From NCBI GenBank assembly GCA_965202665.1, contig OZ241841.1, positions 123,646-187,645 of the forward strand: DNA of 64,000 nt, read 5' to 3'. The stretch is from Candidatus Spongiisociaceae bacterium (GTDB taxonomy: Bacteria > Actinomycetota > Acidimicrobiia > Spongiisociales > Spongiisociaceae). How positions within the stretch are numbered: the first letter of the stretch is position 1; each line of letters starts with the position of its first letter. Of the stretch, positions 1 through 64,000 are shown piece after piece. A model generated the notes under the pieces. It was given only the letters and a program-made list of their open reading frames with translations, did no database searches and was not told the DNA's origin. Made by a program: the position numbers and the translations under genes.

Positions 1-129
1 GTCATCCTGCATTCGGAGAACCCGGACTACCCGCCAATGGAATTCACCGACGGAGTGGAATCCCTAGGGCGGGTGGTAACCGTCCTACGCACCCTCCGCC
101 CCAGCCGCACCCATCGCCGCGCCCTATAG
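1..129 (+). CDS. LexA-like S24-family repressor, extreme C-terminus only (gene runs off the left edge)
   Basis: Frame +1 is open from the window edge to TAG at 127-129. My translation is VILHSENPDYPPMEFTDGVESLGRVVTVLRTLR..., which resembles the C-terminal strand pattern of LexA (xENPxYxPixx...xxLGkVVxVxR). A position next to dapF fits the actinobacterial lexA neighbourhood. Only 42 aa are visible. Confidence 0.45.
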   Translation, partial: VILHSENPDYPPMEFTDGVESLGRVVTVLRTLRPSRTHRRAL

Positions 130-156
130 ACCTAAAGGTCCGTATAGAGAGTAGAA

Positions 157-435
157 ATGTTTCCCATGAAGTACGGATACGTTCTGGAACCGGGCCAGCG
201 GGGGCGGTGGTTCGCTTACGTGCCGGATCTTCCCGGATGCACCGCCGCCGGCAAGACGGTGGAGAAGGCCGTCCGCAACATTGCCGGAGCGGTCCAGGTC
301 TACATCGAGGCTCTGCGAGAAACCGGAGAACCGGTCCCGTCGCCCAGCCCGATGATCGAGGCCTACCCGGAAACGGAACCCGGTTATCGGGTAGTCCAAC
401 CCGGGGATGCGACGTATCCTCCGTCTACTGGTTAA
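157..435 (+). CDS. HicB-family (UPF0150) antitoxin-like protein, no adjacent HicA
   Basis: The 92-aa ORF carries the HicB N-terminal signature (...GRWFAYVPDLPGCTAAGKTVEKAVRNI..AVQVYIEAL...). It is similar in pattern to the hicB at 25274-25498. Confidence 0.6.
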   Translation: MFPMKYGYVLEPGQRGRWFAYVPDLPGCTAAGKTVEKAVRNIAGAVQVYIEALRETGEPVPSPSPMIEAYPETEPGYRVVQPGDATYPPSTG

Positions 436-607
436 TCGGGTCTTTGCGTTTTGTGGTGGGGATAGGGGCTGTTGAGGGCGGTCGGTTTGCCCGGTGTGCG
501 GGGCGGGTTGCCAGCGGGTACGGGGATATCGGCCGTAACGGGTACGGGATCTTCCGACCCGAGAACGGGAGACTGTGCTGACTAGGTGTACAAGGCCGGT
601 AGGTTGG

Positions 608-1092
608 TTACAGTCTGGAGGTTGGTGGTTTGCCTCCGAGGCTGTAGTGGGGCCGGTAGTTGTGGTAGTAGTGGAGCCAGTGGCGGAGGGCTTGGTTTCG
701 GGTTTGGTTGTCGGGCCAGGGTTGGGAGTTGGCCCATTTGGGTTTGAGGGTTTGGTTGTATCGTTCCACTTTGCCGTTCTGCTGGGGATGATACGGTTTG
801 ATCGTGATATGACGGATGCCGTGTTGGGCGAGCAGGGAAGCGAACGCTCGGCTGCGGGTGTAGCTGCGGTGGTTATTGGTCATGATCTCCGCGATGTGGG
901 TGACGCCCAGTTGGTGGAAGTGGTGTATGGCGCGGGCGGTGAACGTCCTGGCCAAGTACAGCTAGGGTGCGACGGGGTGCCTGTTCCTGTCCAGGCAGGC
1001 CACGGCGGCCTGTCAGCTCTTGTCCTGATCTGGTCTGCGGCAAGAACCTGCCTGCGGACCATCCAGGCCTGTCTGGTGGCCTGTTCTGCCAT
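608..1092 (-). pseudogene. IS481-type DDE transposase remnant (C-terminal half intact, upstream part out of frame or missing)
   Basis: ORF 608-955 encodes the end of an rve integrase core (YHPQQNGKVERYNQTLK ... YNYRPHYSLGGKPPTSRL). The sequence upstream (880-1092) is only open in another frame. No N-terminal HTH and no inverted repeats were identified. Confidence 0.65.
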
Positions 1093-1136
1093 CAGGAACG
1101 GCCCCTGCTCTCCCTGGTCTGGTTCGGGGTCAGGGG

Positions 1137-1403
1137 TCAGGACTGCCTTTTTGTGATTTCCAGGCTTGCCTGACCACTGGTCATCCTGCTGGATTTCCGT
1201 CTGCTGACCCCTAATGTTTCCAGCAGTGCTATCTGCTTGTCTGTAGCAGGCAGGTTCATCCTGGTTTTGGCCTGCCTGCCGTGGATAGCCTTGTACACTT
1301 TCTTGACCTGCCTTTTTTTGCCCATGTCTGTGTCCTGTCCTGTCTGCTCTGCTCTAATGGTTATGGAATGTCCAGAGCAAGGCACAATACCCTGCCTGGA
1401 CAC
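1137..1403 (-). CDS. hypothetical small basic protein (coding status uncertain)
   Basis: This is the only sizeable ORF in a lower-GC, CT-rich stretch (about 1100-1570). No motif was recognised with confidence. Confidence 0.2.
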   Translation of the reverse strand: MSRQGIVPCSGHSITIRAEQTGQDTDMGKKRQVKKVYKAIHGRQAKTRMNLPATDKQIALLETLGVSRRKSSRMTSGQASLEITKRQS

Positions 1404-1575
1404 AGAGGGGGCAGAACCAGGGATGGTCTGCCCGTTTCCAGGATAGCGAGTTCCAGATATTCCATTATTACAACCCGCAATGATGGACGGCAGGTTTCTG
1501 CCATCGTTCCAGACAGGCCTGAAATGTTCTGCCTGGAAATCCTGATATGTCAGAGCAGACAGGTTCTACTACCGA

Positions 1576-2349
1576 TTAATCCATCGCTATCGTTCCTCGG
1601 AACGCTGTTCGGGCGGGGCCGGTTAACCAGGCCCGTCCCTCTATTAGTTCCACCCGCAACGGGCCGCCCGGCAGTCGCACCGTGGCCATCGGATCGGCCA
1701 GTCCGCGGCTGACGGCGACGGCTACCGCGGCGGCGGCTCCGGTGCCGCACGCCCGGGTCTCCCCCGCTCCCCGCTCCCACACCCGCAACCGCAGTCCCGC
1801 GCCGTCCGGGTCGGGGGCTGCGAACCCGACGTTGACCCGGTCGGGGAAAGCCGGGTGGGTTTCCACCCGGGGGCCCACCTCCCCCACCGGGGCCCGTTCC
1901 GGGTCGTCCACCAGGGTCACCGCATGCGGGTTGCCCACCGACGCCAAAATGAACTCCCGCCCGTCGATGGTGATTTCGCCTTCCACCGCATACTCCCCCA
2001 ACTCCACCCGGCACACCTCCGGACGTTCCGGGTCCGGGATTTGCGCCCGCCGCTCCCCCATCGGGGTTTCCACGATGAAATCGGCGCCCCCGGTCCATCC
2101 CCGCTGGTAGCCGTAGCGGGCTACGCAACGCAGGCCGTTGCCGCACATCTCGGCCGGCGACCCGTCGGCGTTCCAGTAGTCCATGCGCAGGGCGGCCGGC
2201 GGGCGGGAGGCGGGCCCCGCCAGCAGCACCCCGTCCGCCCCCACCCCGGTGCGGCGGTCGCACAGGCGGCGGATGGTCTCCCGGTCGGGGGGTTCCCCTT
2301 CCAGCACCACGAAATCGTTGCCGAGTCCCTCCATCTTCAGGAAATCCAC
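1576..2349 (-). CDS. dapF: diaminopimelate epimerase
   Basis: The N-terminus VDFLKMEGLGNDFVVLE is the canonical DapF start. The catalytic Cys motifs MCGNGLRC and ACGTGA are present. I chose the GTG start at 2349, which overlaps the miaA stop. Confidence 0.9.
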   Translation of the reverse strand: MDFLKMEGLGNDFVVLEGEPPDRETIRRLCDRRTGVGADGVLLAGPASRPPAALRMDYWNADGSPAEMCGNGLRCVARYGYQRGWTGGADFIVETPMGERRAQIPDPERPEVCRVELGEYAVEGEITIDGREFILASVGNPHAVTLVDDPERAPVGEVGPRVETHPAFPDRVNVGFAAPDPDGAGLRLRVWERGAGETRACGTGAAAAVAVAVSRGLADPMATVRLPGGPLRVELIEGRAWLTGPARTAFRGTIAMD

Positions 2350-3251
2350 TGCGCCTCCGTTTCTTCTATCAACCGGCGGACGGACCGGCACATTCCGCCG
2401 ACATCCTCCTCCCAGGGAAGCCATCGGATGCGGGGGTCGCGGCGGAAGAAGGTGCGCTGGCGGCGAGCCAAACCCATTGTGGCCGAAAGGGCCCGCTGTT
2501 GCCCTTCCCGTAACGGGATTTCCCCCCGCACCACCGGCAGGAGTTGTTTGTAGCCGACCGCCTGGGAGGCGTTGCGGCCCATCTTTCCGTCCAGGCCGGC
2601 CACTTCCTCCAGCAGTCCGGCCCGCAACATCCGCTCCAAGCGGGACTCCGCCCGCCCGGCCAGGGCCGGGCCGGGATCCAACCCCAGGGTCAGCAACGGG
2701 GCTCCACCCTGATAGTCCCGCACCTGCCGGGCGCTTTTCAGCCGGACGCGGCGGGAAGGAGGCGGGCCGCCCATTTTGACCACCTCCAAAGCGCGGCGCA
2801 CCCGGCGGGGATTGGCCATGTCCAGATGCCGGGGCGCCTCCGGGTCGGCGGCCAGCAGTTCGGCCCGCGCCCGGTCGTCGGACAGTTCGTCCACCCGCCG
2901 TCTGATCTCCGGGTCGCCGGGGGGGAATTCCAGCGGGTCCGCCAAAGCCCGGAAGTAAAGCCCCGACCCCCCGGCCAAAATGAGACGCGCCCCCCGGCGT
3001 TGCGCATCCGCCATCACCCGCCTTCCCGCGGCTTGAAATTCGGCGACCGTGTAATCCGTCTCCGGGGAGGCCAAATCCAGCAAATGATGGGGGATGCGGG
3101 CTTGATCGGCGGGGGCGGGTTTGGCGGTGCCGATGTCCATCCCCCGGTACACCTGCATGGAATCAACCGAGGCTATTTCCGCCCCGTATGCCTCCGCCAA
3201 ACAGAGGGCCAGGTCGCTTTTGCCGGAGGCGGTGAGGCCGAGCAGGGCCAC
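2337..3251 (-). CDS. miaA: tRNA dimethylallyltransferase
   Basis: This is the C-terminal 305-309 aa of the chimeric 667-aa ORF. It has the P-loop GLTASGKS followed by SVDSMQVYRGMDIGTAKP. The first canonical start in frame is the GTG at 3251, so the start is uncertain by a few codons. Confidence 0.88.
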   Translation of the reverse strand: MALLGLTASGKSDLALCLAEAYGAEIASVDSMQVYRGMDIGTAKPAPADQARIPHHLLDLASPETDYTVAEFQAAGRRVMADAQRRGARLILAGGSGLYFRALADPLEFPPGDPEIRRRVDELSDDRARAELLAADPEAPRHLDMANPRRVRRALEVVKMGGPPPSRRVRLKSARQVRDYQGGAPLLTLGLDPGPALAGRAESRLERMLRAGLLEEVAGLDGKMGRNASQAVGYKQLLPVVRGEIPLREGQQRALSATMGLARRQRTFFRRDPRIRWLPWEEDVGGMCRSVRRLIEETEAQWIS

Positions 3252-3259
3252 TGCCGGAA

Positions 3260-4666
3260 TCAGACGGGAATCCCCATCAGGTAATGCCGGGCGGCCCCCA
3301 CGATGTCCACTTCCAGCAACGTGCCGGGAGGGTACCGGCCCGGCACATGGGTGACCGTGTTGCCCCGGGTGCGGGTGGCGGCCGTGTCCGGGTCTTTGCG
3401 GGAGGGGCCTTCCGCCATCACCTCCAAGCGGCTTCCCACCCGGCGGCGGTTGTTCTCCTCCCCGATGGCGGCCTGCATTTCGGTGAGGCGGGCGAACCGC
3501 TCTTTGGCCGCGGCGGACGGGACGAACCGGTCGCCCATCTGCGCCGCCCGGGTGCCGGGGCGGGCCGAAAACAGGAACATGTAGGCGTGGTCGAAGCGGG
3601 CGGTTTCCACTACGCGCAGGGTGCGTTGAAAGTCCTCCTCCGTTTCGCCCGGGAAGCCGACGATGATGTCGGTGGAAACCGTCAGGCCGTCCACCGCCTC
3701 CCGGGCCATCTCCAGCCGTTTCAGGAACTTGTCGGCCGTGTATCCGCGGTGCATGGCGGCCAGGATGCGGTCCGAACCGGACTGGAGCGGGAAATGGAGC
3801 TGCTCGCACACCGCCGGGGTTTCGGCCATCGCCTCCGCCACCTCCGGGCGGAAGTCGTTGGGGTGGGGGCTGGTGAAGCGGATGCGTTTGATGCCCTCCA
3901 CTTCCCCCACCCGGCGCAACAGGTCGGCGAAGATGGGGCGGCGGCGCCCGTCGATGGCCAGGTCCCGCCCGTAAGTGTTGACGTTTTGGCCGAGCAACGT
4001 CACCTCCGCCGTCCCGTCCGCGGCCAGTTGTTCCACCTCCCGGATTACGTCCCCCGGACGGCGGCTGATTTCCGGCCCCCGCACCGCGGGCACGATGCAG
4101 AAGGTGCATGTGTTGTTGCATCCGACCTGGATGGTCACCCAGGCGGAATGGGCGGATTCCCGGCGGACGGGCAGGTCGGAGGGCATGGCGGCCAGCTGGT
4201 CGGCGATTTCGGTTACCGGCCCCCATTCTTCGGCCTGGTCCAGCAGGTGCAGCACCCGGTCCAGGTTGTGGGTGCCCAGCACCACGTCCACCCACGGGGC
4301 CCGCTCCCGCACCAGCTCCCGGTCTTTTTGGGCGGCGCACCCGCCCACGATCAGCATCCGGCCCGGGTCGGCCTCTTTCAAAGGCTTCAGTTGGCCCAGG
4401 TTGCCGTACAGCCGGTTGTCGGCGTTTTCCCGGATGGTGCAGGTGTTGATGAAAATCACATCCGCCGTTTCCATCCGGTCGGCGGGGGTCATGCCGTCCG
4501 ATTCGAACAGGCCCGCCACCCGTTCGCTGTCATGCTCGTTCATCTGGCAGCCGAAGGTGCGCAGGAAGTAGCGGCGCCCGGTGCGGGTGGGCGGGCGGGA
4601 TTCGGCCCGTTCCGCGGCGGCGGGGGCCGGTCGGCGGCGGGGTTCGTCTAGAAAAACGGTGGTCAT
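3260..4666 (-). CDS. miaB: tRNA-2-methylthio-N6-dimethylallyladenosine synthase (radical SAM methylthiotransferase)
   Basis: FLRTFGCQMNEHDSE, INTCTIRE and the radical-SAM CNNTCTFCIVP motif are present, with a TRAM-like C-terminus. The ATG at 4666 is preceded by GAGGAAA. Confidence 0.9.
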   Translation of the reverse strand: MTTVFLDEPRRRPAPAAAERAESRPPTRTGRRYFLRTFGCQMNEHDSERVAGLFESDGMTPADRMETADVIFINTCTIRENADNRLYGNLGQLKPLKEADPGRMLIVGGCAAQKDRELVRERAPWVDVVLGTHNLDRVLHLLDQAEEWGPVTEIADQLAAMPSDLPVRRESAHSAWVTIQVGCNNTCTFCIVPAVRGPEISRRPGDVIREVEQLAADGTAEVTLLGQNVNTYGRDLAIDGRRRPIFADLLRRVGEVEGIKRIRFTSPHPNDFRPEVAEAMAETPAVCEQLHFPLQSGSDRILAAMHRGYTADKFLKRLEMAREAVDGLTVSTDIIVGFPGETEEDFQRTLRVVETARFDHAYMFLFSARPGTRAAQMGDRFVPSAAAKERFARLTEMQAAIGEENNRRRVGSRLEVMAEGPSRKDPDTAATRTRGNTVTHVPGRYPPGTLLEVDIVGAARHYLMGIPV

Positions 4667-4682
4667 CGGCGGCGTTTCCTCG

Positions 4683-6212
4683 CTAACGGGCGTAGTCGGT
4701 GACACGCACTTCCCGAATCACCGTCACCTGAATGTGATTGGAGTAGCGCAGGTCGTTTTCCATGCGGCGGGCCACCGAATGGGCCAGGTGGGCGGCGGCC
4801 AAGTCGTCCACCTCCCCCGGGTCCACCACTATCCTAACCTCCCGGCCGGCCTGCATGGCGTACACTTGCTCCACCCCGCTGAACTCCCGCACCAGCGACT
4901 CTATTCTTTCCAGGCGGCGCATATAGGATTGCGCGGTGTTGTTGCGGGCCCCCGGACGGGATGCGGACACGGTGTCGGCCGTCTGTACGATGATGGACAG
5001 CAAAGTTCGGGGCTCCACTTCGTTGTGGTGGGCTTCTATCCCGTGCACCACCGCCGGGTCCTCCCCGAAGCGGCGGGCTATCTCGGCTCCGATCAGCGCG
5101 TGGGAACCCTGCACTTCGTGGGTGACCGCCTTGCCGATGTCGTGCAAGAAGGCGGACCTTTTCACATCGGCCGGGTCGATGCCCAGTTCGGCGGCCAGCA
5201 TTCCGGCCAGGTGGGCGGATTCGATCAGATGGTTGAGCACGTTCTGCCCGTACGAGGTGCGGTATTTGAGGCGGCCCAGCAGGGTGATCAGTTCGGGGTG
5301 TATTTGGGAGGCCCCCGCTTCCAGCACCGCCCACTCCCCGGCGTCCCGCACCGACTGCTCCACTTCCGTCTGGGCTTTCTCGTAGGACTCTTCGATGGAG
5401 GCGGGGTGGATTCGCCCGTCGGCCACCAGGTTCTCCAAAGCGAGGCGGGCGATTTCCCGGCGGACGGGATCGAAGGAGCTGACCATCACCATTTCCGGCG
5501 TGTCGTCCACCACCAAGTTGACCCCGGTTACCGACTCGAACGCCCGGATGTTGCGGCCTTCCCGGCCAATGATGCGGCCTTTCAGTTCATCGTTGGGCAA
5601 GGACACGGCGGAAACGGTGGTTTCGGCGGTGACCGGGGCGGCCAAGCGTTCGATGGCGGTGGTGAGTATGCGACGGGCCCGGCGGTCGGCTTCCTCCCGC
5701 ACCCGCAGTTCGGTTTCCCGGACCATCAACATCCCCTCCCGGCGGGTTTCTTCCTTGATTTGCTTGAGCAGTTCCTCTTTGGCGGCGGCGGCGTCCATGA
5801 GGGAAATCCGCTCCAGGCGGGCCCGGGCGTCGTGGCCTATCCGTTCCGCTTCCGAACGCAGGTCGTTCGCTTCGGCTTCCCGGCGGGCCGCCATCTGCTC
5901 CCGCAAAGCCAGGTTGGAGGCCCGTTGCTCCAGGGTCTGCTCCCGTTGCGCCAACCGGTCCTCGGAGGACGCCAACTCCATCCGCCGCTGATCCATCTCC
6001 GTCTGTCCCCGCTCCAGGTACTCGTCCACCCGGGCCCGCCCCTCGTCCTCGGCGCGGTCCATCAAACGTTGCGCCCGCCGCCGGGCCGCCGCCCCCGGAT
6101 CCTCCAGCACGTTCCTCCGCACGCGCCGCGCCGCCGCCAGCGCCCAAAGCGACAACCCCAGTATCGCCCCGCACGCCCCGACCGCAATCACCGACGTAAG
6201 ACTGACTTCCAT
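4683..6212 (-). CDS. rny: ribonuclease Y
   Basis: The protein has an N-terminal TM helix, a long charged coiled-coil and a KH region (GRIIGREGRNIRAFE). Its HD domain reads LHDIGKA...HH. The ATG at 6212 is preceded by GGGAAGG. Confidence 0.9.
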   Translation of the reverse strand: MEVSLTSVIAVGACGAILGLSLWALAAARRVRRNVLEDPGAAARRRAQRLMDRAEDEGRARVDEYLERGQTEMDQRRMELASSEDRLAQREQTLEQRASNLALREQMAARREAEANDLRSEAERIGHDARARLERISLMDAAAAKEELLKQIKEETRREGMLMVRETELRVREEADRRARRILTTAIERLAAPVTAETTVSAVSLPNDELKGRIIGREGRNIRAFESVTGVNLVVDDTPEMVMVSSFDPVRREIARLALENLVADGRIHPASIEESYEKAQTEVEQSVRDAGEWAVLEAGASQIHPELITLLGRLKYRTSYGQNVLNHLIESAHLAGMLAAELGIDPADVKRSAFLHDIGKAVTHEVQGSHALIGAEIARRFGEDPAVVHGIEAHHNEVEPRTLLSIIVQTADTVSASRPGARNNTAQSYMRRLERIESLVREFSGVEQVYAMQAGREVRIVVDPGEVDDLAAAHLAHSVARRMENDLRYSNHIQVTVIREVRVTDYAR

Positions 6213-6319
6213 TACCTTCCCAAGTTTGGTCACCGCCCCGGCCCTCCGACCAAAGCACCCCCATCCTAACAAAACCCATTACCAAATTGAAACCGCCTTA
6301 GGATAAGGAAAGGAACCAG

Positions 6320-7348
6320 CTAATCCTCCGACCAGGAGAAAGGCAAAGAAGGAGACATTTCCGTTACGTTACCAAAACATAGTCCACTCTCAATCTGCGG
6401 AGGTGGACTTCTATCAAAAAGTTCGTATCTTACGGTAGGGTGGGGAGGTTTTATGTCAGGGATGCCTATACCTTCCAAAGTATCCTGGCCTTTATTTGCC
6501 TGACGTATTATGTTAGCTTTAGCCTGCATCATAGGAATAATATTCCTAGAATAAGATTCATATATGTATTCCATAATAAGATCACCGACGGGGTGGTCTG
6601 TTGCAAAAATTAATGTATAAATTGGTATATTGTTATCTCTTATCCCTAGCGCATGTGTTTTCTTATATTGCAATATTGTCTCTAGCCTTTTTCGATATAA
6701 TTTGATCAATTCTTTTCTCATATTACTTGCATCCAAAAGGCCACTACGACGACGCTGATATATTGAAACCCAGTCCTCTGTCCCGTATACGCTATTTACT
6801 AAATCAATACTACTCTTTCCTTTCGCAACTTCAGCACCTATAACACGAAGCAGTGCTGGTTCAGGAAATAGTATGAATAACTCAATTTTAGGCTTACCTC
6901 TATCTTTCCATTTAGCTAATTTCTCCAAAGTTGCCCATTTAACTTGAAGTCCACAAGGATCAAGAAAAGCAATTGTAGGTGCTGATCTGTTCTTTATATA
7001 CTCTAAACCCATATCAATTGTATTATTACAGTCTCCAGGCAACACCTTCCAATCGCGAACATTGTGAGATACGCTCGTCTGAATTGATGATCTCAGGACT
7101 TCCGCTTTATCTCGCTTTTCGAATAATGCTACACGCGTGAAAGTCGGCTCGACATTAAAAGCGATCTGCGGCGAGCCGGGGAAGTATCCTTCCTCGTCAC
7201 GCCTTTTATTACGATATGACCCAGCAAACAGATCAAGATATATCCTATCGCGGGCACTTTTGCTAGCAATTGCAAATGGCCTTAGGTAATCCCATAGAAT
7301 ATCTATCTTGGTCTCTGACCACCAAGACCAATCTCTTTGCTCTGGCAT
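6320..7348 (-). CDS. three-Cys-motif partner protein TcmP-like
   Basis: The 342-aa protein begins ...WSWWSETKIDILWDYLRPF....RIYLDLFAGSY. This is the pattern I associate with the TcmP family, which pairs with DUF5131 proteins. It starts 6 nt downstream of the DUF5131 gene. The gene is very AT-rich (35-37% G+C on sampled lines). Confidence 0.6.
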   Translation of the reverse strand: MPEQRDWSWWSETKIDILWDYLRPFAIASKSARDRIYLDLFAGSYRNKRRDEEGYFPGSPQIAFNVEPTFTRVALFEKRDKAEVLRSSIQTSVSHNVRDWKVLPGDCNNTIDMGLEYIKNRSAPTIAFLDPCGLQVKWATLEKLAKWKDRGKPKIELFILFPEPALLRVIGAEVAKGKSSIDLVNSVYGTEDWVSIYQRRRSGLLDASNMRKELIKLYRKRLETILQYKKTHALGIRDNNIPIYTLIFATDHPVGDLIMEYIYESYSRNIIPMMQAKANIIRQANKGQDTLEGIGIPDIKPPHPTVRYELFDRSPPPQIESGLCFGNVTEMSPSLPFSWSED

Positions 7349-7354
7349 ATATCG

Positions 7355-8101
7355 TCACAACTTCCTTGCCGGTGGCATTTCGTTGTGGGTTTGGCCTTGG
7401 AGGGTGCGGCCGCCGGATTTGGGGGTGCGGCCGCCCCATTGTTTAAAGAAAAAGGGGACTTGGGCGGTATCGCACTGGTCGCGTAGGTCAGTAGCCCACT
7501 CTCCTTGCATGGGGCGGGCGCCGGGGCCGCTCTCCCCGCCTACGATCATCCAGTGGATGCCGTCTAGGTCAAGATTGGGTAGCGGTCCCAGCAACGGTTC
7601 GGCGCTTATGAACCTTACGGCCGCGTCCACTGTCCGCAGGTGGTCGATTCTGAATTTGTAGCGGGCGGTTTCCACGCTCACGCCCATCCACAGGTTGGGC
7701 GGCCACGCCAGTTTCTGACCGAACCGGGCCAGGCGTTGGGAACGTTTGGTTAGCAACTGGTACTGATGTTGCGGCGTGTCGGCTATCACCTCGAACACCC
7801 GGCGTATGTAATCGTCGGGCACGTCCTTGTGGAACAGATCGCTCATGGAGTCCACGAAGATGGTGCGGGGCTTGCGCCAGGAACGGGGAATATCCAATGC
7901 GTCGGGATGCAATGTCATTCCAAAACCGGGTCCGCTGGTGCGGGGGTCGCCGTCGTTACGATACTTTGCCACCCCCATCGCTTGCAATCGCTTGGCCAAT
8001 GTGAGGGCGTAGCAGTTGTCGCATCCCGGCGAGGTGCGGTCGCAACCGGTGGTCGGATTCCACGTTGCTTCCGTCCATTCTATGGCGCTCCTGTCAGACA
8101 T
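7355..8101 (-). CDS. DUF5131 (phage Gp37/Gp68) family three-Cys protein
   Basis: The N-terminus reads IEWTEATWNPTTGCDRTSPGCDNCYA, a three-Cys motif. Further motifs are FVDSMSDLFH and ISAEPLLGP...IHWMIVGGESG. I chose the ATG at 8101, which overlaps the upstream stop as ATGTCTGA. Confidence 0.7.
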   Translation of the reverse strand: MSDRSAIEWTEATWNPTTGCDRTSPGCDNCYALTLAKRLQAMGVAKYRNDGDPRTSGPGFGMTLHPDALDIPRSWRKPRTIFVDSMSDLFHKDVPDDYIRRVFEVIADTPQHQYQLLTKRSQRLARFGQKLAWPPNLWMGVSVETARYKFRIDHLRTVDAAVRFISAEPLLGPLPNLDLDGIHWMIVGGESGPGARPMQGEWATDLRDQCDTAQVPFFFKQWGGRTPKSGGRTLQGQTHNEMPPARKL

Positions 8102-8768
8102 TTTTCCCACTCCGCGCCCGCCCGCCATTAACTTCCAGGCCCCAGGCGCGCCAGCCTTCGACCTGTTGCCGGGCGAACAGCTCGATCTTCTTCTGTGCGG
8201 GAAACATTTGTTCGATGCGTTTGCGCACCTCGGCGGGTTTCTCCGAATGGGCGCCCCGTTTGTATCTCAAAAACTGGCGCACGTTGCGCGCCCCGCGCGG
8301 ACTGGGAATTTTGCCGCGTTTGAAAACCAGGCACATCTCGCACTGGCTCATCGTGTAGAAGCCGGGGTTCACCCGTATCTTGTCCCACACGAATGCCACC
8401 GTCGCCCACGCAAAGCCCCATGTTTTGCCCAGGTCTATAGCCTGATCCAGGTGCGGGTTGGTGGCCCACATGAACAGCAGGCAGTCGTCCGCCGCGATGT
8501 CGGGCACGGCTAGGCCCTTCAAGTGGTCCAGCGTAACGGTCGGGTAGTGCCGCATCGCTCCGCCCGTGTCCCGGTTGCCCGCTCCGGCATGTTGCAGTTG
8601 CCCTTTGTAATCCCAAGGCGGGTCGGCGTAGATGATGTCAAACTGGTCTTGCGGGAGAGCGGGGAAGCCGCCGGTGTCTCCGTTCCATATCTGGTCGAAC
8701 TCGGCGCGGGTCAGTTGCCCGGGCTCCGCCTCCGTCGGCTGCAACGCCCCTTTACCCGTGATGGTCAT
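8094..8768 (-). CDS. MT-A70 family N6-adenine methyltransferase
   Basis: The catalytic motif is IIYADPPWDY. The fold order follows the MT-A70 pattern (...LLFMWATN...WGF...). The ATG at 8768 is preceded by GGAGGG. Confidence 0.75.
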   Translation of the reverse strand: MTITGKGALQPTEAEPGQLTRAEFDQIWNGDTGGFPALPQDQFDIIYADPPWDYKGQLQHAGAGNRDTGGAMRHYPTVTLDHLKGLAVPDIAADDCLLFMWATNPHLDQAIDLGKTWGFAWATVAFVWDKIRVNPGFYTMSQCEMCLVFKRGKIPSPRGARNVRQFLRYKRGAHSEKPAEVRKRIEQMFPAQKKIELFARQQVEGWRAWGLEVNGGRARSGKNV

Positions 8769-8780
8769 TTTGTCCCTCCG

Positions 8781-8820
8781 CTTTCGTCCGGGGCGCATCC
8801 GGCGTCGCCCCGGACGAAAG
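8781..8820 (-). terminator. perfect 15-bp-stem hairpin downstream of recA (I-shaped terminator or processing site)
   Basis: CTTTCGTCCGGGGCG (8781-8795) and CGCCCCGGACGAAAG (8806-8820) are exact reverse complements around a 10-nt loop. No U-tract follows on the minus strand. The stem ends 1 nt before the Shine-Dalgarno of the MT-A70 gene. Confidence 0.4.
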
Positions 8821-8855
8821 TCAGCATATATCCTCGGCTTGCCGCCAACCGGGGG

Positions 8856-9902
8856 TCAGGCGGGGGTTGGGGCGGGAGCTTCGGTTTGGGTTTGGTCTGT
8901 TTCGGGGGCGGGTTCGGGCGGGGGGTTGACCGAAGCCAGGACTTGGGCTTGGAGTTGCATGGCCACCTCCGGGTTCTCCCGCAGGAAAGCCTTGGCCTTC
9001 TCCCGGCCCTGACCCAACTGGTCGCCGTCGAAGGTGTACCAGGCGCCGCTTTTCTTCACGATGCCCTCCGCCACCGCCACATCCAGCAGGCTCCCCTCCC
9101 AGGAAATGCCTTTCCCGAACATGATGTCGAACTCAGCCACCCGAAACGGAGGGGCCACCTTGTTTTTCACCACCCGCGCCCGCACCCGGTTGCCGATCTG
9201 AACGCCCCCGTCCTTGATCGCCTCAATCCGCCGCACGTCGATCCGCACGCTGGAATAAAACTTCAACGCCCGCCCACCCGGCGTCACCTCCGGCGATCCG
9301 TACACCACCCCAATCTTCTCCCTAAGCTGATTGATAAACACCGCCGTGGTGGACGACCGGTTTATTCCCGCCGTCAACTTCCGCAACGCCTGCGACATCA
9401 ACCGAGCCTGCAAACCCACATGGGTGTCGCCCATCTCCCCCTCAATCTCCGCCCGCGGCACCAACGCCGCCACCGAATCCACCACCACCACATCCAAGGC
9501 GTTGGAGCGCACCAGAATATCGGCTATCTCCAAAGCCTGCTCCCCGGTGTCCGGTTGCGACAGCAGCAGCTCGTCGGTGTCCACCCCCAATGCCTGCGCG
9601 TACACCGGATCCAACGCGTGTTCGGCGTCCACGAAAGCCGCCAACCCCCCGTTGCGTTGCGCCTCCGCCACCACATGCAAAGCCAACGTGGTCTTCCCGC
9701 TCGACTCAGGGCCGTACACCTCCACCACCCGCCCCCGGGGCACCCCCCCGATGCCCAAGGCGATATCCAAGGCCAAAGCCCCGGTGGAGATGTGCTCCAC
9801 CCTCAAGTGGGTCCCCTCGCCCAACTTCATGATCGCCCCCTTGCCGAACTGCCGCTCAATCTGCGACATCGCCCCATCCAAAGCCTGACTCTTTTCCTTC
9901 AT
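8856..9902 (-). CDS. recA: recombinase RecA
   Basis: [28 protein letters not shown], the Walker [10 protein letters not shown] and the L2 region [11 protein letters not shown] are present. ATG is at 9902. Confidence 0.95.
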
Positions 9903-10192
9903 CGTACCATCTCCTTCAGTCTCCACGACGCAACCTGCGCCCACTCCGCCCGGAACCAAACCCCGGCCCCGGTCGGCGTTTTCTCGCCTGTGGAGCACAA
10001 GGTACGGACTGCCTGTGACAAAAACGGGGGAGGGCCGTTTCCCGACCCGTGCCCGCTTTGCTTACTCTCCTTCCTTCCGCCCGTCGGCAGGCCGCACCCG
10101 CCTTAAATTACACGGATGTTTTCAACATCCCCGGCAATTCGTCCTCGCGCCCTTCGGCGACGTGAAACCAATATGCCAAATTTCCGCGGCGA

Positions 10193-10221
10193 ATACTACC
10201 CGAACGTATGTTCGGTTACAA
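10193..10221 (-). promoter_or_regulatory. putative recA promoter with embedded LexA (Cheo-type) box
   Basis: The minus strand reads TTGTAA-CCGAACATACGTTCGGG-TAGTAT. This gives a -35 (10216-10221) and a -10 (10193-10198) with a 17-nt spacer. The spacer contains the perfect palindrome CGAAC-N4-GTTCG (10201-10214). Confidence 0.6.
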
Positions 10222-10335
10222 GGATTTCGGTTCAGATGATGGCCTGGAAGGAGGCAAGGCCTTTGCCCGTATCCCGGAAACCTTTGTGGGGCAAGGGAAT
10301 TCGTCGAGGAGGGGCGGTGCGGAACCCAGCGCGGA

Positions 10336-10935
10336 TTAGAGGGGGAAAGTTTCCAAAATTTCGTATCGGGCCGGTTTTCCGCCCAGGAAACTGCGGTACA
10401 GCGCCATCTCCCTCACCGTCATTTTGACGCCCAACCGGGCCTTGGCCGAGCCGGCTGGTTCGTCCCGGCCGACTGCGCCGGCCGCTCGCAGATCGGCGGG
10501 GGGGCGAATGCGGGCCAAAGTTACGTGCGGATGGAAGGGGCGTTCCTCCGGCGGGAGCCCGGCCGCCCGCGCCGCCTCCTCCGCTATCGCCGCCAACCGC
10601 TCCAAACCTTCCCGCCCTTCCTCCGCTCCCAGCCAGGCGACGGTCGCCCGGGACGGTTTCGGAAACGCCCCCAGCCCGCCCAACCTCGCGCTGAAAGGCG
10701 CGGGCTTTCCCGCCCGGTCCAAGGCGGCCAGCAGCCGCTCCGCAACCGGCCGCTCCACCTCCCCCGCGAAGCGCAGGGTGATATGGAAGTTTCCGACCGG
10801 AACCGGGCGGGCCGGGCCCGGCGAGGAGGAGGCGCCCGTCGGCAAACCCAGGCCGGAGCGCCATCGGTCGACGGCCATCTGAATCTCGTCGGGGACGGGG
10901 ACGGCTGCGAACACCCGCAACCGGCCCTCACTCAT
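10336..10935 (-). CDS. thpR: RNA 2',3'-cyclic phosphodiesterase (2H family, LigT/ThpR)
   Basis: Two HxT motifs are present (FHITLRF and HPHVTLAR). The size is typical (199 aa). The start overlaps the cinA stop as ATGAGTGA. Confidence 0.8.
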   Translation of the reverse strand: MSEGRLRVFAAVPVPDEIQMAVDRWRSGLGLPTGASSSPGPARPVPVGNFHITLRFAGEVERPVAERLLAALDRAGKPAPFSARLGGLGAFPKPSRATVAWLGAEEGREGLERLAAIAEEAARAAGLPPEERPFHPHVTLARIRPPADLRAAGAVGRDEPAGSAKARLGVKMTVREMALYRSFLGGKPARYEILETFPL

Positions 10936-12181
10936 CGGGCTTCCACCATTCCCCGATCAGGGCCAGCCGCATCAACTGCAGGACGGCGGTGGCGGCGTAG
11001 GCCCGCACCCGTTCCCGGTCGCCGGGCAGTCGCAAAACCTTGGCGCGGACGTCCTGGGGGGTGCGCACCGCGACCACCACCGTCCCCGGCGGATGCTGCA
11101 GCGGCTCCGGGCCGGCCGAACCGGTCACCGCCGCCGCCGCGTCCGCCCCCAGCGCGCGGGCGGCCCCCTCCGCCATGGCCCGGGCGGTTTCCGGACTGAC
11201 CGCCCCGTGCTCTTCCAGAACGGCGGGCGGTACACCCAACATCCCGATTTTCACCTGCGGGTGATAGGCGGCCACCCCGCCTCGGAACACCGCCGACGAA
11301 CCGGGCGGTGCGCTCAACCGGGCGGCCACCATCCCCGAAGTCACCGACTCCGCCACCCCGATCGTCCATCCCCGGCGGGCCGCCTCCTCCAAGATGATCC
11401 CTTCGATGGTCTGCTCGTCGGCGGCGAACACGGAGTTTCCCAGCCGGCGCCGCACTTCGGCCTCCACCGGGGCGATCATCGCCCGGGCCCGCTCCTCGTC
11501 GGGGGCTTTGGCGGAAATGCGCACTTTCACCTCCCCGGCGGAGGCCAGATAGGCCAGGGACGGGTTGGCCCCCTCGTGGTAGATGTCGTCCAGGATTTCC
11601 GCCACCGCCGACTCGCCCCTCCCCCAGGTGCGCAACATGCGGCTCACCAGCGCCCCGCTCTCCCCCGACTCCGCGGCCAGGACGCCGACCGCGCCGTCCT
11701 CGAACATGCGGCGCATTTCGGCGGGCACTCCGGGCAGGGCGATGATCAGGATCCCCTCATGGCGGACCACCAAACCGGGGGCGGTGCCCCGGGAGTTGGG
11801 CAGCAGTTGCGCCCCCGCGGGATGTTCCGCCTGGCGGAGATTGTTGTCCGGGAAGGGACGCCCCAGTTTCCGCCAGCGGGCCGCCATTTCATCGGCGTAT
11901 TCCCGGTTGTAAACCATTTCCAGTCCGGCGGCGGCGCAGATGGCCTCCCTGGTGGCGTCGTCGGGGGTGGGGCCCAGGCCGCCGGTGATCAGCACCGCGT
12001 CCGCCCGGGCGGCGGCGGCGCGGATGGCGTCCGTCATCCGTTGGTGGTTGTCGCCCACCGCCGTCTGATAGTGGGCGTCGTAGCCCAGCTCGGCCAGCCG
12101 GTCCCCCAGGTAGGCGCAGTTGGTGTTGACGGTCTGGCCCAGTAGCAGTTCGGTTCCCACCGCCACGATTTCCACGATCAT
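10928..12181 (-). CDS. cinA: CinA family competence/damage-inducible protein (NMN amidohydrolase domain at the C-terminus)
   Basis: The MoCF-type N-terminus reads MIVEIVAVGTELLLGQTVNTN...ITGGLGPTPDD. The C-terminal PncC-like domain reads VAESVTSGMV. The gene occupies the last 417 aa of a chimeric 865-aa ORF. Its ATG shares one base with the rimO stop. Confidence 0.9.
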   Translation of the reverse strand: MIVEIVAVGTELLLGQTVNTNCAYLGDRLAELGYDAHYQTAVGDNHQRMTDAIRAAAARADAVLITGGLGPTPDDATREAICAAAGLEMVYNREYADEMAARWRKLGRPFPDNNLRQAEHPAGAQLLPNSRGTAPGLVVRHEGILIIALPGVPAEMRRMFEDGAVGVLAAESGESGALVSRMLRTWGRGESAVAEILDDIYHEGANPSLAYLASAGEVKVRISAKAPDEERARAMIAPVEAEVRRRLGNSVFAADEQTIEGIILEEAARRGWTIGVAESVTSGMVAARLSAPPGSSAVFRGGVAAYHPQVKIGMLGVPPAVLEEHGAVSPETARAMAEGAARALGADAAAAVTGSAGPEPLQHPPGTVVVAVRTPQDVRAKVLRLPGDRERVRAYAATAVLQLMRLALIGEWWKPDE

Positions 12182-13593
12182 CAGGATCCTCCGCTCGCTT
12201 GGAAGGCGGGGGGCGGGGCGGCGGCTTGGATGACCGACAGCGTCCGGGCCGCCTGGTCGGTTTCGTAGGAGCCGGTGATTTCCGCCCGCACCCACTCCCC
12301 CGGCCGCCCCTCGTCCAGGCAAATCAGGCCGTCTATGTCGGGGGCCTGCCGGTGCGAGCGCCCCACCGGAACGCCGTCTTCCACCTGATCCACCAGCACC
12401 TCGTGTATTTCCCCCACCGCGGCCGCGTTGCGGTCGGCGGTGATGCGGTCTTGGACGGCGGACAGTTCCCGGATGCGGGCCGCCGTCTCCTCCGGCTCCG
12501 CCCGGCCTTCCATTTCCACGGCGTCGGTGCCCGGTTCGGGGGAATAAGGGAAAAACCCGGCCCAGTCCAACCGGGCTTCGGCCAGGAACCCGGCCAACTC
12601 GTCCACTTCGGCGGCGGTTTCCCCCGGATAGCCGACGATGAAGGAGGAACGCAGGGCGGCGGCGGGGGCGGCTTCCCGGATGCGCCCGATCAGTTTGAGG
12701 TGGCTGTAGGGGCTCCCCGGCCGGCGCATGGTCCGCAACAGGCGGCGGGAGGCGTGCTGCAGACTCAAATCGAAGTAGGGGGCGATGACCGGGTTGGCGG
12801 CCATCTCTTCGATGAGGGCGGGGCGGATTTCGGTCGGATACAGGTAGAGGAGGCGCAGGCGGCGCAGGCCGTCGACGTCGCTTATGAAACGGAGCAGGTC
12901 GACGATGGTATGGCCGGGCCGGGAGGCGGCGGTCAGATCCCGCCCGTAGGCGGCCAAATCTTGGGCGACCAGCACGATCTCCGACGCTCCCCCCTCCCCC
13001 AGGGAGGCGATTTCCCGGCGGATGTCGATGGGGCGGCGGGAACGTTGCGGGCCGCGGATGAGGGGGATGGCGCAGAAGGCGCAGGTTTTGTCGCACCCTT
13101 CGGCTATTTTCACGTAGGCGTAGGGCAAGGAGGGGGCGGGGCGGTTGGTCATTTCCAAAATGTCCATTTGCGGGCGGCGGGGGCCGAGGCGCACCGGCTC
13201 CCAGCCGGTCAGGCCGTCCAGCAGGCCGACCAGTTCCCCGTAGCGGTCCAGGCCGACCACCGCGTCCGCCTCTTCGCGCAGGGCCTCCGTCAGTTCGGCC
13301 CCGAACCGCTGCGCCATGCATCCCATGACCACCAGGCGGGCCGAGTCGGTTTTGGCGGCGTGGGCGTCCAGAATGGTTTCCACCGATTCCCGCCGGGCGT
13401 CTTCTATGAAGGCGCAGGTGTTGATCATCACCACATCGGCGGTTTCCAGGTCGGCCCCGGCCCGGTAGCCGGCTTGGGCGAGCGCGGCGGCCACCTTGTC
13501 GGAGTCCACCTGGTTTTTGGGGCATCCCAGGGTGGTGATGTGCACGCGGGGGGCGAGGTCGGATTCGGCGGCGGCCGGGACGGGGAAGGGCAT
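12181..13593 (-). CDS. rimO: ribosomal protein S12 methylthiotransferase
   Basis: ITTLGCPKNQVDSD, INTCAFIEDA and the radical-SAM CDKTCAFCAIP motif are present, with a TRAM-like end. Confidence 0.85.
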   Translation of the reverse strand: MPFPVPAAAESDLAPRVHITTLGCPKNQVDSDKVAAALAQAGYRAGADLETADVVMINTCAFIEDARRESVETILDAHAAKTDSARLVVMGCMAQRFGAELTEALREEADAVVGLDRYGELVGLLDGLTGWEPVRLGPRRPQMDILEMTNRPAPSLPYAYVKIAEGCDKTCAFCAIPLIRGPQRSRRPIDIRREIASLGEGGASEIVLVAQDLAAYGRDLTAASRPGHTIVDLLRFISDVDGLRRLRLLYLYPTEIRPALIEEMAANPVIAPYFDLSLQHASRRLLRTMRRPGSPYSHLKLIGRIREAAPAAALRSSFIVGYPGETAAEVDELAGFLAEARLDWAGFFPYSPEPGTDAVEMEGRAEPEETAARIRELSAVQDRITADRNAAAVGEIHEVLVDQVEDGVPVGRSHRQAPDIDGLICLDEGRPGEWVRAEITGSYETDQAARTLSVIQAAAPPPAFQASGGS

Positions 13594-13658
13594 GCCGGCC
13601 AGTCTAAATAGTTCAGCGGGGAATGCGGGGGCGGCGGCGGCGGCGGCGGCCGTCTCCC

Positions 13659-14717
13659 TTAAATCTCGGAGAAGAAATAGCGGCGGATGACGTCCAGGCG
13701 GTGGTCGAATCCGTCGGGGTGCAGATACCAGAGGGTGGCGGCCACGGTGGACAGCATCGGGTTGCCGTCCTGGGGGGTGAAGCAGAATCCGACCACCCGC
13801 CGCCCGTCGCGCACCGCCAGGGTTTCCACCGGCACCACCGTCTGGCTGAGAATGCGCCCGTAGTAGCCGTGGTCGCGCCCGAAGGAGAAGATGCGCCCCG
13901 CGGAACGTTTGTAGGTGAGCGCCACCCGGGGATTGGCGGCCAGTTTGTCAACGGCCCGCTCAACGGTTACGTCGTGGTCCAGCCGGATGTCGAAGTGGAG
14001 GGTGTGCATGTATTGGCTGTTTATTTTGAGAGCGGAGGAAAACAGGTCCAGGTCGTGGCCGAGCGTCTGAAAAAGATGATGGGCGTCGCGGGCGTGATGG
14101 GTGCCGAAGCGCTCCTCTTTGTGGGTTTCCACGGTGGGGCCGGGCACGAACCCCCTGTCCTGGCTGATGTCGTTGGCCCGCCTGATGCACAGGAAGGAGC
14201 CGTTGACGATGCGGGAGGAGCCGTCCGGGTCGAAACCGAGGGTTTTGAGGAGAACGGCGATGTTGTGCGTGTTGCAGGACACGATGTGGATGAAGCGGTC
14301 CCGGTCGCGGTCCAGGGCTTGGTCGTTTATGCCCCGGGCGTACATTTTGCCGAAACCGAATTCGGAGCCCTGGGCGAGGAAGCCCGCCACCTGGGGGGCG
14401 TTCACATAGTGGAGGGCCTTGTTTTCGTTGCCGGAGGGAGTGCAGTCGACGACCACCGAGGCCCGCTCCAGGGCTTCCCGGGAGTCGTATTTGGGAGCGT
14501 GCCCCAGTTCCTCGAACCCCGCCCACCGGTCGGCGTCCACCGCCAGACGCGCCCCCCGTTGCACCAGGTCGTTGACCTTCCCCCGCTCGTCCAAAAGCGG
14601 CGTGCGCTTGTGAAAGGTAACCTCGTCGATCCCGAACGTCCGGTGGTGATCCGCCAGCAACCCGATCAGCGGCTCCCCGATGGTCCCGGTCCCGACAATG
14701 TGAACAATGTTTCCCAT
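13659..14717 (-). CDS. archaeal-type (type II) glyceraldehyde-3-phosphate dehydrogenase homologue
   Basis: The Rossmann start is IVGTGTIGEPL and the catalytic-Cys block is IVSCNTHNI. The blocks IRRANDISQ, THHARDA and YMHTLHFDIRL are colinear with the archaeal GAPDH blocks VSCNTT / IRRAADP / SHHGPD. Confidence 0.55.
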   Translation of the reverse strand: MGNIVHIVGTGTIGEPLIGLLADHHRTFGIDEVTFHKRTPLLDERGKVNDLVQRGARLAVDADRWAGFEELGHAPKYDSREALERASVVVDCTPSGNENKALHYVNAPQVAGFLAQGSEFGFGKMYARGINDQALDRDRDRFIHIVSCNTHNIAVLLKTLGFDPDGSSRIVNGSFLCIRRANDISQDRGFVPGPTVETHKEERFGTHHARDAHHLFQTLGHDLDLFSSALKINSQYMHTLHFDIRLDHDVTVERAVDKLAANPRVALTYKRSAGRIFSFGRDHGYYGRILSQTVVPVETLAVRDGRRVVGFCFTPQDGNPMLSTVAATLWYLHPDGFDHRLDVIRRYFFSEI

Positions 14718-14856
14718 AGCCCTCCTCCGCCCCCATCCTACCCTCCCCCGCCCGACTCGCGCGGCACCGTCCGATTAGCGTTACCCCGCTGGGCTTGGTA
14801 ACCTGTAGCTTGGAGGGCTCACGACGGGCACCGGGAGGCAGAAAGGGAGGCACGCG

Positions 14857-16074
14857 ATGGATGGCAAAAGGTTCATCCGAACCATCCGCTTGGAGAACAT
14901 CCTTTCCTACGGTCCGGACAGGACCGAGTTAGAACTGCAACCGTTGAATGTACTGATTGGCCCCAACGCCTCCGGCAAATCCAATCTGATCGAGGCTCTG
15001 TCGCTACTTGAATCCGCTCCTGGCAATCTGCAAAGGCCCATAGAAATGGGAGGTGGTATTAGAGAATGGTTATGGAAAGGACAGGACGATTTACCTATTG
15101 CTACGATAGAAGTTACCGTAGAACATCCCAACCAACTTTCGGATATTCGATATAAACTATCATTTTCAGAGACAAATCTGGGAGGTTTTAAATTGCAAGA
15201 CGAAACAATAGAAGGAACAAAAAACAAAAATAAAAACGGAGAACCACCCTTTTATTATCAATACAATGAAGGCAAATCAGTGCTTTATTCTAAAGATATT
15301 TCAAAAAAATCAAAATGGAAGCAAAGGAGTTTGGAAATAGATTTAAGTTTCGAACAATCCATTCTATCTCAGTTTCGTGACCCGGTGGTGTTTCCAGAGC
15401 TTGATTACTTGAGTGATCAATTTAAAAGTATATGGTTTTACCGTGAATGGGACCTTGGACACTATAAACCACCCCGTATCCCTCTACCAATTGATTTTCC
15501 CGTATCCTATCTATTCGAAGATGCTTCTAATCTTAGTTTAGTTTTAAGTACTCTATTAAAAAACCCTGAACTAAAAGAAAAAATTATTAATTATATGAAG
15601 ATTTTTTATCCAAATAGCACCGATATCGGTTTTGAAGTAAAAAGTGGAGGTGTTCTCATGCACTTACATGAACGAGGTCTGAGACATCGAGTTCCGGCGA
15701 CTAGATTATCAGATGGAACTCTACGCTTTCTCTGCTTACTAACTATCTTATTGCATCCTGATCCACCATCCATAATCTGTATAGAAGAACCAGAAGGCGG
15801 CTTACATCCGGATATTATTCCGGAAGTAGGAAAACTGCTAGTTGATGCATCATCTCGTAGTCAGATTATTGTTACCACTCATTCCGATATTCTAGTTGAT
15901 GCCTTATCCGATTTTCCAGAATCGATTATCGTCTGCGAAAAACCCGAAATATCTACTCAATTGCAACGATTAGATCGAGAAGAAATCGAAAAGTGGCTCA
16001 GCGCATACCGTGGAAAAGAAAACCAACTTGGAACAATGTGGACAAATGGAGAAATAGGGGGAAACCGATGGTAA
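14857..16074 (+). CDS. ABC/SMC-like AAA ATPase (AAA_21-type)
   Basis: Walker A is LIGPNASGKSNLIEAL, the signature-like motif is LSDGTLRF, Walker B is IICIEEPEGGLHP and the H-loop is VTTHS. AAGGGAGG lies 7 nt before the ATG. Confidence 0.8.
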   Translation: MDGKRFIRTIRLENILSYGPDRTELELQPLNVLIGPNASGKSNLIEALSLLESAPGNLQRPIEMGGGIREWLWKGQDDLPIATIEVTVEHPNQLSDIRYKLSFSETNLGGFKLQDETIEGTKNKNKNGEPPFYYQYNEGKSVLYSKDISKKSKWKQRSLEIDLSFEQSILSQFRDPVVFPELDYLSDQFKSIWFYREWDLGHYKPPRIPLPIDFPVSYLFEDASNLSLVLSTLLKNPELKEKIINYMKIFYPNSTDIGFEVKSGGVLMHLHERGLRHRVPATRLSDGTLRFLCLLTILLHPDPPSIICIEEPEGGLHPDIIPEVGKLLVDASSRSQIIVTTHSDILVDALSDFPESIIVCEKPEISTQLQRLDREEIEKWLSAYRGKENQLGTMWTNGEIGGNRW

Positions 16075-16667
16075 ATCGAATTATATGTATCGAGGGTGGA
16101 GGCCAGGGTAAGGGAGCGAGCATCGCTCACCGTAAAGGCTTTGTATCTTTTGTAAAGAGGGCTGGTTTGCAAGGAAAAATGCCCAAAATTGTACTCTGTG
16201 GTAGTCGCTACAAAGCGTACAGTAAGTTCAAAAAGGAGAGTGAGTATAGTCAAGATGTTATACTCCTCGTTGATGCTGAGGCAACAGTTGCTACTAACCA
16301 ACCGTGGGAACACCTTAAGAAAGAAGATGGGTGGGAACGCCCTGATGGTACTACCGACGAGCAATGTCATCTTATGGTTCAAATTATGGAATCCTGGTTT
16401 CTGGCGGACAAGCAAGCACTAGCAAAATATTACGGACGCCAGTTTAATAGGAGTGCACTTCCAAAAAATCAAAATATTGAAGAAATTTCTAAAGTAGATG
16501 TAGAAGAAGGATTAAAGCAAGCAACTAAAAAAACTCAAAAAGGTGAATACAGTAAGGGATCACACAGTTTTAAGATTTTAGCACTATTAGATCCTGAAAA
16601 AGTACGAAAGGCCTCCCCATATGCAGACCGCTTTATCAAAACATTGTTAGGGCAAAGCAATGCCTGA
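16068..16667 (+). CDS. DUF4276-like (TOPRIM-like) partner of the AAA ATPase
   Basis: The start overlaps the ATPase stop (ATGGTAA). The pattern IICIEGGG...ILLVDAE...[11 protein letters not shown] matches what I recall for DUF4276/RloB-like proteins that pair with AAA_21 ATPases. The family assignment needs an HMM check. Confidence 0.5.
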
Positions 16668-18239
16668 TAGCGGAGCTACTATCGGGTATGAGGCTGAGCT
16701 TTGGGATATGGCGAACAGTCTGCGAGGGAGTATAGATGCCGCTGAGTATAAGCATGTGGTGCTGGGATTGATTTTTCTCAAGTATGTGTCGGACGCATTT
16801 GAGGAACTACGCAAACAGTTGCTAAAGGAGCCCGAGGCGGACCCAGAAGATCCGGAAGAATACATCGCTCAGCGGGTGTTCTGGGTGTCGCCTGCGGCAC
16901 GATGGGAACTTTTACAGGGCGAGGCCAAACAATCTGACATCGGCCAGCTGGTGGATAGAGCGATGGATGCCATCGAACGGTACAACCCCGCTCTCAAAGG
17001 CGTACTACCCAAGGAATATGCTCGGCAATCCCTAGAACCAAAAAGTCTTGGCCAGCTGATTGACATGATTAGCAACATCAAAGTGGGAGATAAAGAATCC
17101 CGTTCCAAAGACGTACTAGGCCGCATTTACGAGTACTTTCTGTCACAATTTGCCGGGGCTGAAGGCAAAAAAGGTGGCGAGTTCTACACCCCGCGTTGTG
17201 TGGTGAAACTGCTAGTGGAAATGATCGAACCCTACCAAGGCCAAGTGTATGATCCCTGTTGCGGCTCCTCAGGTATGTTCGTGCAATCAAAAGAATTTAT
17301 TGAAGCACATGCTACTGGCAACGGGAACGGTGGTTTCCAAACTCAGCACCTGACACTCCAATCTATGGGCAAGAATCCAACTATACCACCTGGAGAATGG
17401 CCAAAATGAATCTGGCGATTAGAGGCATCGACTCTTCTCAAATCTTTCATGGAAATACTTTTCACGACGATAAACACCCAGACCTAAAAGCCGATTATAT
17501 ACTTGCCAACCCTCCATTCAATATCTCTGAGTGGGGTGGTAAAAGTTTAAAGGATGATCCACGCTGGAAATTCGCCCCCCCCCCCCCTAAAAATGCGAAT
17601 TTTGCTTGGGTCCAACACATTATACACCATCTCAGCCCAAACGGCGTAGCCGGATTTGTTCTCGCTAATGGATCAATGACATCTCGACAAAATAACGAGG
17701 GGGAAATCCGAAAAAAGATAATAGAAGAAAGATTAGTTGATTGTATGGTTGCTCTCCCAGGGCAACTTTTTTATTCCACTCAAATTCCGGCTTGCCTTTG
17801 GTTTATTGCACGCAACAGGGCAAATGGAAAATTCAGAAATAGAATAAACGAGATATTATTTATCAGTGCTAGCAAAATGGGACAAATGGTTAGCCGAACT
17901 CATCGAGAACTAACAAACGAAGAAATAAAACAAATAGCAAAGACATATCATGCTTGGCGTGGAGAAAATTATATAGATGAATATAATGATATACCAGGAT
18001 TTTGCAAGAGTGCTACCATAGAAGAGGTACGTCAATACGATTATATGCTAACCCCTGGCAGGTATGTTGGAGTAGAGTTACAAAGAGAAGATGATGAAAT
18101 CTTTGAAGACAAAATGTCGCGATTATCAACACAGTGGTTTCAATCTAGTAGAGAGGCGAAGGAGATAGACCAACTTATATCATCCAATCTGGGAAAACTA
18201 GGTTTTACTTCTAGACAGGAAAATGAGGATCCGCTATGA
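16660..18239 (+). pseudogene. hsdM: type I restriction-modification methylase subunit HsdM, interrupted by a frameshift
   Basis: ORF 16660-17409 (frame 1) carries the HsdM_N region and motif I ([14 protein letters not shown]). Frame 3 is open from 17301 and encodes [31 protein letters not shown] and NANFAWVQH. Colinearity with HsdM requires a frame change at about 17355-17362. Confidence 0.8.
17575..17587 (+). repeat. C13 homopolymer inside hsdM (encodes PPPP)
   Basis: Counted directly: ttcg + 13 C + taaa. The reading frame is GCC CCC CCC CCC CCT, giving APPPP. Confidence 0.95.
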
Positions 18240-19561
18240 TAAACGAAAATTGGATAAAGACCACTTTAGGCGAATGCGCGATTATAAACGAACGCACATA
18301 TCGTCCAAGCGAGCAATGGCCGTTTGTCAACTACCTTGAGACTGGTCAAATAACCGATAATAGAATTTCTGGTATCCACCATTTTGATGCCAGCAAAGAC
18401 AAAATACCATCCCGTGCTCGCCGAAAAGTACGGCCGGGCGATATCGTTTATTCCACGGTCATAGCAAATAAAAATAATTTCGGCATCATCAAAAAGGTAT
18501 TTGACAACTTCTTAGTTTCCACTGCTTTTGCCGTAATACGCGGAAAGCCATACATAGCAGACACACCATATATTTACTATTATATTACTCAAAAAAATAT
18601 AAGAAATTACTTTCATACGTTAGCCCAGCAAAGCTCGTCAGTAATACCTGCATTACAAATTAGAGACCTTGAGGAACTGCAAATACCACTGCCCCCAATC
18701 GAACAACAACAATCTATCATTCATATTCTGGAAACTTTTGACAACAAAATACACTTGAATCAGCAAATGAACAGAACTTTGGAGGAGATATCTAGGGCAT
18801 TGTTTAAATCGTGGTTTGTTGATTTTGATCCAGTTCGGGCTAAAATGGACGGTAGCTGGCAACCCGACCAATCACTCCCCGGTTTACCCGCAGAACTCTA
18901 CGATCTCTTCCCCGATCGCCTTTTACCCTCTAAACTGGGTGAGCAACCAGAGGGATGGGATATAGTAACAATAGGAGATATATCAACCATTGTCGGCGGT
19001 GCTACACCCAGTACTAGCCAACACATTTTTTGGGAAGACGGCCACCATCCCTGGGTCACCCCCAAAGATGTCTCTGCGCTTTCTACTCCAGTTCTCCTGA
19101 CAACCTCTCGTAAAATAACTGATGCTGGATTAGAATGTATAAGTTCAGGACTTTTACCTCAAGGTACAGTACTAATGTCTTCGAGAGCTCCAATAGGATA
19201 TTTAGCTATAACTGAAATACCTTTAGCTATCAATCAAGGATTCATTGCCATATTACCTAACAAAAATATATCAAACTTATTTTTTCTTTACTGGTGTGAA
19301 TATAATATATCGCATATAATTAATTATGCCAACGGTTCTACGTTTCTTGAAATAAATAAGAGAAATTTTAGGAACATTAATCTATCATTACCTATACGAC
19401 CTATCTTAAAAATTTACGATGAAATAGTAAGAAATTTATATGAACAAATGAAGTCAAATGAAATAGAAAATATACTCCTCGTAAACATGCGCGATGCTCT
19501 TTTGCCGAAATTGTTGTCGGGGGAAATTCGGGTTGAGGATTTGGAAGGGGTTTTGGGATGA
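18236..19561 (+). CDS. hsdS: type I restriction-modification specificity subunit HsdS (two target-recognition domains)
   Basis: The 441-aa protein has two TRD-like halves separated by a conserved helical spacer ([48 protein letters not shown]). The C-terminal repeat reads ...[16 protein letters not shown] overlaps occur at both ends. Confidence 0.85.
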
Positions 19562-22500
19562 CGTCTTTAGGTATTGACGAATCGGTGGTTCAGCAACAGG
19601 CTTTGGAACTGCTGGAGGGTCTGGGATGGGATATCGGGGGGGCTTTGCCTGGGCCGGACAGCCTCTATTCGGAGCGGAGCGGGTACGATCAGGTGGTGTT
19701 GGAAGGCCGGTTGCGACAGGCTATCGCCCGACTCAACCCGGACTTGCCGGCGGCGGCGCGAGAGGATGCCCTGCGCCGTGTAACCCGGCCGGAAGGGTCG
19801 TCTTTGGAACACCGTAACCGTCATTTTCATCAGATGTTGGTCAACGGCGTTACGGTGGAATACCGCTCCTCCGACGATGGCATTCGGGGGGCGCAGGCCC
19901 GAATCATCGACTTCGGCCGTCCGGAAAACAACGACTGGCTGGCGTTCTCCGAATTCATCGTCCGGGAAGGAAACCATCAGCGGCGGGCTGACATCGTCCT
20001 GTTCGTCAACGGCCTGCCGCTGGGCGTCGTCGAATTCAAAAATCCGTTGGACGAGGACGCCACCATCTGGACCGCTTGGAGCCAACTCCAAACCTACAAA
20101 AACGAACTTCCCGCCCTGTTCTCCATGAACGAGCTGTTGATCCTGTCCGACGGGCTGGAGGCGCGGGTGGGGACGCTCACCTCCGGGCGGGAATGGTTCA
20201 AACCGTGGCGCATCTTCCCCGACCCTGAATCCGATGACCGCTCCGGCCCATCGCACGGGTTGCAACTGGAAACGATGTTCGACGGCGTCCTCCACCACGA
20301 CCGGTTCCTGTCCCTGATACGCGATTTCATCGTCTTCGAAGGCCGGGAAGGCGAACGCCCGGTCAAGAAAATGGCCGGATACCACCAGTTCCACGCGGTG
20401 CGGACGGCGGTGGAGGAAACCCGGCGGGCCGCCCTGATGCGGGACGCTCCCCCGCCCGAACCGGATCGGAAGCCGGGCGGCGAACCGGGCGACCGGCGCA
20501 TCGGAGTGGTGTGGCACACCCAGGGAGCGGGCAAAAGCCTGACCATGCTCTTCTACGCCGGGCGGATCATCCGCGAACCGGACATGGGCAACCCGACCAT
20601 CGTCGTCCTGAGCGACCGCAACGACTTGGACGACCAGCTGTTCGGCGTCTTCGCCCGATGCCAAGAATTGCTCCGCCAGCCGCCCGCCCAAGCCGAAAGC
20701 CGAGCCGACCTGCGCCGCAAACTGGAGGTGGAAGCGGGCGGGGTGGTGTTCACCACCATCCAGAAATTTTTCCCCGATGAGAAAGGCGACCGGCATCCGA
20801 TCCTGTCGGAGCGGCGCAACATCGTGGTCATCGCCGACGAAGCCCACCGCAGCCAATACGATTTCATCGACGGCTACGCCCGCCATATGCGCGACGCCCT
20901 CCCGCATGCTTCCTTCGTCGGCTTCACCGGAACGCCCGTCGAGAAACAGGACGCCAACACCCGGGCCGTGTTCGGCGACTACATCAGCATCTACGACATC
21001 AAACGTTCCGTGGACGACCGGGCCACCGTCCCAATTTTCTACGAAAGCCGCCTGGCCTGTCTGTCCCTGGATGAAGAACATAGGCCGGTCATCGACGAAA
21101 CCTTTGAGGAGGTGACCGAAGGGGAGGAAACGGAACGGAAGGACAAACTGAAACACAAGTGGGCGCAACTGGAGGCGGTGGTCGGGGCTGAAGAGCGGTT
21201 GCGGGCGGTGGCCGAAGACATCGTCGTCCATTTTGAGAACCGGCTGGAAGCCTTGGACGGCAAAGCGATGGTGGTGTGCATGAGCAGGCGCATCTGCGTC
21301 GACCTGTTCCGGGAAATCACGCGCCTCCGGCCCGACTGGGGCGATCCCGCCGACGACCGGGGGCGGATAAAAATCGTGATGACCGGGGCCGCTTCCGACC
21401 CGGCCGACTGGCAACGGCACATCCGCAACAAAACCCGCCGGGAGGCTTTGGCCAACCGTTTCCGAGACCCGGACGACCCGTTGCGGATGGTTCTGGTGCG
21501 GGATATGTGGCTGACCGGGTTCGACGCCCCCAGCTTGCACACCATGTATTTGGACAAGCCGATGCGGGGGCACGGGCTGATGCAGGCCATCGCCCGGGTC
21601 AACCGGGTTTTTAAAGACAAACCGGGCGGGCTGGTCGTGGACTATCTGGGCATAGCGCATGAACTGAAAGAGGCGTTGGCCGTCTACTCCGACAGCGGCG
21701 GGCGGGGCGATGTGGCGCCGGACCAGAAACAGGCCCGGGATCTCCTGCAAGAAAAATACGAGGTGTGCCTTGGGCTGTTCCACGGGTTCGACTGGTCGGG
21801 TTGGACTGAGGGGGGCAACATGGAGCGGTTGCGGATATTGCCGGCCGCTTTTGAGCACATCTTGGCGCAACCGGACGGCAAAGACCGGTTCGTGCGAGCG
21901 GTGCGGGAAACATCGCAGGCTTTCGCCCTGGCCGTGCCCCATCCTTACACGGCGGAAATACGGGACGACGTAGCGTTTTTCCAGGCGGTGCGGGCCAGCC
22001 TGATGAAACGCACCGCGAGCGAAGGCAAGCCGGAGGAAACCTTGGATCAGGCGGTGCGGCAAATACTGTCCCTGGCGGTGGTGTCGGAAGGCGTGATGGA
22101 CGTGTTCGCCGCCGCTGGCTTGGACAAACCCGACATTTCGGTCCTCTCCGATGAGTTCCTAGCCGAAGTGCGGGACATGCCCCGCCGCCACCTGGCCGTG
22201 GAAGCGTTGCAACGTCTGCTGAGGGGGGAGGTGCGAAACCGGCGGGGCCGGAACGTGGTGCAAGGGGAAATGTTCTCGCAAATGTTGGAGGACGCCATCC
22301 GCCGCTACCAGAACCGTTCCATAGAAGCGGCGCAGGTGATCGAGGAACTGATCGAACTAGCCCGGGAAATGCGGGCCGCCAACGAACGGGGCGAGCAACT
22401 GGGGCTGAGCGAAGAAGAGACGGCCTTCTACGACGCGTTGGAAACCAACGACAGCGCGGTGCAGGTGATGGGGGACGCGGTGCTGTGCCAAATAGCACGG

Positions 22501-22689
22501 GAACTGGTGGAAACGGTGCGCGCCAACGCCAAAATCGACTGGACCCGCCGGGAGGATGTCCGCGCCCAACTGCGGGTGGCCGTCAAACGACTGCTCCGCA
22601 GACATGGCTACCCGCCTGACAAGCAGGAGAAGGCCACCAACACCGTAATCAAGCAAGCGGAAGCCCTAACCACCACCTGGCTCACCTAA
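19558..22689 (+). CDS. hsdR: type I restriction endonuclease subunit HsdR
   Basis: The 1043-aa protein has an N-terminal nuclease region ([18 protein letters not shown]). The SF2 helicase motifs are [26 protein letters not shown] and QAIARVNR. Confidence 0.9.
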
Positions 22690-22746
22690 CCCCGCCCGTA
22701 TGCTACACTATGCCTTCTAGGCTATACGCTTACCTAGAAAGGAAGA

Positions 22747-23367
22747 GTGCCAATGTTGCCTCCCAACCCGAATGAGATCTTTGGAACCAAAGATGTTATT
22801 CAGGAACTGAAAACGAAACTCATCAACGAGTTACGCAAGGTTCGCAATCCTGTCAGCTTCAACAGTGTTGATTCCTACGTAAAGGAGTTTTCAGTAGAGA
22901 TTCCCGTCTTAAGGAAACATCAAACAAAGATTGGGGTTGATAAAGCATTCCCTGCTGGGGCTGAATATTTTAGTAGAAATTGTAGTCCATATACTATGAT
23001 ACCCGGAAAAGAGTTCATTCTCGTTATACCTTTTATAGGAGATGCTAGAGTGTTTTATCATATGCCTTCCTCCTGGCTTGTCTCTGGTCGACAAGAAGGA
23101 GATATAGAAAATAATAGATTGGTTATAAAGTTCGGGGTATTGACTTATGGGCTGGCAAATCCTAAAAAAGATATTCCAAATAATGTCAATAAACGGAGGC
23201 AAGATATTATAGATCGTATTGAAAGGTGGTACGAGTTAGTTAAAAAAGATTTTATTAACTGGAACAACAACTTGAATAGTTTTGTTGAATCTCAGATTGT
23301 TGCGAGAAAGAAAGAAATTGAAATAGAGGCCGAAATAAATATAGCTATCAATAATAGTTTAGATTGA
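22747..23367 (+). CDS. hypothetical protein (AT-rich orphan downstream of hsdR)
   Basis: The ORF is 206 aa (more likely starting at ATG 22753, which lies behind AGGAAG). It has clean coding-like composition and a predicted coiled-coil tail. No motif was recognised. Confidence 0.5.
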   Translation: MPMLPPNPNEIFGTKDVIQELKTKLINELRKVRNPVSFNSVDSYVKEFSVEIPVLRKHQTKIGVDKAFPAGAEYFSRNCSPYTMIPGKEFILVIPFIGDARVFYHMPSSWLVSGRQEGDIENNRLVIKFGVLTYGLANPKKDIPNNVNKRRQDIIDRIERWYELVKKDFINWNNNLNSFVESQIVARKKEIEIEAEINIAINNSLD

Positions 23368-23487
23368 GCATTGCCCCTAAATTGTTTTGTCGAGGCTCTC
23401 CCTGTTCGGCCCGGGGATAGCGTCAAGGTGACGGCGGAGATGCCAGCCGGGTGCTACCGGGAAACTGATAGGCTGAAAAAAGGGAGG

Positions 23488-23709
23488 CTACCGAATAGCG
23501 GAGGTCAGGTTAATCTCCTCCTCGGTTACTTCGTGTAGAGAAACCGCGCTGGCGGGGTCCTCTATCCGAACTTCGAGCCTGTAACCCAGCGTCTGCGCCA
23601 ACAGGTCTATCTTCACATCCGTTACTGTTGAGACTTCGTGCCCCGGGTGGTCTATAAACCATTCCTTAGCAGCCCAGACGCGTTCGACCACCAATGTTTC
23701 TTCGGTCAT
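23488..23709 (-). CDS. hypothetical small acidic protein
   Basis: The ORF is 73 aa. Its start overlaps the stop of the upstream 192-aa ORF (ATGA). Confidence 0.4.
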   Translation of the reverse strand: MTEETLVVERVWAAKEWFIDHPGHEVSTVTDVKIDLLAQTLGYRLEVRIEDPASAVSLHEVTEEEINLTSAIR

Positions 23710-24284
23710 TTGTCTGTCCCTCCTTCGTTGTTCTTATTCGCCTGTTGAATTTTGAGTTTGACAAGAGTCTTGATGTCCCTGATTAGATAATTGAGGGCGG
23801 GTTTGTTTCCCTCCACAAAAGGGTCTAACCCGGTCTTCTGATGGTAGGAAGTGCCTACTAGGCTCGTCGCCGACAAAATAAACGATGCCTCCTTTTTGAG
23901 CCATAGTCTCCGCCAGGAGATGTGGCAAGTGATTGGGGGAAGAAACCCGCGTTCGGTGTCGGCTGCCATGAATGCTGTGGTGATGTGGTAGGTGCGCTTT
24001 GTCTGGGAGGTGAAGATGGCAGGATGAGACTCTACATTCTCCTCCACGTATAATACGTGAGCATCCCATCTTTCCCATTCCTCCGGGTTTGTTTTGGAGA
24101 ATGAAACCCGAACATCTTTGCAGGGACGAAAACCCTCTTGGTGCACCCGGCAAACCATCGCCGTCCCCTCAATCTCTAAAAAGGCAACCATGCGAGGGAG
24201 GCCTTTGCCGGACAGCCAGGCTACTCCAAGCGCGCCTCCCGCGCCGACCACGGCGGGAAGCAACAACTCTAATATCACCGCCAT
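23706..24284 (-). CDS. hypothetical protein with N-terminal transmembrane anchor
   Basis: The 192-aa ORF has the hydrophobic N-terminus MAVILELLLPAVVGAGGALGVAWL. No motif was recognised. Confidence 0.45.
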   Translation of the reverse strand: MAVILELLLPAVVGAGGALGVAWLSGKGLPRMVAFLEIEGTAMVCRVHQEGFRPCKDVRVSFSKTNPEEWERWDAHVLYVEENVESHPAIFTSQTKRTYHITTAFMAADTERGFLPPITCHISWRRLWLKKEASFILSATSLVGTSYHQKTGLDPFVEGNKPALNYLIRDIKTLVKLKIQQANKNNEGGTDK

Positions 24285-24299
24285 ATTAGCCTCCTTGTT

Positions 24300-25060
24300 T
24301 CGGGGACATTAGATTGCCGTTCGACTCCGGTCAGCATAGCGGTATTCCCTTTTGCCCGGTGTTTGGCGGGCTGGCCGACCGCATACGGGGTGCGGGGGAG
24401 CAGGGTGTTCCCCAACAGGCAGGAATGAAGCCCTGTGCTATCAGGGTCCGTTTCATCGTTGCTTCCCCTCCTCGGCTCCCCCGCGGAGGAACATTGCGTG
24501 GGACACATCCTTTCATTTCCTCGCCACCGCCGCGGCGGACGCCAGGTCGGCGGCCAACCCATAATGTGGGTGATGCTTTTTTGGTGGAAGTTGTTGAGGG
24601 CGCGGGCGGTGAACGCGGCGACGGTGGTTCCTTTCTCGTCCGGCAACGGTTCGGAGTAGGCAAGGCGGGTGTAGTCGTCCACTATAGAGTGCACAAAGGT
24701 CCATCCCGCTCCCCGGCGGGAGCGTTGCCCCGGCCGCGTATCTTCCATCCCCGCCGGGGGGGTATGGAAGCAAGATTCTTAACGTCCATATGCAGCAACT
24801 CCCCCATCCTGTCCCGTTCATACCGTATCACCCTCTCAGGGCGGGTTTTGAGAGGCTCGCCGGTCGAACGGGCCGCATCCCCAAAGACACGGCACCCCAT
24901 GACGGCGGAGGATGCGGCTGATCGTCCGCTCCGGCACCCCCGTAAACACCGACAACCGACCCGGCCCCGCCCACAACGCCCGCCGCACCCGCAACACCTG
25001 TTCCTCCACCGCCGGGCTGATGGTACGTATGGCACCCTGCCAGATTCCCAGTCGTTGGCG
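24300..25060 (-). pseudogene. IS481-type transposase remnant with multiple frameshifts, truncated at both ends
   Basis: Consecutive transposase pieces lie in different minus-strand frames. They are GVPERTISRILRRHGVP (my reading of the reverse complement near 24900-25040), RPERVIRYERDRMGELLHMDVKNL (ORF 24682-25035) and FVHSIVDDYTRLAYSEPLPDEKGTTVAAFTARALNNFH (ORF 24275-24748). Confidence 0.6.
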
Positions 25061-25070
25061 TGATTGGTGC

Positions 25071-25277
25071 CTAAAGATCAGATTCTTTGATCCCCGCCAA
25101 TTTCATTATATGTCTCTGCAGACCTGGTTTCAGATCGCGATTTCCGTGTACGGGAACAGATATGTTCACCTTCGTCTTCGGCTCATAATACACATAATGA
25201 CTGCCTCTTATGTTTTTCAGGATGCAACCGTGCTCGTCGAGAACCTTGCACATCCTTTTTCCGCTTATGATTTTCAA
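25071..25277 (-). CDS. hicA: HicA mRNA interferase toxin
   Basis: The 68-aa protein reads ...KVLDEHGCILKNIRGSHYVYY.....ISVPVHGNRDLKPGLQRHIMKLAGI, which is the YcfA/HicA pattern. Confidence 0.8.
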   Translation of the reverse strand: MKIISGKRMCKVLDEHGCILKNIRGSHYVYYEPKTKVNISVPVHGNRDLKPGLQRHIMKLAGIKESDL

Positions 25278-25498
25278 ACTGCGACCTCCACTTTGCTACC
25301 TAGCCCAGGGGTGAACTCCGCGACCTGCTCTTGCTTGTCATCCATTTGGACAGCTACGCTGAGTACCGCTATAATAGCTTCTTTTATGTTGTAAATCATT
25401 TCTTCCAGGGTGTCGCCTTGCGAGCAGCAACCGGGCAGATCGGGCACCTCCGCCCAGAACCCGCCGTCTTCCTCGTGTATGATGACGGTAAATTTCAT
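25274..25498 (-). CDS. hicB: HicB antitoxin
   Basis: The 74-aa protein reads MKFTVIIHEEDGGFWAEVPDLPGCCSQGDTLEEMIYNIKEAI. It has an ATGA overlap with hicA. Confidence 0.8.
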   Translation of the reverse strand: MKFTVIIHEEDGGFWAEVPDLPGCCSQGDTLEEMIYNIKEAIIAVLSVAVQMDDKQEQVAEFTPGLGSKVEVAV

Positions 25499-25558
25499 CC
25501 CTGTGCTTCCCTTTCCTTGGGTATTTCTCGACTATATTAGCATACGCGGAGGGTTGGG

Positions 25559-28261
25559 TTAGGCGGGGGCGGGGGTTTCTAGGTCTTCAGCCGTCATTAG
25601 GACTTCTCGGGCTTTGGAGCCTTCGGAGGGGCCCACTACGCCCTGTTGCTCAAGGATGTCCATTACCCGTCCCGCACGGGCGAAGCCGATGCGCAGTTTG
25701 CGTTGCAACATGGACGTGGAGCCTAGTTGCGAGCGCACCACCAGCTCGGTGGCCTGCTTCACCAACGCCGCCTCTTCGTCGTCTATTTCTTCGGCGGCGG
25801 CGGCCGCGGCCTCCTCTTTGGCGGCCGTCACCTCCTCGGAAATCTTCTTGTAGTCCGCCTCCCGCTGTTCGGCCGACCACTTCACCACCGCCCGCACCTC
25901 GTCTTCCCCCACCCACGCCCCCTGCACCCGTTGCGGACGCGGCTCGCGGGCGGTAACCAGCAGCATGTCCCCCATTCCCACCAGTTTGTCCGCCCCCACC
26001 GAATCGATGATCACCCGGGAGTCGGTCTGGGAAGCCACCGCAAAAGCCATACGGCTGGGCACGTTGGCTTTGATGACCCCGGTGATCACGTTCACCGACG
26101 GGCGCTGCGTGGCGATCACCAAATGAATCCCCACCGCCCGGGCCATCTGGGCGATGCGGACGATGGCGCTCTCCACCTCCCGCCCGGCCACCATCATCAG
26201 ATCGTTCAACTCGTCGATCAGCACCACCAGATAGGGGAACCGGTCAAACCCTTCCTCCGGCAACTCTTTTTTGTCGAACTTGTCCTGGTAGCCGATGATG
26301 TCCCGCACCCCCGCCTCGGCCAGCAGGTCGTAGCGCCGGTCCATCTCCGCCACCGCCCACTGCAAAGCCTCCACCGCCTTCTTCGGACTGGTTATCACCT
26401 TCGTCAGCAGATGGGGCACCCCGTTGTACTGCCCCAGCTCCACCCGCTTCGGATCCACCATTATCAGCCGCATGTCATCGGGGCGGGTGCGCACCAGCAA
26501 CGACGTGACAATGGAATTGATGCAGGACGATTTGCCCGCCCCGGTCGCCCCGGCGATCAGCACATGGGGCAGCTCGGACAGGTTGGCCAGCACCGGCTTC
26601 CCCGAAATGTCCTCCCCCAGGCCGACCGTCAGCGGATGGGTGAGGGCCTTGGCTTCTTTGGAGGCCAGCACATCGCCCAAAGTGACCAGGCGGCGGTCCG
26701 GGTTGGGCACTTCCACCCCGATGGCCGACCGGCCGGGAATGGGGGCCAGCATCCGCACGTCCGGCGTGGCCATGGCGTAGGCGATGTCCCCGGACAGGTT
26801 GGTCACCCGCGACACTTTCACCCCCGGGGCCAACTCGATCTCATAGCGGGTGACGGTCGGGCCGGCCACCACGTTGGTCAGCCGGGCGTCCACCTGATGC
26901 TGGCGCAAAGTGTTCTCCAACTGCCGGGCGGTCTGTTCCAGCATATTGCGGTCCGGGCCCCCGCCCGACGCCCCCCGATTCAGCATTTTCAACGGAGGCA
27001 ACCGGTACCCTTTGGAGGATTTGGCGACGGCGGGTTTGGGAGCGGGAGCAGCCTCGCCGCTAGTCTCACCCTTAACTTGACCGTTAGGCGAGGGGGGCTT
27101 TGGTGAGTTCGCCGCCGCTTGTGCGGCAACGGTAACTGCGGAATCCTGGGCCGGAGGGGCCTTGGCCTGTCCGTTGGCGGCGGGATGCCCGGCATGCCCG
27201 GCTTGATAACCTTGAAGCGGAGGTTGAGGGCGGGCCGCCTGGGGGGGATGCGCCCGGGCGGCCGGGGCCGGGGGACGCTGACGGTAACGGGCCGGGTTGG
27301 GACGCAGCCGCTGACGGAAGGCCTCCCGGCTTTGCCCCAAACGTTTGAACATGTAGGAGGTCAACTCCACCGCCGCCCTCACCACCTGTCCCAGGGAGGT
27401 GCGGCACACCACCAGCACCCCGGTCATCGTCAAAGCGGTGATCACCAAAAAAGCCCCCCAAAAGCCCATCAGGCGGTGCAGCGGGAAAGCGAGCAAGGCC
27501 CCGAGGGCCCCGCCCCTTTCCCGCACCGCCTCTATGTTCCCCGCTAAAGCCACGTTGCCGGTCATTAGATGAAAGAGCGCCAACGAGCCGACCAAAGTCA
27601 ACAGCACGCCGAAAAATACCCGGCGATACTGATCTCGAAAGCGCCCCAGCAGCAACACGACTCCCAAACCGACTAAAACGGCCGGGGAGACATATACCCA
27701 AACACCCGCCAGGAAGCGGAATGTAGACAACATCCATGCGCCCAAAGGGCCCGCCTTCCCCCAAAACGACAGAAAAGCCAGCAGGCCGGATACTATCAAG
27801 GCCAGGCTCATCACGTCCCGGGGTTGGCGGACTAAACCAAAGCGAATACGGTCCCGCATCGCCCGCCACAAGGAGGGGCGGGCATCCCGGGCCGAAGCGG
27901 CCCCGCCGGAGCGGGAAGTTTCCGACCGGTTGCGGGAAGGGGAAGAGGGGGAATCTTTACGGGAACCGGTCGAACGGGCAGCGGCGCGGCCGGGGGCCGC
28001 TCCGCTGCGGGATGCGGACGACCGGGCGGAGGGGTTGCGGGAAGCAGAGGAACGAGCGGAAGCGGCGCGGTTGCGGGAAGCCTTAGAACTAGCGGAACTG
28101 CGGGAACGGGAAGAAGCGGCCGTACGCGACCGGCCCGCGCCGGACGGCGGAGAACGCCGCGCGGCGGTTTTGGCGCCCGCCCGGGCGCCCGGTTTTTTAG
28201 CAGTTGTCTGGGACACCCGTCTCCGCCCCGCGCCCTTACGGGTAGGTGTCGTCTTGGGCAT
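25559..28261 (-). CDS. ftsK: DNA translocase FtsK/SpoIIIE
   Basis: TM segments are followed by a Pro/Ala linker. The motor has Walker A (IAGATGAGKSSCIN) and Walker B (LVVLIDELNDL). The C-terminal gamma winged helix reads SMLQRKLRIGFARAGRVMD. I chose the ATG at 28261. Confidence 0.9.
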   Translation of the reverse strand: MPKTTPTRKGAGRRRVSQTTAKKPGARAGAKTAARRSPPSGAGRSRTAASSRSRSSASSKASRNRAASARSSASRNPSARSSASRSGAAPGRAAARSTGSRKDSPSSPSRNRSETSRSGGAASARDARPSLWRAMRDRIRFGLVRQPRDVMSLALIVSGLLAFLSFWGKAGPLGAWMLSTFRFLAGVWVYVSPAVLVGLGVVLLLGRFRDQYRRVFFGVLLTLVGSLALFHLMTGNVALAGNIEAVRERGGALGALLAFPLHRLMGFWGAFLVITALTMTGVLVVCRTSLGQVVRAAVELTSYMFKRLGQSREAFRQRLRPNPARYRQRPPAPAARAHPPQAARPQPPLQGYQAGHAGHPAANGQAKAPPAQDSAVTVAAQAAANSPKPPSPNGQVKGETSGEAAPAPKPAVAKSSKGYRLPPLKMLNRGASGGGPDRNMLEQTARQLENTLRQHQVDARLTNVVAGPTVTRYEIELAPGVKVSRVTNLSGDIAYAMATPDVRMLAPIPGRSAIGVEVPNPDRRLVTLGDVLASKEAKALTHPLTVGLGEDISGKPVLANLSELPHVLIAGATGAGKSSCINSIVTSLLVRTRPDDMRLIMVDPKRVELGQYNGVPHLLTKVITSPKKAVEALQWAVAEMDRRYDLLAEAGVRDIIGYQDKFDKKELPEEGFDRFPYLVVLIDELNDLMMVAGREVESAIVRIAQMARAVGIHLVIATQRPSVNVITGVIKANVPSRMAFAVASQTDSRVIIDSVGADKLVGMGDMLLVTAREPRPQRVQGAWVGEDEVRAVVKWSAEQREADYKKISEEVTAAKEEAAAAAAEEIDDEEAALVKQATELVVRSQLGSTSMLQRKLRIGFARAGRVMDILEQQGVVGPSEGSKAREVLMTAEDLETPAPA

Positions 28262-28314
28262 GCGCGGGCCAGTATAACACCTGCTTGGGACAACGCAAAG
28301 CATTATCCCGGGGA

Positions 28315-29958
28315 TTACACCTCCTGCGCTACGGCCACCACCTCCGGGCGGCGCCCGGTTTCCGACTTGATCGCCTTGCGCACCGCCCTTTTCACGGCCG
28401 CCTCCAAACCCTCCGGCCCCCCCTCCGCGTAATCGTCGGCGAAGGCGTCCGCCGCCGCCGCGGCCGCCTCAGAGGCCAGCGCCAGCACCGCCCCGTCCTC
28501 GTCGGCGAACCCGCGGCTGACCAAGCGCGGCCTGCCCGCCAACCGGCCGGTGTCGTAATCCACCGCCACCGCCGCCACCACCGCCCCATCGTCGCTCAGC
28601 CGCCCCCGCTCGGCCAGCAACTCCTCCCGCACGTCCCCCACCCCGGAGCCGTCCACGTACACCAGGCCGGCGTCCAAAGTCCCCCGTTCCGCCACGGTGC
28701 GGTCGCCGTCGATCACCACCGCGTCCCCGTCCTCCAACACCAGCACCTCCGGCGTCCCCATCGCCTCCCCCAGCCCGGCGTGGGCCCGCAGATGCCGGAA
28801 CTCCCCGTGCACCGGCACCAACGTTTGCGGGCGAACCACGTTCAGCAAAATCTTCAACTCTTCGGCCGCGGCGTGCCCGGACACATGCACATGGGCGTTG
28901 CGTCCGTGGAAAACCCGCGCCCCTCTCCGCATCAGGTCGGAGATGACCCGGGAAGTGGAGGTTTCGTTGCCGGGAATGGGGGTGGCGGAGATGATCACGG
29001 TGTCGGTCGGGTCGATGTCCACCCAGCGGTGGCGGCCGGCGGCCATCTTCGTCAAAGCGGAAAAAGGCTCCCCCTGGGAACCGGTGGTGACGATCAGCGC
29101 CCGGTGCGGGGGCAGTTCCAACGCTTCGTCCACCGCAACCACCCTGCCTTCGGGCAGATCCAGCGCCCCCAGCTCCCCGGCGATGCGCACGTTGCGCTCC
29201 ATGGACCTCCCCAGAAAAGCCAGATAACGGTCGTCTTCCAAACCGGCGTCGGCGATTTGCTGCACGCGATGCAGGTGGCTGGCGAAACAGGTGGCGATCA
29301 CCCGCCCCGGGGCCTCCCGGATGAGGCTCCGCATGGAAGCCGCCAGCGTCCGCTCCGAAGGAACCACCCCTTCCCGTTCGGCGTTGGTGGAGTCGGACAG
29401 GAGCAACCGCACCCCCATCTCCCCCAGCCGGGCGAAGGCGGGCAGGTCGGTGGGGCGGGAGTCGATGGGGGTGGGATCCAGTTTGAAATCCCCGGTGTGC
29501 ACCACCAGCCCCTCCGGCGTGTCGAAAGCCACCCCGCACCCTTCCGGCACCGAATGGGAAACCGGGATCATCATAAACCGAAACGGGCCCTCCTCCACCC
29601 AGTCCCCGGCGGGGGTCACCCGGAAATCCTTCGGCGCCCCCAGCTCCTCCACCCGCCCGGCGGCGATGGCCAGGGCCAGTTCCGTTCCGTAGACCGGCAC
29701 GTTGCATTCCCGCAGAAAATACCCCAGCCCGCCCATGTGGTCTTCGTGGGCGTGGGTGAGGATGACGCACCGCACGTCGTCGCCCCGTTGCTCCAGCAGC
29801 CCCCGCCAGTCGGGCAACACCAAATCCACCCCCCACATGTCCTCTTCGGGAAACATCAGGCCGCAGTCGATCATGGCGATGCGGCCTTCCACTTCCAAGA
29901 AGGCGCAGTTGCGCCCCACTTCGCCGAGGCCGCCCAGGAAACCGACCCGAATGCTCAC
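28315..29958 (-). CDS. rnj: ribonuclease J
   Basis: The metallo-beta-lactamase motif THAHEDHMGG and beta-CASP blocks are present, and the length is typical (547 aa). The GTG start overlaps the dapA stop (GTGA). Confidence 0.9.
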   Translation of the reverse strand: MSIRVGFLGGLGEVGRNCAFLEVEGRIAMIDCGLMFPEEDMWGVDLVLPDWRGLLEQRGDDVRCVILTHAHEDHMGGLGYFLRECNVPVYGTELALAIAAGRVEELGAPKDFRVTPAGDWVEEGPFRFMMIPVSHSVPEGCGVAFDTPEGLVVHTGDFKLDPTPIDSRPTDLPAFARLGEMGVRLLLSDSTNAEREGVVPSERTLAASMRSLIREAPGRVIATCFASHLHRVQQIADAGLEDDRYLAFLGRSMERNVRIAGELGALDLPEGRVVAVDEALELPPHRALIVTTGSQGEPFSALTKMAAGRHRWVDIDPTDTVIISATPIPGNETSTSRVISDLMRRGARVFHGRNAHVHVSGHAAAEELKILLNVVRPQTLVPVHGEFRHLRAHAGLGEAMGTPEVLVLEDGDAVVIDGDRTVAERGTLDAGLVYVDGSGVGDVREELLAERGRLSDDGAVVAAVAVDYDTGRLAGRPRLVSRGFADEDGAVLALASEAAAAAADAFADDYAEGGPEGLEAAVKRAVRKAIKSETGRRPEVVAVAQEV

Positions 29959-30839
29959 AGGGCCTGCGCCAACCCCACCGCCGCCGTCACCGACTCGCGG
30001 GTGGATTCAAGGGCGGCCGCCAGCGGGAGGCGGGGGTCTCCCACCGGCTCCCACAGCGCGCTCAGCCCGGCCCGGGTCGGCATCGGATTGGGTTCTATGA
30101 AACACGCTTCGAAAAGGGGCATCAGGCCGTTGTGCAACCGTTCCGCCTCCGCCCGGTCGCCGGCCAGAAACGCCTCCACCATGGCTTTGATCTGGCGGCC
30201 CGCGAAGTGGGAGGCCACTGAAATCACCCCCGCCGCCCCCGCTTCCATCAGGGGGAGGGTGACCGAATCGGTGCCGGAGTAGATGGCGACCTCGTCGGGC
30301 ATCGCCGCCCGGCTTTCCTCGGTGAACCGCACGTCCTCCACTGCGTCTTTGACGGCCGCCACTTGGGGATGGCGGGCGATTTCGGCCAAGGTTTCCACTT
30401 CTATCAGGCGGGCGGCGCGCCCCGGAATGTTGTAGACGATGAGCGGCAGGTCGGTGGCTTCGGCCACCGCGTGGAAATGGGCGGCCAAACCCCGTTGCGG
30501 GGGGCGGGAATAGTAGGGGGTGACGGCCATTATCCCATCCGCTCCGGCGTCGGCCGCCCGCCGCGACATTTCCACCGAATGGGCGGTGTCGTAGGTTCCG
30601 GTTCCTGCCACCACCGCCGCCCGCGCCCCCACCGCCTCCGCCACCGTGGAATACAAGGCCAGTTTTTCGGCGTCGGACAGGGTGGGCGACTCGCCGGTGG
30701 TGCCGCTGACCACCAGGCCGTCGGAACCGTTGTCCACCAGGTAGCGGGCCAGGCGGGCGGTGCGCTCGTAGTCGACTGAACCGTCGGGGGCGAAGGGGGT
30801 GATCATGGCGGTCAGCATCGAACCGAAGGGGCTGGTCAT
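29955..30839 (-). CDS. dapA: 4-hydroxy-tetrahydrodipicolinate synthase
   Basis: MITPFAPDGSVDYE...GLVVSGTTGESPTL and YNIPGR are present. ATG is at 30839. Confidence 0.9.
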   Translation of the reverse strand: MTSPFGSMLTAMITPFAPDGSVDYERTARLARYLVDNGSDGLVVSGTTGESPTLSDAEKLALYSTVAEAVGARAAVVAGTGTYDTAHSVEMSRRAADAGADGIMAVTPYYSRPPQRGLAAHFHAVAEATDLPLIVYNIPGRAARLIEVETLAEIARHPQVAAVKDAVEDVRFTEESRAAMPDEVAIYSGTDSVTLPLMEAGAAGVISVASHFAGRQIKAMVEAFLAGDRAEAERLHNGLMPLFEACFIEPNPMPTRAGLSALWEPVGDPRLPLAAALESTRESVTAAVGLAQAL

Positions 30840-30924
30840 ATTACGCTTCCTCCCCGAAGCCGCCGGGCGCCCGCGGGCGCGGGCCGCCTCCAATCTACCA
30901 GCCGGGCGAACCGCCGCCGGGGCA

Positions 30925-31434
30925 CTACTGCCCGGCCCGGCCGGCGGCCGCCAGCAACGGCCGGGGGGTGACGTACATTTCCAACTCGGCCGTCCCCCAG
31001 GCCGCCTCGGCCAGGGAGGAGCCGGGCGTCGCCAGGCAGGCCAGGGCGGCGGTGGGCATTCCCAGCATCCCCCCGGTGAGACGGCTGGCCGTCAGCGACA
31101 TGGCCGGGTTGTGACCCACCACCAGCAACCGCTCCGCCTCTCCCTCCTCCCGCGCCATGGCCAGGACGTCCTCCGGTCCCGCCCCGTACAGTTCGGGAAC
31201 CTCCCGGATTTCCGCCTCCCATTGGCCGGCGGCGGCGGCCAGGCGGACCGTGTTCGCCGCCCGCGTCGCGTTGGAGGACAGAATCAGATCGGGGATCAGG
31301 CCGTGCGCGGCGACGAAGCTCCCGATGGCCTGCGCGGAACGCACCCCCCGCCGGTTGAGGGGGCGGTCGCGGTCGCTGCCGTATTCGGCGTCCCAGTCCG
31401 ATTTGGCGTGGCGGAGCAACATCAGGTTGGCCAT
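30925..31434 (-). CDS. histidine phosphatase family protein (SixA-like)
   Basis: The N-terminal catalytic motif is LMLLRHAKSDW. A later GHNP motif is present. The protein is 169 aa. Confidence 0.65.
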   Translation of the reverse strand: MANLMLLRHAKSDWDAEYGSDRDRPLNRRGVRSAQAIGSFVAAHGLIPDLILSSNATRAANTVRLAAAAGQWEAEIREVPELYGAGPEDVLAMAREEGEAERLLVVGHNPAMSLTASRLTGGMLGMPTAALACLATPGSSLAEAAWGTAELEMYVTPRPLLAAAGRAGQ

Positions 31435-31482
31435 GCTATGACAATAGCCCGCCCGGACGGCCGGAAGCTGGAACCGCCCGGT

Positions 31483-32010
31483 TCACCGCGCGGTGCGGTC
31501 CGCCGGCACCAGGCGCAGACCGGCCGACGGGGAGCGGGGCAGGCACCCCAGCCGGGGGGCGGGATCCACGTACGTCCCGTTGATGCGCACCGAAAAATGG
31601 AGGGTGGGATAGGGCAGGCCGGAATGCGAACGTCCGTCCGCCTCGCCCAGGGGCTGGCCGCGGGCCACCCGTTGCCCTTTAGCCACCTGCGACCGGGCCA
31701 GGTAGGAGTAACTGGTTTTCAACCCGCCTCCATGGTCCACGGTGACGGTGCGGTTGCCGGCCACCGTCCCGGAGAAGGAGACCACTCCCCCGGCCGCGGC
31801 CCGCACCGGTTCGTCGCCGACGGCCGCCAGGTCCAGGCCCCAATGTCCTCCGTAGCCGGGCCCCGGCTGGTAGCCGGCGGTTTCCTCCCCAGAAACCGGC
31901 TTCTCCAAACCCACGCAGGAAGTTCCCCCGCCGGCTCCCCCGGCTCCGTCCGCCCCCGCCCACATCCCGGCCAAGAGCGCCGCCATCCCCAATGCCAACA
32001 TACGTCGCAT
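31483..32010 (-). CDS. secreted M23 family metallopeptidase
   Basis: The signal peptide is MRRMLALGMAALLAG. The M23 zinc motifs are HWGLDL and LHFSVR. The ATG at 32010 lies behind GGGAGGA. Confidence 0.75.
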   Translation of the reverse strand: MRRMLALGMAALLAGMWAGADGAGGAGGGTSCVGLEKPVSGEETAGYQPGPGYGGHWGLDLAAVGDEPVRAAAGGVVSFSGTVAGNRTVTVDHGGGLKTSYSYLARSQVAKGQRVARGQPLGEADGRSHSGLPYPTLHFSVRINGTYVDPAPRLGCLPRSPSAGLRLVPADRTAR

Positions 32011-32162
32011 AGTCTTTCCTCCCACCCCCGTCATTCTCCTAACATACCCGGTCTCCCGCCGCTTCACAAGGGGGTCTTATCCGCCGAATCTTTCTTACTA
32101 GGAGGACTAGGAGACAGGCGGCCAAGGGCGGGAAGCAGGTTCAGGCCAACGGGATCAGGCCG

Positions 32163-32600
32163 CTCAAGCCGACCAAAAAACCTATATTCGAACTTCGCGT
32201 TCTAAGAAAACTTTTCGCGTTCTCAAAAATTGGGGGGGCCCCGCCCGCCCCCCGCCCTCCCGCCCCTAACGTACGGTGGTTTTTCGAGAAATTCAAGGGG
32301 GCCGATAGAGATATTTTTCGCGTTCCGGGGGCTGGCTAACTGGTCAGCGGGTACGCATTTTCGAAGTGGCGGCTGAAGGCCGGGCAGTTCCGATCAAAAT
32401 GTTGCCACGCCCCTCAGGCCGGCCAAAAAACCTATATTCGGACTTCGCGTTCTAAGAAAACTTTTCGCGTTCTCAAAAATTGGGGGGCCCGCCCGCCCCC
32501 CGCCCTCCCGCCCCTAACGTACGGTGGTTTTTCGAGAAATTCAAGGGGGCCGATAGAGATATTTTTCGCGTTCCGGGGACTGGCTAACTGGTCGGCGGGT
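32163..32600. repeat. two direct copies (32163-32352 and 32413-32600) of a ~190-nt non-coding unit, period 250 nt
   Basis: My base-by-base alignment gives about 5 mismatches plus one 2-nt indel. Each copy carries 3 x TTCGCGTTC and a G7 followed by a C-rich tract. No ORF of 60 aa or more lies in this gap. Confidence 0.9.
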
Positions 32601-32634
32601 TTTTTTGGGGGGATCTAACGGGTTGGCGTTTCGG

Positions 32635-34074
32635 CTAACTTCGCGGCGGGGCGGCTGGGGTCGGGGGCGGGGTTCGGCGGGGGGCGCCCGCCATTTCTAT
32701 GAAATCGCGTAGTTGGCGCAGGTTGCGCACCTCGTAGGTTCCGTCGCAGTGGTTGGCGTAGGTTTCCATTACCGAATCTCCGGTATTCCAGTAGGCGCGC
32801 GGCTCCGGGTTCAGCCAATACAGGGCCCGGGCCCGTTCCCTTATTTGGCCTAAGGTTTCCGCTCGGGGGCGGCGGTAGTTGTTGCGGGCGTCGCCGGTGA
32901 TGATGACCGTGGTGCGGGAAGTTAGGTCGTCCCCGTAGCGGTCGCGGAACATTTCCAGTGAATTTCCGTAGTCGGAATGTCCGTCCAGCCATACCACTTC
33001 CGTTTCGGCGGTCACCGCCCGCAACGCAGTTTCGAAGTCCGCTCCTTGGGTGAAGAAGCGGGTGGCTTCGTCTAGGGCGTCCACGAACACGAAAGAGCGC
33101 AACCGGCTGAACTGGCCGGACATGGCGTATACGAACTGGAGGGTGAAACGGGAGAAGGTGGCCATGGAGCCGCTCATGTCGCACAGCAGCATTATTTCCG
33201 GACGGGAAACGAACGGGTTGCGGAAAACCGGATCGATGGGGGTTCCGCCCGTTGCGAGAGAGCGGCGCATGGTGCGGCGGAAATCCAGCCGTCCGGTTCG
33301 CAACCGTTTGCGGCGGGAGGCTAGGCGGGAGGCCAGTTTGCGGGTTAGCGGATACACCGCCGACTCGATGCGGGCCAAATCCACCCGGGTGGCGTGCATC
33401 AGGTCCAAATCTTCCGCTAAGGGGACGCGCAAGGTGCGGGCCACCGCCTCCCGTCCCCGGTCGGCCACCAATCTCCTCCGGATCTCGGCCCGCACCTCCT
33501 CCCGGAACCGTTCCAGACGGGCCTCCAACTCGTCGCGGCGCACCGCCCCGTCCAAACCCCGCCCCTCCCAGCTGGCCGCCATCTCCTCCAGCAACTCGTC
33601 CACCGACAGGCGGCGCAACGTGCGGTACAAATAGTAGGCCCCGCCCACCGGACGCCCCCGTTCCATCCCCGCCAAGCCGTCCACCGCCATCCGGGCCAGG
33701 CGGCGCATCGCCTCCCCGTCCCCCCCGGCCAGGGCGGCGGCCAGCATTTCCCGCAACCTGTCCGCCGCCTCCCCCTCCCCTCCCCCCCCTCTCCCCTGTC
33801 CGGGCGGGAGCCGGGGGGAAACCCCTTCCGGGGGCGGGTCGTCGGCCGGCGGGCGGGGGCGGTCGAAGGCGAAAAACACTTCGAAGGCCGTGTCGAAGGC
33901 CGGCTGGTGGCCGGCGTTTTTGACCAGGGTGGCCGCCAAGGCCGATTTGAAGGCGGAGCGGTCGGACAGGTCGATGGCCGACAGGGCCCGCAAGGCGTCG
34001 ATCGACTCCACCATGGAAGCGGGCACCCCCGCCTCCCGCAGTTCGCGGATGAAACCGGTCAGGACCTCCAGCAT
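32635..34074 (-). CDS. VWA domain protein, CoxE-like
   Basis: The C-terminal VWA has the MIDAS start LLCDMSGSM. The N-terminal region is typical of CoxE-like partners of MoxR ATPases. It lies immediately after the MoxR gene. Confidence 0.75.
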   Translation of the reverse strand: MLEVLTGFIRELREAGVPASMVESIDALRALSAIDLSDRSAFKSALAATLVKNAGHQPAFDTAFEVFFAFDRPRPPADDPPPEGVSPRLPPGQGRGGGGEGEAADRLREMLAAALAGGDGEAMRRLARMAVDGLAGMERGRPVGGAYYLYRTLRRLSVDELLEEMAASWEGRGLDGAVRRDELEARLERFREEVRAEIRRRLVADRGREAVARTLRVPLAEDLDLMHATRVDLARIESAVYPLTRKLASRLASRRKRLRTGRLDFRRTMRRSLATGGTPIDPVFRNPFVSRPEIMLLCDMSGSMATFSRFTLQFVYAMSGQFSRLRSFVFVDALDEATRFFTQGADFETALRAVTAETEVVWLDGHSDYGNSLEMFRDRYGDDLTSRTTVIITGDARNNYRRPRAETLGQIRERARALYWLNPEPRAYWNTGDSVMETYANHCDGTYEVRNLRQLRDFIEMAGAPRRTPPPTPAAPPRS

Positions 34075-34075
34075 C

Positions 34076-34999
34076 TCATCGGGCGGGAGGCGGGTCGTCC
34101 CCCGCCGCTGGCTCCAAATCTGCCAACTCCCGTCCGGCCGCTTCGATGTCGGTCTGATGTTTCAGGGCGACGTGCAGGGTGGAGCGGGCCGTTTCGGCGT
34201 CCAGGCGGGAGGCCCCCAGAGTGAGGAGGGTGCGGGCCCAGTCGATGGATTCGCTCACCGAAGGGGCTTTCTTCAACGGCATGTCCCGCAAGCGGCGGAC
34301 GATGCGGGCCAGGCGGTCGGCCAGTTCGGCGGGCAACCCGGGCACCCGGCTGAGCAGGATTTCCCGTTCCCGTTCCACCTGCGGGTAGTCCAGATGCAGG
34401 AACAGGCAACGGCGTTTCAGGGCCTCCGACAACTCGCGGGTGTTGTTGGAGGTGAGAACCACCAGCGGGTGGGACTGCGCCTGCAAGGTGCCCAGCTCGG
34501 GTATGGACACCTGAAAGTCGGATAAAACCTCCAACAGCAGGGCTTCGGTTTCCACCTCCACCCGGTCCACTTCGTCGATCAGCAACGCCGCCGGCTGCGC
34601 GGAGCGGATGGCTTCCAGCAGGGGCCGTTCCAGCAGAAAACCGGAGGTGAAAATGTCGGCTTCCAGGCTTTCCCATCCGGCGTCGCGGTCGGCCTGGATG
34701 CGCAACAGCTGCTTTTTGTAGTTCCATTCGTAGAGGGCTTTGGACTCGTCCAAACCTTCGTAGCACTGCAGGCGGATCAGCCTTCGCCCCAGGGCGGCGG
34801 CCAGCGACTTGGCCAATTCGGTTTTTCCGGAACCGGCCGGGCCCTCCACCAGCAGGGGCTTGCCCAGCCGTTCGGCCAGAAAGGCGACGTTGCTGATATG
34901 TTCGTCGGCCAGGTAGCCGACTTTTTGCAGGGCGTCCCCCACCGCGGCGGGGGAAGCGAAATTTGCCAACTTGACTCCCGGGATCGTTTCCGGGCGCAA
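34076..34999 (-). CDS. MoxR-like AAA+ ATPase (CoxD-like)
   Basis: Walker A is LLVEGPAGSGKTELAKSLA, Walker B is LLIDEVDR and sensor 1 is VLTSN. The start is apparently TTG at 34999. Confidence 0.85.
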   Translation of the reverse strand: MRPETIPGVKLANFASPAAVGDALQKVGYLADEHISNVAFLAERLGKPLLVEGPAGSGKTELAKSLAAALGRRLIRLQCYEGLDESKALYEWNYKKQLLRIQADRDAGWESLEADIFTSGFLLERPLLEAIRSAQPAALLIDEVDRVEVETEALLLEVLSDFQVSIPELGTLQAQSHPLVVLTSNNTRELSEALKRRCLFLHLDYPQVEREREILLSRVPGLPAELADRLARIVRRLRDMPLKKAPSVSESIDWARTLLTLGASRLDAETARSTLHVALKHQTDIEAAGRELADLEPAAGDDPPPAR

Positions 35000-35001
35000 T
35001 G

Positions 35002-35508
35002 CTACCCGCCGGTCAGGGCCGCCACCATCCGCCGGGAACGTTCCGGTATCGGCTCATCGGGAAAAACGGCTTGGACGGCTTCCATAACCCGGCGGGCGGT
35101 GGTGAAACCGAGTATTCCCAGCAGGGTTTTCACGTCTTCCGCGTCGGCGCGGCGGGCGGACATGACTTTCATGGCCAGCATCCGCTCCGGGGAGGCGGCG
35201 GCCACCCACAGGGACGAATGGTCGAACACCACCCTCTCCCTCGCGTCCCCGCCCCGGGTAATGCAGGAGGAGGCCCGCTCGTTCAACCAGGAGTCGGGCA
35301 ATCCCCGGCGTCGGGCGACTTCCCGCACCGCCTCGGTCAACTCGGCGCACCCCCCGGCGGCCGGCTCGTCAAGGGGCGTGTGCCGGTCGCGGTCGTAGGC
35401 CAGGGCCATGGCCGCCCCGCCCACGATGTAGACGCGGGCGCTCACCCGCCGCCTAGACAAAATCTCGGCCACTTCCGTAAAACAGGCCTGCGTCTCTCCC
35501 CGGTTCAT
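35002..35508 (-). CDS. hypothetical protein, possibly a nucleotidyltransferase-fold (DUF6036-like) protein
   Basis: The 168-aa ORF runs from ATG 35508. The pattern VYIVGGAAMALAYDRDRHT.LD ... ERMLAMKVMSARRADAEDVKTLL recalls minimal NTase-fold proteins. The assignment is weak. Confidence 0.35.
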   Translation of the reverse strand: MNRGETQACFTEVAEILSRRRVSARVYIVGGAAMALAYDRDRHTPLDEPAAGGCAELTEAVREVARRRGLPDSWLNERASSCITRGGDARERVVFDHSSLWVAAASPERMLAMKVMSARRADAEDVKTLLGILGFTTARRVMEAVQAVFPDEPIPERSRRMVAALTGG

Positions 35509-35897
35509 CACACCACTTTCAGTTCCCGTTCGGCCAGCAACGTGCCGTGGGCTTCGAAAGCGGCCGGGGAATGAACCCGGTCCTCCATGCGGAAGAAAGT
35601 CCATTCCGGGGGGAGGATGAACCAGAAACCGTCCAGGTAACGTCCCGGTTGGAACACCCAGTCGGGGGCGCGCAACCGGTCGTGATAGCAACGGTATTCG
35701 GCGTAGGCGGCCAAAAAGGCGTCCCAGGGCGGGGTGACCGGGCCCGGTTCTTCGGCTATCAACGACAACCTTTCCCGAAGGGGGGTGTCCTCCCAGCGCA
35801 GGCCGAACTCGTGGGCTATCAGGCGCAGGCGATGCAGATCGTCCGTTTCCCTCAACAACGGGACGTAGGCGGCCAAAGTGGGCGGAAACATGGTCAT
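35508..35897 (-). CDS. hypothetical protein (129 aa)
   Basis: This is the C-terminal 129 aa of a chimeric ORF and begins MTMFPPTLAAY. Its stop shares one base with the next start (TGATG). No motif was recognised. Confidence 0.4.
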   Translation of the reverse strand: MTMFPPTLAAYVPLLRETDDLHRLRLIAHEFGLRWEDTPLRERLSLIAEEPGPVTPPWDAFLAAYAEYRCYHDRLRAPDWVFQPGRYLDGFWFILPPEWTFFRMEDRVHSPAAFEAHGTLLAERELKVV

Positions 35898-36036
35898 CCC
35901 GCCCCGTATGCTACCCGTCCCCGGCCCGGCTCCCGCCCGCCCGTCGGAGGGCGGCGGGGCGGGCAAATCTTTCGCCGGGGGGCGATAGGGCACTAACCTT
36001 ATATTCGTACAAGCTAGCGGGGGTTTACGCAACCTT

Positions 36037-37365
36037 ATGCGCATAATTATTGTCGGCGCGGGCGCGGTCGGGACTTTCCTGGCCGAACGTCTGGCGGGCG
36101 AAGGCCAGGACGTGGTTGTCATCGAAACCAACGACCGCCGCGTTGATGAGATACGGGAACGGCTGGACGCGCTGGTGATAACCGGCAACGGGGCCAGCTC
36201 CTCCGTTCTCACCGAAGCCGGAGCGGAGCGCAGCGACCTGTTGCTGGCCGTCTCCGCCAACGACGGGGCCAACCTGCTGGCCTGCCACGCCGCCAAAACC
36301 TTGGGGGTGAAACGCACCGTGGCCCGGGTGCAGGACCCCGACTTGCAGGAGGGCATAGAGGGCCTGTCGGTGGACATGGTCATCAACCCGGTGGAGTCGG
36401 CGGCGGAGGAAATCTCCACCCTGGTCAGCGAATCGGGGGTTTCGGAACTGATCGACTTCGGAGAAGGCCGCCTGTCGCTGGTGGGGGGGACCGCCACCGG
36501 CCTGTCGCCGCTGGTGGGGCCGCCGTTGAGCACCTTGCAGAACCGGGTGAACGGGTTCGGATGGCTGGCCATCGCGGTGGTGCGGGACGGGCTGACCATC
36601 GTGGCCCGTGGCGACACCACCATCCAAGAAGGCGACCACCTGCTGTTGATGGTGAAAACCGAGCATGTGGACCGGGCCAAAGAGCTGATCGGCCTCAACA
36701 AACGGGAAATCAGCCGTTGCCTGGTGGTGGGCAGCACCCGGGTGGCCTCCCAAACCGCGCAACTGCTGTTGGAAAAAGGGGTGGACGTGGTGGTGATCGA
36801 CCGGGACCGGGCCCGCAGCGAGCGGATGGCGGAGGAGAACCCGTCCGCGTTGGTCATCACCGGCGACCCCACCGACCCGGAGGTGCTGGGCGGATTCGAC
36901 ATCACCGAAGACGCGGTGGTGGCCCTCACCGGGGAGGACACCACCAACCTGATCGCCTCGCTGGTGGCCAAAGCCCTGGGGGCCCCCACCACCATCAGCC
37001 GCGTCACCCGCATGAGTTACGTGGGGTTGCTGGCCGGGATCGGGGTGGACACCACCGTTTCGGTGCGGCTGGCGGCGGCCAACTCCATTCTCCGTTTCGT
37101 GCGCCGGGGGACCATTCATTCGGTGGTCACCTTCTCCGACACCGACGCCGAGGCGGTGGAGTTCGAGGTGGATTCGCAGTGCGGCATAGTGGGGCGCACC
37201 CTCAACGACATTCCCCTCCCGTCCGGGGCGGTGGTGGGGGGCATCTTGCGCGAGGATCAAACCCTGGTGCCGTCCGGGGCCACCGAAATCCGCCCCCGGG
37301 ATCATATGATCATTTTTTCGCTTCCGTCGGCCATGGCGGAAGTGGAAAGCCTGTTTTCCCGGTGA
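36037..37365 (+). CDS. trkA: Trk potassium uptake system NAD-binding subunit
   Basis: There are two RCK/TrkA-N repeats, each with a GxGxxG motif (IIIVGAGAVGTFLA and CLVVGSTRVAS). Confidence 0.9.
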   Translation: MRIIIVGAGAVGTFLAERLAGEGQDVVVIETNDRRVDEIRERLDALVITGNGASSSVLTEAGAERSDLLLAVSANDGANLLACHAAKTLGVKRTVARVQDPDLQEGIEGLSVDMVINPVESAAEEISTLVSESGVSELIDFGEGRLSLVGGTATGLSPLVGPPLSTLQNRVNGFGWLAIAVVRDGLTIVARGDTTIQEGDHLLLMVKTEHVDRAKELIGLNKREISRCLVVGSTRVASQTAQLLLEKGVDVVVIDRDRARSERMAEENPSALVITGDPTDPEVLGGFDITEDAVVALTGEDTTNLIASLVAKALGAPTTISRVTRMSYVGLLAGIGVDTTVSVRLAAANSILRFVRRGTIHSVVTFSDTDAEAVEFEVDSQCGIVGRTLNDIPLPSGAVVGGILREDQTLVPSGATEIRPRDHMIIFSLPSAMAEVESLFSR

Positions 37366-38876
37366 AAAAGGGAACCGGGCCGCCGGGGAAAAGCCGGATT
37401 CTGGCCGCCCTGCTGGGCAACCGGGGGCATATGTTCGGGCGGCTGGCGTTCGTCATCGGGTCGGTGGTGGCCGCCTCCGGCATCGCCATGCTCCCCGCGG
37501 CGGCGGTTTCTTTCATCTACCGGGAGTGGGAAACCGGCTGGGGGATAGCCTTGGCCTCGGCGGTCACTTTCGCCTGCGGGGCCGCCAGCCGCCGGATCTT
37601 CGGGCGGCCCGGCAACCTGACCACCAAGGAGGGTTTCGCGGCGGTGGGCCTGTCGTGGCTGGCCATGTCCCTGTTCGGCACCCTCCCCTATCTGCTGAGC
37701 GGGGCCATCGGCAACGCCACCGACGCCTTTTTTGAAACCGCCTCCGGGTTCACCACCACCGGGGCGTCGGTGGTGCCCGACCCGTCCCTGCTCCCGCATG
37801 GGATACTGCTGTGGCGGTCGCTGACCCAGTGGATCGGGGGGATGGGGGTGATCCTGCTGTCGCTGGCGGTGCTGCCCCTGCTCGGTTCGGGCGGGGTGCA
37901 GTTGGCCCGCGCCGAGTCGCCCGGCCCGGAACCGGACCGCCTCACCCCCCGTTTCCGGGAAACCGCCAAGCGCCTCTGGTACGTTTACGCGCTCATCACC
38001 CTCGCCGAGGCCCTGTTGCTGTGGGCGGGGGACATGAACCTGTTCCAGGCGGTCAACCACGCTTTCACCACCATGTCCACCGGCGGATTCGGCACCGAGG
38101 CGGCTTCCATCGGGGCGTTCGGGGCTTACACGCAGTGGGTGGTGATCGTGTTCATGTTCATCGCCGGCTCCTCCTTCGCCCTCCATTTCCGGGCCGTTCG
38201 GGATCCGGGCCGTTACTGGCGCAACACCGAGTTCCGTCTCTACGCGGCGATTATTTTGGCGGCGGCGGTGATTATCGCAGGGGGGTTATGGGGGTCGGGG
38301 GCGGGCGATGACATTCGGAACTCCCTGTTCACCGCCGTGTCGCTTATCACCACCACCGGCTACGCCACCGCCGACTTCGGCTTGTGGATACCGGCCTTGC
38401 AGATTCTGGTGGTGGGCCTGATGTTCGTGGGGGGGATGGCCGGGTCCACCGCCGGGGGCATCAAAACCTTCCGCCTGGGGGTGCTGGTGAAGGCGGCGGC
38501 CAACGATTTGCGGCGCATCATTCATCCCCGGGCGGTGTTTCCCACCCGCTTCGGGGCCAGACGGGTGCCGGATCCGGTGGTGGAAAGCGTGCAGAGCTTC
38601 TTTCTGTTTTTCATGTTTCTGTTTATGACCGGCACTTTCCTGATGGGTTTTCTGTCCGCCACCTTCGGCCCGGAACTGGACATCGTGGGGGCGGTGTCGG
38701 CCACGGCCAGCGCTTTGGGCAACATCGGCCCCGCTTTGGGCGATTTGGGTCCCTCCGGCAACTATCTGTCCGTCACCTGGCCCGGGAAGTGGACGCTGTC
38801 TTTTCTGATGATCGCCGGGCGGCTGGAGGTTTTCCCGGTGTTGCTCCTGTTCACCCGCTCCCTGTGGCGCCGCTGA
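37362..38876 (+). CDS. trkH: Trk potassium uptake system membrane subunit
   Basis: The protein is polytopic with repeated selectivity-filter-like segments (TTTGAS, MSTGGFG, TTTGYA, GSTAGGIK). GTG 37362 overlaps the trkA stop (GTGA). ATG 37431 is an alternative start. Confidence 0.85.
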   Translation: MKKGTGPPGKSRILAALLGNRGHMFGRLAFVIGSVVAASGIAMLPAAAVSFIYREWETGWGIALASAVTFACGAASRRIFGRPGNLTTKEGFAAVGLSWLAMSLFGTLPYLLSGAIGNATDAFFETASGFTTTGASVVPDPSLLPHGILLWRSLTQWIGGMGVILLSLAVLPLLGSGGVQLARAESPGPEPDRLTPRFRETAKRLWYVYALITLAEALLLWAGDMNLFQAVNHAFTTMSTGGFGTEAASIGAFGAYTQWVVIVFMFIAGSSFALHFRAVRDPGRYWRNTEFRLYAAIILAAAVIIAGGLWGSGAGDDIRNSLFTAVSLITTTGYATADFGLWIPALQILVVGLMFVGGMAGSTAGGIKTFRLGVLVKAAANDLRRIIHPRAVFPTRFGARRVPDPVVESVQSFFLFFMFLFMTGTFLMGFLSATFGPELDIVGAVSATASALGNIGPALGDLGPSGNYLSVTWPGKWTLSFLMIAGRLEVFPVLLLFTRSLWRR

Positions 38877-39069
38877 AAAATTCGGGTTCAGTCAAGTTAA
38901 ACCTTGAGGGGGTTCATCGGCTGAGGGCTTCTTCCGGGTTTCGGACAACGGAGACCGGGAGGCTGATCCAAAGAGGGCCTTCAATGAAATGGTAGCCTCT
39001 TCCGCAAAGCCTGCGTTGTTCCATCAGATGGATCTGGACTGAACATCACGTCATATAATCCGGGATGCG

Positions 39070-39405
39070 TCAGGACATCAAACGCTCAACGTCTTCAATC
39101 AGAACCGGCAGTTTTTTTATCAGTACGTTCCAAACTTGCTCATTTTCAATTTGTCCGTATTCATGCGCTAAAACATTTCGCAGTCCGATTATTTTTCGAT
39201 ATTCAGTGATATTTTCGAGCAGATGAGGGTCTAATTTTGCTAATGCAATCAAGGCAATACCGATATTTTCCAAAGAGCGCTCCACGCCCAAGCGGAGCCA
39301 TTCGTCATTTTCGTAGAACTTCAGATCCTTGTCTTGGATCTTCTCGGTGATGCCGACGGCAAAGTATTTTATGTCATACAGAAATTTCCATGCCCTATGA
39401 TTCAT
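39070..39405 (-). CDS. hepT: HepT-like HEPN ribonuclease toxin (DUF86)
   Basis: The R-x4-6-H HEPN motif is present (LRNVLAHEYGQI). The protein is 111 aa. Confidence 0.8.
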   Translation of the reverse strand: MNHRAWKFLYDIKYFAVGITEKIQDKDLKFYENDEWLRLGVERSLENIGIALIALAKLDPHLLENITEYRKIIGLRNVLAHEYGQIENEQVWNVLIKKLPVLIEDVERLMS

Positions 39406-39706
39406 AAACCACCACCCTGCTTTCCGCTACCGCACGATCAAAATACGGATTCCGGTACGAATCCTTGGCGGCCAGCAGGTCCACTTTCCGTCCGTACAGG
39501 GCCACCAGCGCCTCCTGGAAATCTAGGTAGAACCAGCAACGCTTTGAGGCCTTATCATTAAATTTGACCAAGAAATCCAGGTCGCTATCGTCGCGGAATT
39601 CTCCTGTAACCGCCGAGCCGAACAGCTCCAAGCGAGCCACATTGTGCTCTTGGCACAGTCTTCGCAACTCCGGCAACCGGTTTTCAATTAAGTCGATCAT
39701 CGCCAC
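39395..39706 (-). CDS. mntA: MntA-like minimal nucleotidyltransferase antitoxin
   Basis: The NTase motif is LFGSAVTGEFRDDSDLDFLV. The protein is 103 aa and overlaps hepT by 11 nt. Confidence 0.8.
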   Translation of the reverse strand: MAMIDLIENRLPELRRLCQEHNVARLELFGSAVTGEFRDDSDLDFLVKFNDKASKRCWFYLDFQEALVALYGRKVDLLAAKDSYRNPYFDRAVAESRVVVYES

Positions 39707-39783
39707 CTCCGACCGTTCGCGACGCTATTCTAACACGCTTGGTTTGGAGAGTATCACGGGCCGGGCTTTCGCCCCCCGGCGGG

Positions 39784-40902
39784 TTAGTCGGTGGTTAGGA
39801 CCACCATTTGGTCGCGGTGTATTACCTCTCTTTCCCAGCCGGAGTCGGCGGAGCGGCGGCCCATCACCGAGGCAAGTTTGCCGGAGTCGAGGCCGGCTAC
39901 TCCTTTTGCCACCAGCTCTCCCCGCGGGTCGCGGATTTCCACCGCCGCCCCGGCTGCGAACTCCCCTTCCACCCCGGTTACCCCCACCGGCAGCAAAGAG
40001 CTCCCCCGTTCCGTCACCGCCCGGGCCGCTCCCTCGTCCACGTTCACCGCCCCCTCCGTCCGCTGCCCGAAGGCCAGCCACAGCTTGCGGGCCGAAAGTT
40101 TGCCGGCGCGGGGAATCACGTAGGTGCCCACCGCCCGGCCCGCTACGATGTCGGACACCGCCCCCTCCCGGTCGGAGCGGGCCACTACGGCGGGGATGCC
40201 CGACCAGGCCGCCATCTGCGCGGCCGCCACTTTGGAGGAAACCCCGCCCGACCCCATCGGCCCCGACTCCCCCCGGGAAATTTCCTCCAGAATCGGGTCG
40301 GCGTAACTCACTTCGGTCAGCAACCGGGCCGGACCCGACCTGGGATCGGAGGAAAAAAGCCCTTCGGTGTCGGTGAGGATAATCAGCGCCCCCGCCCCTA
40401 TCAGGTGGGAGACGATGGCCGCCAAACGGTCGTTGTCGCCCACCCGCAGGCCTTCCACCGCCACCGTGTCGTTTTCGTTCACCACCGGCACGATTCCCCC
40501 CTCCAGCATCCGTCCCAGGGCGGCGCGGGCGTGCAAATACTGGGAGCGCATGGCCAGGATGTCCCGGGTGATGAGAACCTGGCCCACCGCGTATCCGGCG
40601 GCGGCGAAGGCCCGGTGATATTGGACGATAAGCCGGGTTTGCCCCACCGAGGCCGCCACTTGCAGGCCGGTGATGTCCGCCGGGGCCTCCCCCAGGCCCG
40701 CCCGGCCGGCCGCCACCGCCCCGGAGGTGATGAGGGCGGTCGGGTAGCCGGCCTCCCGCAGGGAGCGCACCTGGCCCACCACCCGTTCCACCGCCCCCTC
40801 GTCCACCCGCCCTCCGGCGGCGATGAGGCTGGAAGAACCCACTTTGAGGGCCACCGGCGACCCCGGGGCGACCGGGCGGCGCGCAGCCGCTCCCTCAGTC
40901 AT
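39784..40902 (-). CDS. proB: glutamate 5-kinase
   Basis: VALKVGSSSL and ITSGAVAAG are present, with a C-terminal PUA domain. The ATG at 40902 overlaps the obg stop (ATGACTGA). Confidence 0.9.
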   Translation of the reverse strand: MTEGAAARRPVAPGSPVALKVGSSSLIAAGGRVDEGAVERVVGQVRSLREAGYPTALITSGAVAAGRAGLGEAPADITGLQVAASVGQTRLIVQYHRAFAAAGYAVGQVLITRDILAMRSQYLHARAALGRMLEGGIVPVVNENDTVAVEGLRVGDNDRLAAIVSHLIGAGALIILTDTEGLFSSDPRSGPARLLTEVSYADPILEEISRGESGPMGSGGVSSKVAAAQMAAWSGIPAVVARSDREGAVSDIVAGRAVGTYVIPRAGKLSARKLWLAFGQRTEGAVNVDEGAARAVTERGSSLLPVGVTGVEGEFAAGAAVEIRDPRGELVAKGVAGLDSGKLASVMGRRSADSGWEREVIHRDQMVVLTTD

Positions 40903-42142
40903 CGGTGAACTCAAACGACAGGTCGCCGATGCGAACCTCGTCCCCCGGGCGGGCCCCCGCCTCCCGCAAAGCGTCGTCCACCCCCAGCCGGCGGAGACGG
41001 CTGGCGGCCAGGGAAGCGGCCCCGGTCATGGTCAAATCGTTCAATCCCACCGCCCGTTCCGCCAGCCGTCCGCTCACCTCCCAGGCCCCGTCCGTCCGCC
41101 GCACGGTGAAAGTTTCCATCGGACGGTGCAGCACGTAGCCTTCCCGGCCGGCCGGGGACTCCTCATGCTCGGCCTTTTGCACGGCGTCGGCGATGCGGTG
41201 CAGGGCCTCCTCCAGCCCGGCCCCGGTGACGGCGCTCACCATCCCCACCTCCCCCGCCTGCTCCCGCAGGGCGTCGGGAACCTCCGGGGACAGGTCCGCT
41301 TTGGAAATCAGCACCACCCGCGGGCGGGCGGGCAACCCGGGATGGTAGGCCTCCAGCTCCCCGAGCAACGTCCGATACTGCAACTCCAGCGGGTCGGTCT
41401 GCAAAGGGGAGGGGTCCAGCAGCATCACCAGGGCCCGGGCCCGTTCGCAGTGGCGCAGGAAGGCGCGTCCCAGCCCTTTTCCTTCGGAGGCCCCGGCGAC
41501 CAGGCCGGGAATGTCGGCCAGCACGAACTCCCGCTCCCCCACCGCAACCACCCCCAGGTTGGGTTCCAAAGTGGTGAAGGGATAGTCGGCGATTTTGGGG
41601 CGGGCGGCGGACACCCGGGAAATGAAAGTGGATTTGCCGGCGTTGGGGTAGCCGATGAGGGCGGCGTCGGCCAGCAGTTTCATTTCCAGCGTGAACCAGG
41701 CCCCGCTCCCGTACTCCCCCTGTTCGCAGAAGGCGGGGGCCCGGCGGCGGGGGGAGGCCAGGGCGGCGTTGCCCCGTCCGCCGCGGCCCCCGGTCAAAAC
41801 CCGCACCCGTTGGCCGGGGGACAGCAGATCGGCCGCCAAACGGCCCTCTTCGTCGAACACCGCCGTTCCGGGGGGAACGGGGAAGCGCAGGTCCTCCCCC
41901 CGGCGGCCGTTCCGCAGGTCGCCGGAGCCGTGCGTTCCTTTGCCCGCTTTATGGTGGGTGCGGCGCCGGTAGGCCTGCAAGGTGGAAAGGGAAGAGTCGG
42001 CGATTATGACCACGTCCCCTCCGGCCCCCCCCGAACCTCCGGCCGGTTTGCCGCGCGGGCGGCGGCCCTGTTGCAGGAAAGAAACCGCCCCGGCCCCGCC
42101 GTCGCCGGAACGGAGGCGGACCCGAACCCGGTCTACGAACAC
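40895..42142 (-). CDS. obg: GTPase Obg
   Basis: The Obg fold is MFVDRVRVRLRSGDGGAG... The G motifs are GYPNAGKST, DIPGL and SKAD. Confidence 0.9.
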   Translation of the reverse strand: MFVDRVRVRLRSGDGGAGAVSFLQQGRRPRGKPAGGSGGAGGDVVIIADSSLSTLQAYRRRTHHKAGKGTHGSGDLRNGRRGEDLRFPVPPGTAVFDEEGRLAADLLSPGQRVRVLTGGRGGRGNAALASPRRRAPAFCEQGEYGSGAWFTLEMKLLADAALIGYPNAGKSTFISRVSAARPKIADYPFTTLEPNLGVVAVGEREFVLADIPGLVAGASEGKGLGRAFLRHCERARALVMLLDPSPLQTDPLELQYRTLLGELEAYHPGLPARPRVVLISKADLSPEVPDALREQAGEVGMVSAVTGAGLEEALHRIADAVQKAEHEESPAGREGYVLHRPMETFTVRRTDGAWEVSGRLAERAVGLNDLTMTGAASLAASRLRRLGVDDALREAGARPGDEVRIGDLSFEFTDD

Positions 42143-42159
42143 CGCGTCCGCGTGCTCCC

Positions 42160-42411
42160 CTATTCGGGGAGAACGCTCACGCAGCGACGACGATGGCGGG
42201 TGTGGTACTTGACCGTGCCCGGAGCCAGGGCGAACAGGGTGTCGTCCCCGCCCCGGCCCACGTTGCGGCCGGGAAAAATGCGGGTGCCGCGTTGCCGCAC
42301 GATGATGGCCCCGGCGTTGATCCGCTGGCCGTCGAACACTTTGGGGCCCAGCCGTTTGGCCGCCGAGTCGCGTCCGTTTTTGGTGGAGCCGCCGCCTTTG
42401 GTTTTGGACAT
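42160..42411 (-). CDS. rpmA: 50S ribosomal protein L27
   Basis: [26 protein letters not shown]....[10 protein letters not shown] is present. Confidence 0.95.
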
Positions 42412-42412
42412 T

Positions 42413-42790
42413 TCAATCCTCCTCCCCGTTCTCCCCGCCGTCCCCGTTTCCCCCGTCGTCCGGTCCGTTTTCCCCTTCGGTTGCTTCGCCGATGCCTACG
42501 ATGCGCAACCTGGTGTATCTTTGCCGGTGGCCCATGCGGCGGCGGTAGCCGGACTTGTTCTTGTATTTGAAGATGTCCAGTTTATCCCCCCGCACCTCCC
42601 CCTCCACTTCGGCCGTGACCGGCATTTCCTCCAAGCGGGCGCGGTCGGTCACCGCCTTCCCCTCCCCGTCCACCACCAACAGCGGCGTGAAAGTCACGGT
42701 TTCGGAGGCGCCTTTCAGCAACTCCACGTCGATGACGTCGCCGGCGGCCACTTTGGATTGTTTGCCGCCGGAGCGGATGATGGCGTACAT
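42413..42790 (-). CDS. rplU: 50S ribosomal protein L21 (with short acidic Gly/Asp/Glu tail)
   Basis: [14 protein letters not shown] and [16 protein letters not shown] are present. ATG is at 42790. Confidence 0.9.
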
Positions 42791-42875
42791 TATCGCCTGC
42801 CTCTGTCGGGGGTTGCGCGGGTTAACCGGGCCATTATAGGCGGCGCCCCCCGTTTTTCCCAACCGGGCGCGCCGT

Positions 42876-44420
42876 TCATCGGCGGCGGCGGTCCCCGTTG
42901 CCCGAACGGGGATGGGAAATGGGGGCCCCGGTGACGGCGGCCGTCTCGTGCAGCAGAAGCCCCCGGCCCTCGCATTTGGGGCAGGGTTCGGAGAAAGCCT
43001 CCAGCAGCCCGCTGGACACGTTTTTGCGGGTCATTTCCACCAGGCCCAGGCTGGAAACCTCGTGCACCTGGGTGGTGGTCTTGTCCAAAGCCAGCGTTTC
43101 CCGGAGGCGGCGCAACACCGCGTCCCGGTTGCGGCGGCGTTCCATGTCAATGAAGTCGATGACGATGATCCCGCCGATGTCCCGCAACCGCAACTGGCGG
43201 CCCACCTCCTCGGCCGCTTCCAGGTTGTTGCGCAGCACCGTGTCCTCCAGGTTGGAGGTGCCCACGAATTTTCCGGTGTTGACGTCGATGACGGTAAGGG
43301 CTTCGGCCCGGTCGATGATGAGATGCCCGCCGGACGGCAACCACACTTTGCGTTCCAAGGCCCGGCGCAGCTGGTCGTCCACCCGAAAACGTTCAAACAG
43401 CCCCTGGTCGTCCTCCCCGGCGCACTCCACTTTGGACACCAGTTGCGGGGCGAAGCCCTCCAGGTAGGATTTCACCTGCTGAAAAGCGTCCCGGTCGTCG
43501 ATGAGCAAGCGCCGGAAGTCGGGGGTGAAATGCTCCCGGATGACCCGCGACAGCAGATCCGGTTCCTGGTACAGCACGCGGGGGGCTTTGCCGTTCTGGG
43601 AGCGGTTGCGGATGCTCCGCCACTGATTCACCAGCCGGGAAATGTCGGAGCGGATTTCCTCCCGGGAGGCCCGCTCGGCGGCGGTGCGCACGATAGCCCC
43701 GTACCCTTTGGGCCGTTCCGACTCCACGATGTTGCGCAATCGCACCCGCTCTTTGTCGGGCAGACGGCGGGAAATGCCCACCGAATCATCGCTGGGCATC
43801 AGCACCAGATGGCGGCCGGACAGAACCACCTGGCTGGTCAGCCGGGGCCCTTTGGTGCCCATGGCGTCCTTGTCCACCTGCACGATGATGTTTTCCCCCG
43901 ATTTGAGCAGTTCCTCGATGCGGGACCCGTTTTTGGGGGCTTGTTTAGCGGCGATCACATCCGCCGCGTAGAGGATGCCGTTTTTCTCGGCGCCGATGTC
44001 CACAAAGGCCGCCTCCAGGCCGGGCAGGACGCTGCGCACCTGTCCCAGGTAAATGTTGCCCACCAGCGACTGCTGATCCGACAGGTGCACGTAGTGTTCC
44101 ACCAGGCGCGGCCCTTCCAGCACCACCGCCTGCGTCTGATGGGGGCGCACCCGCACCAGCATCTGCTTGCGTCCGGTGGGGGGCGGAACCACTCCGGCGT
44201 CGGAGAAGGTGCGCCGGCCGGAGCCGGGGGCGGGCCCGCTCCGGTTCCGCGGACGGCGGGCGGGGCGGGGCCTCGGTTTTTTAGCGGGGGCGGATTCGGC
44301 TTCCTGAACCCGCCGCACCTGGACGGTTCTTACCCCCACCTTCCTGGTGCTCAGCTCCTCGGTCGGGGAATCACCTACCCCGCGTCTCAGGACTGTTGCT
44401 TTGCGTCGAAACAACGGCAT
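42876..44420 (-). CDS. ribonuclease E/G family endoribonuclease
   Basis: The S1 domain reads VGNIYLGQVRSVLPGLEAAFVDIG. The DNase I-like and Zn-link parts read EALTVIDVNTGKF, ...IIVIDFIDM and CPKCEGRG. Confidence 0.8.
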   Translation of the reverse strand: MPLFRRKATVLRRGVGDSPTEELSTRKVGVRTVQVRRVQEAESAPAKKPRPRPARRPRNRSGPAPGSGRRTFSDAGVVPPPTGRKQMLVRVRPHQTQAVVLEGPRLVEHYVHLSDQQSLVGNIYLGQVRSVLPGLEAAFVDIGAEKNGILYAADVIAAKQAPKNGSRIEELLKSGENIIVQVDKDAMGTKGPRLTSQVVLSGRHLVLMPSDDSVGISRRLPDKERVRLRNIVESERPKGYGAIVRTAAERASREEIRSDISRLVNQWRSIRNRSQNGKAPRVLYQEPDLLSRVIREHFTPDFRRLLIDDRDAFQQVKSYLEGFAPQLVSKVECAGEDDQGLFERFRVDDQLRRALERKVWLPSGGHLIIDRAEALTVIDVNTGKFVGTSNLEDTVLRNNLEAAEEVGRQLRLRDIGGIIVIDFIDMERRRNRDAVLRRLRETLALDKTTTQVHEVSSLGLVEMTRKNVSSGLLEAFSEPCPKCEGRGLLLHETAAVTGAPISHPRSGNGDRRRR

Positions 44421-44631
44421 TAATCAACTCCTTGGGCGAACAACCTCGCCTAATCGTGCGGTTCGGACCCGGGAGCGCGGCGGGGCCGGCCGGCGCCCGC
44501 GCGGCACCCGCCTTTCGCATCATTCCGCCTGCGGTTTTCACAGGGTCCTCCTTACATTCCACCCCGGTCGGCGGCGTCGGACGGATGTAGCGCCCGACGC
44601 GGCCCGTTCCGGACTTCTGAAAACGATTCCA

Positions 44632-44646
44632 GGGGGGCGGCCCCCC
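44632..44646 (-). terminator. short GC hairpin after rodA (possible terminator)
   Basis: GGGGGG-CGG-CCCCCC lies at 44632-44646. On the minus strand it is followed by ...GAAUCGUUUUCAG. Confidence 0.3.
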
Positions 44647-44703
44647 GGTGTCCCGCCTTCTAGTATAGCGGCTAATTTCGGGGCGCGGCGCATTTGCCGG
44701 ATC

Positions 44704-45888
44704 CTACGGTTCCCGGGCCAGTTCGGGGGGGAGGGGGCTGCGGGTGCGCCACACCGAGTTGACGATCCCCAACCCGGCGGACATGGCGATAATGGCCGAA
44801 CCTCCCACGCTCATAAAAGGCAGGGGCAGGCCGGTCACCGGGGCCACGCCCATCGTCATCCCGATGTTGATGAAAATATGGAAGGCCAGCAGGGAGGCCA
44901 TGCCCACCGCGATCAGGCTTCCGAAGCGGTCCGAGCAGGCGGCGGCGATCATCAAGATGCGCCATATCAGAAACACGTACACCAGCAGCACCGCCAGCCC
45001 GCCGAAGAAGCCCAGCTGTTCGGCCACGGCCGTGAAAATAAAGTCGGTGGTCTGGGAGGGGACGAAGTCGAGGCCGGTCTGGGTGCCCTCCAGCAGGCCC
45101 CGTCCGAACAACTGCCCGGAGCCGATGGCGATTTTGGACTGGTTGATGTTCCAGTTCATCCCCTGCAGGTCGACCGTTTGATCCAGGAAGCCGGACAGGC
45201 GGTTGATCTGGTACTCCTGGAGCAGGTTCAGCCGGAAGACGGCCACCACCCCGGCCGCCCCGGCCGCCAGCAGAGCCGCCAGTTGGCGGAAGCTTAGGCC
45301 GGCCGCGAAGAGCATCCCCGCCGTCAAAAACATCACCGCCAGCATGGTCCCCAGGTCGGGTTGGATGAAAATGAGAAGGCAGGGCAGGGCCACCAGGGCT
45401 ATGGCGAACCCCATGCGCCGCCAGCGCATCCCCTCCTCCCGGGCCCGGGCCAGCACGCCGGCCAGCACCACCACCAGGGCCACTTTGGCGAACTCGGAGG
45501 GTTGCAACTGGAAAGCCCCCAGGGGAATCCACCGGTTGGCCCCTTTCACCGGCGGGAAAAACAGCACCACGATCAGGCCCAGCACGGTCAGGCCGTAAAA
45601 ATAGGGGAGGAGCCGCCGGTACTCCCGGTAGCCGACCAGGGAGGCGATGATGAAGGCGGCCAGCCCGGCCCCTGCGAAGACCATCTGCCGGGTCATGGCC
45701 CCGAAGGCCCCCCCTCCCCCCTCCGCGTCGCGGATAAAAGTGGCGGAATAGACCATCACCGCGCTCAGGGCCAGCAGCCCGGCGATTATTACGAACATGG
45801 CCACGTCCGGGGCCGGTTTGGGCCGGTCGGCGAACAGGCCGCGCACCGGCTCCGGCCGGTAGCCCCTCCTCCCGCCCAGTACCGCCAT
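44704..45888 (-). CDS. rodA: SEDS peptidoglycan glycosyltransferase RodA (FtsW/RodA/SpoVE family)
   Basis: The protein is a polytopic SEDS pattern (QPSEFAK, TDFIF). It lies directly after mrdA. Confidence 0.85.
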   Translation of the reverse strand: MAVLGGRRGYRPEPVRGLFADRPKPAPDVAMFVIIAGLLALSAVMVYSATFIRDAEGGGGAFGAMTRQMVFAGAGLAAFIIASLVGYREYRRLLPYFYGLTVLGLIVVLFFPPVKGANRWIPLGAFQLQPSEFAKVALVVVLAGVLARAREEGMRWRRMGFAIALVALPCLLIFIQPDLGTMLAVMFLTAGMLFAAGLSFRQLAALLAAGAAGVVAVFRLNLLQEYQINRLSGFLDQTVDLQGMNWNINQSKIAIGSGQLFGRGLLEGTQTGLDFVPSQTTDFIFTAVAEQLGFFGGLAVLLVYVFLIWRILMIAAACSDRFGSLIAVGMASLLAFHIFINIGMTMGVAPVTGLPLPFMSVGGSAIIAMSAGLGIVNSVWRTRSPLPPELAREP

Positions 45889-45891
45889 CGC

Positions 45892-47895
45892 CTACCTTTC
45901 CGTTTCTTCGCCCGCCACCAGCGGGGTTACCGGCACCTGCAGCAGGTGCTGCATGATGGCCCGCGCCGCCGGGGCGGCCACCGCCCCGCCCGAGCCGCCT
46001 TCGTCCACCATCACCACCACCACCCACTGCGGATCGTCGGCGGGGAGGGCCCCCGCGAACCAGGCGGTGGAATCGTGATAAACCCCTTCCTGGTCGGTGA
46101 AACTCTGGGCGGTGCCGGTTTTGCCGCTGATGCGGGCCGACAGCGGCCCCATTTCCTCGAAGGCTTTGGCGGCGGTGCCCTCCTGCACCACCGCCGCCAA
46201 GTCCCGGCGCAGGGATCCCACCGTGGCGGGGGAAATGTCCAACGTGCGCAGCACCCGGGGGCCGTTGTCGATCACCAACTCCCCCGCCGAGTCCACCACC
46301 CGGTCCACCACCCACGGCTGGTAGACGACGCCCCCGTTGACCAGGGAAGAGTAGGCCACCGCCAACTGCAGGGGGGTGGCCAGGATGGAACCCTGCCCCA
46401 CCACCAGGCTCATCAGGTCGCCGCCCAGCCACCCTTCGGGACGCACCCGCCACGGCTGGGTGCGCCGCCACCGCTCGAACAACTCCCGGTCGGGCAGCAC
46501 CCCCGGGTTTTCGAAGGGAAGATCCACCTGGGAGCGGCGTCCGAACCCGATCTGGTCCGCCCATTGCTGCACCAGGTCCTCCCGGTCGGTTCGGACGTAG
46601 GCCCGCCAGATGGAAAGGGCTATCTCCCAAAAATAAATGTTGCAGGAACGTTGGAAGGCCCGGTGCAGGTTCTGACGGCCGTCGTCCTCCGGATAGGTCC
46701 AGTTGCGCCACACCAACTGCGACTGGTCCACGAAGTCGGCCTCCAACTGCGCCGAACAGTCGATGGCGTCCTCCGGGGAGGCGGCCCCCTCCGGGAAAAT
46801 GTTCTCCTCCACGGCGGTTACGTAGGTGACCGCTTTGAAAGTGGAGGCGGGGGGCTTCAGCCCCTGAATCACCAGATTGTTGAAAGCCTGCTTCTCCGAC
46901 AACTCTTCAAAAGCGGCGGTTTCTATGCCGCCCACGAAGGCCTGCGGGGCGAAGGTGGGATGGGAGGCCATGGCCCGCACCTCCCCGGTGTTCACATTCA
47001 GCACCAGGGCGGCCGCCCGCTCGGCCGGGCCGGGTATCAGGGACGGGTCTTCCGGTTCGGCTTCCTCCTTCAAGTCGTTGGCCAGCTCGATGGCTTCCGC
47101 CAACACCCGCTCCGCCACCTGCTGGGTGGGGATGTCCAAGGTGAGATGCACCGTGTCCCCCTGCACCGGATCGATCTGCCCCACCTCTTCCAGAATGTCG
47201 CCGTTGGGGGCCTGCCGGTAGGAAACGCGGCCCAGGCTCCCCTGCAGAAACTCGTCGTACTGCAACTCCACCCCCTGTTTGCCCACCACCGTCTCCGCGT
47301 CGATGTTGGGCAAGCGGTCCAGGTCTTCCTGGTTGGGCAGGCCGATGTGCCCCAGCACGTGCCCCATCAACTCCCCCTGCAGGTATTGGCGCACCGGCTG
47401 AACCCGCACCGCCACCCCGGGCAGGGTGCGGCGCTGCTCCAAAATCTGGTAGGCGACGTCGGCGCCGATGTCCATTTCGGAGATGACCGCCACCTGCCCG
47501 GAGCCGGCTTCCTCCAACAGGGCCCTCACCTCCACCGGGGTCACCCCCAGCAGGCTGGCCAGCCGTTGAATGACATCGTCTTCTTCCTCCACCGGCAACT
47601 CGGCCCGGTCCACTTCCAAAACGATGCGGGAGGTGGACACGGCCAGCGGGATGCCGTTGCGGTCGATGATGTTGCCCCGGGGGGCCTCCAAATATTCCAA
47701 GGTCAAAATGTTGGCGTCCGCCTGCTCGGCCAACTCCTCCCCTTCCACCAACTGCACGAACCACAACCGGAAAAAGAGCACCACGAACAAGCCGGTGAAC
47801 AGGAAAGCCAGCGCCGCGACCCGCCATCCGAACCGCACCGCCAGCCCGCCGCCGGAGGCGCCGTCGGCGGAGGGGGAGGGCCTCAGGCTTCTCAT
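45892..47895 (-). CDS. mrdA: penicillin-binding protein 2 (elongasome transpeptidase)
   Basis: A TM anchor and then RGNIIDRNG are present. The transpeptidase motifs are PASTFK, a SxN-like motif and GKTGTA. The ATG at 47895 overlaps the mreD stop (ATGA). Confidence 0.85.
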   Translation of the reverse strand: MRSLRPSPSADGASGGGLAVRFGWRVAALAFLFTGLFVVLFFRLWFVQLVEGEELAEQADANILTLEYLEAPRGNIIDRNGIPLAVSTSRIVLEVDRAELPVEEEDDVIQRLASLLGVTPVEVRALLEEAGSGQVAVISEMDIGADVAYQILEQRRTLPGVAVRVQPVRQYLQGELMGHVLGHIGLPNQEDLDRLPNIDAETVVGKQGVELQYDEFLQGSLGRVSYRQAPNGDILEEVGQIDPVQGDTVHLTLDIPTQQVAERVLAEAIELANDLKEEAEPEDPSLIPGPAERAAALVLNVNTGEVRAMASHPTFAPQAFVGGIETAAFEELSEKQAFNNLVIQGLKPPASTFKAVTYVTAVEENIFPEGAASPEDAIDCSAQLEADFVDQSQLVWRNWTYPEDDGRQNLHRAFQRSCNIYFWEIALSIWRAYVRTDREDLVQQWADQIGFGRRSQVDLPFENPGVLPDRELFERWRRTQPWRVRPEGWLGGDLMSLVVGQGSILATPLQLAVAYSSLVNGGVVYQPWVVDRVVDSAGELVIDNGPRVLRTLDISPATVGSLRRDLAAVVQEGTAAKAFEEMGPLSARISGKTGTAQSFTDQEGVYHDSTAWFAGALPADDPQWVVVVMVDEGGSGGAVAAPAARAIMQHLLQVPVTPLVAGEETER

Positions 47896-48401
47896 AAGAG
47901 CAGGGCCCGGCGCGGGGGCCGGGCGCGCACCCAGCGGTTGGCCAGCGGAATCATGACCAGCCCCAGAATAACGTTGTAGACGGGAACCAACAACAGGGTG
48001 GGGATGATCTCCGGCGAACCCAAAGTCCCCTCCCCGAACAGGGTCCCCACCAGGGCCACGATGAAAACCCCCAGCAGGGACAGCAGGGCCGCCCCCGCCA
48101 GCTGGTAGCCGACCCCGTAATTCATGCGGGGGGCGGCCCGCACCGTGGCGAAAGCCACCAGGGTGGCGGCCATGGCCTGCAGTCCCAAGGGGGCGGTCCC
48201 CGACAGGTCGATGAGCAACCCGCCGATGAAGCCCAGCAGCACCGCCGCCTCCCCCCGCAGGTGGTAGGAGCAGGCGATGACCGCCAGCAATACCAGGTCG
48301 GGGCCCACCCCGGCGGGCCGCAGCTGGGAGAACAGCGTGGTCTGCAAAAGGATGGCGGCCGCCGTCACCGCCGACGCCGCCAAAATCTGCTTTCCTTTCA
48401 C
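47892..48401 (-). CDS. mreD: rod shape-determining protein MreD
   Basis: The 169-aa polytopic membrane protein lies between mreC and mrdA. Confidence 0.75.
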   Translation of the reverse strand: MKGKQILAASAVTAAAILLQTTLFSQLRPAGVGPDLVLLAVIACSYHLRGEAAVLLGFIGGLLIDLSGTAPLGLQAMAATLVAFATVRAAPRMNYGVGYQLAGAALLSLLGVFIVALVGTLFGEGTLGSPEIIPTLLLVPVYNVILGLVMIPLANRWVRARPPRRALLL

Positions 48402-49366
48402 GGCCCCTCCCCCTCTTGGCCCGCCTCTTCCCCATCCGCTCCCGCAGCCGGCTCCCCCCCTTCGGTTTCCGGGACGGCCTCCCCCGCCGGCTGGGACGCC
48501 GCCCCCAGGCTTTCCTCCAGCTGGTCCGGGGAGGGCGGCCAGGGGATGACGGCCACGAATTCGGTGCGTTCCAGATCCACTAGGGGATCAACCGGCACCT
48601 GGATGGCCCCCGAGCGGGGGGAGGCGGATTCCCGCACCGTTCCCACCGCCAGCCCCTTCGGGTAAGAGTCGGAGGCCCCGTAGGGACCGAACGTCTCCAG
48701 GTAGTCGCCCGCCCACACCGGGGCGGTGGCGTTCAGCACCGACAGGAGCAACCGTCCCGCCCCCTGGCCCTCCACCACCCCCCGCCGCCCGTCGGAGAGA
48801 CGCACGGTGATGCCCGGCGCCCGCCGGGAAGTGAGGGGGATGACCGCGGCCCCCGCCTCCGAAACTTCGGCCACCACGCCCAGCAGGGCCCCTTGCGCGT
48901 CCACTACCGGCTGCCCTTCCTGCACCCCGTCCCGCGTCCCCTTGTCGATGATGTAGGAGCGGTCCAGGGCCCCCGCCCGCCCGGTGATCTCGGCGCTGAC
49001 CGCCGTCTCCTGCAGGTCGTCGGCCAGTTGCAAACCGAGCAGGGCCTCCAGTTCGGACACCCGCGACCGCAGATGGGGCGCCTGGGAAGTTTCCCGTTCC
49101 AACTCCGCGATGCGCTCCCGCAGGCGCTGGTTCTCCGAGCGGAGGCCCGCCAAGTTGGCCAGGCCGCCGGCGAAGTCAAAAACCGGATCCACCACCGCGT
49201 TCACCGCCGACTGGATGGGGGACAGCACCGTCTGCAGGCCGTCCCGCATCGTGCCGCCCACCCCCCGGCTGGAGGATCGTATGTCGAAGGTCATCAGCAA
49301 CAGGGCGGCCGCCACCAGGACGACGGTGGCCAGCGCGGCGCGGTTGTCGGTAAAACGGGGAACCAT
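48398..49366 (-). CDS. mreC: rod shape-determining protein MreC
   Basis: An N-terminal TM and a coiled-coil (ENQRLRERIAELE) are followed by beta-barrel domains. The tail is Pro/Glu/Gly-rich. Confidence 0.85.
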   Translation of the reverse strand: MVPRFTDNRAALATVVLVAAALLLMTFDIRSSSRGVGGTMRDGLQTVLSPIQSAVNAVVDPVFDFAGGLANLAGLRSENQRLRERIAELERETSQAPHLRSRVSELEALLGLQLADDLQETAVSAEITGRAGALDRSYIIDKGTRDGVQEGQPVVDAQGALLGVVAEVSEAGAAVIPLTSRRAPGITVRLSDGRRGVVEGQGAGRLLLSVLNATAPVWAGDYLETFGPYGASDSYPKGLAVGTVRESASPRSGAIQVPVDPLVDLERTEFVAVIPWPPSPDQLEESLGAASQPAGEAVPETEGGEPAAGADGEEAGQEGEGP

Positions 49367-49401
49367 TTCACACCCCCGGCGGCGAGTGCAGGTCCCCTAT
49401 T

Positions 49402-50433
49402 CTACGGTCGGTTGGAAGTGTCAAGCACCGAATTCAGCACCTCGAACTCTTCGAGGCATTTCCCCGATCCGATCACCACCGACTGCAACGGCCGTTCCGC
49501 CACCACCACCGGCATATGGGTTTCGTAGTTGAGGCGGTGATCCAGCGACTTGAGCAAAGCCCCGCCCCCGGTCAGCACGATCCCGCTGTCCAACAGGTCG
49601 GCCGCCAACTCGGGCGGAGTGTGATCCAGGGTCTGGGTGACCGCATCCACTATGGAGGACACCGGCTCCTCCAAAGCGGCCCGCACCTCCTCCGAGGAAA
49701 GGTAGATGGTCTTGGGCAGGCCCGATTCGTAGTCGCGGCCCCGCACCTCCACCGCCGGTTCGTCCTTGTAGGGGTAGGCGGATCCGATGGTCATTTTGAT
49801 CTGTTCGGCGGTGCGGTCCCCCAAAGCCAGGTTGTGCTCTTTGCGCACCCAGTCCACTATCCGCTCGTCCATTTCGTCCCCTCCCACCCGCACGCTTTTT
49901 TTGGCCACCACCCCCCCCAGGGAGATGACCGCCACTTCGGTGGTGCCGCCCCCGATGTCCACCACCATGGAACCGAGCGGCTCGTGCACCGGCAGGCCGC
50001 ATCCGATGGCGGCCGCCATCGGCTCTTCGATGGTGTAGGCCCGCCGCGCCCCGGCGTGATAGGCGGCTTCCTCCACCGCCCGCCGTTCCACCCCGGTGAT
50101 GCCGGAGGGGACGCAGATGACGATGCGGGGCTTGGCCCAGCGCCGCCGGTGCACCTTCTGTATGAAATAGCGCAACATTCGCTCGGTGATGTCGAAGTCG
50201 GCGATCACCCCGTCCCGCAAAGGGCGGATGGCCTTCACATATTCCGGGGTGCGCCCGATCATCCGTTTGGCGTCCATCCCCACCGCCAAGGCCTTGGAGG
50301 TGCGGGTGTCGATGGCCACCACCGACGGCTCGTTCAACACCACCCCCCGGTTGCGCACGTACACCAGGGTGTTGGCGGTGCCCAGGTCAATGGCCATGTC
50401 CTGCCCGACGAAGAAAATGGAATTATCGGCCAA
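49402..50433 (-). CDS. mreB: rod shape-determining actin homologue MreB
   Basis: DLGTANTLVY, VVDIGGGTTEVAV and GIVLTGGGALL are present. Confidence 0.95.
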   Translation of the reverse strand: MADNSIFFVGQDMAIDLGTANTLVYVRNRGVVLNEPSVVAIDTRTSKALAVGMDAKRMIGRTPEYVKAIRPLRDGVIADFDITERMLRYFIQKVHRRRWAKPRIVICVPSGITGVERRAVEEAAYHAGARRAYTIEEPMAAAIGCGLPVHEPLGSMVVDIGGGTTEVAVISLGGVVAKKSVRVGGDEMDERIVDWVRKEHNLALGDRTAEQIKMTIGSAYPYKDEPAVEVRGRDYESGLPKTIYLSSEEVRAALEEPVSSIVDAVTQTLDHTPPELAADLLDSGIVLTGGGALLKSLDHRLNYETHMPVVVAERPLQSVVIGSGKCLEEFEVLNSVLDTSNRP

Positions 50434-50561
50434 GCCGAACCTCGGATCTGATAGCGGTCACGAACATTCTACCCTATATTCCCCGCTCCGGCTAACCGGC
50501 GGTTCCCAGGGAAAAAAGGGGCCTGATAAGCATTTTTTTCCCATTCTGGGCCGTAATCGGC

Positions 50562-50984
50562 TCAACCGTCCTCCCCGCCGGCCGGGAACCAGACCGCCAA
50601 CTCCCGTTCGGCGCTGGCCGGGCTGTCAGAGCCGTGCACCAGGTTTTCCTGCACATCCAACCCGAAGTCGCCCCGGATGGTGCCCGGGGCGGCCAGCACC
50701 GGATCGGTGGGCCCCATCAGGGCGCGGGCGGCGGCCACCGCCGACGGCCCCGACCATTGCATGGCCACCACCGGACCGGAGGTTATGAACTCCAACAGCG
50801 ACTCGTAGAAGGGCTTCCCCAGGTGTTCGGCGTAATGGGCGGCCGCCGCGTCCGGGTCGGGGAGGCGCATCTCCATCCGTTCCAAACGGAGGCCTTTCCC
50901 CTCCATTCGGGAAATTATTTCCCCCACCAGCCGGCGGCGCACTCCGTCCGGTTTGACCATTATGAAAGTACGTTCCGCGTTCAT
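50562..50984 (-). CDS. ndk: nucleoside diphosphate kinase
   Basis: [12 protein letters not shown] and NLVHGSDS are present. Confidence 0.95.
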
Positions 50985-51041
50985 GCGACTCGCTTTCCCT
51001 TGTTGCTTTCCGGCTTCTATCGCCGCCCGGCGGCCGACATC

Positions 51042-52388
51042 CTACGGCCGGCGCAGGTGGGCGCGGGCCTCGCCCGCTACGTACAGGGAGCCGAACACCA
51101 ACACCGCCTCCTGCGAGCCGCCCGTCTCGGCCAATGCCCGCTCCAAGGCGGCCGCCACCGTCTCCTCGGATGCCACCGGGCGGCCGGGGAGGGCCCGTTC
51201 CAAAACGGACATCACCTCGGCGGGGGGCAACGCCCGGGGATTGTCCGCCGCGGTGGCCACCGCCCGAACGGCCATCTCCCCGTACGGCTCCAGCATAGCA
51301 GGCAGGTCCTTGTCGGCCATCGCCCCCACCACCAACGTCCACTCCAGGCTGGGCGTTTCCTCCTGCAAAGCGGCCGCCAACCCGGCCGCGGCCTGCGGGT
51401 TGTGGGCGCCGTCGATGATGACGAGCGGCTCGCGGCCCGCCGCCTCCATCCGGCCCGGAACCCGCACCGACTCCAATCCGCGCCGCACCTCCTCCTCCGG
51501 CAACTCCCGTCCCAGCATCTCTTCCACCGCCGCCACCGCCACCGCCGCGTTCACCGTCTGATAACGGCCCCGCAAGGGCAGGAACAGGTTCGGGTAGAAG
51601 CCGTAAACCCCCTCCAGGTCCATGTGCCAGCCTCCCACCGCCATCCGCGTCTCCCCCAAGCGGAAATCACGCAGGTAGGCCGACCAGCGGGCCCGGCGGA
51701 GGGCGGCGGTCTCCCCGGCCAGAACCTCCGCCTCCTCCGGAAGGGGGCCGGTGACCAGGGCCGAATCCGGTTCCACTATCGCCAGTTTTTCGCCCGCGAT
51801 CTGGGAGATTCCCTCCCCCAGATGTTCGGTGTGGTCCAGCCCCGCCCCGGTGAGTACCGCCACTTCCCCTGCAACTGCGTTGGTGGCGTCCAAGCGCCCT
51901 CCCATGCCGACTTCCACCGCCGCCGCGTCCACCGCCGTCCCCGCGAAGAAGGCGAAGGCGGCGGCGGTGGCCAGCTCAAAATAGGTGGGGCGCTCCCCGG
52001 TTTCGGCTTCCAACAAATCGGCGAACGGGGCCACGTCGGCCACGGCCTGCGCGAAGTCCTCCGGCGAGGCGGTTTCCCCGCCCGCCCCGTATCGTTCTTC
52101 CACGCGCTCCAGATGGGGGGAAATGTAGGAACCGGATTTCAAGCCGAGGGCTTCGATGACGGCCGCCGCCATCAGGGTTACGCTGGTTTTCCCGTTGGTG
52201 CCGGCCACGTGAATGATCGGGTAGCCGCGCTGGGGCGACCCCATCATCTCCAGCAACCGGCTGATTCGCTCCAAGCCCGGCCGCCAGCCCAGGCCGATGT
52301 GGCGATTCAGAAAGGAGACCGCTTGCGCGTAGTCCGTGGCGTACCTCCCCGCGGCGAATGGACGGCGCGGTGGGCGCCGCCTCCCCAT
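51042..52388 (-). CDS. folC: bifunctional folylpolyglutamate synthase / dihydrofolate synthase
   Basis: The Mur-ligase P-loop is HVAGTNGKTS, followed by ISPHL. The start codon is uncertain. Confidence 0.85.
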   Translation of the reverse strand: MGRRRPPRRPFAAGRYATDYAQAVSFLNRHIGLGWRPGLERISRLLEMMGSPQRGYPIIHVAGTNGKTSVTLMAAAVIEALGLKSGSYISPHLERVEERYGAGGETASPEDFAQAVADVAPFADLLEAETGERPTYFELATAAAFAFFAGTAVDAAAVEVGMGGRLDATNAVAGEVAVLTGAGLDHTEHLGEGISQIAGEKLAIVEPDSALVTGPLPEEAEVLAGETAALRRARWSAYLRDFRLGETRMAVGGWHMDLEGVYGFYPNLFLPLRGRYQTVNAAVAVAAVEEMLGRELPEEEVRRGLESVRVPGRMEAAGREPLVIIDGAHNPQAAAGLAAALQEETPSLEWTLVVGAMADKDLPAMLEPYGEMAVRAVATAADNPRALPPAEVMSVLERALPGRPVASEETVAAALERALAETGGSQEAVLVFGSLYVAGEARAHLRRP

Positions 52389-52496
52389 TCTAGGAAAATC
52401 GCGTCCGCCCAGCCGGTCGGGCCTTTAGCCGAGGCGCCAACGGGGTATTCTTGGGCTTTACGCACAACCCGGACGTTTCGAGCGAGGAGGAAAACC

Positions 52497-53549
52497 GTGA
52501 ACTTGTTGGAAGGGGTTTCGGCGCGCATGGTGGAGACTTCCCGGTTGCGCACCCATGTTTACGAGTCGGGGCCGGAGGATGGGGTTCCGGTGCTGATGAT
52601 CCACGGCAACCTGTCCACCGGGCGGTTCTTCGAGCATCTGTGGCCGTCGGCCCCCGGCCATTACCGGTTCATCGCCCCCGATATGCGCTCCTTCGGACGT
52701 TCGGAGAGCAAGCCGATCTACGCCGCGCGCGGTTTGCGCGACTGGTCGGACGACGCCGCCGCCCTGGTGATGGCCTTGGAAATCGAAGACCCGGTTCATC
52801 TGGTGGGCTGGTCCACCGGCGGGGCTGCCGCCGCCTGCTACGCCCTGGACTTCCCCGCCTACTCCCTCACCCTCATCGACCCGGTTTCCCCCTACGGGTT
52901 CGGAGGTTGCCGCCGGGACGGAACCCCCTGCTTCCCGGACTGGGCCGGAACCGGCGGCGGGGCCGGCAACCCGGAGTTCACCGAACGGCTGGCGGCCGGC
53001 GACCGCACCGCCGAAGGCCAGGTTTCCCCCCGCAATGTGATGAACGGCTTTTACTGGTCCCCCGAACATCGGGAACCGCCGGAACGGGAGGATGTTCTGC
53101 TGGATGAAATGTTGCTGTCGGTCACCGGCGACGACGGCTACCCGGGCGACTCCTCCCCCTCCGGCAACTGGCCGGGGATGGCCCCGGGAAGCAGGGGCAT
53201 ACTCAACGCCTTGTCCGGCAAATACTGCAACTGGTCGGACATCACCGGCATCGAATTGAAACCGCCCATCCTGTGGACGCACGGCGCGGACGATCTGGTT
53301 ATCGCCGACGGATCCCCCTGGGAGATGGGAACCCTGGGGCAACTGGGGGCGATCCCGGGCTGGCCGGGCGAAGAGGCCTTTCCGCCCCAGCCGATGGTGT
53401 CCCAAATCGGCGACGTGCTCGACGAATACGAGCAGGAGGGCGGAGAGGTGGTGCGGGAAATGTTCGACGGCTCCGGACACGCCCCCCACATAGACGCCGC
53501 CCAAAAATGGTCCGAGGTCTTCTTCGAATTCCTCGACACCGCCGTATAA
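52497..53549 (+). CDS. alpha/beta hydrolase fold protein
   Basis: This is the C-terminal 350 aa of a 971-aa chimeric ORF. The oxyanion region is VLMIHGN, the nucleophile elbow is GWSTGG and a C-terminal GSGHAPH is present. GTG 52497 lies 6 nt after GAGGAGG. Confidence 0.6.
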   Translation: MNLLEGVSARMVETSRLRTHVYESGPEDGVPVLMIHGNLSTGRFFEHLWPSAPGHYRFIAPDMRSFGRSESKPIYAARGLRDWSDDAAALVMALEIEDPVHLVGWSTGGAAAACYALDFPAYSLTLIDPVSPYGFGGCRRDGTPCFPDWAGTGGGAGNPEFTERLAAGDRTAEGQVSPRNVMNGFYWSPEHREPPEREDVLLDEMLLSVTGDDGYPGDSSPSGNWPGMAPGSRGILNALSGKYCNWSDITGIELKPPILWTHGADDLVIADGSPWEMGTLGQLGAIPGWPGEEAFPPQPMVSQIGDVLDEYEQEGGEVVREMFDGSGHAPHIDAAQKWSEVFFEFLDTAV

Positions 53550-53558
53550 ACCCGCTGG

Positions 53559-53630
<72 letters not shown>

Positions 53631-53697
53631 CGGCGCCGGGGATTCAGTATAACGGAGCGAACGAGGGCCAAGCGCGATGCGGGCGACGGCCGACCGC

Positions 53698-53774
53698 TGG
53701 TCGGGCTGGTCGGATTTGAACCGACGGCCTCCTGCTCCCAAAGCAGGCGCGCTGCCAAGCTGCGCCACAGCCCG
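53698..53774 (-). tRNA. tRNA-Pro (anticodon TGG)
   Basis: The acceptor is CGGGCTG/CAGCCCG, the anticodon stem is CCTGC/GCAGG with loop TTTGGGA, and the T loop is TTCAAAT. The 3' CCA is encoded. Confidence 0.85.
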
Positions 53775-53846
53775 ATGTCTTATAACCTATAACCGGCTGA
53801 ACGGCGCCTCCCAGTCTAGGCGTCCGCCGTCCTGCGGGGAGGTTAG

Positions 53847-53931
53847 TGCGGGCGGGGGGATTCGAACCCCCACGGGCTTCGGCCCACCAGGACCTAAACC
53901 TGGCGCGTCTACCTGATTCCGCCACACCCGC
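53847..53931 (-). tRNA. tRNA-Leu (anticodon TAG), long variable arm
   Basis: The acceptor is GCGGGTG/CGCCCGC, the anticodon stem is CCAGG/CCTGG with loop TTTAGGT, the variable arm is GGGCCGAAGCCC and the T loop is TTCGAAT. CCA is not encoded. Confidence 0.85.
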
Positions 53932-53966
53932 GTTCTCGCCGACCGCGGCCGCGCGCAGACAACCGG

Positions 53967-54041
<75 letters not shown>

Positions 54042-54087
54042 GGGGCCATCCTACACCATCAGCAACCCCCTCCGGTCGCATCCGCCC

Positions 54088-55281
54088 CTAACTTTCCTTA
54101 ACCGGACCGGGCCGGGCGGCGGCTCCGAACAGGACCAGCGCCCCCCCGGCGGCGTACAAGCCGGTCACGGTCAGCCAGCCGGGCAGGTAACTCCCCCAGA
54201 CGTCCACCGACAAGCCGAACAGCGGAGCCCCCACCCCCAGCCCGCACAGAAATCCCAGCAACACCAGCCCGGTGCCCTGGCCGGCCCGGGCGGAGGGCAT
54301 GACTTGGATGACGGTCAGCATGGCCACCGCGTTCCAAGCCACCGCCCCCAGGCCGGCCAAAGCGGACGCCGTCATAATCGCCGTCGCCCCCAAAGCGGGG
54401 GCCGCCGCCAAAAGCAACCCGCCCGCCACCGCCAGCCCGGGCAGGAGGATCAACATGCTGCGGGGGCTCAGATAGCGTTCGGCGGCCACCGAGGATAGAA
54501 TCCGCGAGCTCATCCCGCACACCCCCAGCACCGCCATCGCCGCCCCGGCGAAGGTGGCTGAAAACGACAGCTCCTCTTCGGCGTAGAGGGGGAGATAGGT
54601 CATGATGGATGTGGTGCCCATTCCCAGCAGGAAGGCGTAGGCCGCCAAAAGTTTCACCAGCGGCGGCAACCCGTCCCCGGAGGCGGGGCGTTCCCCGGCC
54701 GGGGCCGCCTCCCGTTCCCGGTCGGGGGGGATGCAGGCCAGGCCCACCGCCAAAGTAAGCAGGGGAAACAGGGTGCAGGCGGTCACCGCCCACCGCCACC
54801 CCCAGGCCATCATCGCCGGAGGCAGGACCAGCCCGGAAATCACCGCCCCGAACTGGACGCCGGACTGTTTCAGGCCGGTGATGACCCCCTGATGGCCGAA
54901 AGAGGAATGTTCGGAGATCAGTTTGTTGGTGGACGGATTAACCGCCGCGTTGGACAGGGCGCTCACCGCCGCCGGAACGAACAGGAACAGGTAGGAGAAA
55001 GCCCCGGCGGTGAGCAGGATGGCGGAGGCCCCCACCAGGATGCTGATCAGGGCCGCCCGCCGCGGCCCGATCCGGTCGGTCCACCGGCCCGCCCAAGGGG
55101 AGCACAACCCGCCCATCAGCGAAGAAACCGAGGACAGGAGCCCCACCTGCCACCGGTGAATGGAGAACTCTTCTATCAGGTTGGGGGCGAGGATGCCCAG
55201 CATGACCAGGGCGTAGGTGCCGGAGGTCATAATGGCGGGCAGGGAAAACCAGAAACCGAACTTTTTCAGGGATGCGGGCAT
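54088..55281 (-). CDS. MFS transporter
   Basis: The 397-aa protein has about 12 hydrophobic segments. An MFS loop motif (GRWTDRIGPRR) lies between TM2 and TM3. Confidence 0.7.
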   Translation of the reverse strand: MPASLKKFGFWFSLPAIMTSGTYALVMLGILAPNLIEEFSIHRWQVGLLSSVSSLMGGLCSPWAGRWTDRIGPRRAALISILVGASAILLTAGAFSYLFLFVPAAVSALSNAAVNPSTNKLISEHSSFGHQGVITGLKQSGVQFGAVISGLVLPPAMMAWGWRWAVTACTLFPLLTLAVGLACIPPDREREAAPAGERPASGDGLPPLVKLLAAYAFLLGMGTTSIMTYLPLYAEEELSFSATFAGAAMAVLGVCGMSSRILSSVAAERYLSPRSMLILLPGLAVAGGLLLAAAPALGATAIMTASALAGLGAVAWNAVAMLTVIQVMPSARAGQGTGLVLLGFLCGLGVGAPLFGLSVDVWGSYLPGWLTVTGLYAAGGALVLFGAAARPGPVKES

Positions 55282-55291
55282 AACGGCGGAC

Positions 55292-56017
55292 TCAACCCGC
55301 CCGGTAGGCGGCCCGTATCGCCGCCGCCTGCTCGTCGGACAGCCGCTTGACCGCTTCCCGCACCGTCACCCCCGACGCCCGGCCCGCCCGGGGCAGCAGC
55401 CACTCAAACACCATATCCGGACGCAGACGGGCGGCGTCCCGCAACACCCAGCCGATCGCCTTGCGGATGAAAAACTCCCGTTCGGGCAACATGCGGTCGG
55501 CCAGGGAGGCGAACCGCTCCCACTCCCCCCTACCGGCCCGCAACCCTTTCAGATGGGACAGCAAGGCCGCCCGCCGCATCCAGAAATCATCGTCCGCCCC
55601 CCAACGTTCCACCACCCGGTCGGCGTCGGGGAGGCGCTCCAACAGCGGCCCGGCGGCGTGCACCGCCAGATTGTCCAGCAAAACCCAGGTTCGCGACTCC
55701 CGCAGCATCCGCTCCACCGCCGGCAAAGCGGACGGCTCCAGAAGCGGTTCTTTCATTCGGAGCAGGACGGCGGCCGCGGCCCGCATTTCGTGCACCGGCC
55801 GCTCCCACAAAGCCCGGGCCGCCCCCAGCGCGTCCCGCTGGGAGTCGAATCCGAACTGCTTGCTCCACTTTTTCACCGAACGGGCGATGTGCGGAACGGG
55901 AACCCCGTAATGGAGCAGCGAACTTTTCAAATAGCCTTTTTCGAACTCGGCCCGTTCCGCCCCGCCCAAATCCCGCAGAACGGCTTCCAGTTGCGCGGCC
56001 GCCTCCCCGTAGTCCAT
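55292..56017 (-). CDS. DNA alkylation repair protein (AlkD-like HEAT-repeat glycosylase family)
   Basis: ...FEKGYLKSSLLHYGVPVP..., ...DDFWMRRAAL... and ...EFFIRKAIGWVLR... follow the pattern of the DNA_alkylation family. Confidence 0.65.
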   Translation of the reverse strand: MDYGEAAAQLEAVLRDLGGAERAEFEKGYLKSSLLHYGVPVPHIARSVKKWSKQFGFDSQRDALGAARALWERPVHEMRAAAAVLLRMKEPLLEPSALPAVERMLRESRTWVLLDNLAVHAAGPLLERLPDADRVVERWGADDDFWMRRAALLSHLKGLRAGRGEWERFASLADRMLPEREFFIRKAIGWVLRDAARLRPDMVFEWLLPRAGRASGVTVREAVKRLSDEQAAAIRAAYRAG

Positions 56018-56066
56018 GGCCCGCCCCTTTACCGGGCGCCGGAGGGGGTTCCGTCCGGGGCGGGAC

Positions 56067-56768
56067 TCACAGGCCGCTCAACCGGCCCAACGGCCATAGG
56101 CGCAGAAAAGCCCGTCCCACCACGTCGTCCAGCGGCACCGGACCGAACCGGCGGCTGTCGAAACTGTTGTTGCGGTTGTCCCCCATCACCCAAACGTGGC
56201 CCGCCGGTACGATCACCTCCCGCTGGTCGGCCATCGTGAAACCCGAATTCAAATACGATTCTTGGACGGGCGTCCCGTTCACCATCACCCGGTTGCCGCG
56301 GATGCCCACCCGGTCGCCCTCCACCGCGATGACCCGTTTGATTAAATCTTGGATGTCGCTGGTGCTCAGGCCCAGTGCCTCCAGGATGTTGCGTCGCACC
56401 GTCTGGAAAAAGGTTTCCTCCCGGGGCAGGGCGGACGGATCTTTGAAAACAATCACATCCCCCGGCCCCGGTTCGTCGAAGGTGAAGGCCACTTTGCTGA
56501 CCAGCACCCGTTCGTTGGCCCCCAAAGTGGGGAACATGGACAGGGTGGGAATGTAGAAAGCCTGCAGGAAAAAAGTTTTGATGATGATCACCAGCGCCAA
56601 AGCGGTTATCACCACCATCGTCACTTCCCGCAAAAACCGCAGGCAGCCGAAGCGGAGGCCCATTTCCGTCAAATCCTCCGGCGGCCCGGTTTCGTCCCGG
56701 GCGGCCCGCCTCGGAGGAGCGGGGGGCGGATCCGAGGGGGGGATGTGGGAATGGTCGATTATGGACAT
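56067..56768 (-). CDS. lepB: signal peptidase I
   Basis: A TM anchor is present. The catalytic Ser box is IPTLSMFPTL, followed by a Lys box, then GDNRNNSFDSR. Confidence 0.85.
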   Translation of the reverse strand: MSIIDHSHIPPSDPPPAPPRRAARDETGPPEDLTEMGLRFGCLRFLREVTMVVITALALVIIIKTFFLQAFYIPTLSMFPTLGANERVLVSKVAFTFDEPGPGDVIVFKDPSALPREETFFQTVRRNILEALGLSTSDIQDLIKRVIAVEGDRVGIRGNRVMVNGTPVQESYLNSGFTMADQREVIVPAGHVWVMGDNRNNSFDSRRFGPVPLDDVVGRAFLRLWPLGRLSGL

Positions 56769-56813
56769 CTTCGCGGGCTTTCCAGGACTTTCAGCCCGGC
56801 CGGGGAACGGGGA

Positions 56814-57155
56814 TCAGCGGCGCTCCTTGATGCGGGCCGCCCGCCCGGTCCTCTCCCGAAGATAGTACAGTTTGGCCCGGCGCACCGCCCCCCGCCGGGT
56901 CACCTCGATGCGGGAAATAATGGGAGCGTGCAACGGGAACACCCTTTCCACCCCGATCCCGAAACTGATTTTGCGGACGGTGAAAGTTTCCGACAATCCC
57001 CCTCCGTCCCGGGCGATCACCACCCCTTCGAACACCTGCACCCGTTCCCGGCCGCCTTCCACCACCCGCACATGCACCCGCAAATTGTCGCCCGGACCGA
57101 ATTCGGGTACGTCGTCGCGCAGGTGGGACCGCTCTACATGCTGGAGGTAGTTCAT
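56814..57155 (-). CDS. rplS: 50S ribosomal protein L19
   Basis: ...[30 protein letters not shown]... and ...RRAKLYYLR are present. Confidence 0.95.
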
Positions 57156-57329
57156 GGGAGTTCCTTAGGCTTGGGGTTTAGATTATTAGCTTAATAGTCG
57201 GGCTGATAGTCCAACGGACGCAGTCGTTCACCCCGCGAAGATGTTAGTTCATCGGGGACGGAACCCCCATACTACCCCGTCCGCCCGTTTATCCGCCAAA
57301 TTTCCCGGCCGCGCCCCCGGTCGCCGAAC

Positions 57330-58004
57330 CTAGTCGGCGGACGGGAGCGGCAGGTCGGGGCGGCGGGCGGCGGTGCGCAACCGCCGTTGCTCCCTCCGCC
57401 AAGCGGCGATCCGGGCGTGGTCGCCGGACAGGAGAACTTCGGGAACCCGGCATCCCTCGAATTCGGCCGGGCGGGTGTACTGCGGCTCCTCCAGCAGGCC
57501 CTCCCGGAAGGATTCGGTGCGGACCGACTGCGGGTTGCCCAGCACCCCGGGCAACAGGCGGGCCGCCCCTTCGATGACGGCCGCCGCGGCCGCCTCCCCC
57601 CCGGCCAGCACGAAGTCGCCCAACGAAACCTCTTCGTCTATGTAGCCTTGCGCGAACCGCTCATCCACCCCCTCGTAACGTCCGCACACCAAAGTCAGGT
57701 TGCGGCTTTCGGCCCAATCATCCAGCGCCGCCTGGTCCAAAGGGCGGCCGGCGGGGGTGAGCAGCACCCGGCGGGAGTCCTCCCGTCCGGCCATGGCCGC
57801 CGCCAAAGGACCCGCCATCAGCACCATACCCGCCCCTCCTCCGAAAGGGGCGTCGTCCACCTGCCGGTGGGGGCCGACCCCGAACTCCCTCAGGTCGGCC
57901 AACTCCACCCGCAACGCCCCCGACCGGATCGCCTTGGCCGTCGCCCCCACCGCCAGCGGACCCTGGAAGAAAGCGGGGAAAAGGGTGACGACGCACACCC
58001 GCAT
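57330..58004 (-). CDS. trmD: tRNA (guanine37-N1)-methyltransferase
   Basis: MRVCVVTLFPAFF, DDAPFGGGAGMV and CGRYEGVDER are present. ATG is at 58004. Confidence 0.9.
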   Translation of the reverse strand: MRVCVVTLFPAFFQGPLAVGATAKAIRSGALRVELADLREFGVGPHRQVDDAPFGGGAGMVLMAGPLAAAMAGREDSRRVLLTPAGRPLDQAALDDWAESRNLTLVCGRYEGVDERFAQGYIDEEVSLGDFVLAGGEAAAAAVIEGAARLLPGVLGNPQSVRTESFREGLLEEPQYTRPAEFEGCRVPEVLLSGDHARIAAWRREQRRLRTAARRPDLPLPSAD

Positions 58005-58041
58005 AGGCTCCCCGCCCGCCGGGGGGGCGCCGGGGGCGGGA

Positions 58042-59979
58042 TCAGACGCGGGCCGGGACGGCGACCGGCTCATACAGGGTGTTGCGACGGCGGGGAATGC
58101 GCCCCAGGGAGAGAATCAACTCTTCGAAACGCCCCCCGTCCACTTCTTGGCCGTGGGAGGCCCCCGCCGCCCGGGAAATGGTTTCGTTCATCAAAGTGCC
58201 GCCCAAATCGTTGCATCCCGCCTCCAGCAACCGGGCGCCTCCCTCCAGCCCCAGTTTCACCCAGGAAGCCTGGATGTTGGGGATCAGCCCGTCGAAGGCC
58301 AGGCGGGCCGCGGCGTGCACCAGAACCACCTCGTCCCAGGTGGGACCGGGCCGGGCCCGGCCCCGCAGGTAGATGGGGGCGGCCATGTGCACGAACGGCA
58401 ACGGCACGAACTCGGTGAAACCGCCGGTGCGGCGCTGTATTTCCCGCAACGTCTCAAAATGGTTGGCCCACGCCGCCGGATCGTCGATGTGGCCGAACAT
58501 TATGGTGGCCGTGGAGCGCAGGCCCAGATCGTGGGCGGTGAGCATCACCTCCGCCCACTGGGCGGTGCGTATCTTGTCGGGGCACAAGTGCTTCCGCACC
58601 CGGTCGTCCAGAATTTCGGCCGCGGTGCCCGGCAAAGTGCCCAGCCCGGCCCCGGCCAGCATTTCCAGAAAAGCCCGCACCGGCATCCCCAGGGTTTCCG
58701 CCCCCTGCCACACTTCCAGCGGCGTGAACCCGTGCACGTGCATGTCGGGCGCGGCCCGTTTGATGGCCTCCAACACATCGACGTAGAACCTTCCGGTGAA
58801 CTCGGGATGGATGCCCCCCTGCAGGCACACTTCGGTGGCCCCCCGCTCCGCCGCCTCCAAAGTGCGCTCCACCACCTCCTCCACGCTCATCAGATAAGGG
58901 TCGCCCCGCAGGTTGAGGCTGCGGGGGCCTTTGGAGAAGGCGCAGAACCCGCACCGGAAATAGCAGATGTTGGTGTAGTTGATGTTGCGGTTCACCACAT
59001 AGGTGACCTCCTCCCCCACCCGCTGGGAGCGCAACCGGTCGGCCGCCCAGGCCACCGCGTCCACATCCCGGCCGCGGGCGGACAGTAACCGGGCGACTTC
59101 GGCCGTCGACGGGGGCGTCCCCTGCAGGGAGTTCTCCAAAACGGCCCGCACCGGCCGGGAGGCATCCTCCAAGCCGCCTCCCTCCGCCCCGCTCCAAGCG
59201 GCGTCCGGCCAGGCGGCGGAGAAACGGCGCGGGTTGAGGGGGGGCGGCAGGGGGGCGCCGGGGGCCCAGGAATAGCGGGGGCGGGCGAACCCGGAGCCGT
59301 CCGCCTGGTCCAGGTAAACCTTGAACAGGGCGGGCGGCAACTCCCGCCGCGCCTCGTCCACCGGCAGGCCGGGGGGGAATGCGGTGCGTTCCTCCAACGC
59401 CAACGGCTCCGGCTCCGCGGCCAGGGCGTCCCGCAACTGGCCGATCCGCTCCGCGTCCCAGTCCCGCAACAGTAAATCGCCCGCACCGGCCCGCACCGCC
59501 GCCAAACCGTCCGGGACCGAATCGGCGAACACCGAAACCCGGGCCCGGATGGCGGGCAGTCCGGCCAGCTCCGCCGCCTCCGCCGCCCGGCTGCGGCCGG
59601 TGCGCAGAAAGGCGGCTTCAGCGCGGGCCAAAGCGTCGATGGCCGCCGCCCGATCCCCGCCGTGCGTCACCGAAAGGCGCCATCCGGGGACGCCTTGCTC
59701 CGACAATTCCACAGCGGCCGCGGGCGGGACCACCCAGGCGGCAACCTCCGTCTCCCCCCCGGCCGGGCCGTCCTTTCCCACCGGCAACACCCCTCCCGCC
59801 AGGCAGGCGTCGGCCGCCTCCGGGCCGGGCCGCTCCAGTTCCACGGCGGTGGTGCCCTCCGCCCGGCGGGTGCGGGCCCCCTCTTCGGTCATCTCCGCCG
59901 CGGGGCGCACCCGCAGAAAAGTTATTACCGTCCGTTGCGGGCCGTCGCCGGCGTCAGGTTGGAAAAAATTGGCCGTCAC
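58042..59979 (-). CDS. cofH: FO synthase subunit 2 (CofH-type radical SAM) with a long N-terminal extension
   Basis: The C-terminal ~355 aa carry VTYVVNRNINYTNICYFRCGFCAF, and the rest of the CofH pattern follows. The preceding ~285 aa are open in the same frame. That frame starts at a GTG overlapping the cofG stop (GTGA). Confidence 0.8.
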   Translation of the reverse strand: MTANFFQPDAGDGPQRTVITFLRVRPAAEMTEEGARTRRAEGTTAVELERPGPEAADACLAGGVLPVGKDGPAGGETEVAAWVVPPAAAVELSEQGVPGWRLSVTHGGDRAAAIDALARAEAAFLRTGRSRAAEAAELAGLPAIRARVSVFADSVPDGLAAVRAGAGDLLLRDWDAERIGQLRDALAAEPEPLALEERTAFPPGLPVDEARRELPPALFKVYLDQADGSGFARPRYSWAPGAPLPPPLNPRRFSAAWPDAAWSGAEGGGLEDASRPVRAVLENSLQGTPPSTAEVARLLSARGRDVDAVAWAADRLRSQRVGEEVTYVVNRNINYTNICYFRCGFCAFSKGPRSLNLRGDPYLMSVEEVVERTLEAAERGATEVCLQGGIHPEFTGRFYVDVLEAIKRAAPDMHVHGFTPLEVWQGAETLGMPVRAFLEMLAGAGLGTLPGTAAEILDDRVRKHLCPDKIRTAQWAEVMLTAHDLGLRSTATIMFGHIDDPAAWANHFETLREIQRRTGGFTEFVPLPFVHMAAPIYLRGRARPGPTWDEVVLVHAAARLAFDGLIPNIQASWVKLGLEGGARLLEAGCNDLGGTLMNETISRAAGASHGQEVDGGRFEELILSLGRIPRRRNTLYEPVAVPARV

Positions 59980-61127
59980 GCGTACTCCCGTTCTCTCTCC
60001 CGCACCAGAGCGTAGCCGCGCCGGTCGCCGGCCCCCCTGACTTTATCCAGCAAGCCGGGGGCGATCCACTCCCCGGTCGCAAACTCGGGATAAACCGGCA
60101 ACCGGGGGACCAACTCGAACCCGGCGGCGGCGGTGCGGGCGGCCAGCTCGTCCAGGTGCGGCCAGGGGGCCTCCGGGTTCACCCAGTCGATGGTCAAAGG
60201 GGACACCCCGCCCCAGTCGTTGATCCCCGCCTGCAGATACGACTCGTAACTTTCCGTCAGGTTGGGCGGAACCTGCAGGTTGACCTCCGGCCCCATTATC
60301 CAGCGGGCGGCCGCTACCGTCCGGGCGAACCAGGCCGGAACCGGTTCCGCGGCGCGGCGCATGCGGGTGTCGGCTTTGGCCCGGAAGTTCTGCACGATCA
60401 CCTCCTGGATGTGCCCGTAGCGTCGGCTGAGGCCGCGCAGGGCCAGCAGGCTGTCCACGATCTCGGAGGGGGTTTCCCCGATGCCCACCAGAATACCGGT
60501 GGTGAAAGCCACCCGGGAACGGCCCGCCGCCTCCAAAACGGCCATCCTGGTGCGCGGGTCCTTGTCCGGGCATTCGAAGTGGGGCATGCCCGGCTCCATG
60601 AGACGCGGGGAAATGTTTTCCAGCATCATCCCCATGGAAACGTTGGTCGGGCGCAGGGCCAGCAGTTCCGGCTCGGACATCACCCCCGGGTTGGCGTGCG
60701 GAAAAAGGGCCGTCTCCTCCGCTATCAGCCGGGAAATGGCAACCACGTACTCCATGGTGGTTTCGCATCCCCGCTCCGCTAAAAACTCCCGGGCCTGCGG
60801 CCAGCGCAGTTCGGGGCGGTCGCCCAAAGTGAGCAGGGCCTCGGTGCATCCGGCCGCCTCCCCCGCCCGGACGATGGACAGAACCTCCTCCGGGGTCAGA
60901 AACTGGCCGCCCGCCCCCGGCGGTTTGGCGAAGGTGCAGTAGGCGCAGGTGTCCCGGCACAGGGTGGTGAGCGGCACGAACACCTTCCGGCTGTAAGTGA
61001 CGATGCGCCCTTTGCCCTGATCGCGCAAATCCCGGGCGCAACGGAAAAGGGGGGCGGGGTCGGCGGAGCCGTCTAAGTAGGCGACGGCCAAGTCGCGATC
61101 GACGGGGGGATGAGCCATTGCCCCCAA
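59976..61127 (-). CDS. cofG: FO synthase subunit 1 (CofG-type radical SAM)
   Basis: VFVPLTTLCRDTCAYCTF, GILVGIGE and NDWGGVSPLT are present. The protein is 383 aa (the start could be at 61118). Confidence 0.85.
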   Translation of the reverse strand: MGAMAHPPVDRDLAVAYLDGSADPAPLFRCARDLRDQGKGRIVTYSRKVFVPLTTLCRDTCAYCTFAKPPGAGGQFLTPEEVLSIVRAGEAAGCTEALLTLGDRPELRWPQAREFLAERGCETTMEYVVAISRLIAEETALFPHANPGVMSEPELLALRPTNVSMGMMLENISPRLMEPGMPHFECPDKDPRTRMAVLEAAGRSRVAFTTGILVGIGETPSEIVDSLLALRGLSRRYGHIQEVIVQNFRAKADTRMRRAAEPVPAWFARTVAAARWIMGPEVNLQVPPNLTESYESYLQAGINDWGGVSPLTIDWVNPEAPWPHLDELAARTAAAGFELVPRLPVYPEFATGEWIAPGLLDKVRGAGDRRGYALVREREREYA

Positions 61128-61196
61128 ATATACCAGAGGGGGACGGCCGCCCGCCGGTCATAGGTCGCAGGTCATAGGGTCTTGTAAAATGACGAT

Positions 61197-62162
61197 ATGA
61201 AGATGACGCGGACGCGCAGATTATGGCTTGTGACGGCAACGGCGCGGCTGTTGACCCTGTTGGCCCTTTTGACGACACTGGCCTGCGGACAGGAGGCCGC
61301 CGACCCCCCCGCCTCCGATGTCGCGCCAACCACCTCCGCCGCCCCCGCTACCTCCGCCGCCCCCGCACCCGCCACCGTTGCGACCTTGGCCGAGATTGCG
61401 ACCACCGCCCAGGCCCCCCCGCCGCCGGTGTGCGGCGGACCGGGCGACGGGTTCGTCTCCGAAGGCTTGGTCGCCTGGCTGGGATCCGCCAACGGGGACG
61501 CCTCCCACGTTTCCGGCATTTTCCTGGAACAGGTGGAAGAATGCGAGCGGCTGCGGGTGACGTTGACCGCGGCCGGCGGAGCCCCGGCCACCGCCCTGCC
61601 GCTGGCGGAAGTGGAACTGATCCCCGAAGCCGGCCTGCTGCGGGCCCGTTTCGACCCGGAAGTGTGGAGCACCTCCATCACTGACACCCTGCTGGAAGGG
61701 GAACTAGTGGAACGGGTGTACGTGGTGCGGGGCTTGGACGGACGCAAGTTCGTGGACGTCCACCTGTCCGAAGGGGTGGACGCCCGGGCCATGGCCGGCG
61801 ACGACCCTTCGCATGTGCTCATAGACTTCCGGCGCAACGACGCCCCGCTCGCCTCCCGGCCCGCCGTCTCCCGATTCACGGTGGTTACCGGCCCGACGGG
61901 GGGACGGGCCTCCTATCCCATCGCCGTGAACGGCTACTCCCGCACTTTTGAAGCCAACGTGGTCGGGTTCGTAACCCGCAACGGCGAAGACGGGGAAACC
62001 TACTTCACGTCCGCCGCCGACTACATAGCAACCTGGGGGGAGTTCCGACTGGCGGTGGAGGACGGACCCGCCGGGGAAGCGGTCCTGAACGTGGGCGACT
62101 ACGACGCGGAAGACGGCGAATGGCAGGGGGTGGCGATCAACCTGACGGTTGGCAATGGTTAA
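61197..62162 (+). CDS. putative lipoprotein with a C-terminal Ig-like (Gmad2-like) domain
   Basis: The signal peptide has the lipobox LLTTLAC, followed by a Pro/Ala/Thr linker. The C-terminal pattern YPIAVNGYSRTFEANV......WGEF is present. The domain name is tentative. Confidence 0.5.
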   Translation: MKMTRTRRLWLVTATARLLTLLALLTTLACGQEAADPPASDVAPTTSAAPATSAAPAPATVATLAEIATTAQAPPPPVCGGPGDGFVSEGLVAWLGSANGDASHVSGIFLEQVEECERLRVTLTAAGGAPATALPLAEVELIPEAGLLRARFDPEVWSTSITDTLLEGELVERVYVVRGLDGRKFVDVHLSEGVDARAMAGDDPSHVLIDFRRNDAPLASRPAVSRFTVVTGPTGGRASYPIAVNGYSRTFEANVVGFVTRNGEDGETYFTSAADYIATWGEFRLAVEDGPAGEAVLNVGDYDAEDGEWQGVAINLTVGNG

Positions 62163-62174
62163 ACCGGCGCCCCT

Positions 62175-62723
62175 TTAGCCGTCCGGGGAGGGGAACAACC
62201 CCGGGAAGTCCTCCATCCGCAGCCACCCCCCGGCCAGGTTTATCTCCGGTATCAGCGACTCCACGAACGGAACCTCCCCCACCGACCCGTCCCGGCGGGT
62301 TACCACCAGGCGGTCCTGGCGGCCCGTCACCATATCGGTGACCCGCCCGATTTCCTCCTCCCCCATCCGCACCGCCAACCCCACCAGGCTGTCCGGCCAG
62401 AACTCCCCCGGCCCCAGGGCCCGCCGCTCCTGCGGCCTGATCCACAATTCGCGTCCCATAAGGCGGGCCGCCGCCCGCCTGGTGGTCACCCCGGCGAAGG
62501 AAACTATCAGGCCTTTGGGACCGGGACGGGCGGTACGCAACACCAAGGTGGGGAACTCCGGATGGTCGGTGTGGAAAGAAGCCGGAGGTTGGAAACGCTG
62601 CGGGAAGTCGGAGTCGGGGCGTACCGCCACCTCGCCGCCCGTCCCGTGCGGACGGCCGATGCGCCCCACCGCCACCCGCGCACGCCCCCCGTCCGCCGGC
62701 CCGGGGCGGCCGGTTTCAGTCAA
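62175..62723 (-). CDS. rimM: 16S rRNA processing protein RimM
   Basis: VGRIGRPHGTGGEV is present, with a PRC barrel at the C-terminus. The position after the KH protein and rpsP fits rimM. Confidence 0.85.
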   Translation of the reverse strand: MTETGRPGPADGGRARVAVGRIGRPHGTGGEVAVRPDSDFPQRFQPPASFHTDHPEFPTLVLRTARPGPKGLIVSFAGVTTRRAAARLMGRELWIRPQERRALGPGEFWPDSLVGLAVRMGEEEIGRVTDMVTGRQDRLVVTRRDGSVGEVPFVESLIPEINLAGGWLRMEDFPGLFPSPDG

Positions 62724-62964
62724 CGAAGTCGACCCGGGAGGTCAGTCCTTCCTCTTCGGCGGCCGCTTGGGCCACCGACCGGATGGCGCGGGCCACCCGG
62801 CCGCCGCGGCCTATCACCCGCCCCATCTCGGAGCGGGCCGTTCTCACCTCGGCCGCCACCTCGTCGGGGCCGCGGTCCACCATGGCGATCTCCACCGAAT
62901 CGGCGTCGTCCACGATCTCCGTCACCACGTACCGGACCACCCGTTCCACTATTTCGCCGCTCAT
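62716..62964 (-). CDS. KH-domain RNA-binding protein (UPF0109/YlqC-like)
   Basis: The 82-aa protein has a GxxG-type motif ([15 protein letters not shown]). It lies between rpsP and rimM. Confidence 0.8.
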
Positions 62965-63629
62965 ATCGCTTTCTCTTCTTTCTCTTGTGTGTCTTTTACT
63001 TCTTGTGCGTCTTGCGTCTGTTCAGTCGGCTCGGCTGAAGCCTCCGGGGGGTCCTCCCCGACCGGCCGGGGAGCGGGCTCCCCGGCGTCAAAGGCCTCCT
63101 CCGCAACCTCGGTTTCCTCGGTTTCCTCTGCTTCTTTTGCTTCGTCCATCGGGGAGGGCTCCGGGGAATCCGCGGGCTCTGCGGGAACCTCCCCGCCAGC
63201 CTCCGGTTGCGTTTCCGACTGCTCCGCGGCGGGTTCTTCCCTGATTGCTTGGGTTTCCTGGGATTCCGCCTTGGTTTCCTCCTGGGATTCCACCGCCTCC
63301 TGCCCAACGGGCTTCTCCGCGGCGGGCGGGGCGGGCGGCGGGTCGTCGTCCAAGCGGTAGACGCCGCTGCGGGACACTTTGGCCCGGGCCACCGCCCCGG
63401 AAATCTCCAAGAGTTTCCTCACCCGGTCGGTGGGCTGGGCGCCGGTGGACAGCCAATACTGCGCCCGCTCGTTGTCGATTTCCACCAGCGACGGCTCCTG
63501 CCGGGGGTCGTAACGGCCCAGCCGTTCAATGATGCGCCCGTCGCGGGGAGAGCGGGAGTCGGCCACCACCACCCGGTAGGTGGGTTGCTTCTTCTTGCCC
63601 ATTCTTTTCAGGCGGATTTTGACCGCCAT
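62961..63629 (-). CDS. rpsP: 30S ribosomal protein S16 with a ~135-aa acidic low-complexity C-terminal tail
   Basis: [39 protein letters not shown] is present. From about residue 90 the protein is an E/P/A/T/Q-rich tail. Confidence 0.9.
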
Positions 63630-63632
63630 GGA

Positions 63633-64000
63633 TCACCTCTTTTTCTTGTGCTGTTTTTTCGGGGTGCGGGGTTTGCCGCCCGTAGGACGCGCCTCCCGCC
63701 GCACCGCTGGCTGGCGCCGCCGTCCGCGGCCCAAAGGCCGGGGAAGGCCCCGCTCTTCTCCGGGCCAGCCGAAGTCGGGGGCTTCGTCCCCGATCACGGC
63801 GGGCAGCATTTTGCGCATTTTGTCAAACTGCCGCAACATGGCCGACACTTCCTGAACCGAAGTTCCGGAGCCGGCGGCGATGCGGCGACGGCGGCTGCCG
63901 TCTATCAGTTTAGGGTTTTTTCGTTCGGACGGGGTCATGGAGAAGATGATGGCCTCCGTACGCCGCGACTCCCGCTCCGCCGCCTCCACATCCACCGACG
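63633..64000 (-). CDS. ffh: signal recognition particle protein Ffh, C-terminal M domain (gene runs off the right edge)
   Basis: ...IIFSMTPSERKNPKLIDGSRRRRIAAGSGTSVQEVSAMLRQFDKMRKM... is followed by a basic tail. The frame is open to the window edge. Confidence 0.85.
   Translation of the reverse strand, partial: SVDVEAAERESRRTEAIIFSMTPSERKNPKLIDGSRRRRIAAGSGTSVQEVSAMLRQFDKMRKMLPAVIGDEAPDFGWPGEERGLPRPLGRGRRRQPAVRREARPTGGKPRTPKKQHKKKR

Follow-up and report, generated by a model that had tools for sequence, protein, structure and literature searches.

A DUF5131-TcmP gene pair between recA and rny in a sponge-associated Acidimicrobiia lineage: a candidate DNA-damage-coupled conflict module

The DUF5131-TcmP gene pair is already catalogued, as the PADLOC candidate PDC-M41 (PDC-M41/M30). 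The PDC systems being 145 candidates awaiting test, membership of PDC-M41 is silent on mechanism. The pair is very widespread and DUF5131 occurs in many bacterial phyla, yet its function is unassigned: the literature gives gene-list mentions only, and the search found neither a functional study of DUF5131 or TcmP nor anti-phage activity for the pair. This agrees with an earlier sequence-only reading of the DNA studied here, which had described a recurrent neighbour pair without assigned biochemical function. The recurrence itself was borne out by a co-occurrence survey, in which 62 of the 80 genome loci, spread over many phyla and showing three gene orders, have TcmP no more than 300 nt away from DUF5131; TcmP alone forms 6195 clusters at 50% identity. 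The neighbours of the pair are heterogeneous, with scattered R-M, TIR, HipA, integrase, IS and relaxase genes, and a scan of 150 neighbouring ORFs against Pfam revealed no recurrent third partner. Copies of the pair in M. abscessus and M. shimoidei stand beside type III R-M, Mrr, AAA_15 ATPases, Abi_C and integrase genes. The slot downstream of a prophage immunity repressor commonly holds lysogeny-expressed genes, and in the Gordonia phage PantheRoc, the immunity repressor gene is directly followed, in the same orientation, by TcmP, the integrase being located a few genes off. Besides, DUF5131 is present in 178 phage records, most of them without detectable TcmP.

Experimental data on the expression of the pair come from M. 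tuberculosis, whose Rv2735c and Rv2734 were verified to be TcmP and DUF5131, respectively. [quoted passage not shown] TcmP is inactivated by frameshift in many lineage-4 isolates (PMC9846648), and M. smegmatis is devoid of the pair at recA (PMC3062782). As for DUF5131 itself, RadicalSAM.org lists it as a subgroup of megacluster 5-2, beside spore photoproduct lyase.

A fixed locus with one variable gene

The window, i.e. the whole stretch of 64,000 nucleotides that was analysed, carries the pair in the following context:

3260-4705, minus strand: miaB
4683-6212, minus strand: rny
6320-7348, minus strand: TcmP gene (342 aa; TIGR04474)
7355-8101, minus strand: DUF5131 gene (248 aa; PF07505)
8094-8768, minus strand: MT-A70 gene (224 aa; PF05063)
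8781-8820, minus strand: hairpin with a 15-bp stem at the recA 3' end, immediately before the MT-A70 ribosome-binding site
8856-9902, minus strand: recA (RecA_N and RecA_C domains), lying upstream in the probable transcription unit
10195-10214, minus strand: LexA (SOS) box CGAACATACGTTCG with a -10-like TAGTAT, some 300 nt ahead of the recA ATG

The recA-rny interval is thus occupied by three tightly packed, co-oriented genes, with the tight operon structure that had been read from the letters. The MT-A70 gene starts at the ATG at 8768, 5 nt past GGAGGG; the alternative ATG at 8798, given in the ORF list, falls within the hairpin and was rejected. The end of the MT-A70 gene shares 8 nt with the beginning of the DUF5131 gene (ATGTCTGA, 8101-8094), the DUF5131 stop is separated from the TcmP ATG by 6 nt (cgatat), and the motifs IIYADPPWDY (MT-A70), WNPTTGCDRTSPGCDNCY and DLFAGS are present; these features and the 15-bp hairpin were each found as claimed. 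The three family calls were confirmed by profile searches as well, since every profile scores past its cut-off: PF05063 with 74.5 bits against 23.9 (1.3e-20, full-length profile 1-172), PF07505 with 333 bits against 28.9 (1.1e-99), and TIGR04474 with 158.7 bits against 53 (2.6e-46). Among the PADLOC models, MT-A70 matches MTase_II PDLC03262 (9.7e-59), and both components of PDC-M41 are recovered in adjacent genes, DUF5131 with PDC-M41B (1.2e-109) and TcmP with PDC-M41A (1.2e-28).

In terms of composition, the sequence-only reading was right that tcmP is low in GC (40.4%, with a minimum of 34% in a 300-nt window and a GC3 of 0.34), but it had placed the first two genes at 53-60% and the backbone at 70%, whereas the values are 62.2% for MT-A70, 60.6% for DUF5131 and 64-69% for the flanking genes, with a window mean of 63.6%. 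MT-A70 and DUF5131 are therefore both near the backbone, and TcmP, 20 points under its partner gene, is the only compositionally foreign gene of the trio. Its GC matches that of a low-GC island (minimum GC 0.30) which begins at 14.8 kb, 6 kb beyond recA, and which holds, within it and just past it, HEC-01 and type I R-M genes.

The trio was found at the same recA|rny site in 7/7 related genomes recovered; in the nearest genome of the species-representative set (L009), the order is recA-MT-A70-DUF5131, without TcmP. Together with the near-backbone GC of MT-A70 and DUF5131, this occupancy argues against the idea of a recently inserted cassette. The seven TcmP alleles share only 73-85% DNA identity between flanks that are 91-99% identical, and their dS amounts to 0.38-0.60 regardless of the backbone distance. 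Their omega of 0.32-0.46 compares with 0.05-0.10 for DUF5131 and 0.15-0.37 for MT-A70. Along TcmP, the highest values (0.6-0.8) fall in the helical insert; as the mean is below 1, positive selection is not demonstrated. The TcmP allele tree is incongruent with the backbone while MT-A70 tracks the backbone tree, TcmP is mosaic, and one relative has its TcmP inactivated by a frameshift, which is typical of accessory conflict genes. Judging from these alignments, TcmP is an AT-rich, hypervariable, recombining allele cassette. Repeated import from a distant low-GC donor was rejected because the TcmP alleles of the lineage are monophyletic, and no silent TcmP cassettes able to drive gene conversion were found within the window. 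Taken together, the locus is very probably a copy, inherited vertically, of the mobile and widespread DUF5131-TcmP module, captured in the recA transcription unit and preceded by an MT-A70 gene of the lineage. It offers a natural experiment, in which the enzyme is constant and the partner is swapped among otherwise near-identical strains, and which would pinpoint TcmP as the specificity or conflict interface.

What, then, is the part of the MT-A70 gene? Its product is predicted to be a small phage-type solitary N6-adenine DNA methylase with a DPPW motif. Among solved structures, it is closest to METTL3 and to MTA1-type proteins of Tetrahymena, and homologues occur in 468 phage records, where they are annotated as DNA methylase or MunI-like. 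The link to DUF5131, seen at 1/80 DUF5131 loci in genomes and at 0/80 MT-A70 loci in the metagenome loci searched, is confined to this sponge-associated Acidimicrobiia lineage. These data bear on the model of the sequence-only reading, namely that the trio is R-M-like and of recent insertion, that MT-A70 would protect self and that DUF5131 and TcmP would restrict unmethylated DNA with matching specificity. The tight operon, with its 8-nt overlap and 6-nt gap, the PADLOC assignment of MT-A70 to the REBASE-type type II methylases, and the low-GC defence island 6 kb away all speak for it. Nevertheless, the site is fixed in 7/7 relatives, the first two genes have backbone-like composition, and the linkage counts do not extend beyond the lineage. 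Besides, the co-evolution of methylase and effector expected of R-M is absent, MT-A70 and TcmP being 96% and 63% identical, respectively, between the window and one relative (L007), and no nuclease family match was obtained for the trio in Pfam, PADLOC and NCBIfam profile searches, nor a nuclease fold. The model is accordingly very unlikely, and the 'modification-plus-effector' architecture is not supported either, given that the MT-A70 link is lineage-specific, that the TcmP alleles reassort independently of MT-A70, and that no nuclease-type effector is present.

A conserved DUF5131 protein and its TcmP partner

The DUF5131 protein is highly constrained, its relatives remaining 54-87% identical across phyla. 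The cysteines of its three-Cys motif (C20-x6-C27-x2-C30), as well as SMxDxFH, TKR and GGESG, are conserved at 97% or more in 85 sequences. Its CX6CX2C spacing differs from the canonical CX3CX2C of radical SAM enzymes, and a Pfam profile search gave no match to PF04055 at E <= 0.01, while NCBIfam TIGR04471 (radical SAM mobile pair A) gives a partial match (1.2e-21, 77 bits, under the cut-off of 355). In the AF2 model (pLDDT 70), a three-Cys loop at the N-terminus accompanies a partial TIM barrel, and the best of its weak fold matches include spore photoproduct lyase (TMq 0.40-0.43, E 0.03-0.07). Since Foldseek against the PDB returned nothing at E <= 1e-3, the radical-SAM call rests on classification and motifs, not on fold; a sequence search of the PDB gave no match either. 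DUF5131 is therefore regarded as a putative non-canonical enzyme of the radical-SAM superfamily. Ophion, a radical-SAM defence system, is not related to it.

TcmP models as a SAM methyltransferase of class I with an RlmJ-like fold (AF2, pLDDT 81). RlmJ is the best Foldseek match (E 1.7e-5, probability 1.0), with 309-326 aligned columns, a TM of 0.4-0.5 and 13-14% identity. In addition to the Rossmann methyltransferase fold, the acidic residues of motifs I-III that characterise class I are present, and D39, G43, E77, D106 and D130 are invariant in an alignment of 23 sequences. Motif IV reads FLDP-C/x-G (IDQQ in M. tuberculosis), without the aromatic residue of (D/N)PP(Y/F/W). A sequence search of the PDB produced a chance match only (an IclR regulator, E 0.54), and Foldseek against viral structures gave generic methyltransferase folds only, none with E <= 1e-3.

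Two alternative explanations draw in part on these folds. First, the trio could be a pure DNA (hyper)modification pathway, building or remodelling a modified adenine whose sequence context is set by the TcmP alleles, with an epigenetic or anti-restriction role and no restriction arm. A radical-SAM-like enzyme flanked by two adenine-methyltransferase-type folds (MT-A70 and the RlmJ-like TcmP) would suit such a pathway; moreover, in L009 and L013, DUF5131 immediately follows a bona fide DNA methylase and TcmP is absent, and phages, with their 178 DUF5131 records, often hypermodify DNA. The explanation is nonetheless quite unlikely, as TcmP has D-P/Q-x-G in place of the catalytic (D/N)PP(Y/F) motif and the remainder of the family shows no MT-A70 link. 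Second, the pair could be directed at RNA and modify or damage rRNA or tRNA, in view of the match of TcmP to RlmJ, an rRNA m6A methylase, of the RNA modification and processing genes around recA (rimO, rny, miaB and miaA), and of one prophage DUF5131 homologue annotated as an RNA methyltransferase. That neighbourhood is, however, conserved backbone synteny around recA, the pair elsewhere does not stand beside RNA genes, and the RlmJ fold match is modest, so that an RNA-directed role appears improbable to a high degree.

Proposed coupling to recA and role of the pair

The LexA box CGAACATACGTTCG (10201-10214), followed by TAGTAT, is the sole match in 64 kb, against 0.12 expected, and both elements are invariant in seven relatives. 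No sigma-70-like promoter was detected by a promoter scan in the 87-nt spacer between recA and MT-A70, as had been claimed; the two matches of the scan both lie within DUF5131, a count equal to chance. The spacer hairpin is a perfect 15-bp stem without a T-run (no U-tract). The 101-nt intergenic RNA has an MFE of -45.9 kcal/mol (z = -3.4), 0/200 shuffles folding as well, and the hairpin recurs in seven relatives, L009 among them, two of its base pairs showing compensatory changes. Termination, attenuation and transcript stabilisation are conceivable roles for it; an Rfam scan of 6000-10400 gave no match for it or for the recA leader. SOS coupling is proposed because the LexA box is conserved, because the hairpin lacks a U-tract, and because the M. 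tuberculosis genes are co-transcribed and induced by mitomycin C. The earlier suggestion of a LexA-controlled recA promoter with possible read-through is thereby sustained, with an experimental precedent.

On this basis, the pair is tentatively viewed, with a probability of roughly 0.4-0.45, as a DNA-damage-coupled defence or conflict module acting on nucleic acid. DUF5131 would be the conserved catalytic subunit, an Fe-S, radical-SAM-like enzyme working on nucleic acid, and TcmP, a SAM-binding subunit of methyltransferase fold, would select or sense the target and undergo conflict-driven diversification. The pair would act against mobile elements, through defence or exclusion, and its expression would rise upon DNA damage via read-through from the LexA-controlled recA promoter. 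MT-A70 would methylate host DNA and may mark self, as a lineage add-on rather than a defining part. A defence-type mechanism is favoured because the pair is a PADLOC guilt-by-embedding candidate with heterogeneous mobile and defence neighbours and with the PantheRoc position, because a highly constrained DUF5131 contrasts with a hypervariable, AT-rich, mosaic and sometimes frameshifted TcmP, and because the TcmP GC matches the island that has HEC-01 and type I R-M genes in it or just beyond.

Several observations run against the defence reading. The trio has no nuclease or other recognisable toxic effector; most phage DUF5131 records, and L009, are without TcmP; the mean TcmP omega is below 1; and the DUF5131 fold matches are weak, with E above 1e-3. 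The adjacency to recA and the damage induction would, for their part, equally fit a repair role. DUF5131 would then be a lesion-reversing lyase related to spore photoproduct lyase, with which RadicalSAM.org groups it and which is among its best fold matches, while TcmP would flip or recognise the damaged base and both would be induced with recA. In line with this, the pair adjoins recA in two distant actinobacterial lineages (here and in M. tuberculosis), a further DUF5131 copy lies 4 kb from recA (L038), Rv2734 is also induced by mitomycin C although it is on the opposite strand (PMC5057432), and the evolution of DUF5131 is housekeeping-like. Such a role is nevertheless unlikely: a lesion-recognition subunit is expected to be conserved, whereas the AT-rich, hypervariable TcmP has reassorted and in some cases carries a frameshift; most copies occur in defence islands, prophages and mobile contexts rather than near repair genes; and the distribution is patchy, as illustrated by M. 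smegmatis (PMC3062782).

The damage-coupled conflict module also has a more specific form, which is rather doubtful: a novel immune or conflict system whose hypervariable sensor, of methyltransferase fold, would guide a conserved, non-canonical radical-SAM enzyme to the nucleic acid of invaders, there to modify or damage it by radical chemistry, and which would be wired to recA/SOS in two or more actinobacterial lineages, that of M. tuberculosis among them. A radical-SAM effector on nucleic acid, if true, would represent new chemistry for bacterial immunity or for the DNA-damage response.

Comparison with known systems

With PDC-M41/M30, the locus shares two adjacent proteins well past their family cut-offs. 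It differs in that the pair is fixed in the recA-rny interval instead of a mobile island, follows an MT-A70 gene to which it is translationally coupled, and includes a hypervariable TcmP gene 20 GC points under its partner. Type II R-M systems with MT-A70/MunI-like methylases resemble it by the REBASE-type small solitary m6A methylase, here translationally coupled to downstream genes; the endonuclease fold is missing, however, and the methylase, whose linkage is unique to the lineage, does not co-vary with the variable partner. RlmJ (23S rRNA m6A2030 methyltransferase, DUF519 fold) is the best structural match of TcmP, whose motif I-IV acidic residues are invariant, but beyond the modest TM, low identity and non-aromatic motif IV, TcmP always travels with DUF5131 and has a disordered tail with a conserved Trp/acidic motif at its end. 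DUF5131 has in common with spore photoproduct lyase and the radical SAM superfamily the RadicalSAM.org megacluster, the modelled partial barrel with its three-Cys loop and a partial NCBIfam match, and is set apart from them by the Cys spacing, the lack of PF04055 and a fold match that is not significant. Finally, M. tuberculosis Rv2734 and Rv2735c are 65% (DUF5131) and 35% (TcmP, E 2e-48) identical to the proteins studied here and likewise lie in the interval between recA(-recX) and miaB. There, in contrast, the gene order is convergent, with Rv2734 on the opposite strand, recX intervenes, MT-A70 and rny are absent, and Rv2735c resembles its host in composition and shares 60% identity with an actinophage copy. 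This damage-induced pair of the M. tuberculosis recA operon constitutes a genetically tractable and medically relevant system in which the function can be tested.

Anatomy of the trio and of its upstream region

The locus lying between recA and rny is a real and well-defined feature, whose elements are all read on the minus strand:

8856-9902, minus: recA, the upstream flank of the trio
8781-8820, minus: hairpin, assessed by RNA folding and by conservation in relatives
8094-8768, minus: MT-A70 gene (PF05063, 74.5 bits, cut-off 23.9)
7355-8101, minus: DUF5131 gene (PF07505, 333 bits, cut-off 28.9)
6320-7348, minus: TcmP gene (TIGR04474, 158.7 bits, cut-off 53)
4683-6212, minus: rny, the downstream flank

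Each profile score exceeds its cut-off, thereby bearing out the three families proposed by the sequence-only reading, and the gene overlap (ATGTCTGA, in which MT-A70 stops and DUF5131 starts), the 6-nt gap (a 6-base spacer from the DUF5131 stop to the TcmP ATG) and the motifs that it quoted are all found as described. Its hairpin is real as well: the folded recA/MT-A70 intergenic RNA reaches -45.9 kcal/mol (z = -3.4), and the structure is kept in seven relatives with two compensatory pairs, no U-tract being found at 8781-8820. In terms of base composition, the whole trio had been placed below the backbone; the figures are now corrected to 62% GC for MT-A70, 61% for DUF5131 and 40% for TcmP (GC3 0.34), the neighbouring genes being at 64-69% (GC3 0.83-0.87), and TcmP is the sole foreign-looking gene of the three. 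It is AT-rich throughout, with a GC of 0.38-0.42 across all relatives, and in most other taxa its GC is close to that of its DUF5131 partner. The true start of MT-A70 is the ATG at 8768, 5 nt 3' of GGAGGG, while the ATG at 8798 was rejected as falling within the hairpin.

Like the hairpin, the LexA box upstream of recA is conserved: CGAACATACGTTCG, followed by TAGTAT and located around 300 nt 5' of the recA ATG, occurs nowhere else in the window and does not vary among relatives. Besides, the recA leader of about 300 nt (9903-10214, minus) hardly varies among seven relatives, one of them the more distant L009, a Candidatus Spongiisociaceae MAG. No Rfam family matches this leader, which could contain a regulatory RNA element not yet recognised, or a second promoter.

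A fixed trio with a hypervariable TcmP

Six further related assemblies (L002, L003, L006, L007, L178 and L180) were recovered by exact-protein look-ups, and all six display the same order of recA, MT-A70, DUF5131, TcmP, rny, miaB and miaA. The trio is thus fixed at this position within the sampled lineage, and the view of a recently inserted cassette is not sustained. L009, the nearest genome within the species-representative set, keeps recA-MT-A70-DUF5131 (7275-8741), with an unrelated CO-dehydrogenase gene directly 3' of DUF5131 and neither TcmP nor rny within 8 kb; this has the look of a rearrangement breakpoint, placed exactly where the variable gene would sit.

Variation of the trio and of neighbouring genes (amino-acid identity over five genomes; dS and omega by the Nei-Gojobori method)
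TcmP: identity 61-76%; dS 0.38-0.60 in all pairs; omega 0.32-0.46
MT-A70: identity 80-96%; dS 0.09-0.41; omega 0.15-0.37
DUF5131: identity 92-98%; dS 0.15-0.43; omega 0.05-0.10
rimO, rny, miaB: identity 92-100% (a range that also covers recA); dS 0.04-0.25; omega at most 0.34

TcmP is hypervariable, AT-rich and reassorting, and DUF5131 is under strong constraint. The TcmP proteins of L002 and L003 are only 70% identical, though rounding gives 100% for their recA, rny and miaB, and between the window and L178 the TcmP region shows 77% DNA identity compared to 99% for rny. In the alignment, DNA identity drops precisely at the TcmP start and is restored some 50 nt past its stop, while the first 120 nt or so of the L002 and L003 alleles are identical and divergent thereafter, in a mosaic pattern. 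The TcmP omega is maximal (0.6-0.8) at codons 166-210, in an inserted helical subdomain, and the L178 allele is frameshifted. Repeated import from far away was considered and rejected, the alleles of the lineage forming a single clade; since its two sub-clades are discordant with the backbone clades, the tree favours an ancient polymorphism that recombination has reshuffled.

A further observation concerns dS between the two backbone clades, which for recA, MT-A70 and DUF5131 (7355-9902) amounts to 0.3-0.56, two- to three-fold above that of rimO, rny and miaB (3260-6212, 12181-13593; 0.12-0.25). It suggests that the recA-MT-A70-DUF5131 block has either recombined on its own or been under another codon constraint.

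The three proteins and the genomic contexts of the pair

MT-A70 is one of the small solitary DNA m6A methylases: PADLOC's model for type II MTases recognises it (1e-58), its closest solved relatives are the Tetrahymena MT-A70 protein and METTL3 with its relatives, and homologues annotated as DNA methylase or MunI-like occur in 468 phage records. DUF5131 keeps 54-87% identity over many phyla, and its C20-x6-C27-x2-C30, SMxDxFH, TKR, GGESG and FFxKQWG motifs reach 97% conservation or more over 85 sequences, phage copies included. RadicalSAM.org counts it among the radical-SAM subgroups, in megacluster 5-2 with spore photoproduct lyase as a neighbour, and it partially matches the NCBIfam 'radical SAM mobile pair protein A'; however, its spacing is CX6CX2C, the canonical CX3CX2C not being present, and PF04055 is not matched in the profile search. 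AF2 models it (pLDDT 70) as a partial TIM barrel; spore photoproduct lyase ranks with the best matches, none of them significant.

TcmP, whose family comprises 6195 clusters at 50% identity, is covered by no Pfam family and lacks a PDB relative by sequence. Its AF2 model (pLDDT 81) shows a class I methyltransferase fold with the rRNA m6A methylase RlmJ as top match (E 1.7e-5), although motif IV reads D-P/Q-x-G instead of (D/N)PP(Y/F); the acidic residues and the glycine in motifs I-IV (D39, G43, E77, D106, D130) do not vary over a 23-sequence alignment. At the C-terminus (6320-6370), after a disordered and variable tail, the last 15 or so residues (SPSLPFSWSED) are conserved among otherwise divergent alleles, and a Trp/acidic motif also terminates distant homologues, Rv2735c of M. 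tuberculosis included. This segment could be a docking peptide.

Of 80 DUF5131 loci taken from the genome collection, 62 have a TcmP gene within 300 nt: 26 of these pairs are convergent, and in the co-oriented ones TcmP lies upstream of DUF5131 in 25 cases and downstream in 11. When 150 neighbouring ORFs were screened against Pfam, no third partner recurred; R-M, TIR, HipA, integrase, IS and relaxase genes are scattered among them. Defence islands of M. abscessus and M. shimoidei place the pair beside a type III R-M system; in these loci (L173-L176), the N6_N4_Mtase (696 aa), ResIII/YagJ (846 aa), TcmP and convergent DUF5131 genes form one four-gene block found in different islands. In the Gordonia phage PantheRoc, a DUF5131 69% identical to that of the window is convergent with a TcmP gene that directly follows the immunity repressor in the same orientation, a few genes away from the integrase.

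The link to MT-A70 is lineage-restricted: MT-A70-DUF5131 adjacency occurs only in this lineage and L009, and none of 80 metagenome loci has DUF5131, TcmP or recA near an MT-A70 relative. Separately, in the Acidimicrobiia MAG L013 (5633-8762), a different N6 DNA methylase (MAD2/HsdM-like) ends around 870 nt upstream of DUF5131 with no called gene between, and a search of the surrounding 8 kb detected no TcmP. L009 and L013 taken together hint that, beside DUF5131, a true DNA methylase is able to stand in for TcmP. Candidatus Poriferisodalis (L010, 8001-10592) has two DUF5131 genes around one TcmP, and Candidatus Hopanoidivorans cymbastelae (L038, 3383-9601) a solitary DUF5131 directly 5' of rimO and cinA, recA following about 1 kb past cinA; this DUF5131 is on the opposite side of the same conserved block.

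The window also contains a defence-gene cluster (14857-22689, plus), beginning 6 kb beyond recA:

14857-16074, plus: HEC-01 AAA_21 ABC ATPase
15993-16667, plus: HEC-01 DUF4276 protein
16660-17409 and 17397-18239, plus: hsdM, split in two ORFs (probable frameshift)
18236-19561, plus: hsdS, type I R-M
19558-22689, plus: hsdR, type I R-M

A low-GC tract (14801-19700, minimum 0.30) covers HEC-01, hsdM and hsdS, most of hsdR being outside, and further patches lie at 22601-24100 and 38801-39700. The GC of the island is similar to that of TcmP, and its content differs in related strains, for example by truncated ATPases or HsdM.

Proposed function of the pair and the M. tuberculosis parallel

Rv2734 came to attention through a phiE125 gp37 annotation. 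P0251 (330 aa), a TcmP cluster of 681 member sequences, contains NPLASE, FPGDGR and KGTNAE, peptides encoded by published Rv2735c primers, and its locus reads recA with intein, recX, TcmP, DUF5131 (opposite strand, convergent), miaB and, farther on, miaA. On this sequence evidence, the peptides and the locus order identify Rv2735c as TcmP and Rv2734 as DUF5131, these being 35% (E 2e-48) and 65% identical to their window counterparts; Rv2735c is also 60% identical to the Gordonia phage TcmP copy. Co-transcription of Rv2735c with recA-recX is established by published RT-PCR (PMC3062782), Rv2734, Rv2735c, recX and recA form a mitomycin-C-induced cluster (PMC5057432), and many lineage-4 isolates carry a frameshift in Rv2735c (PMC9846648).

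The recA linkage, the induction by DNA damage and the relation of DUF5131 to spore photoproduct lyase make a repair role for the pair a serious rival, which nevertheless leaves unexplained both the diversification of TcmP and the mobile and defence-island contexts. The reading as a classical R-M system loses ground on three counts: no nuclease is present, MT-A70 and TcmP do not co-vary, and the linkage is unique. We rather infer that the DUF5131-TcmP pair would be a conflict module, acting in defence or exclusion and co-induced with recA, in which recognition would fall to TcmP as the variable subunit and radical-SAM-type catalysis to the conserved DUF5131, MT-A70 serving as a putative accessory self-marking methylase. 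Two further possibilities are a pure hypermodification pathway and action of the pair on RNA.

The significance of the locus lies not in the trio as an R-M-like system but in the fact that, together with the M. tuberculosis parallel, it makes the function of DUF5131-TcmP directly testable. It is a recA-embedded, MT-A70-coupled version, with a hypervariable TcmP, of the known DUF5131-TcmP module. The pair matches both PADLOC models, PDC-M41A and PDC-M41B; the PDC systems are 145 candidates, nominated through 'guilt-by-embedding' within loci of BREX, DISARM and type I R-M. In M. tuberculosis the same pair is found between recA and miaB, but there the two genes are convergent and recX intervenes.
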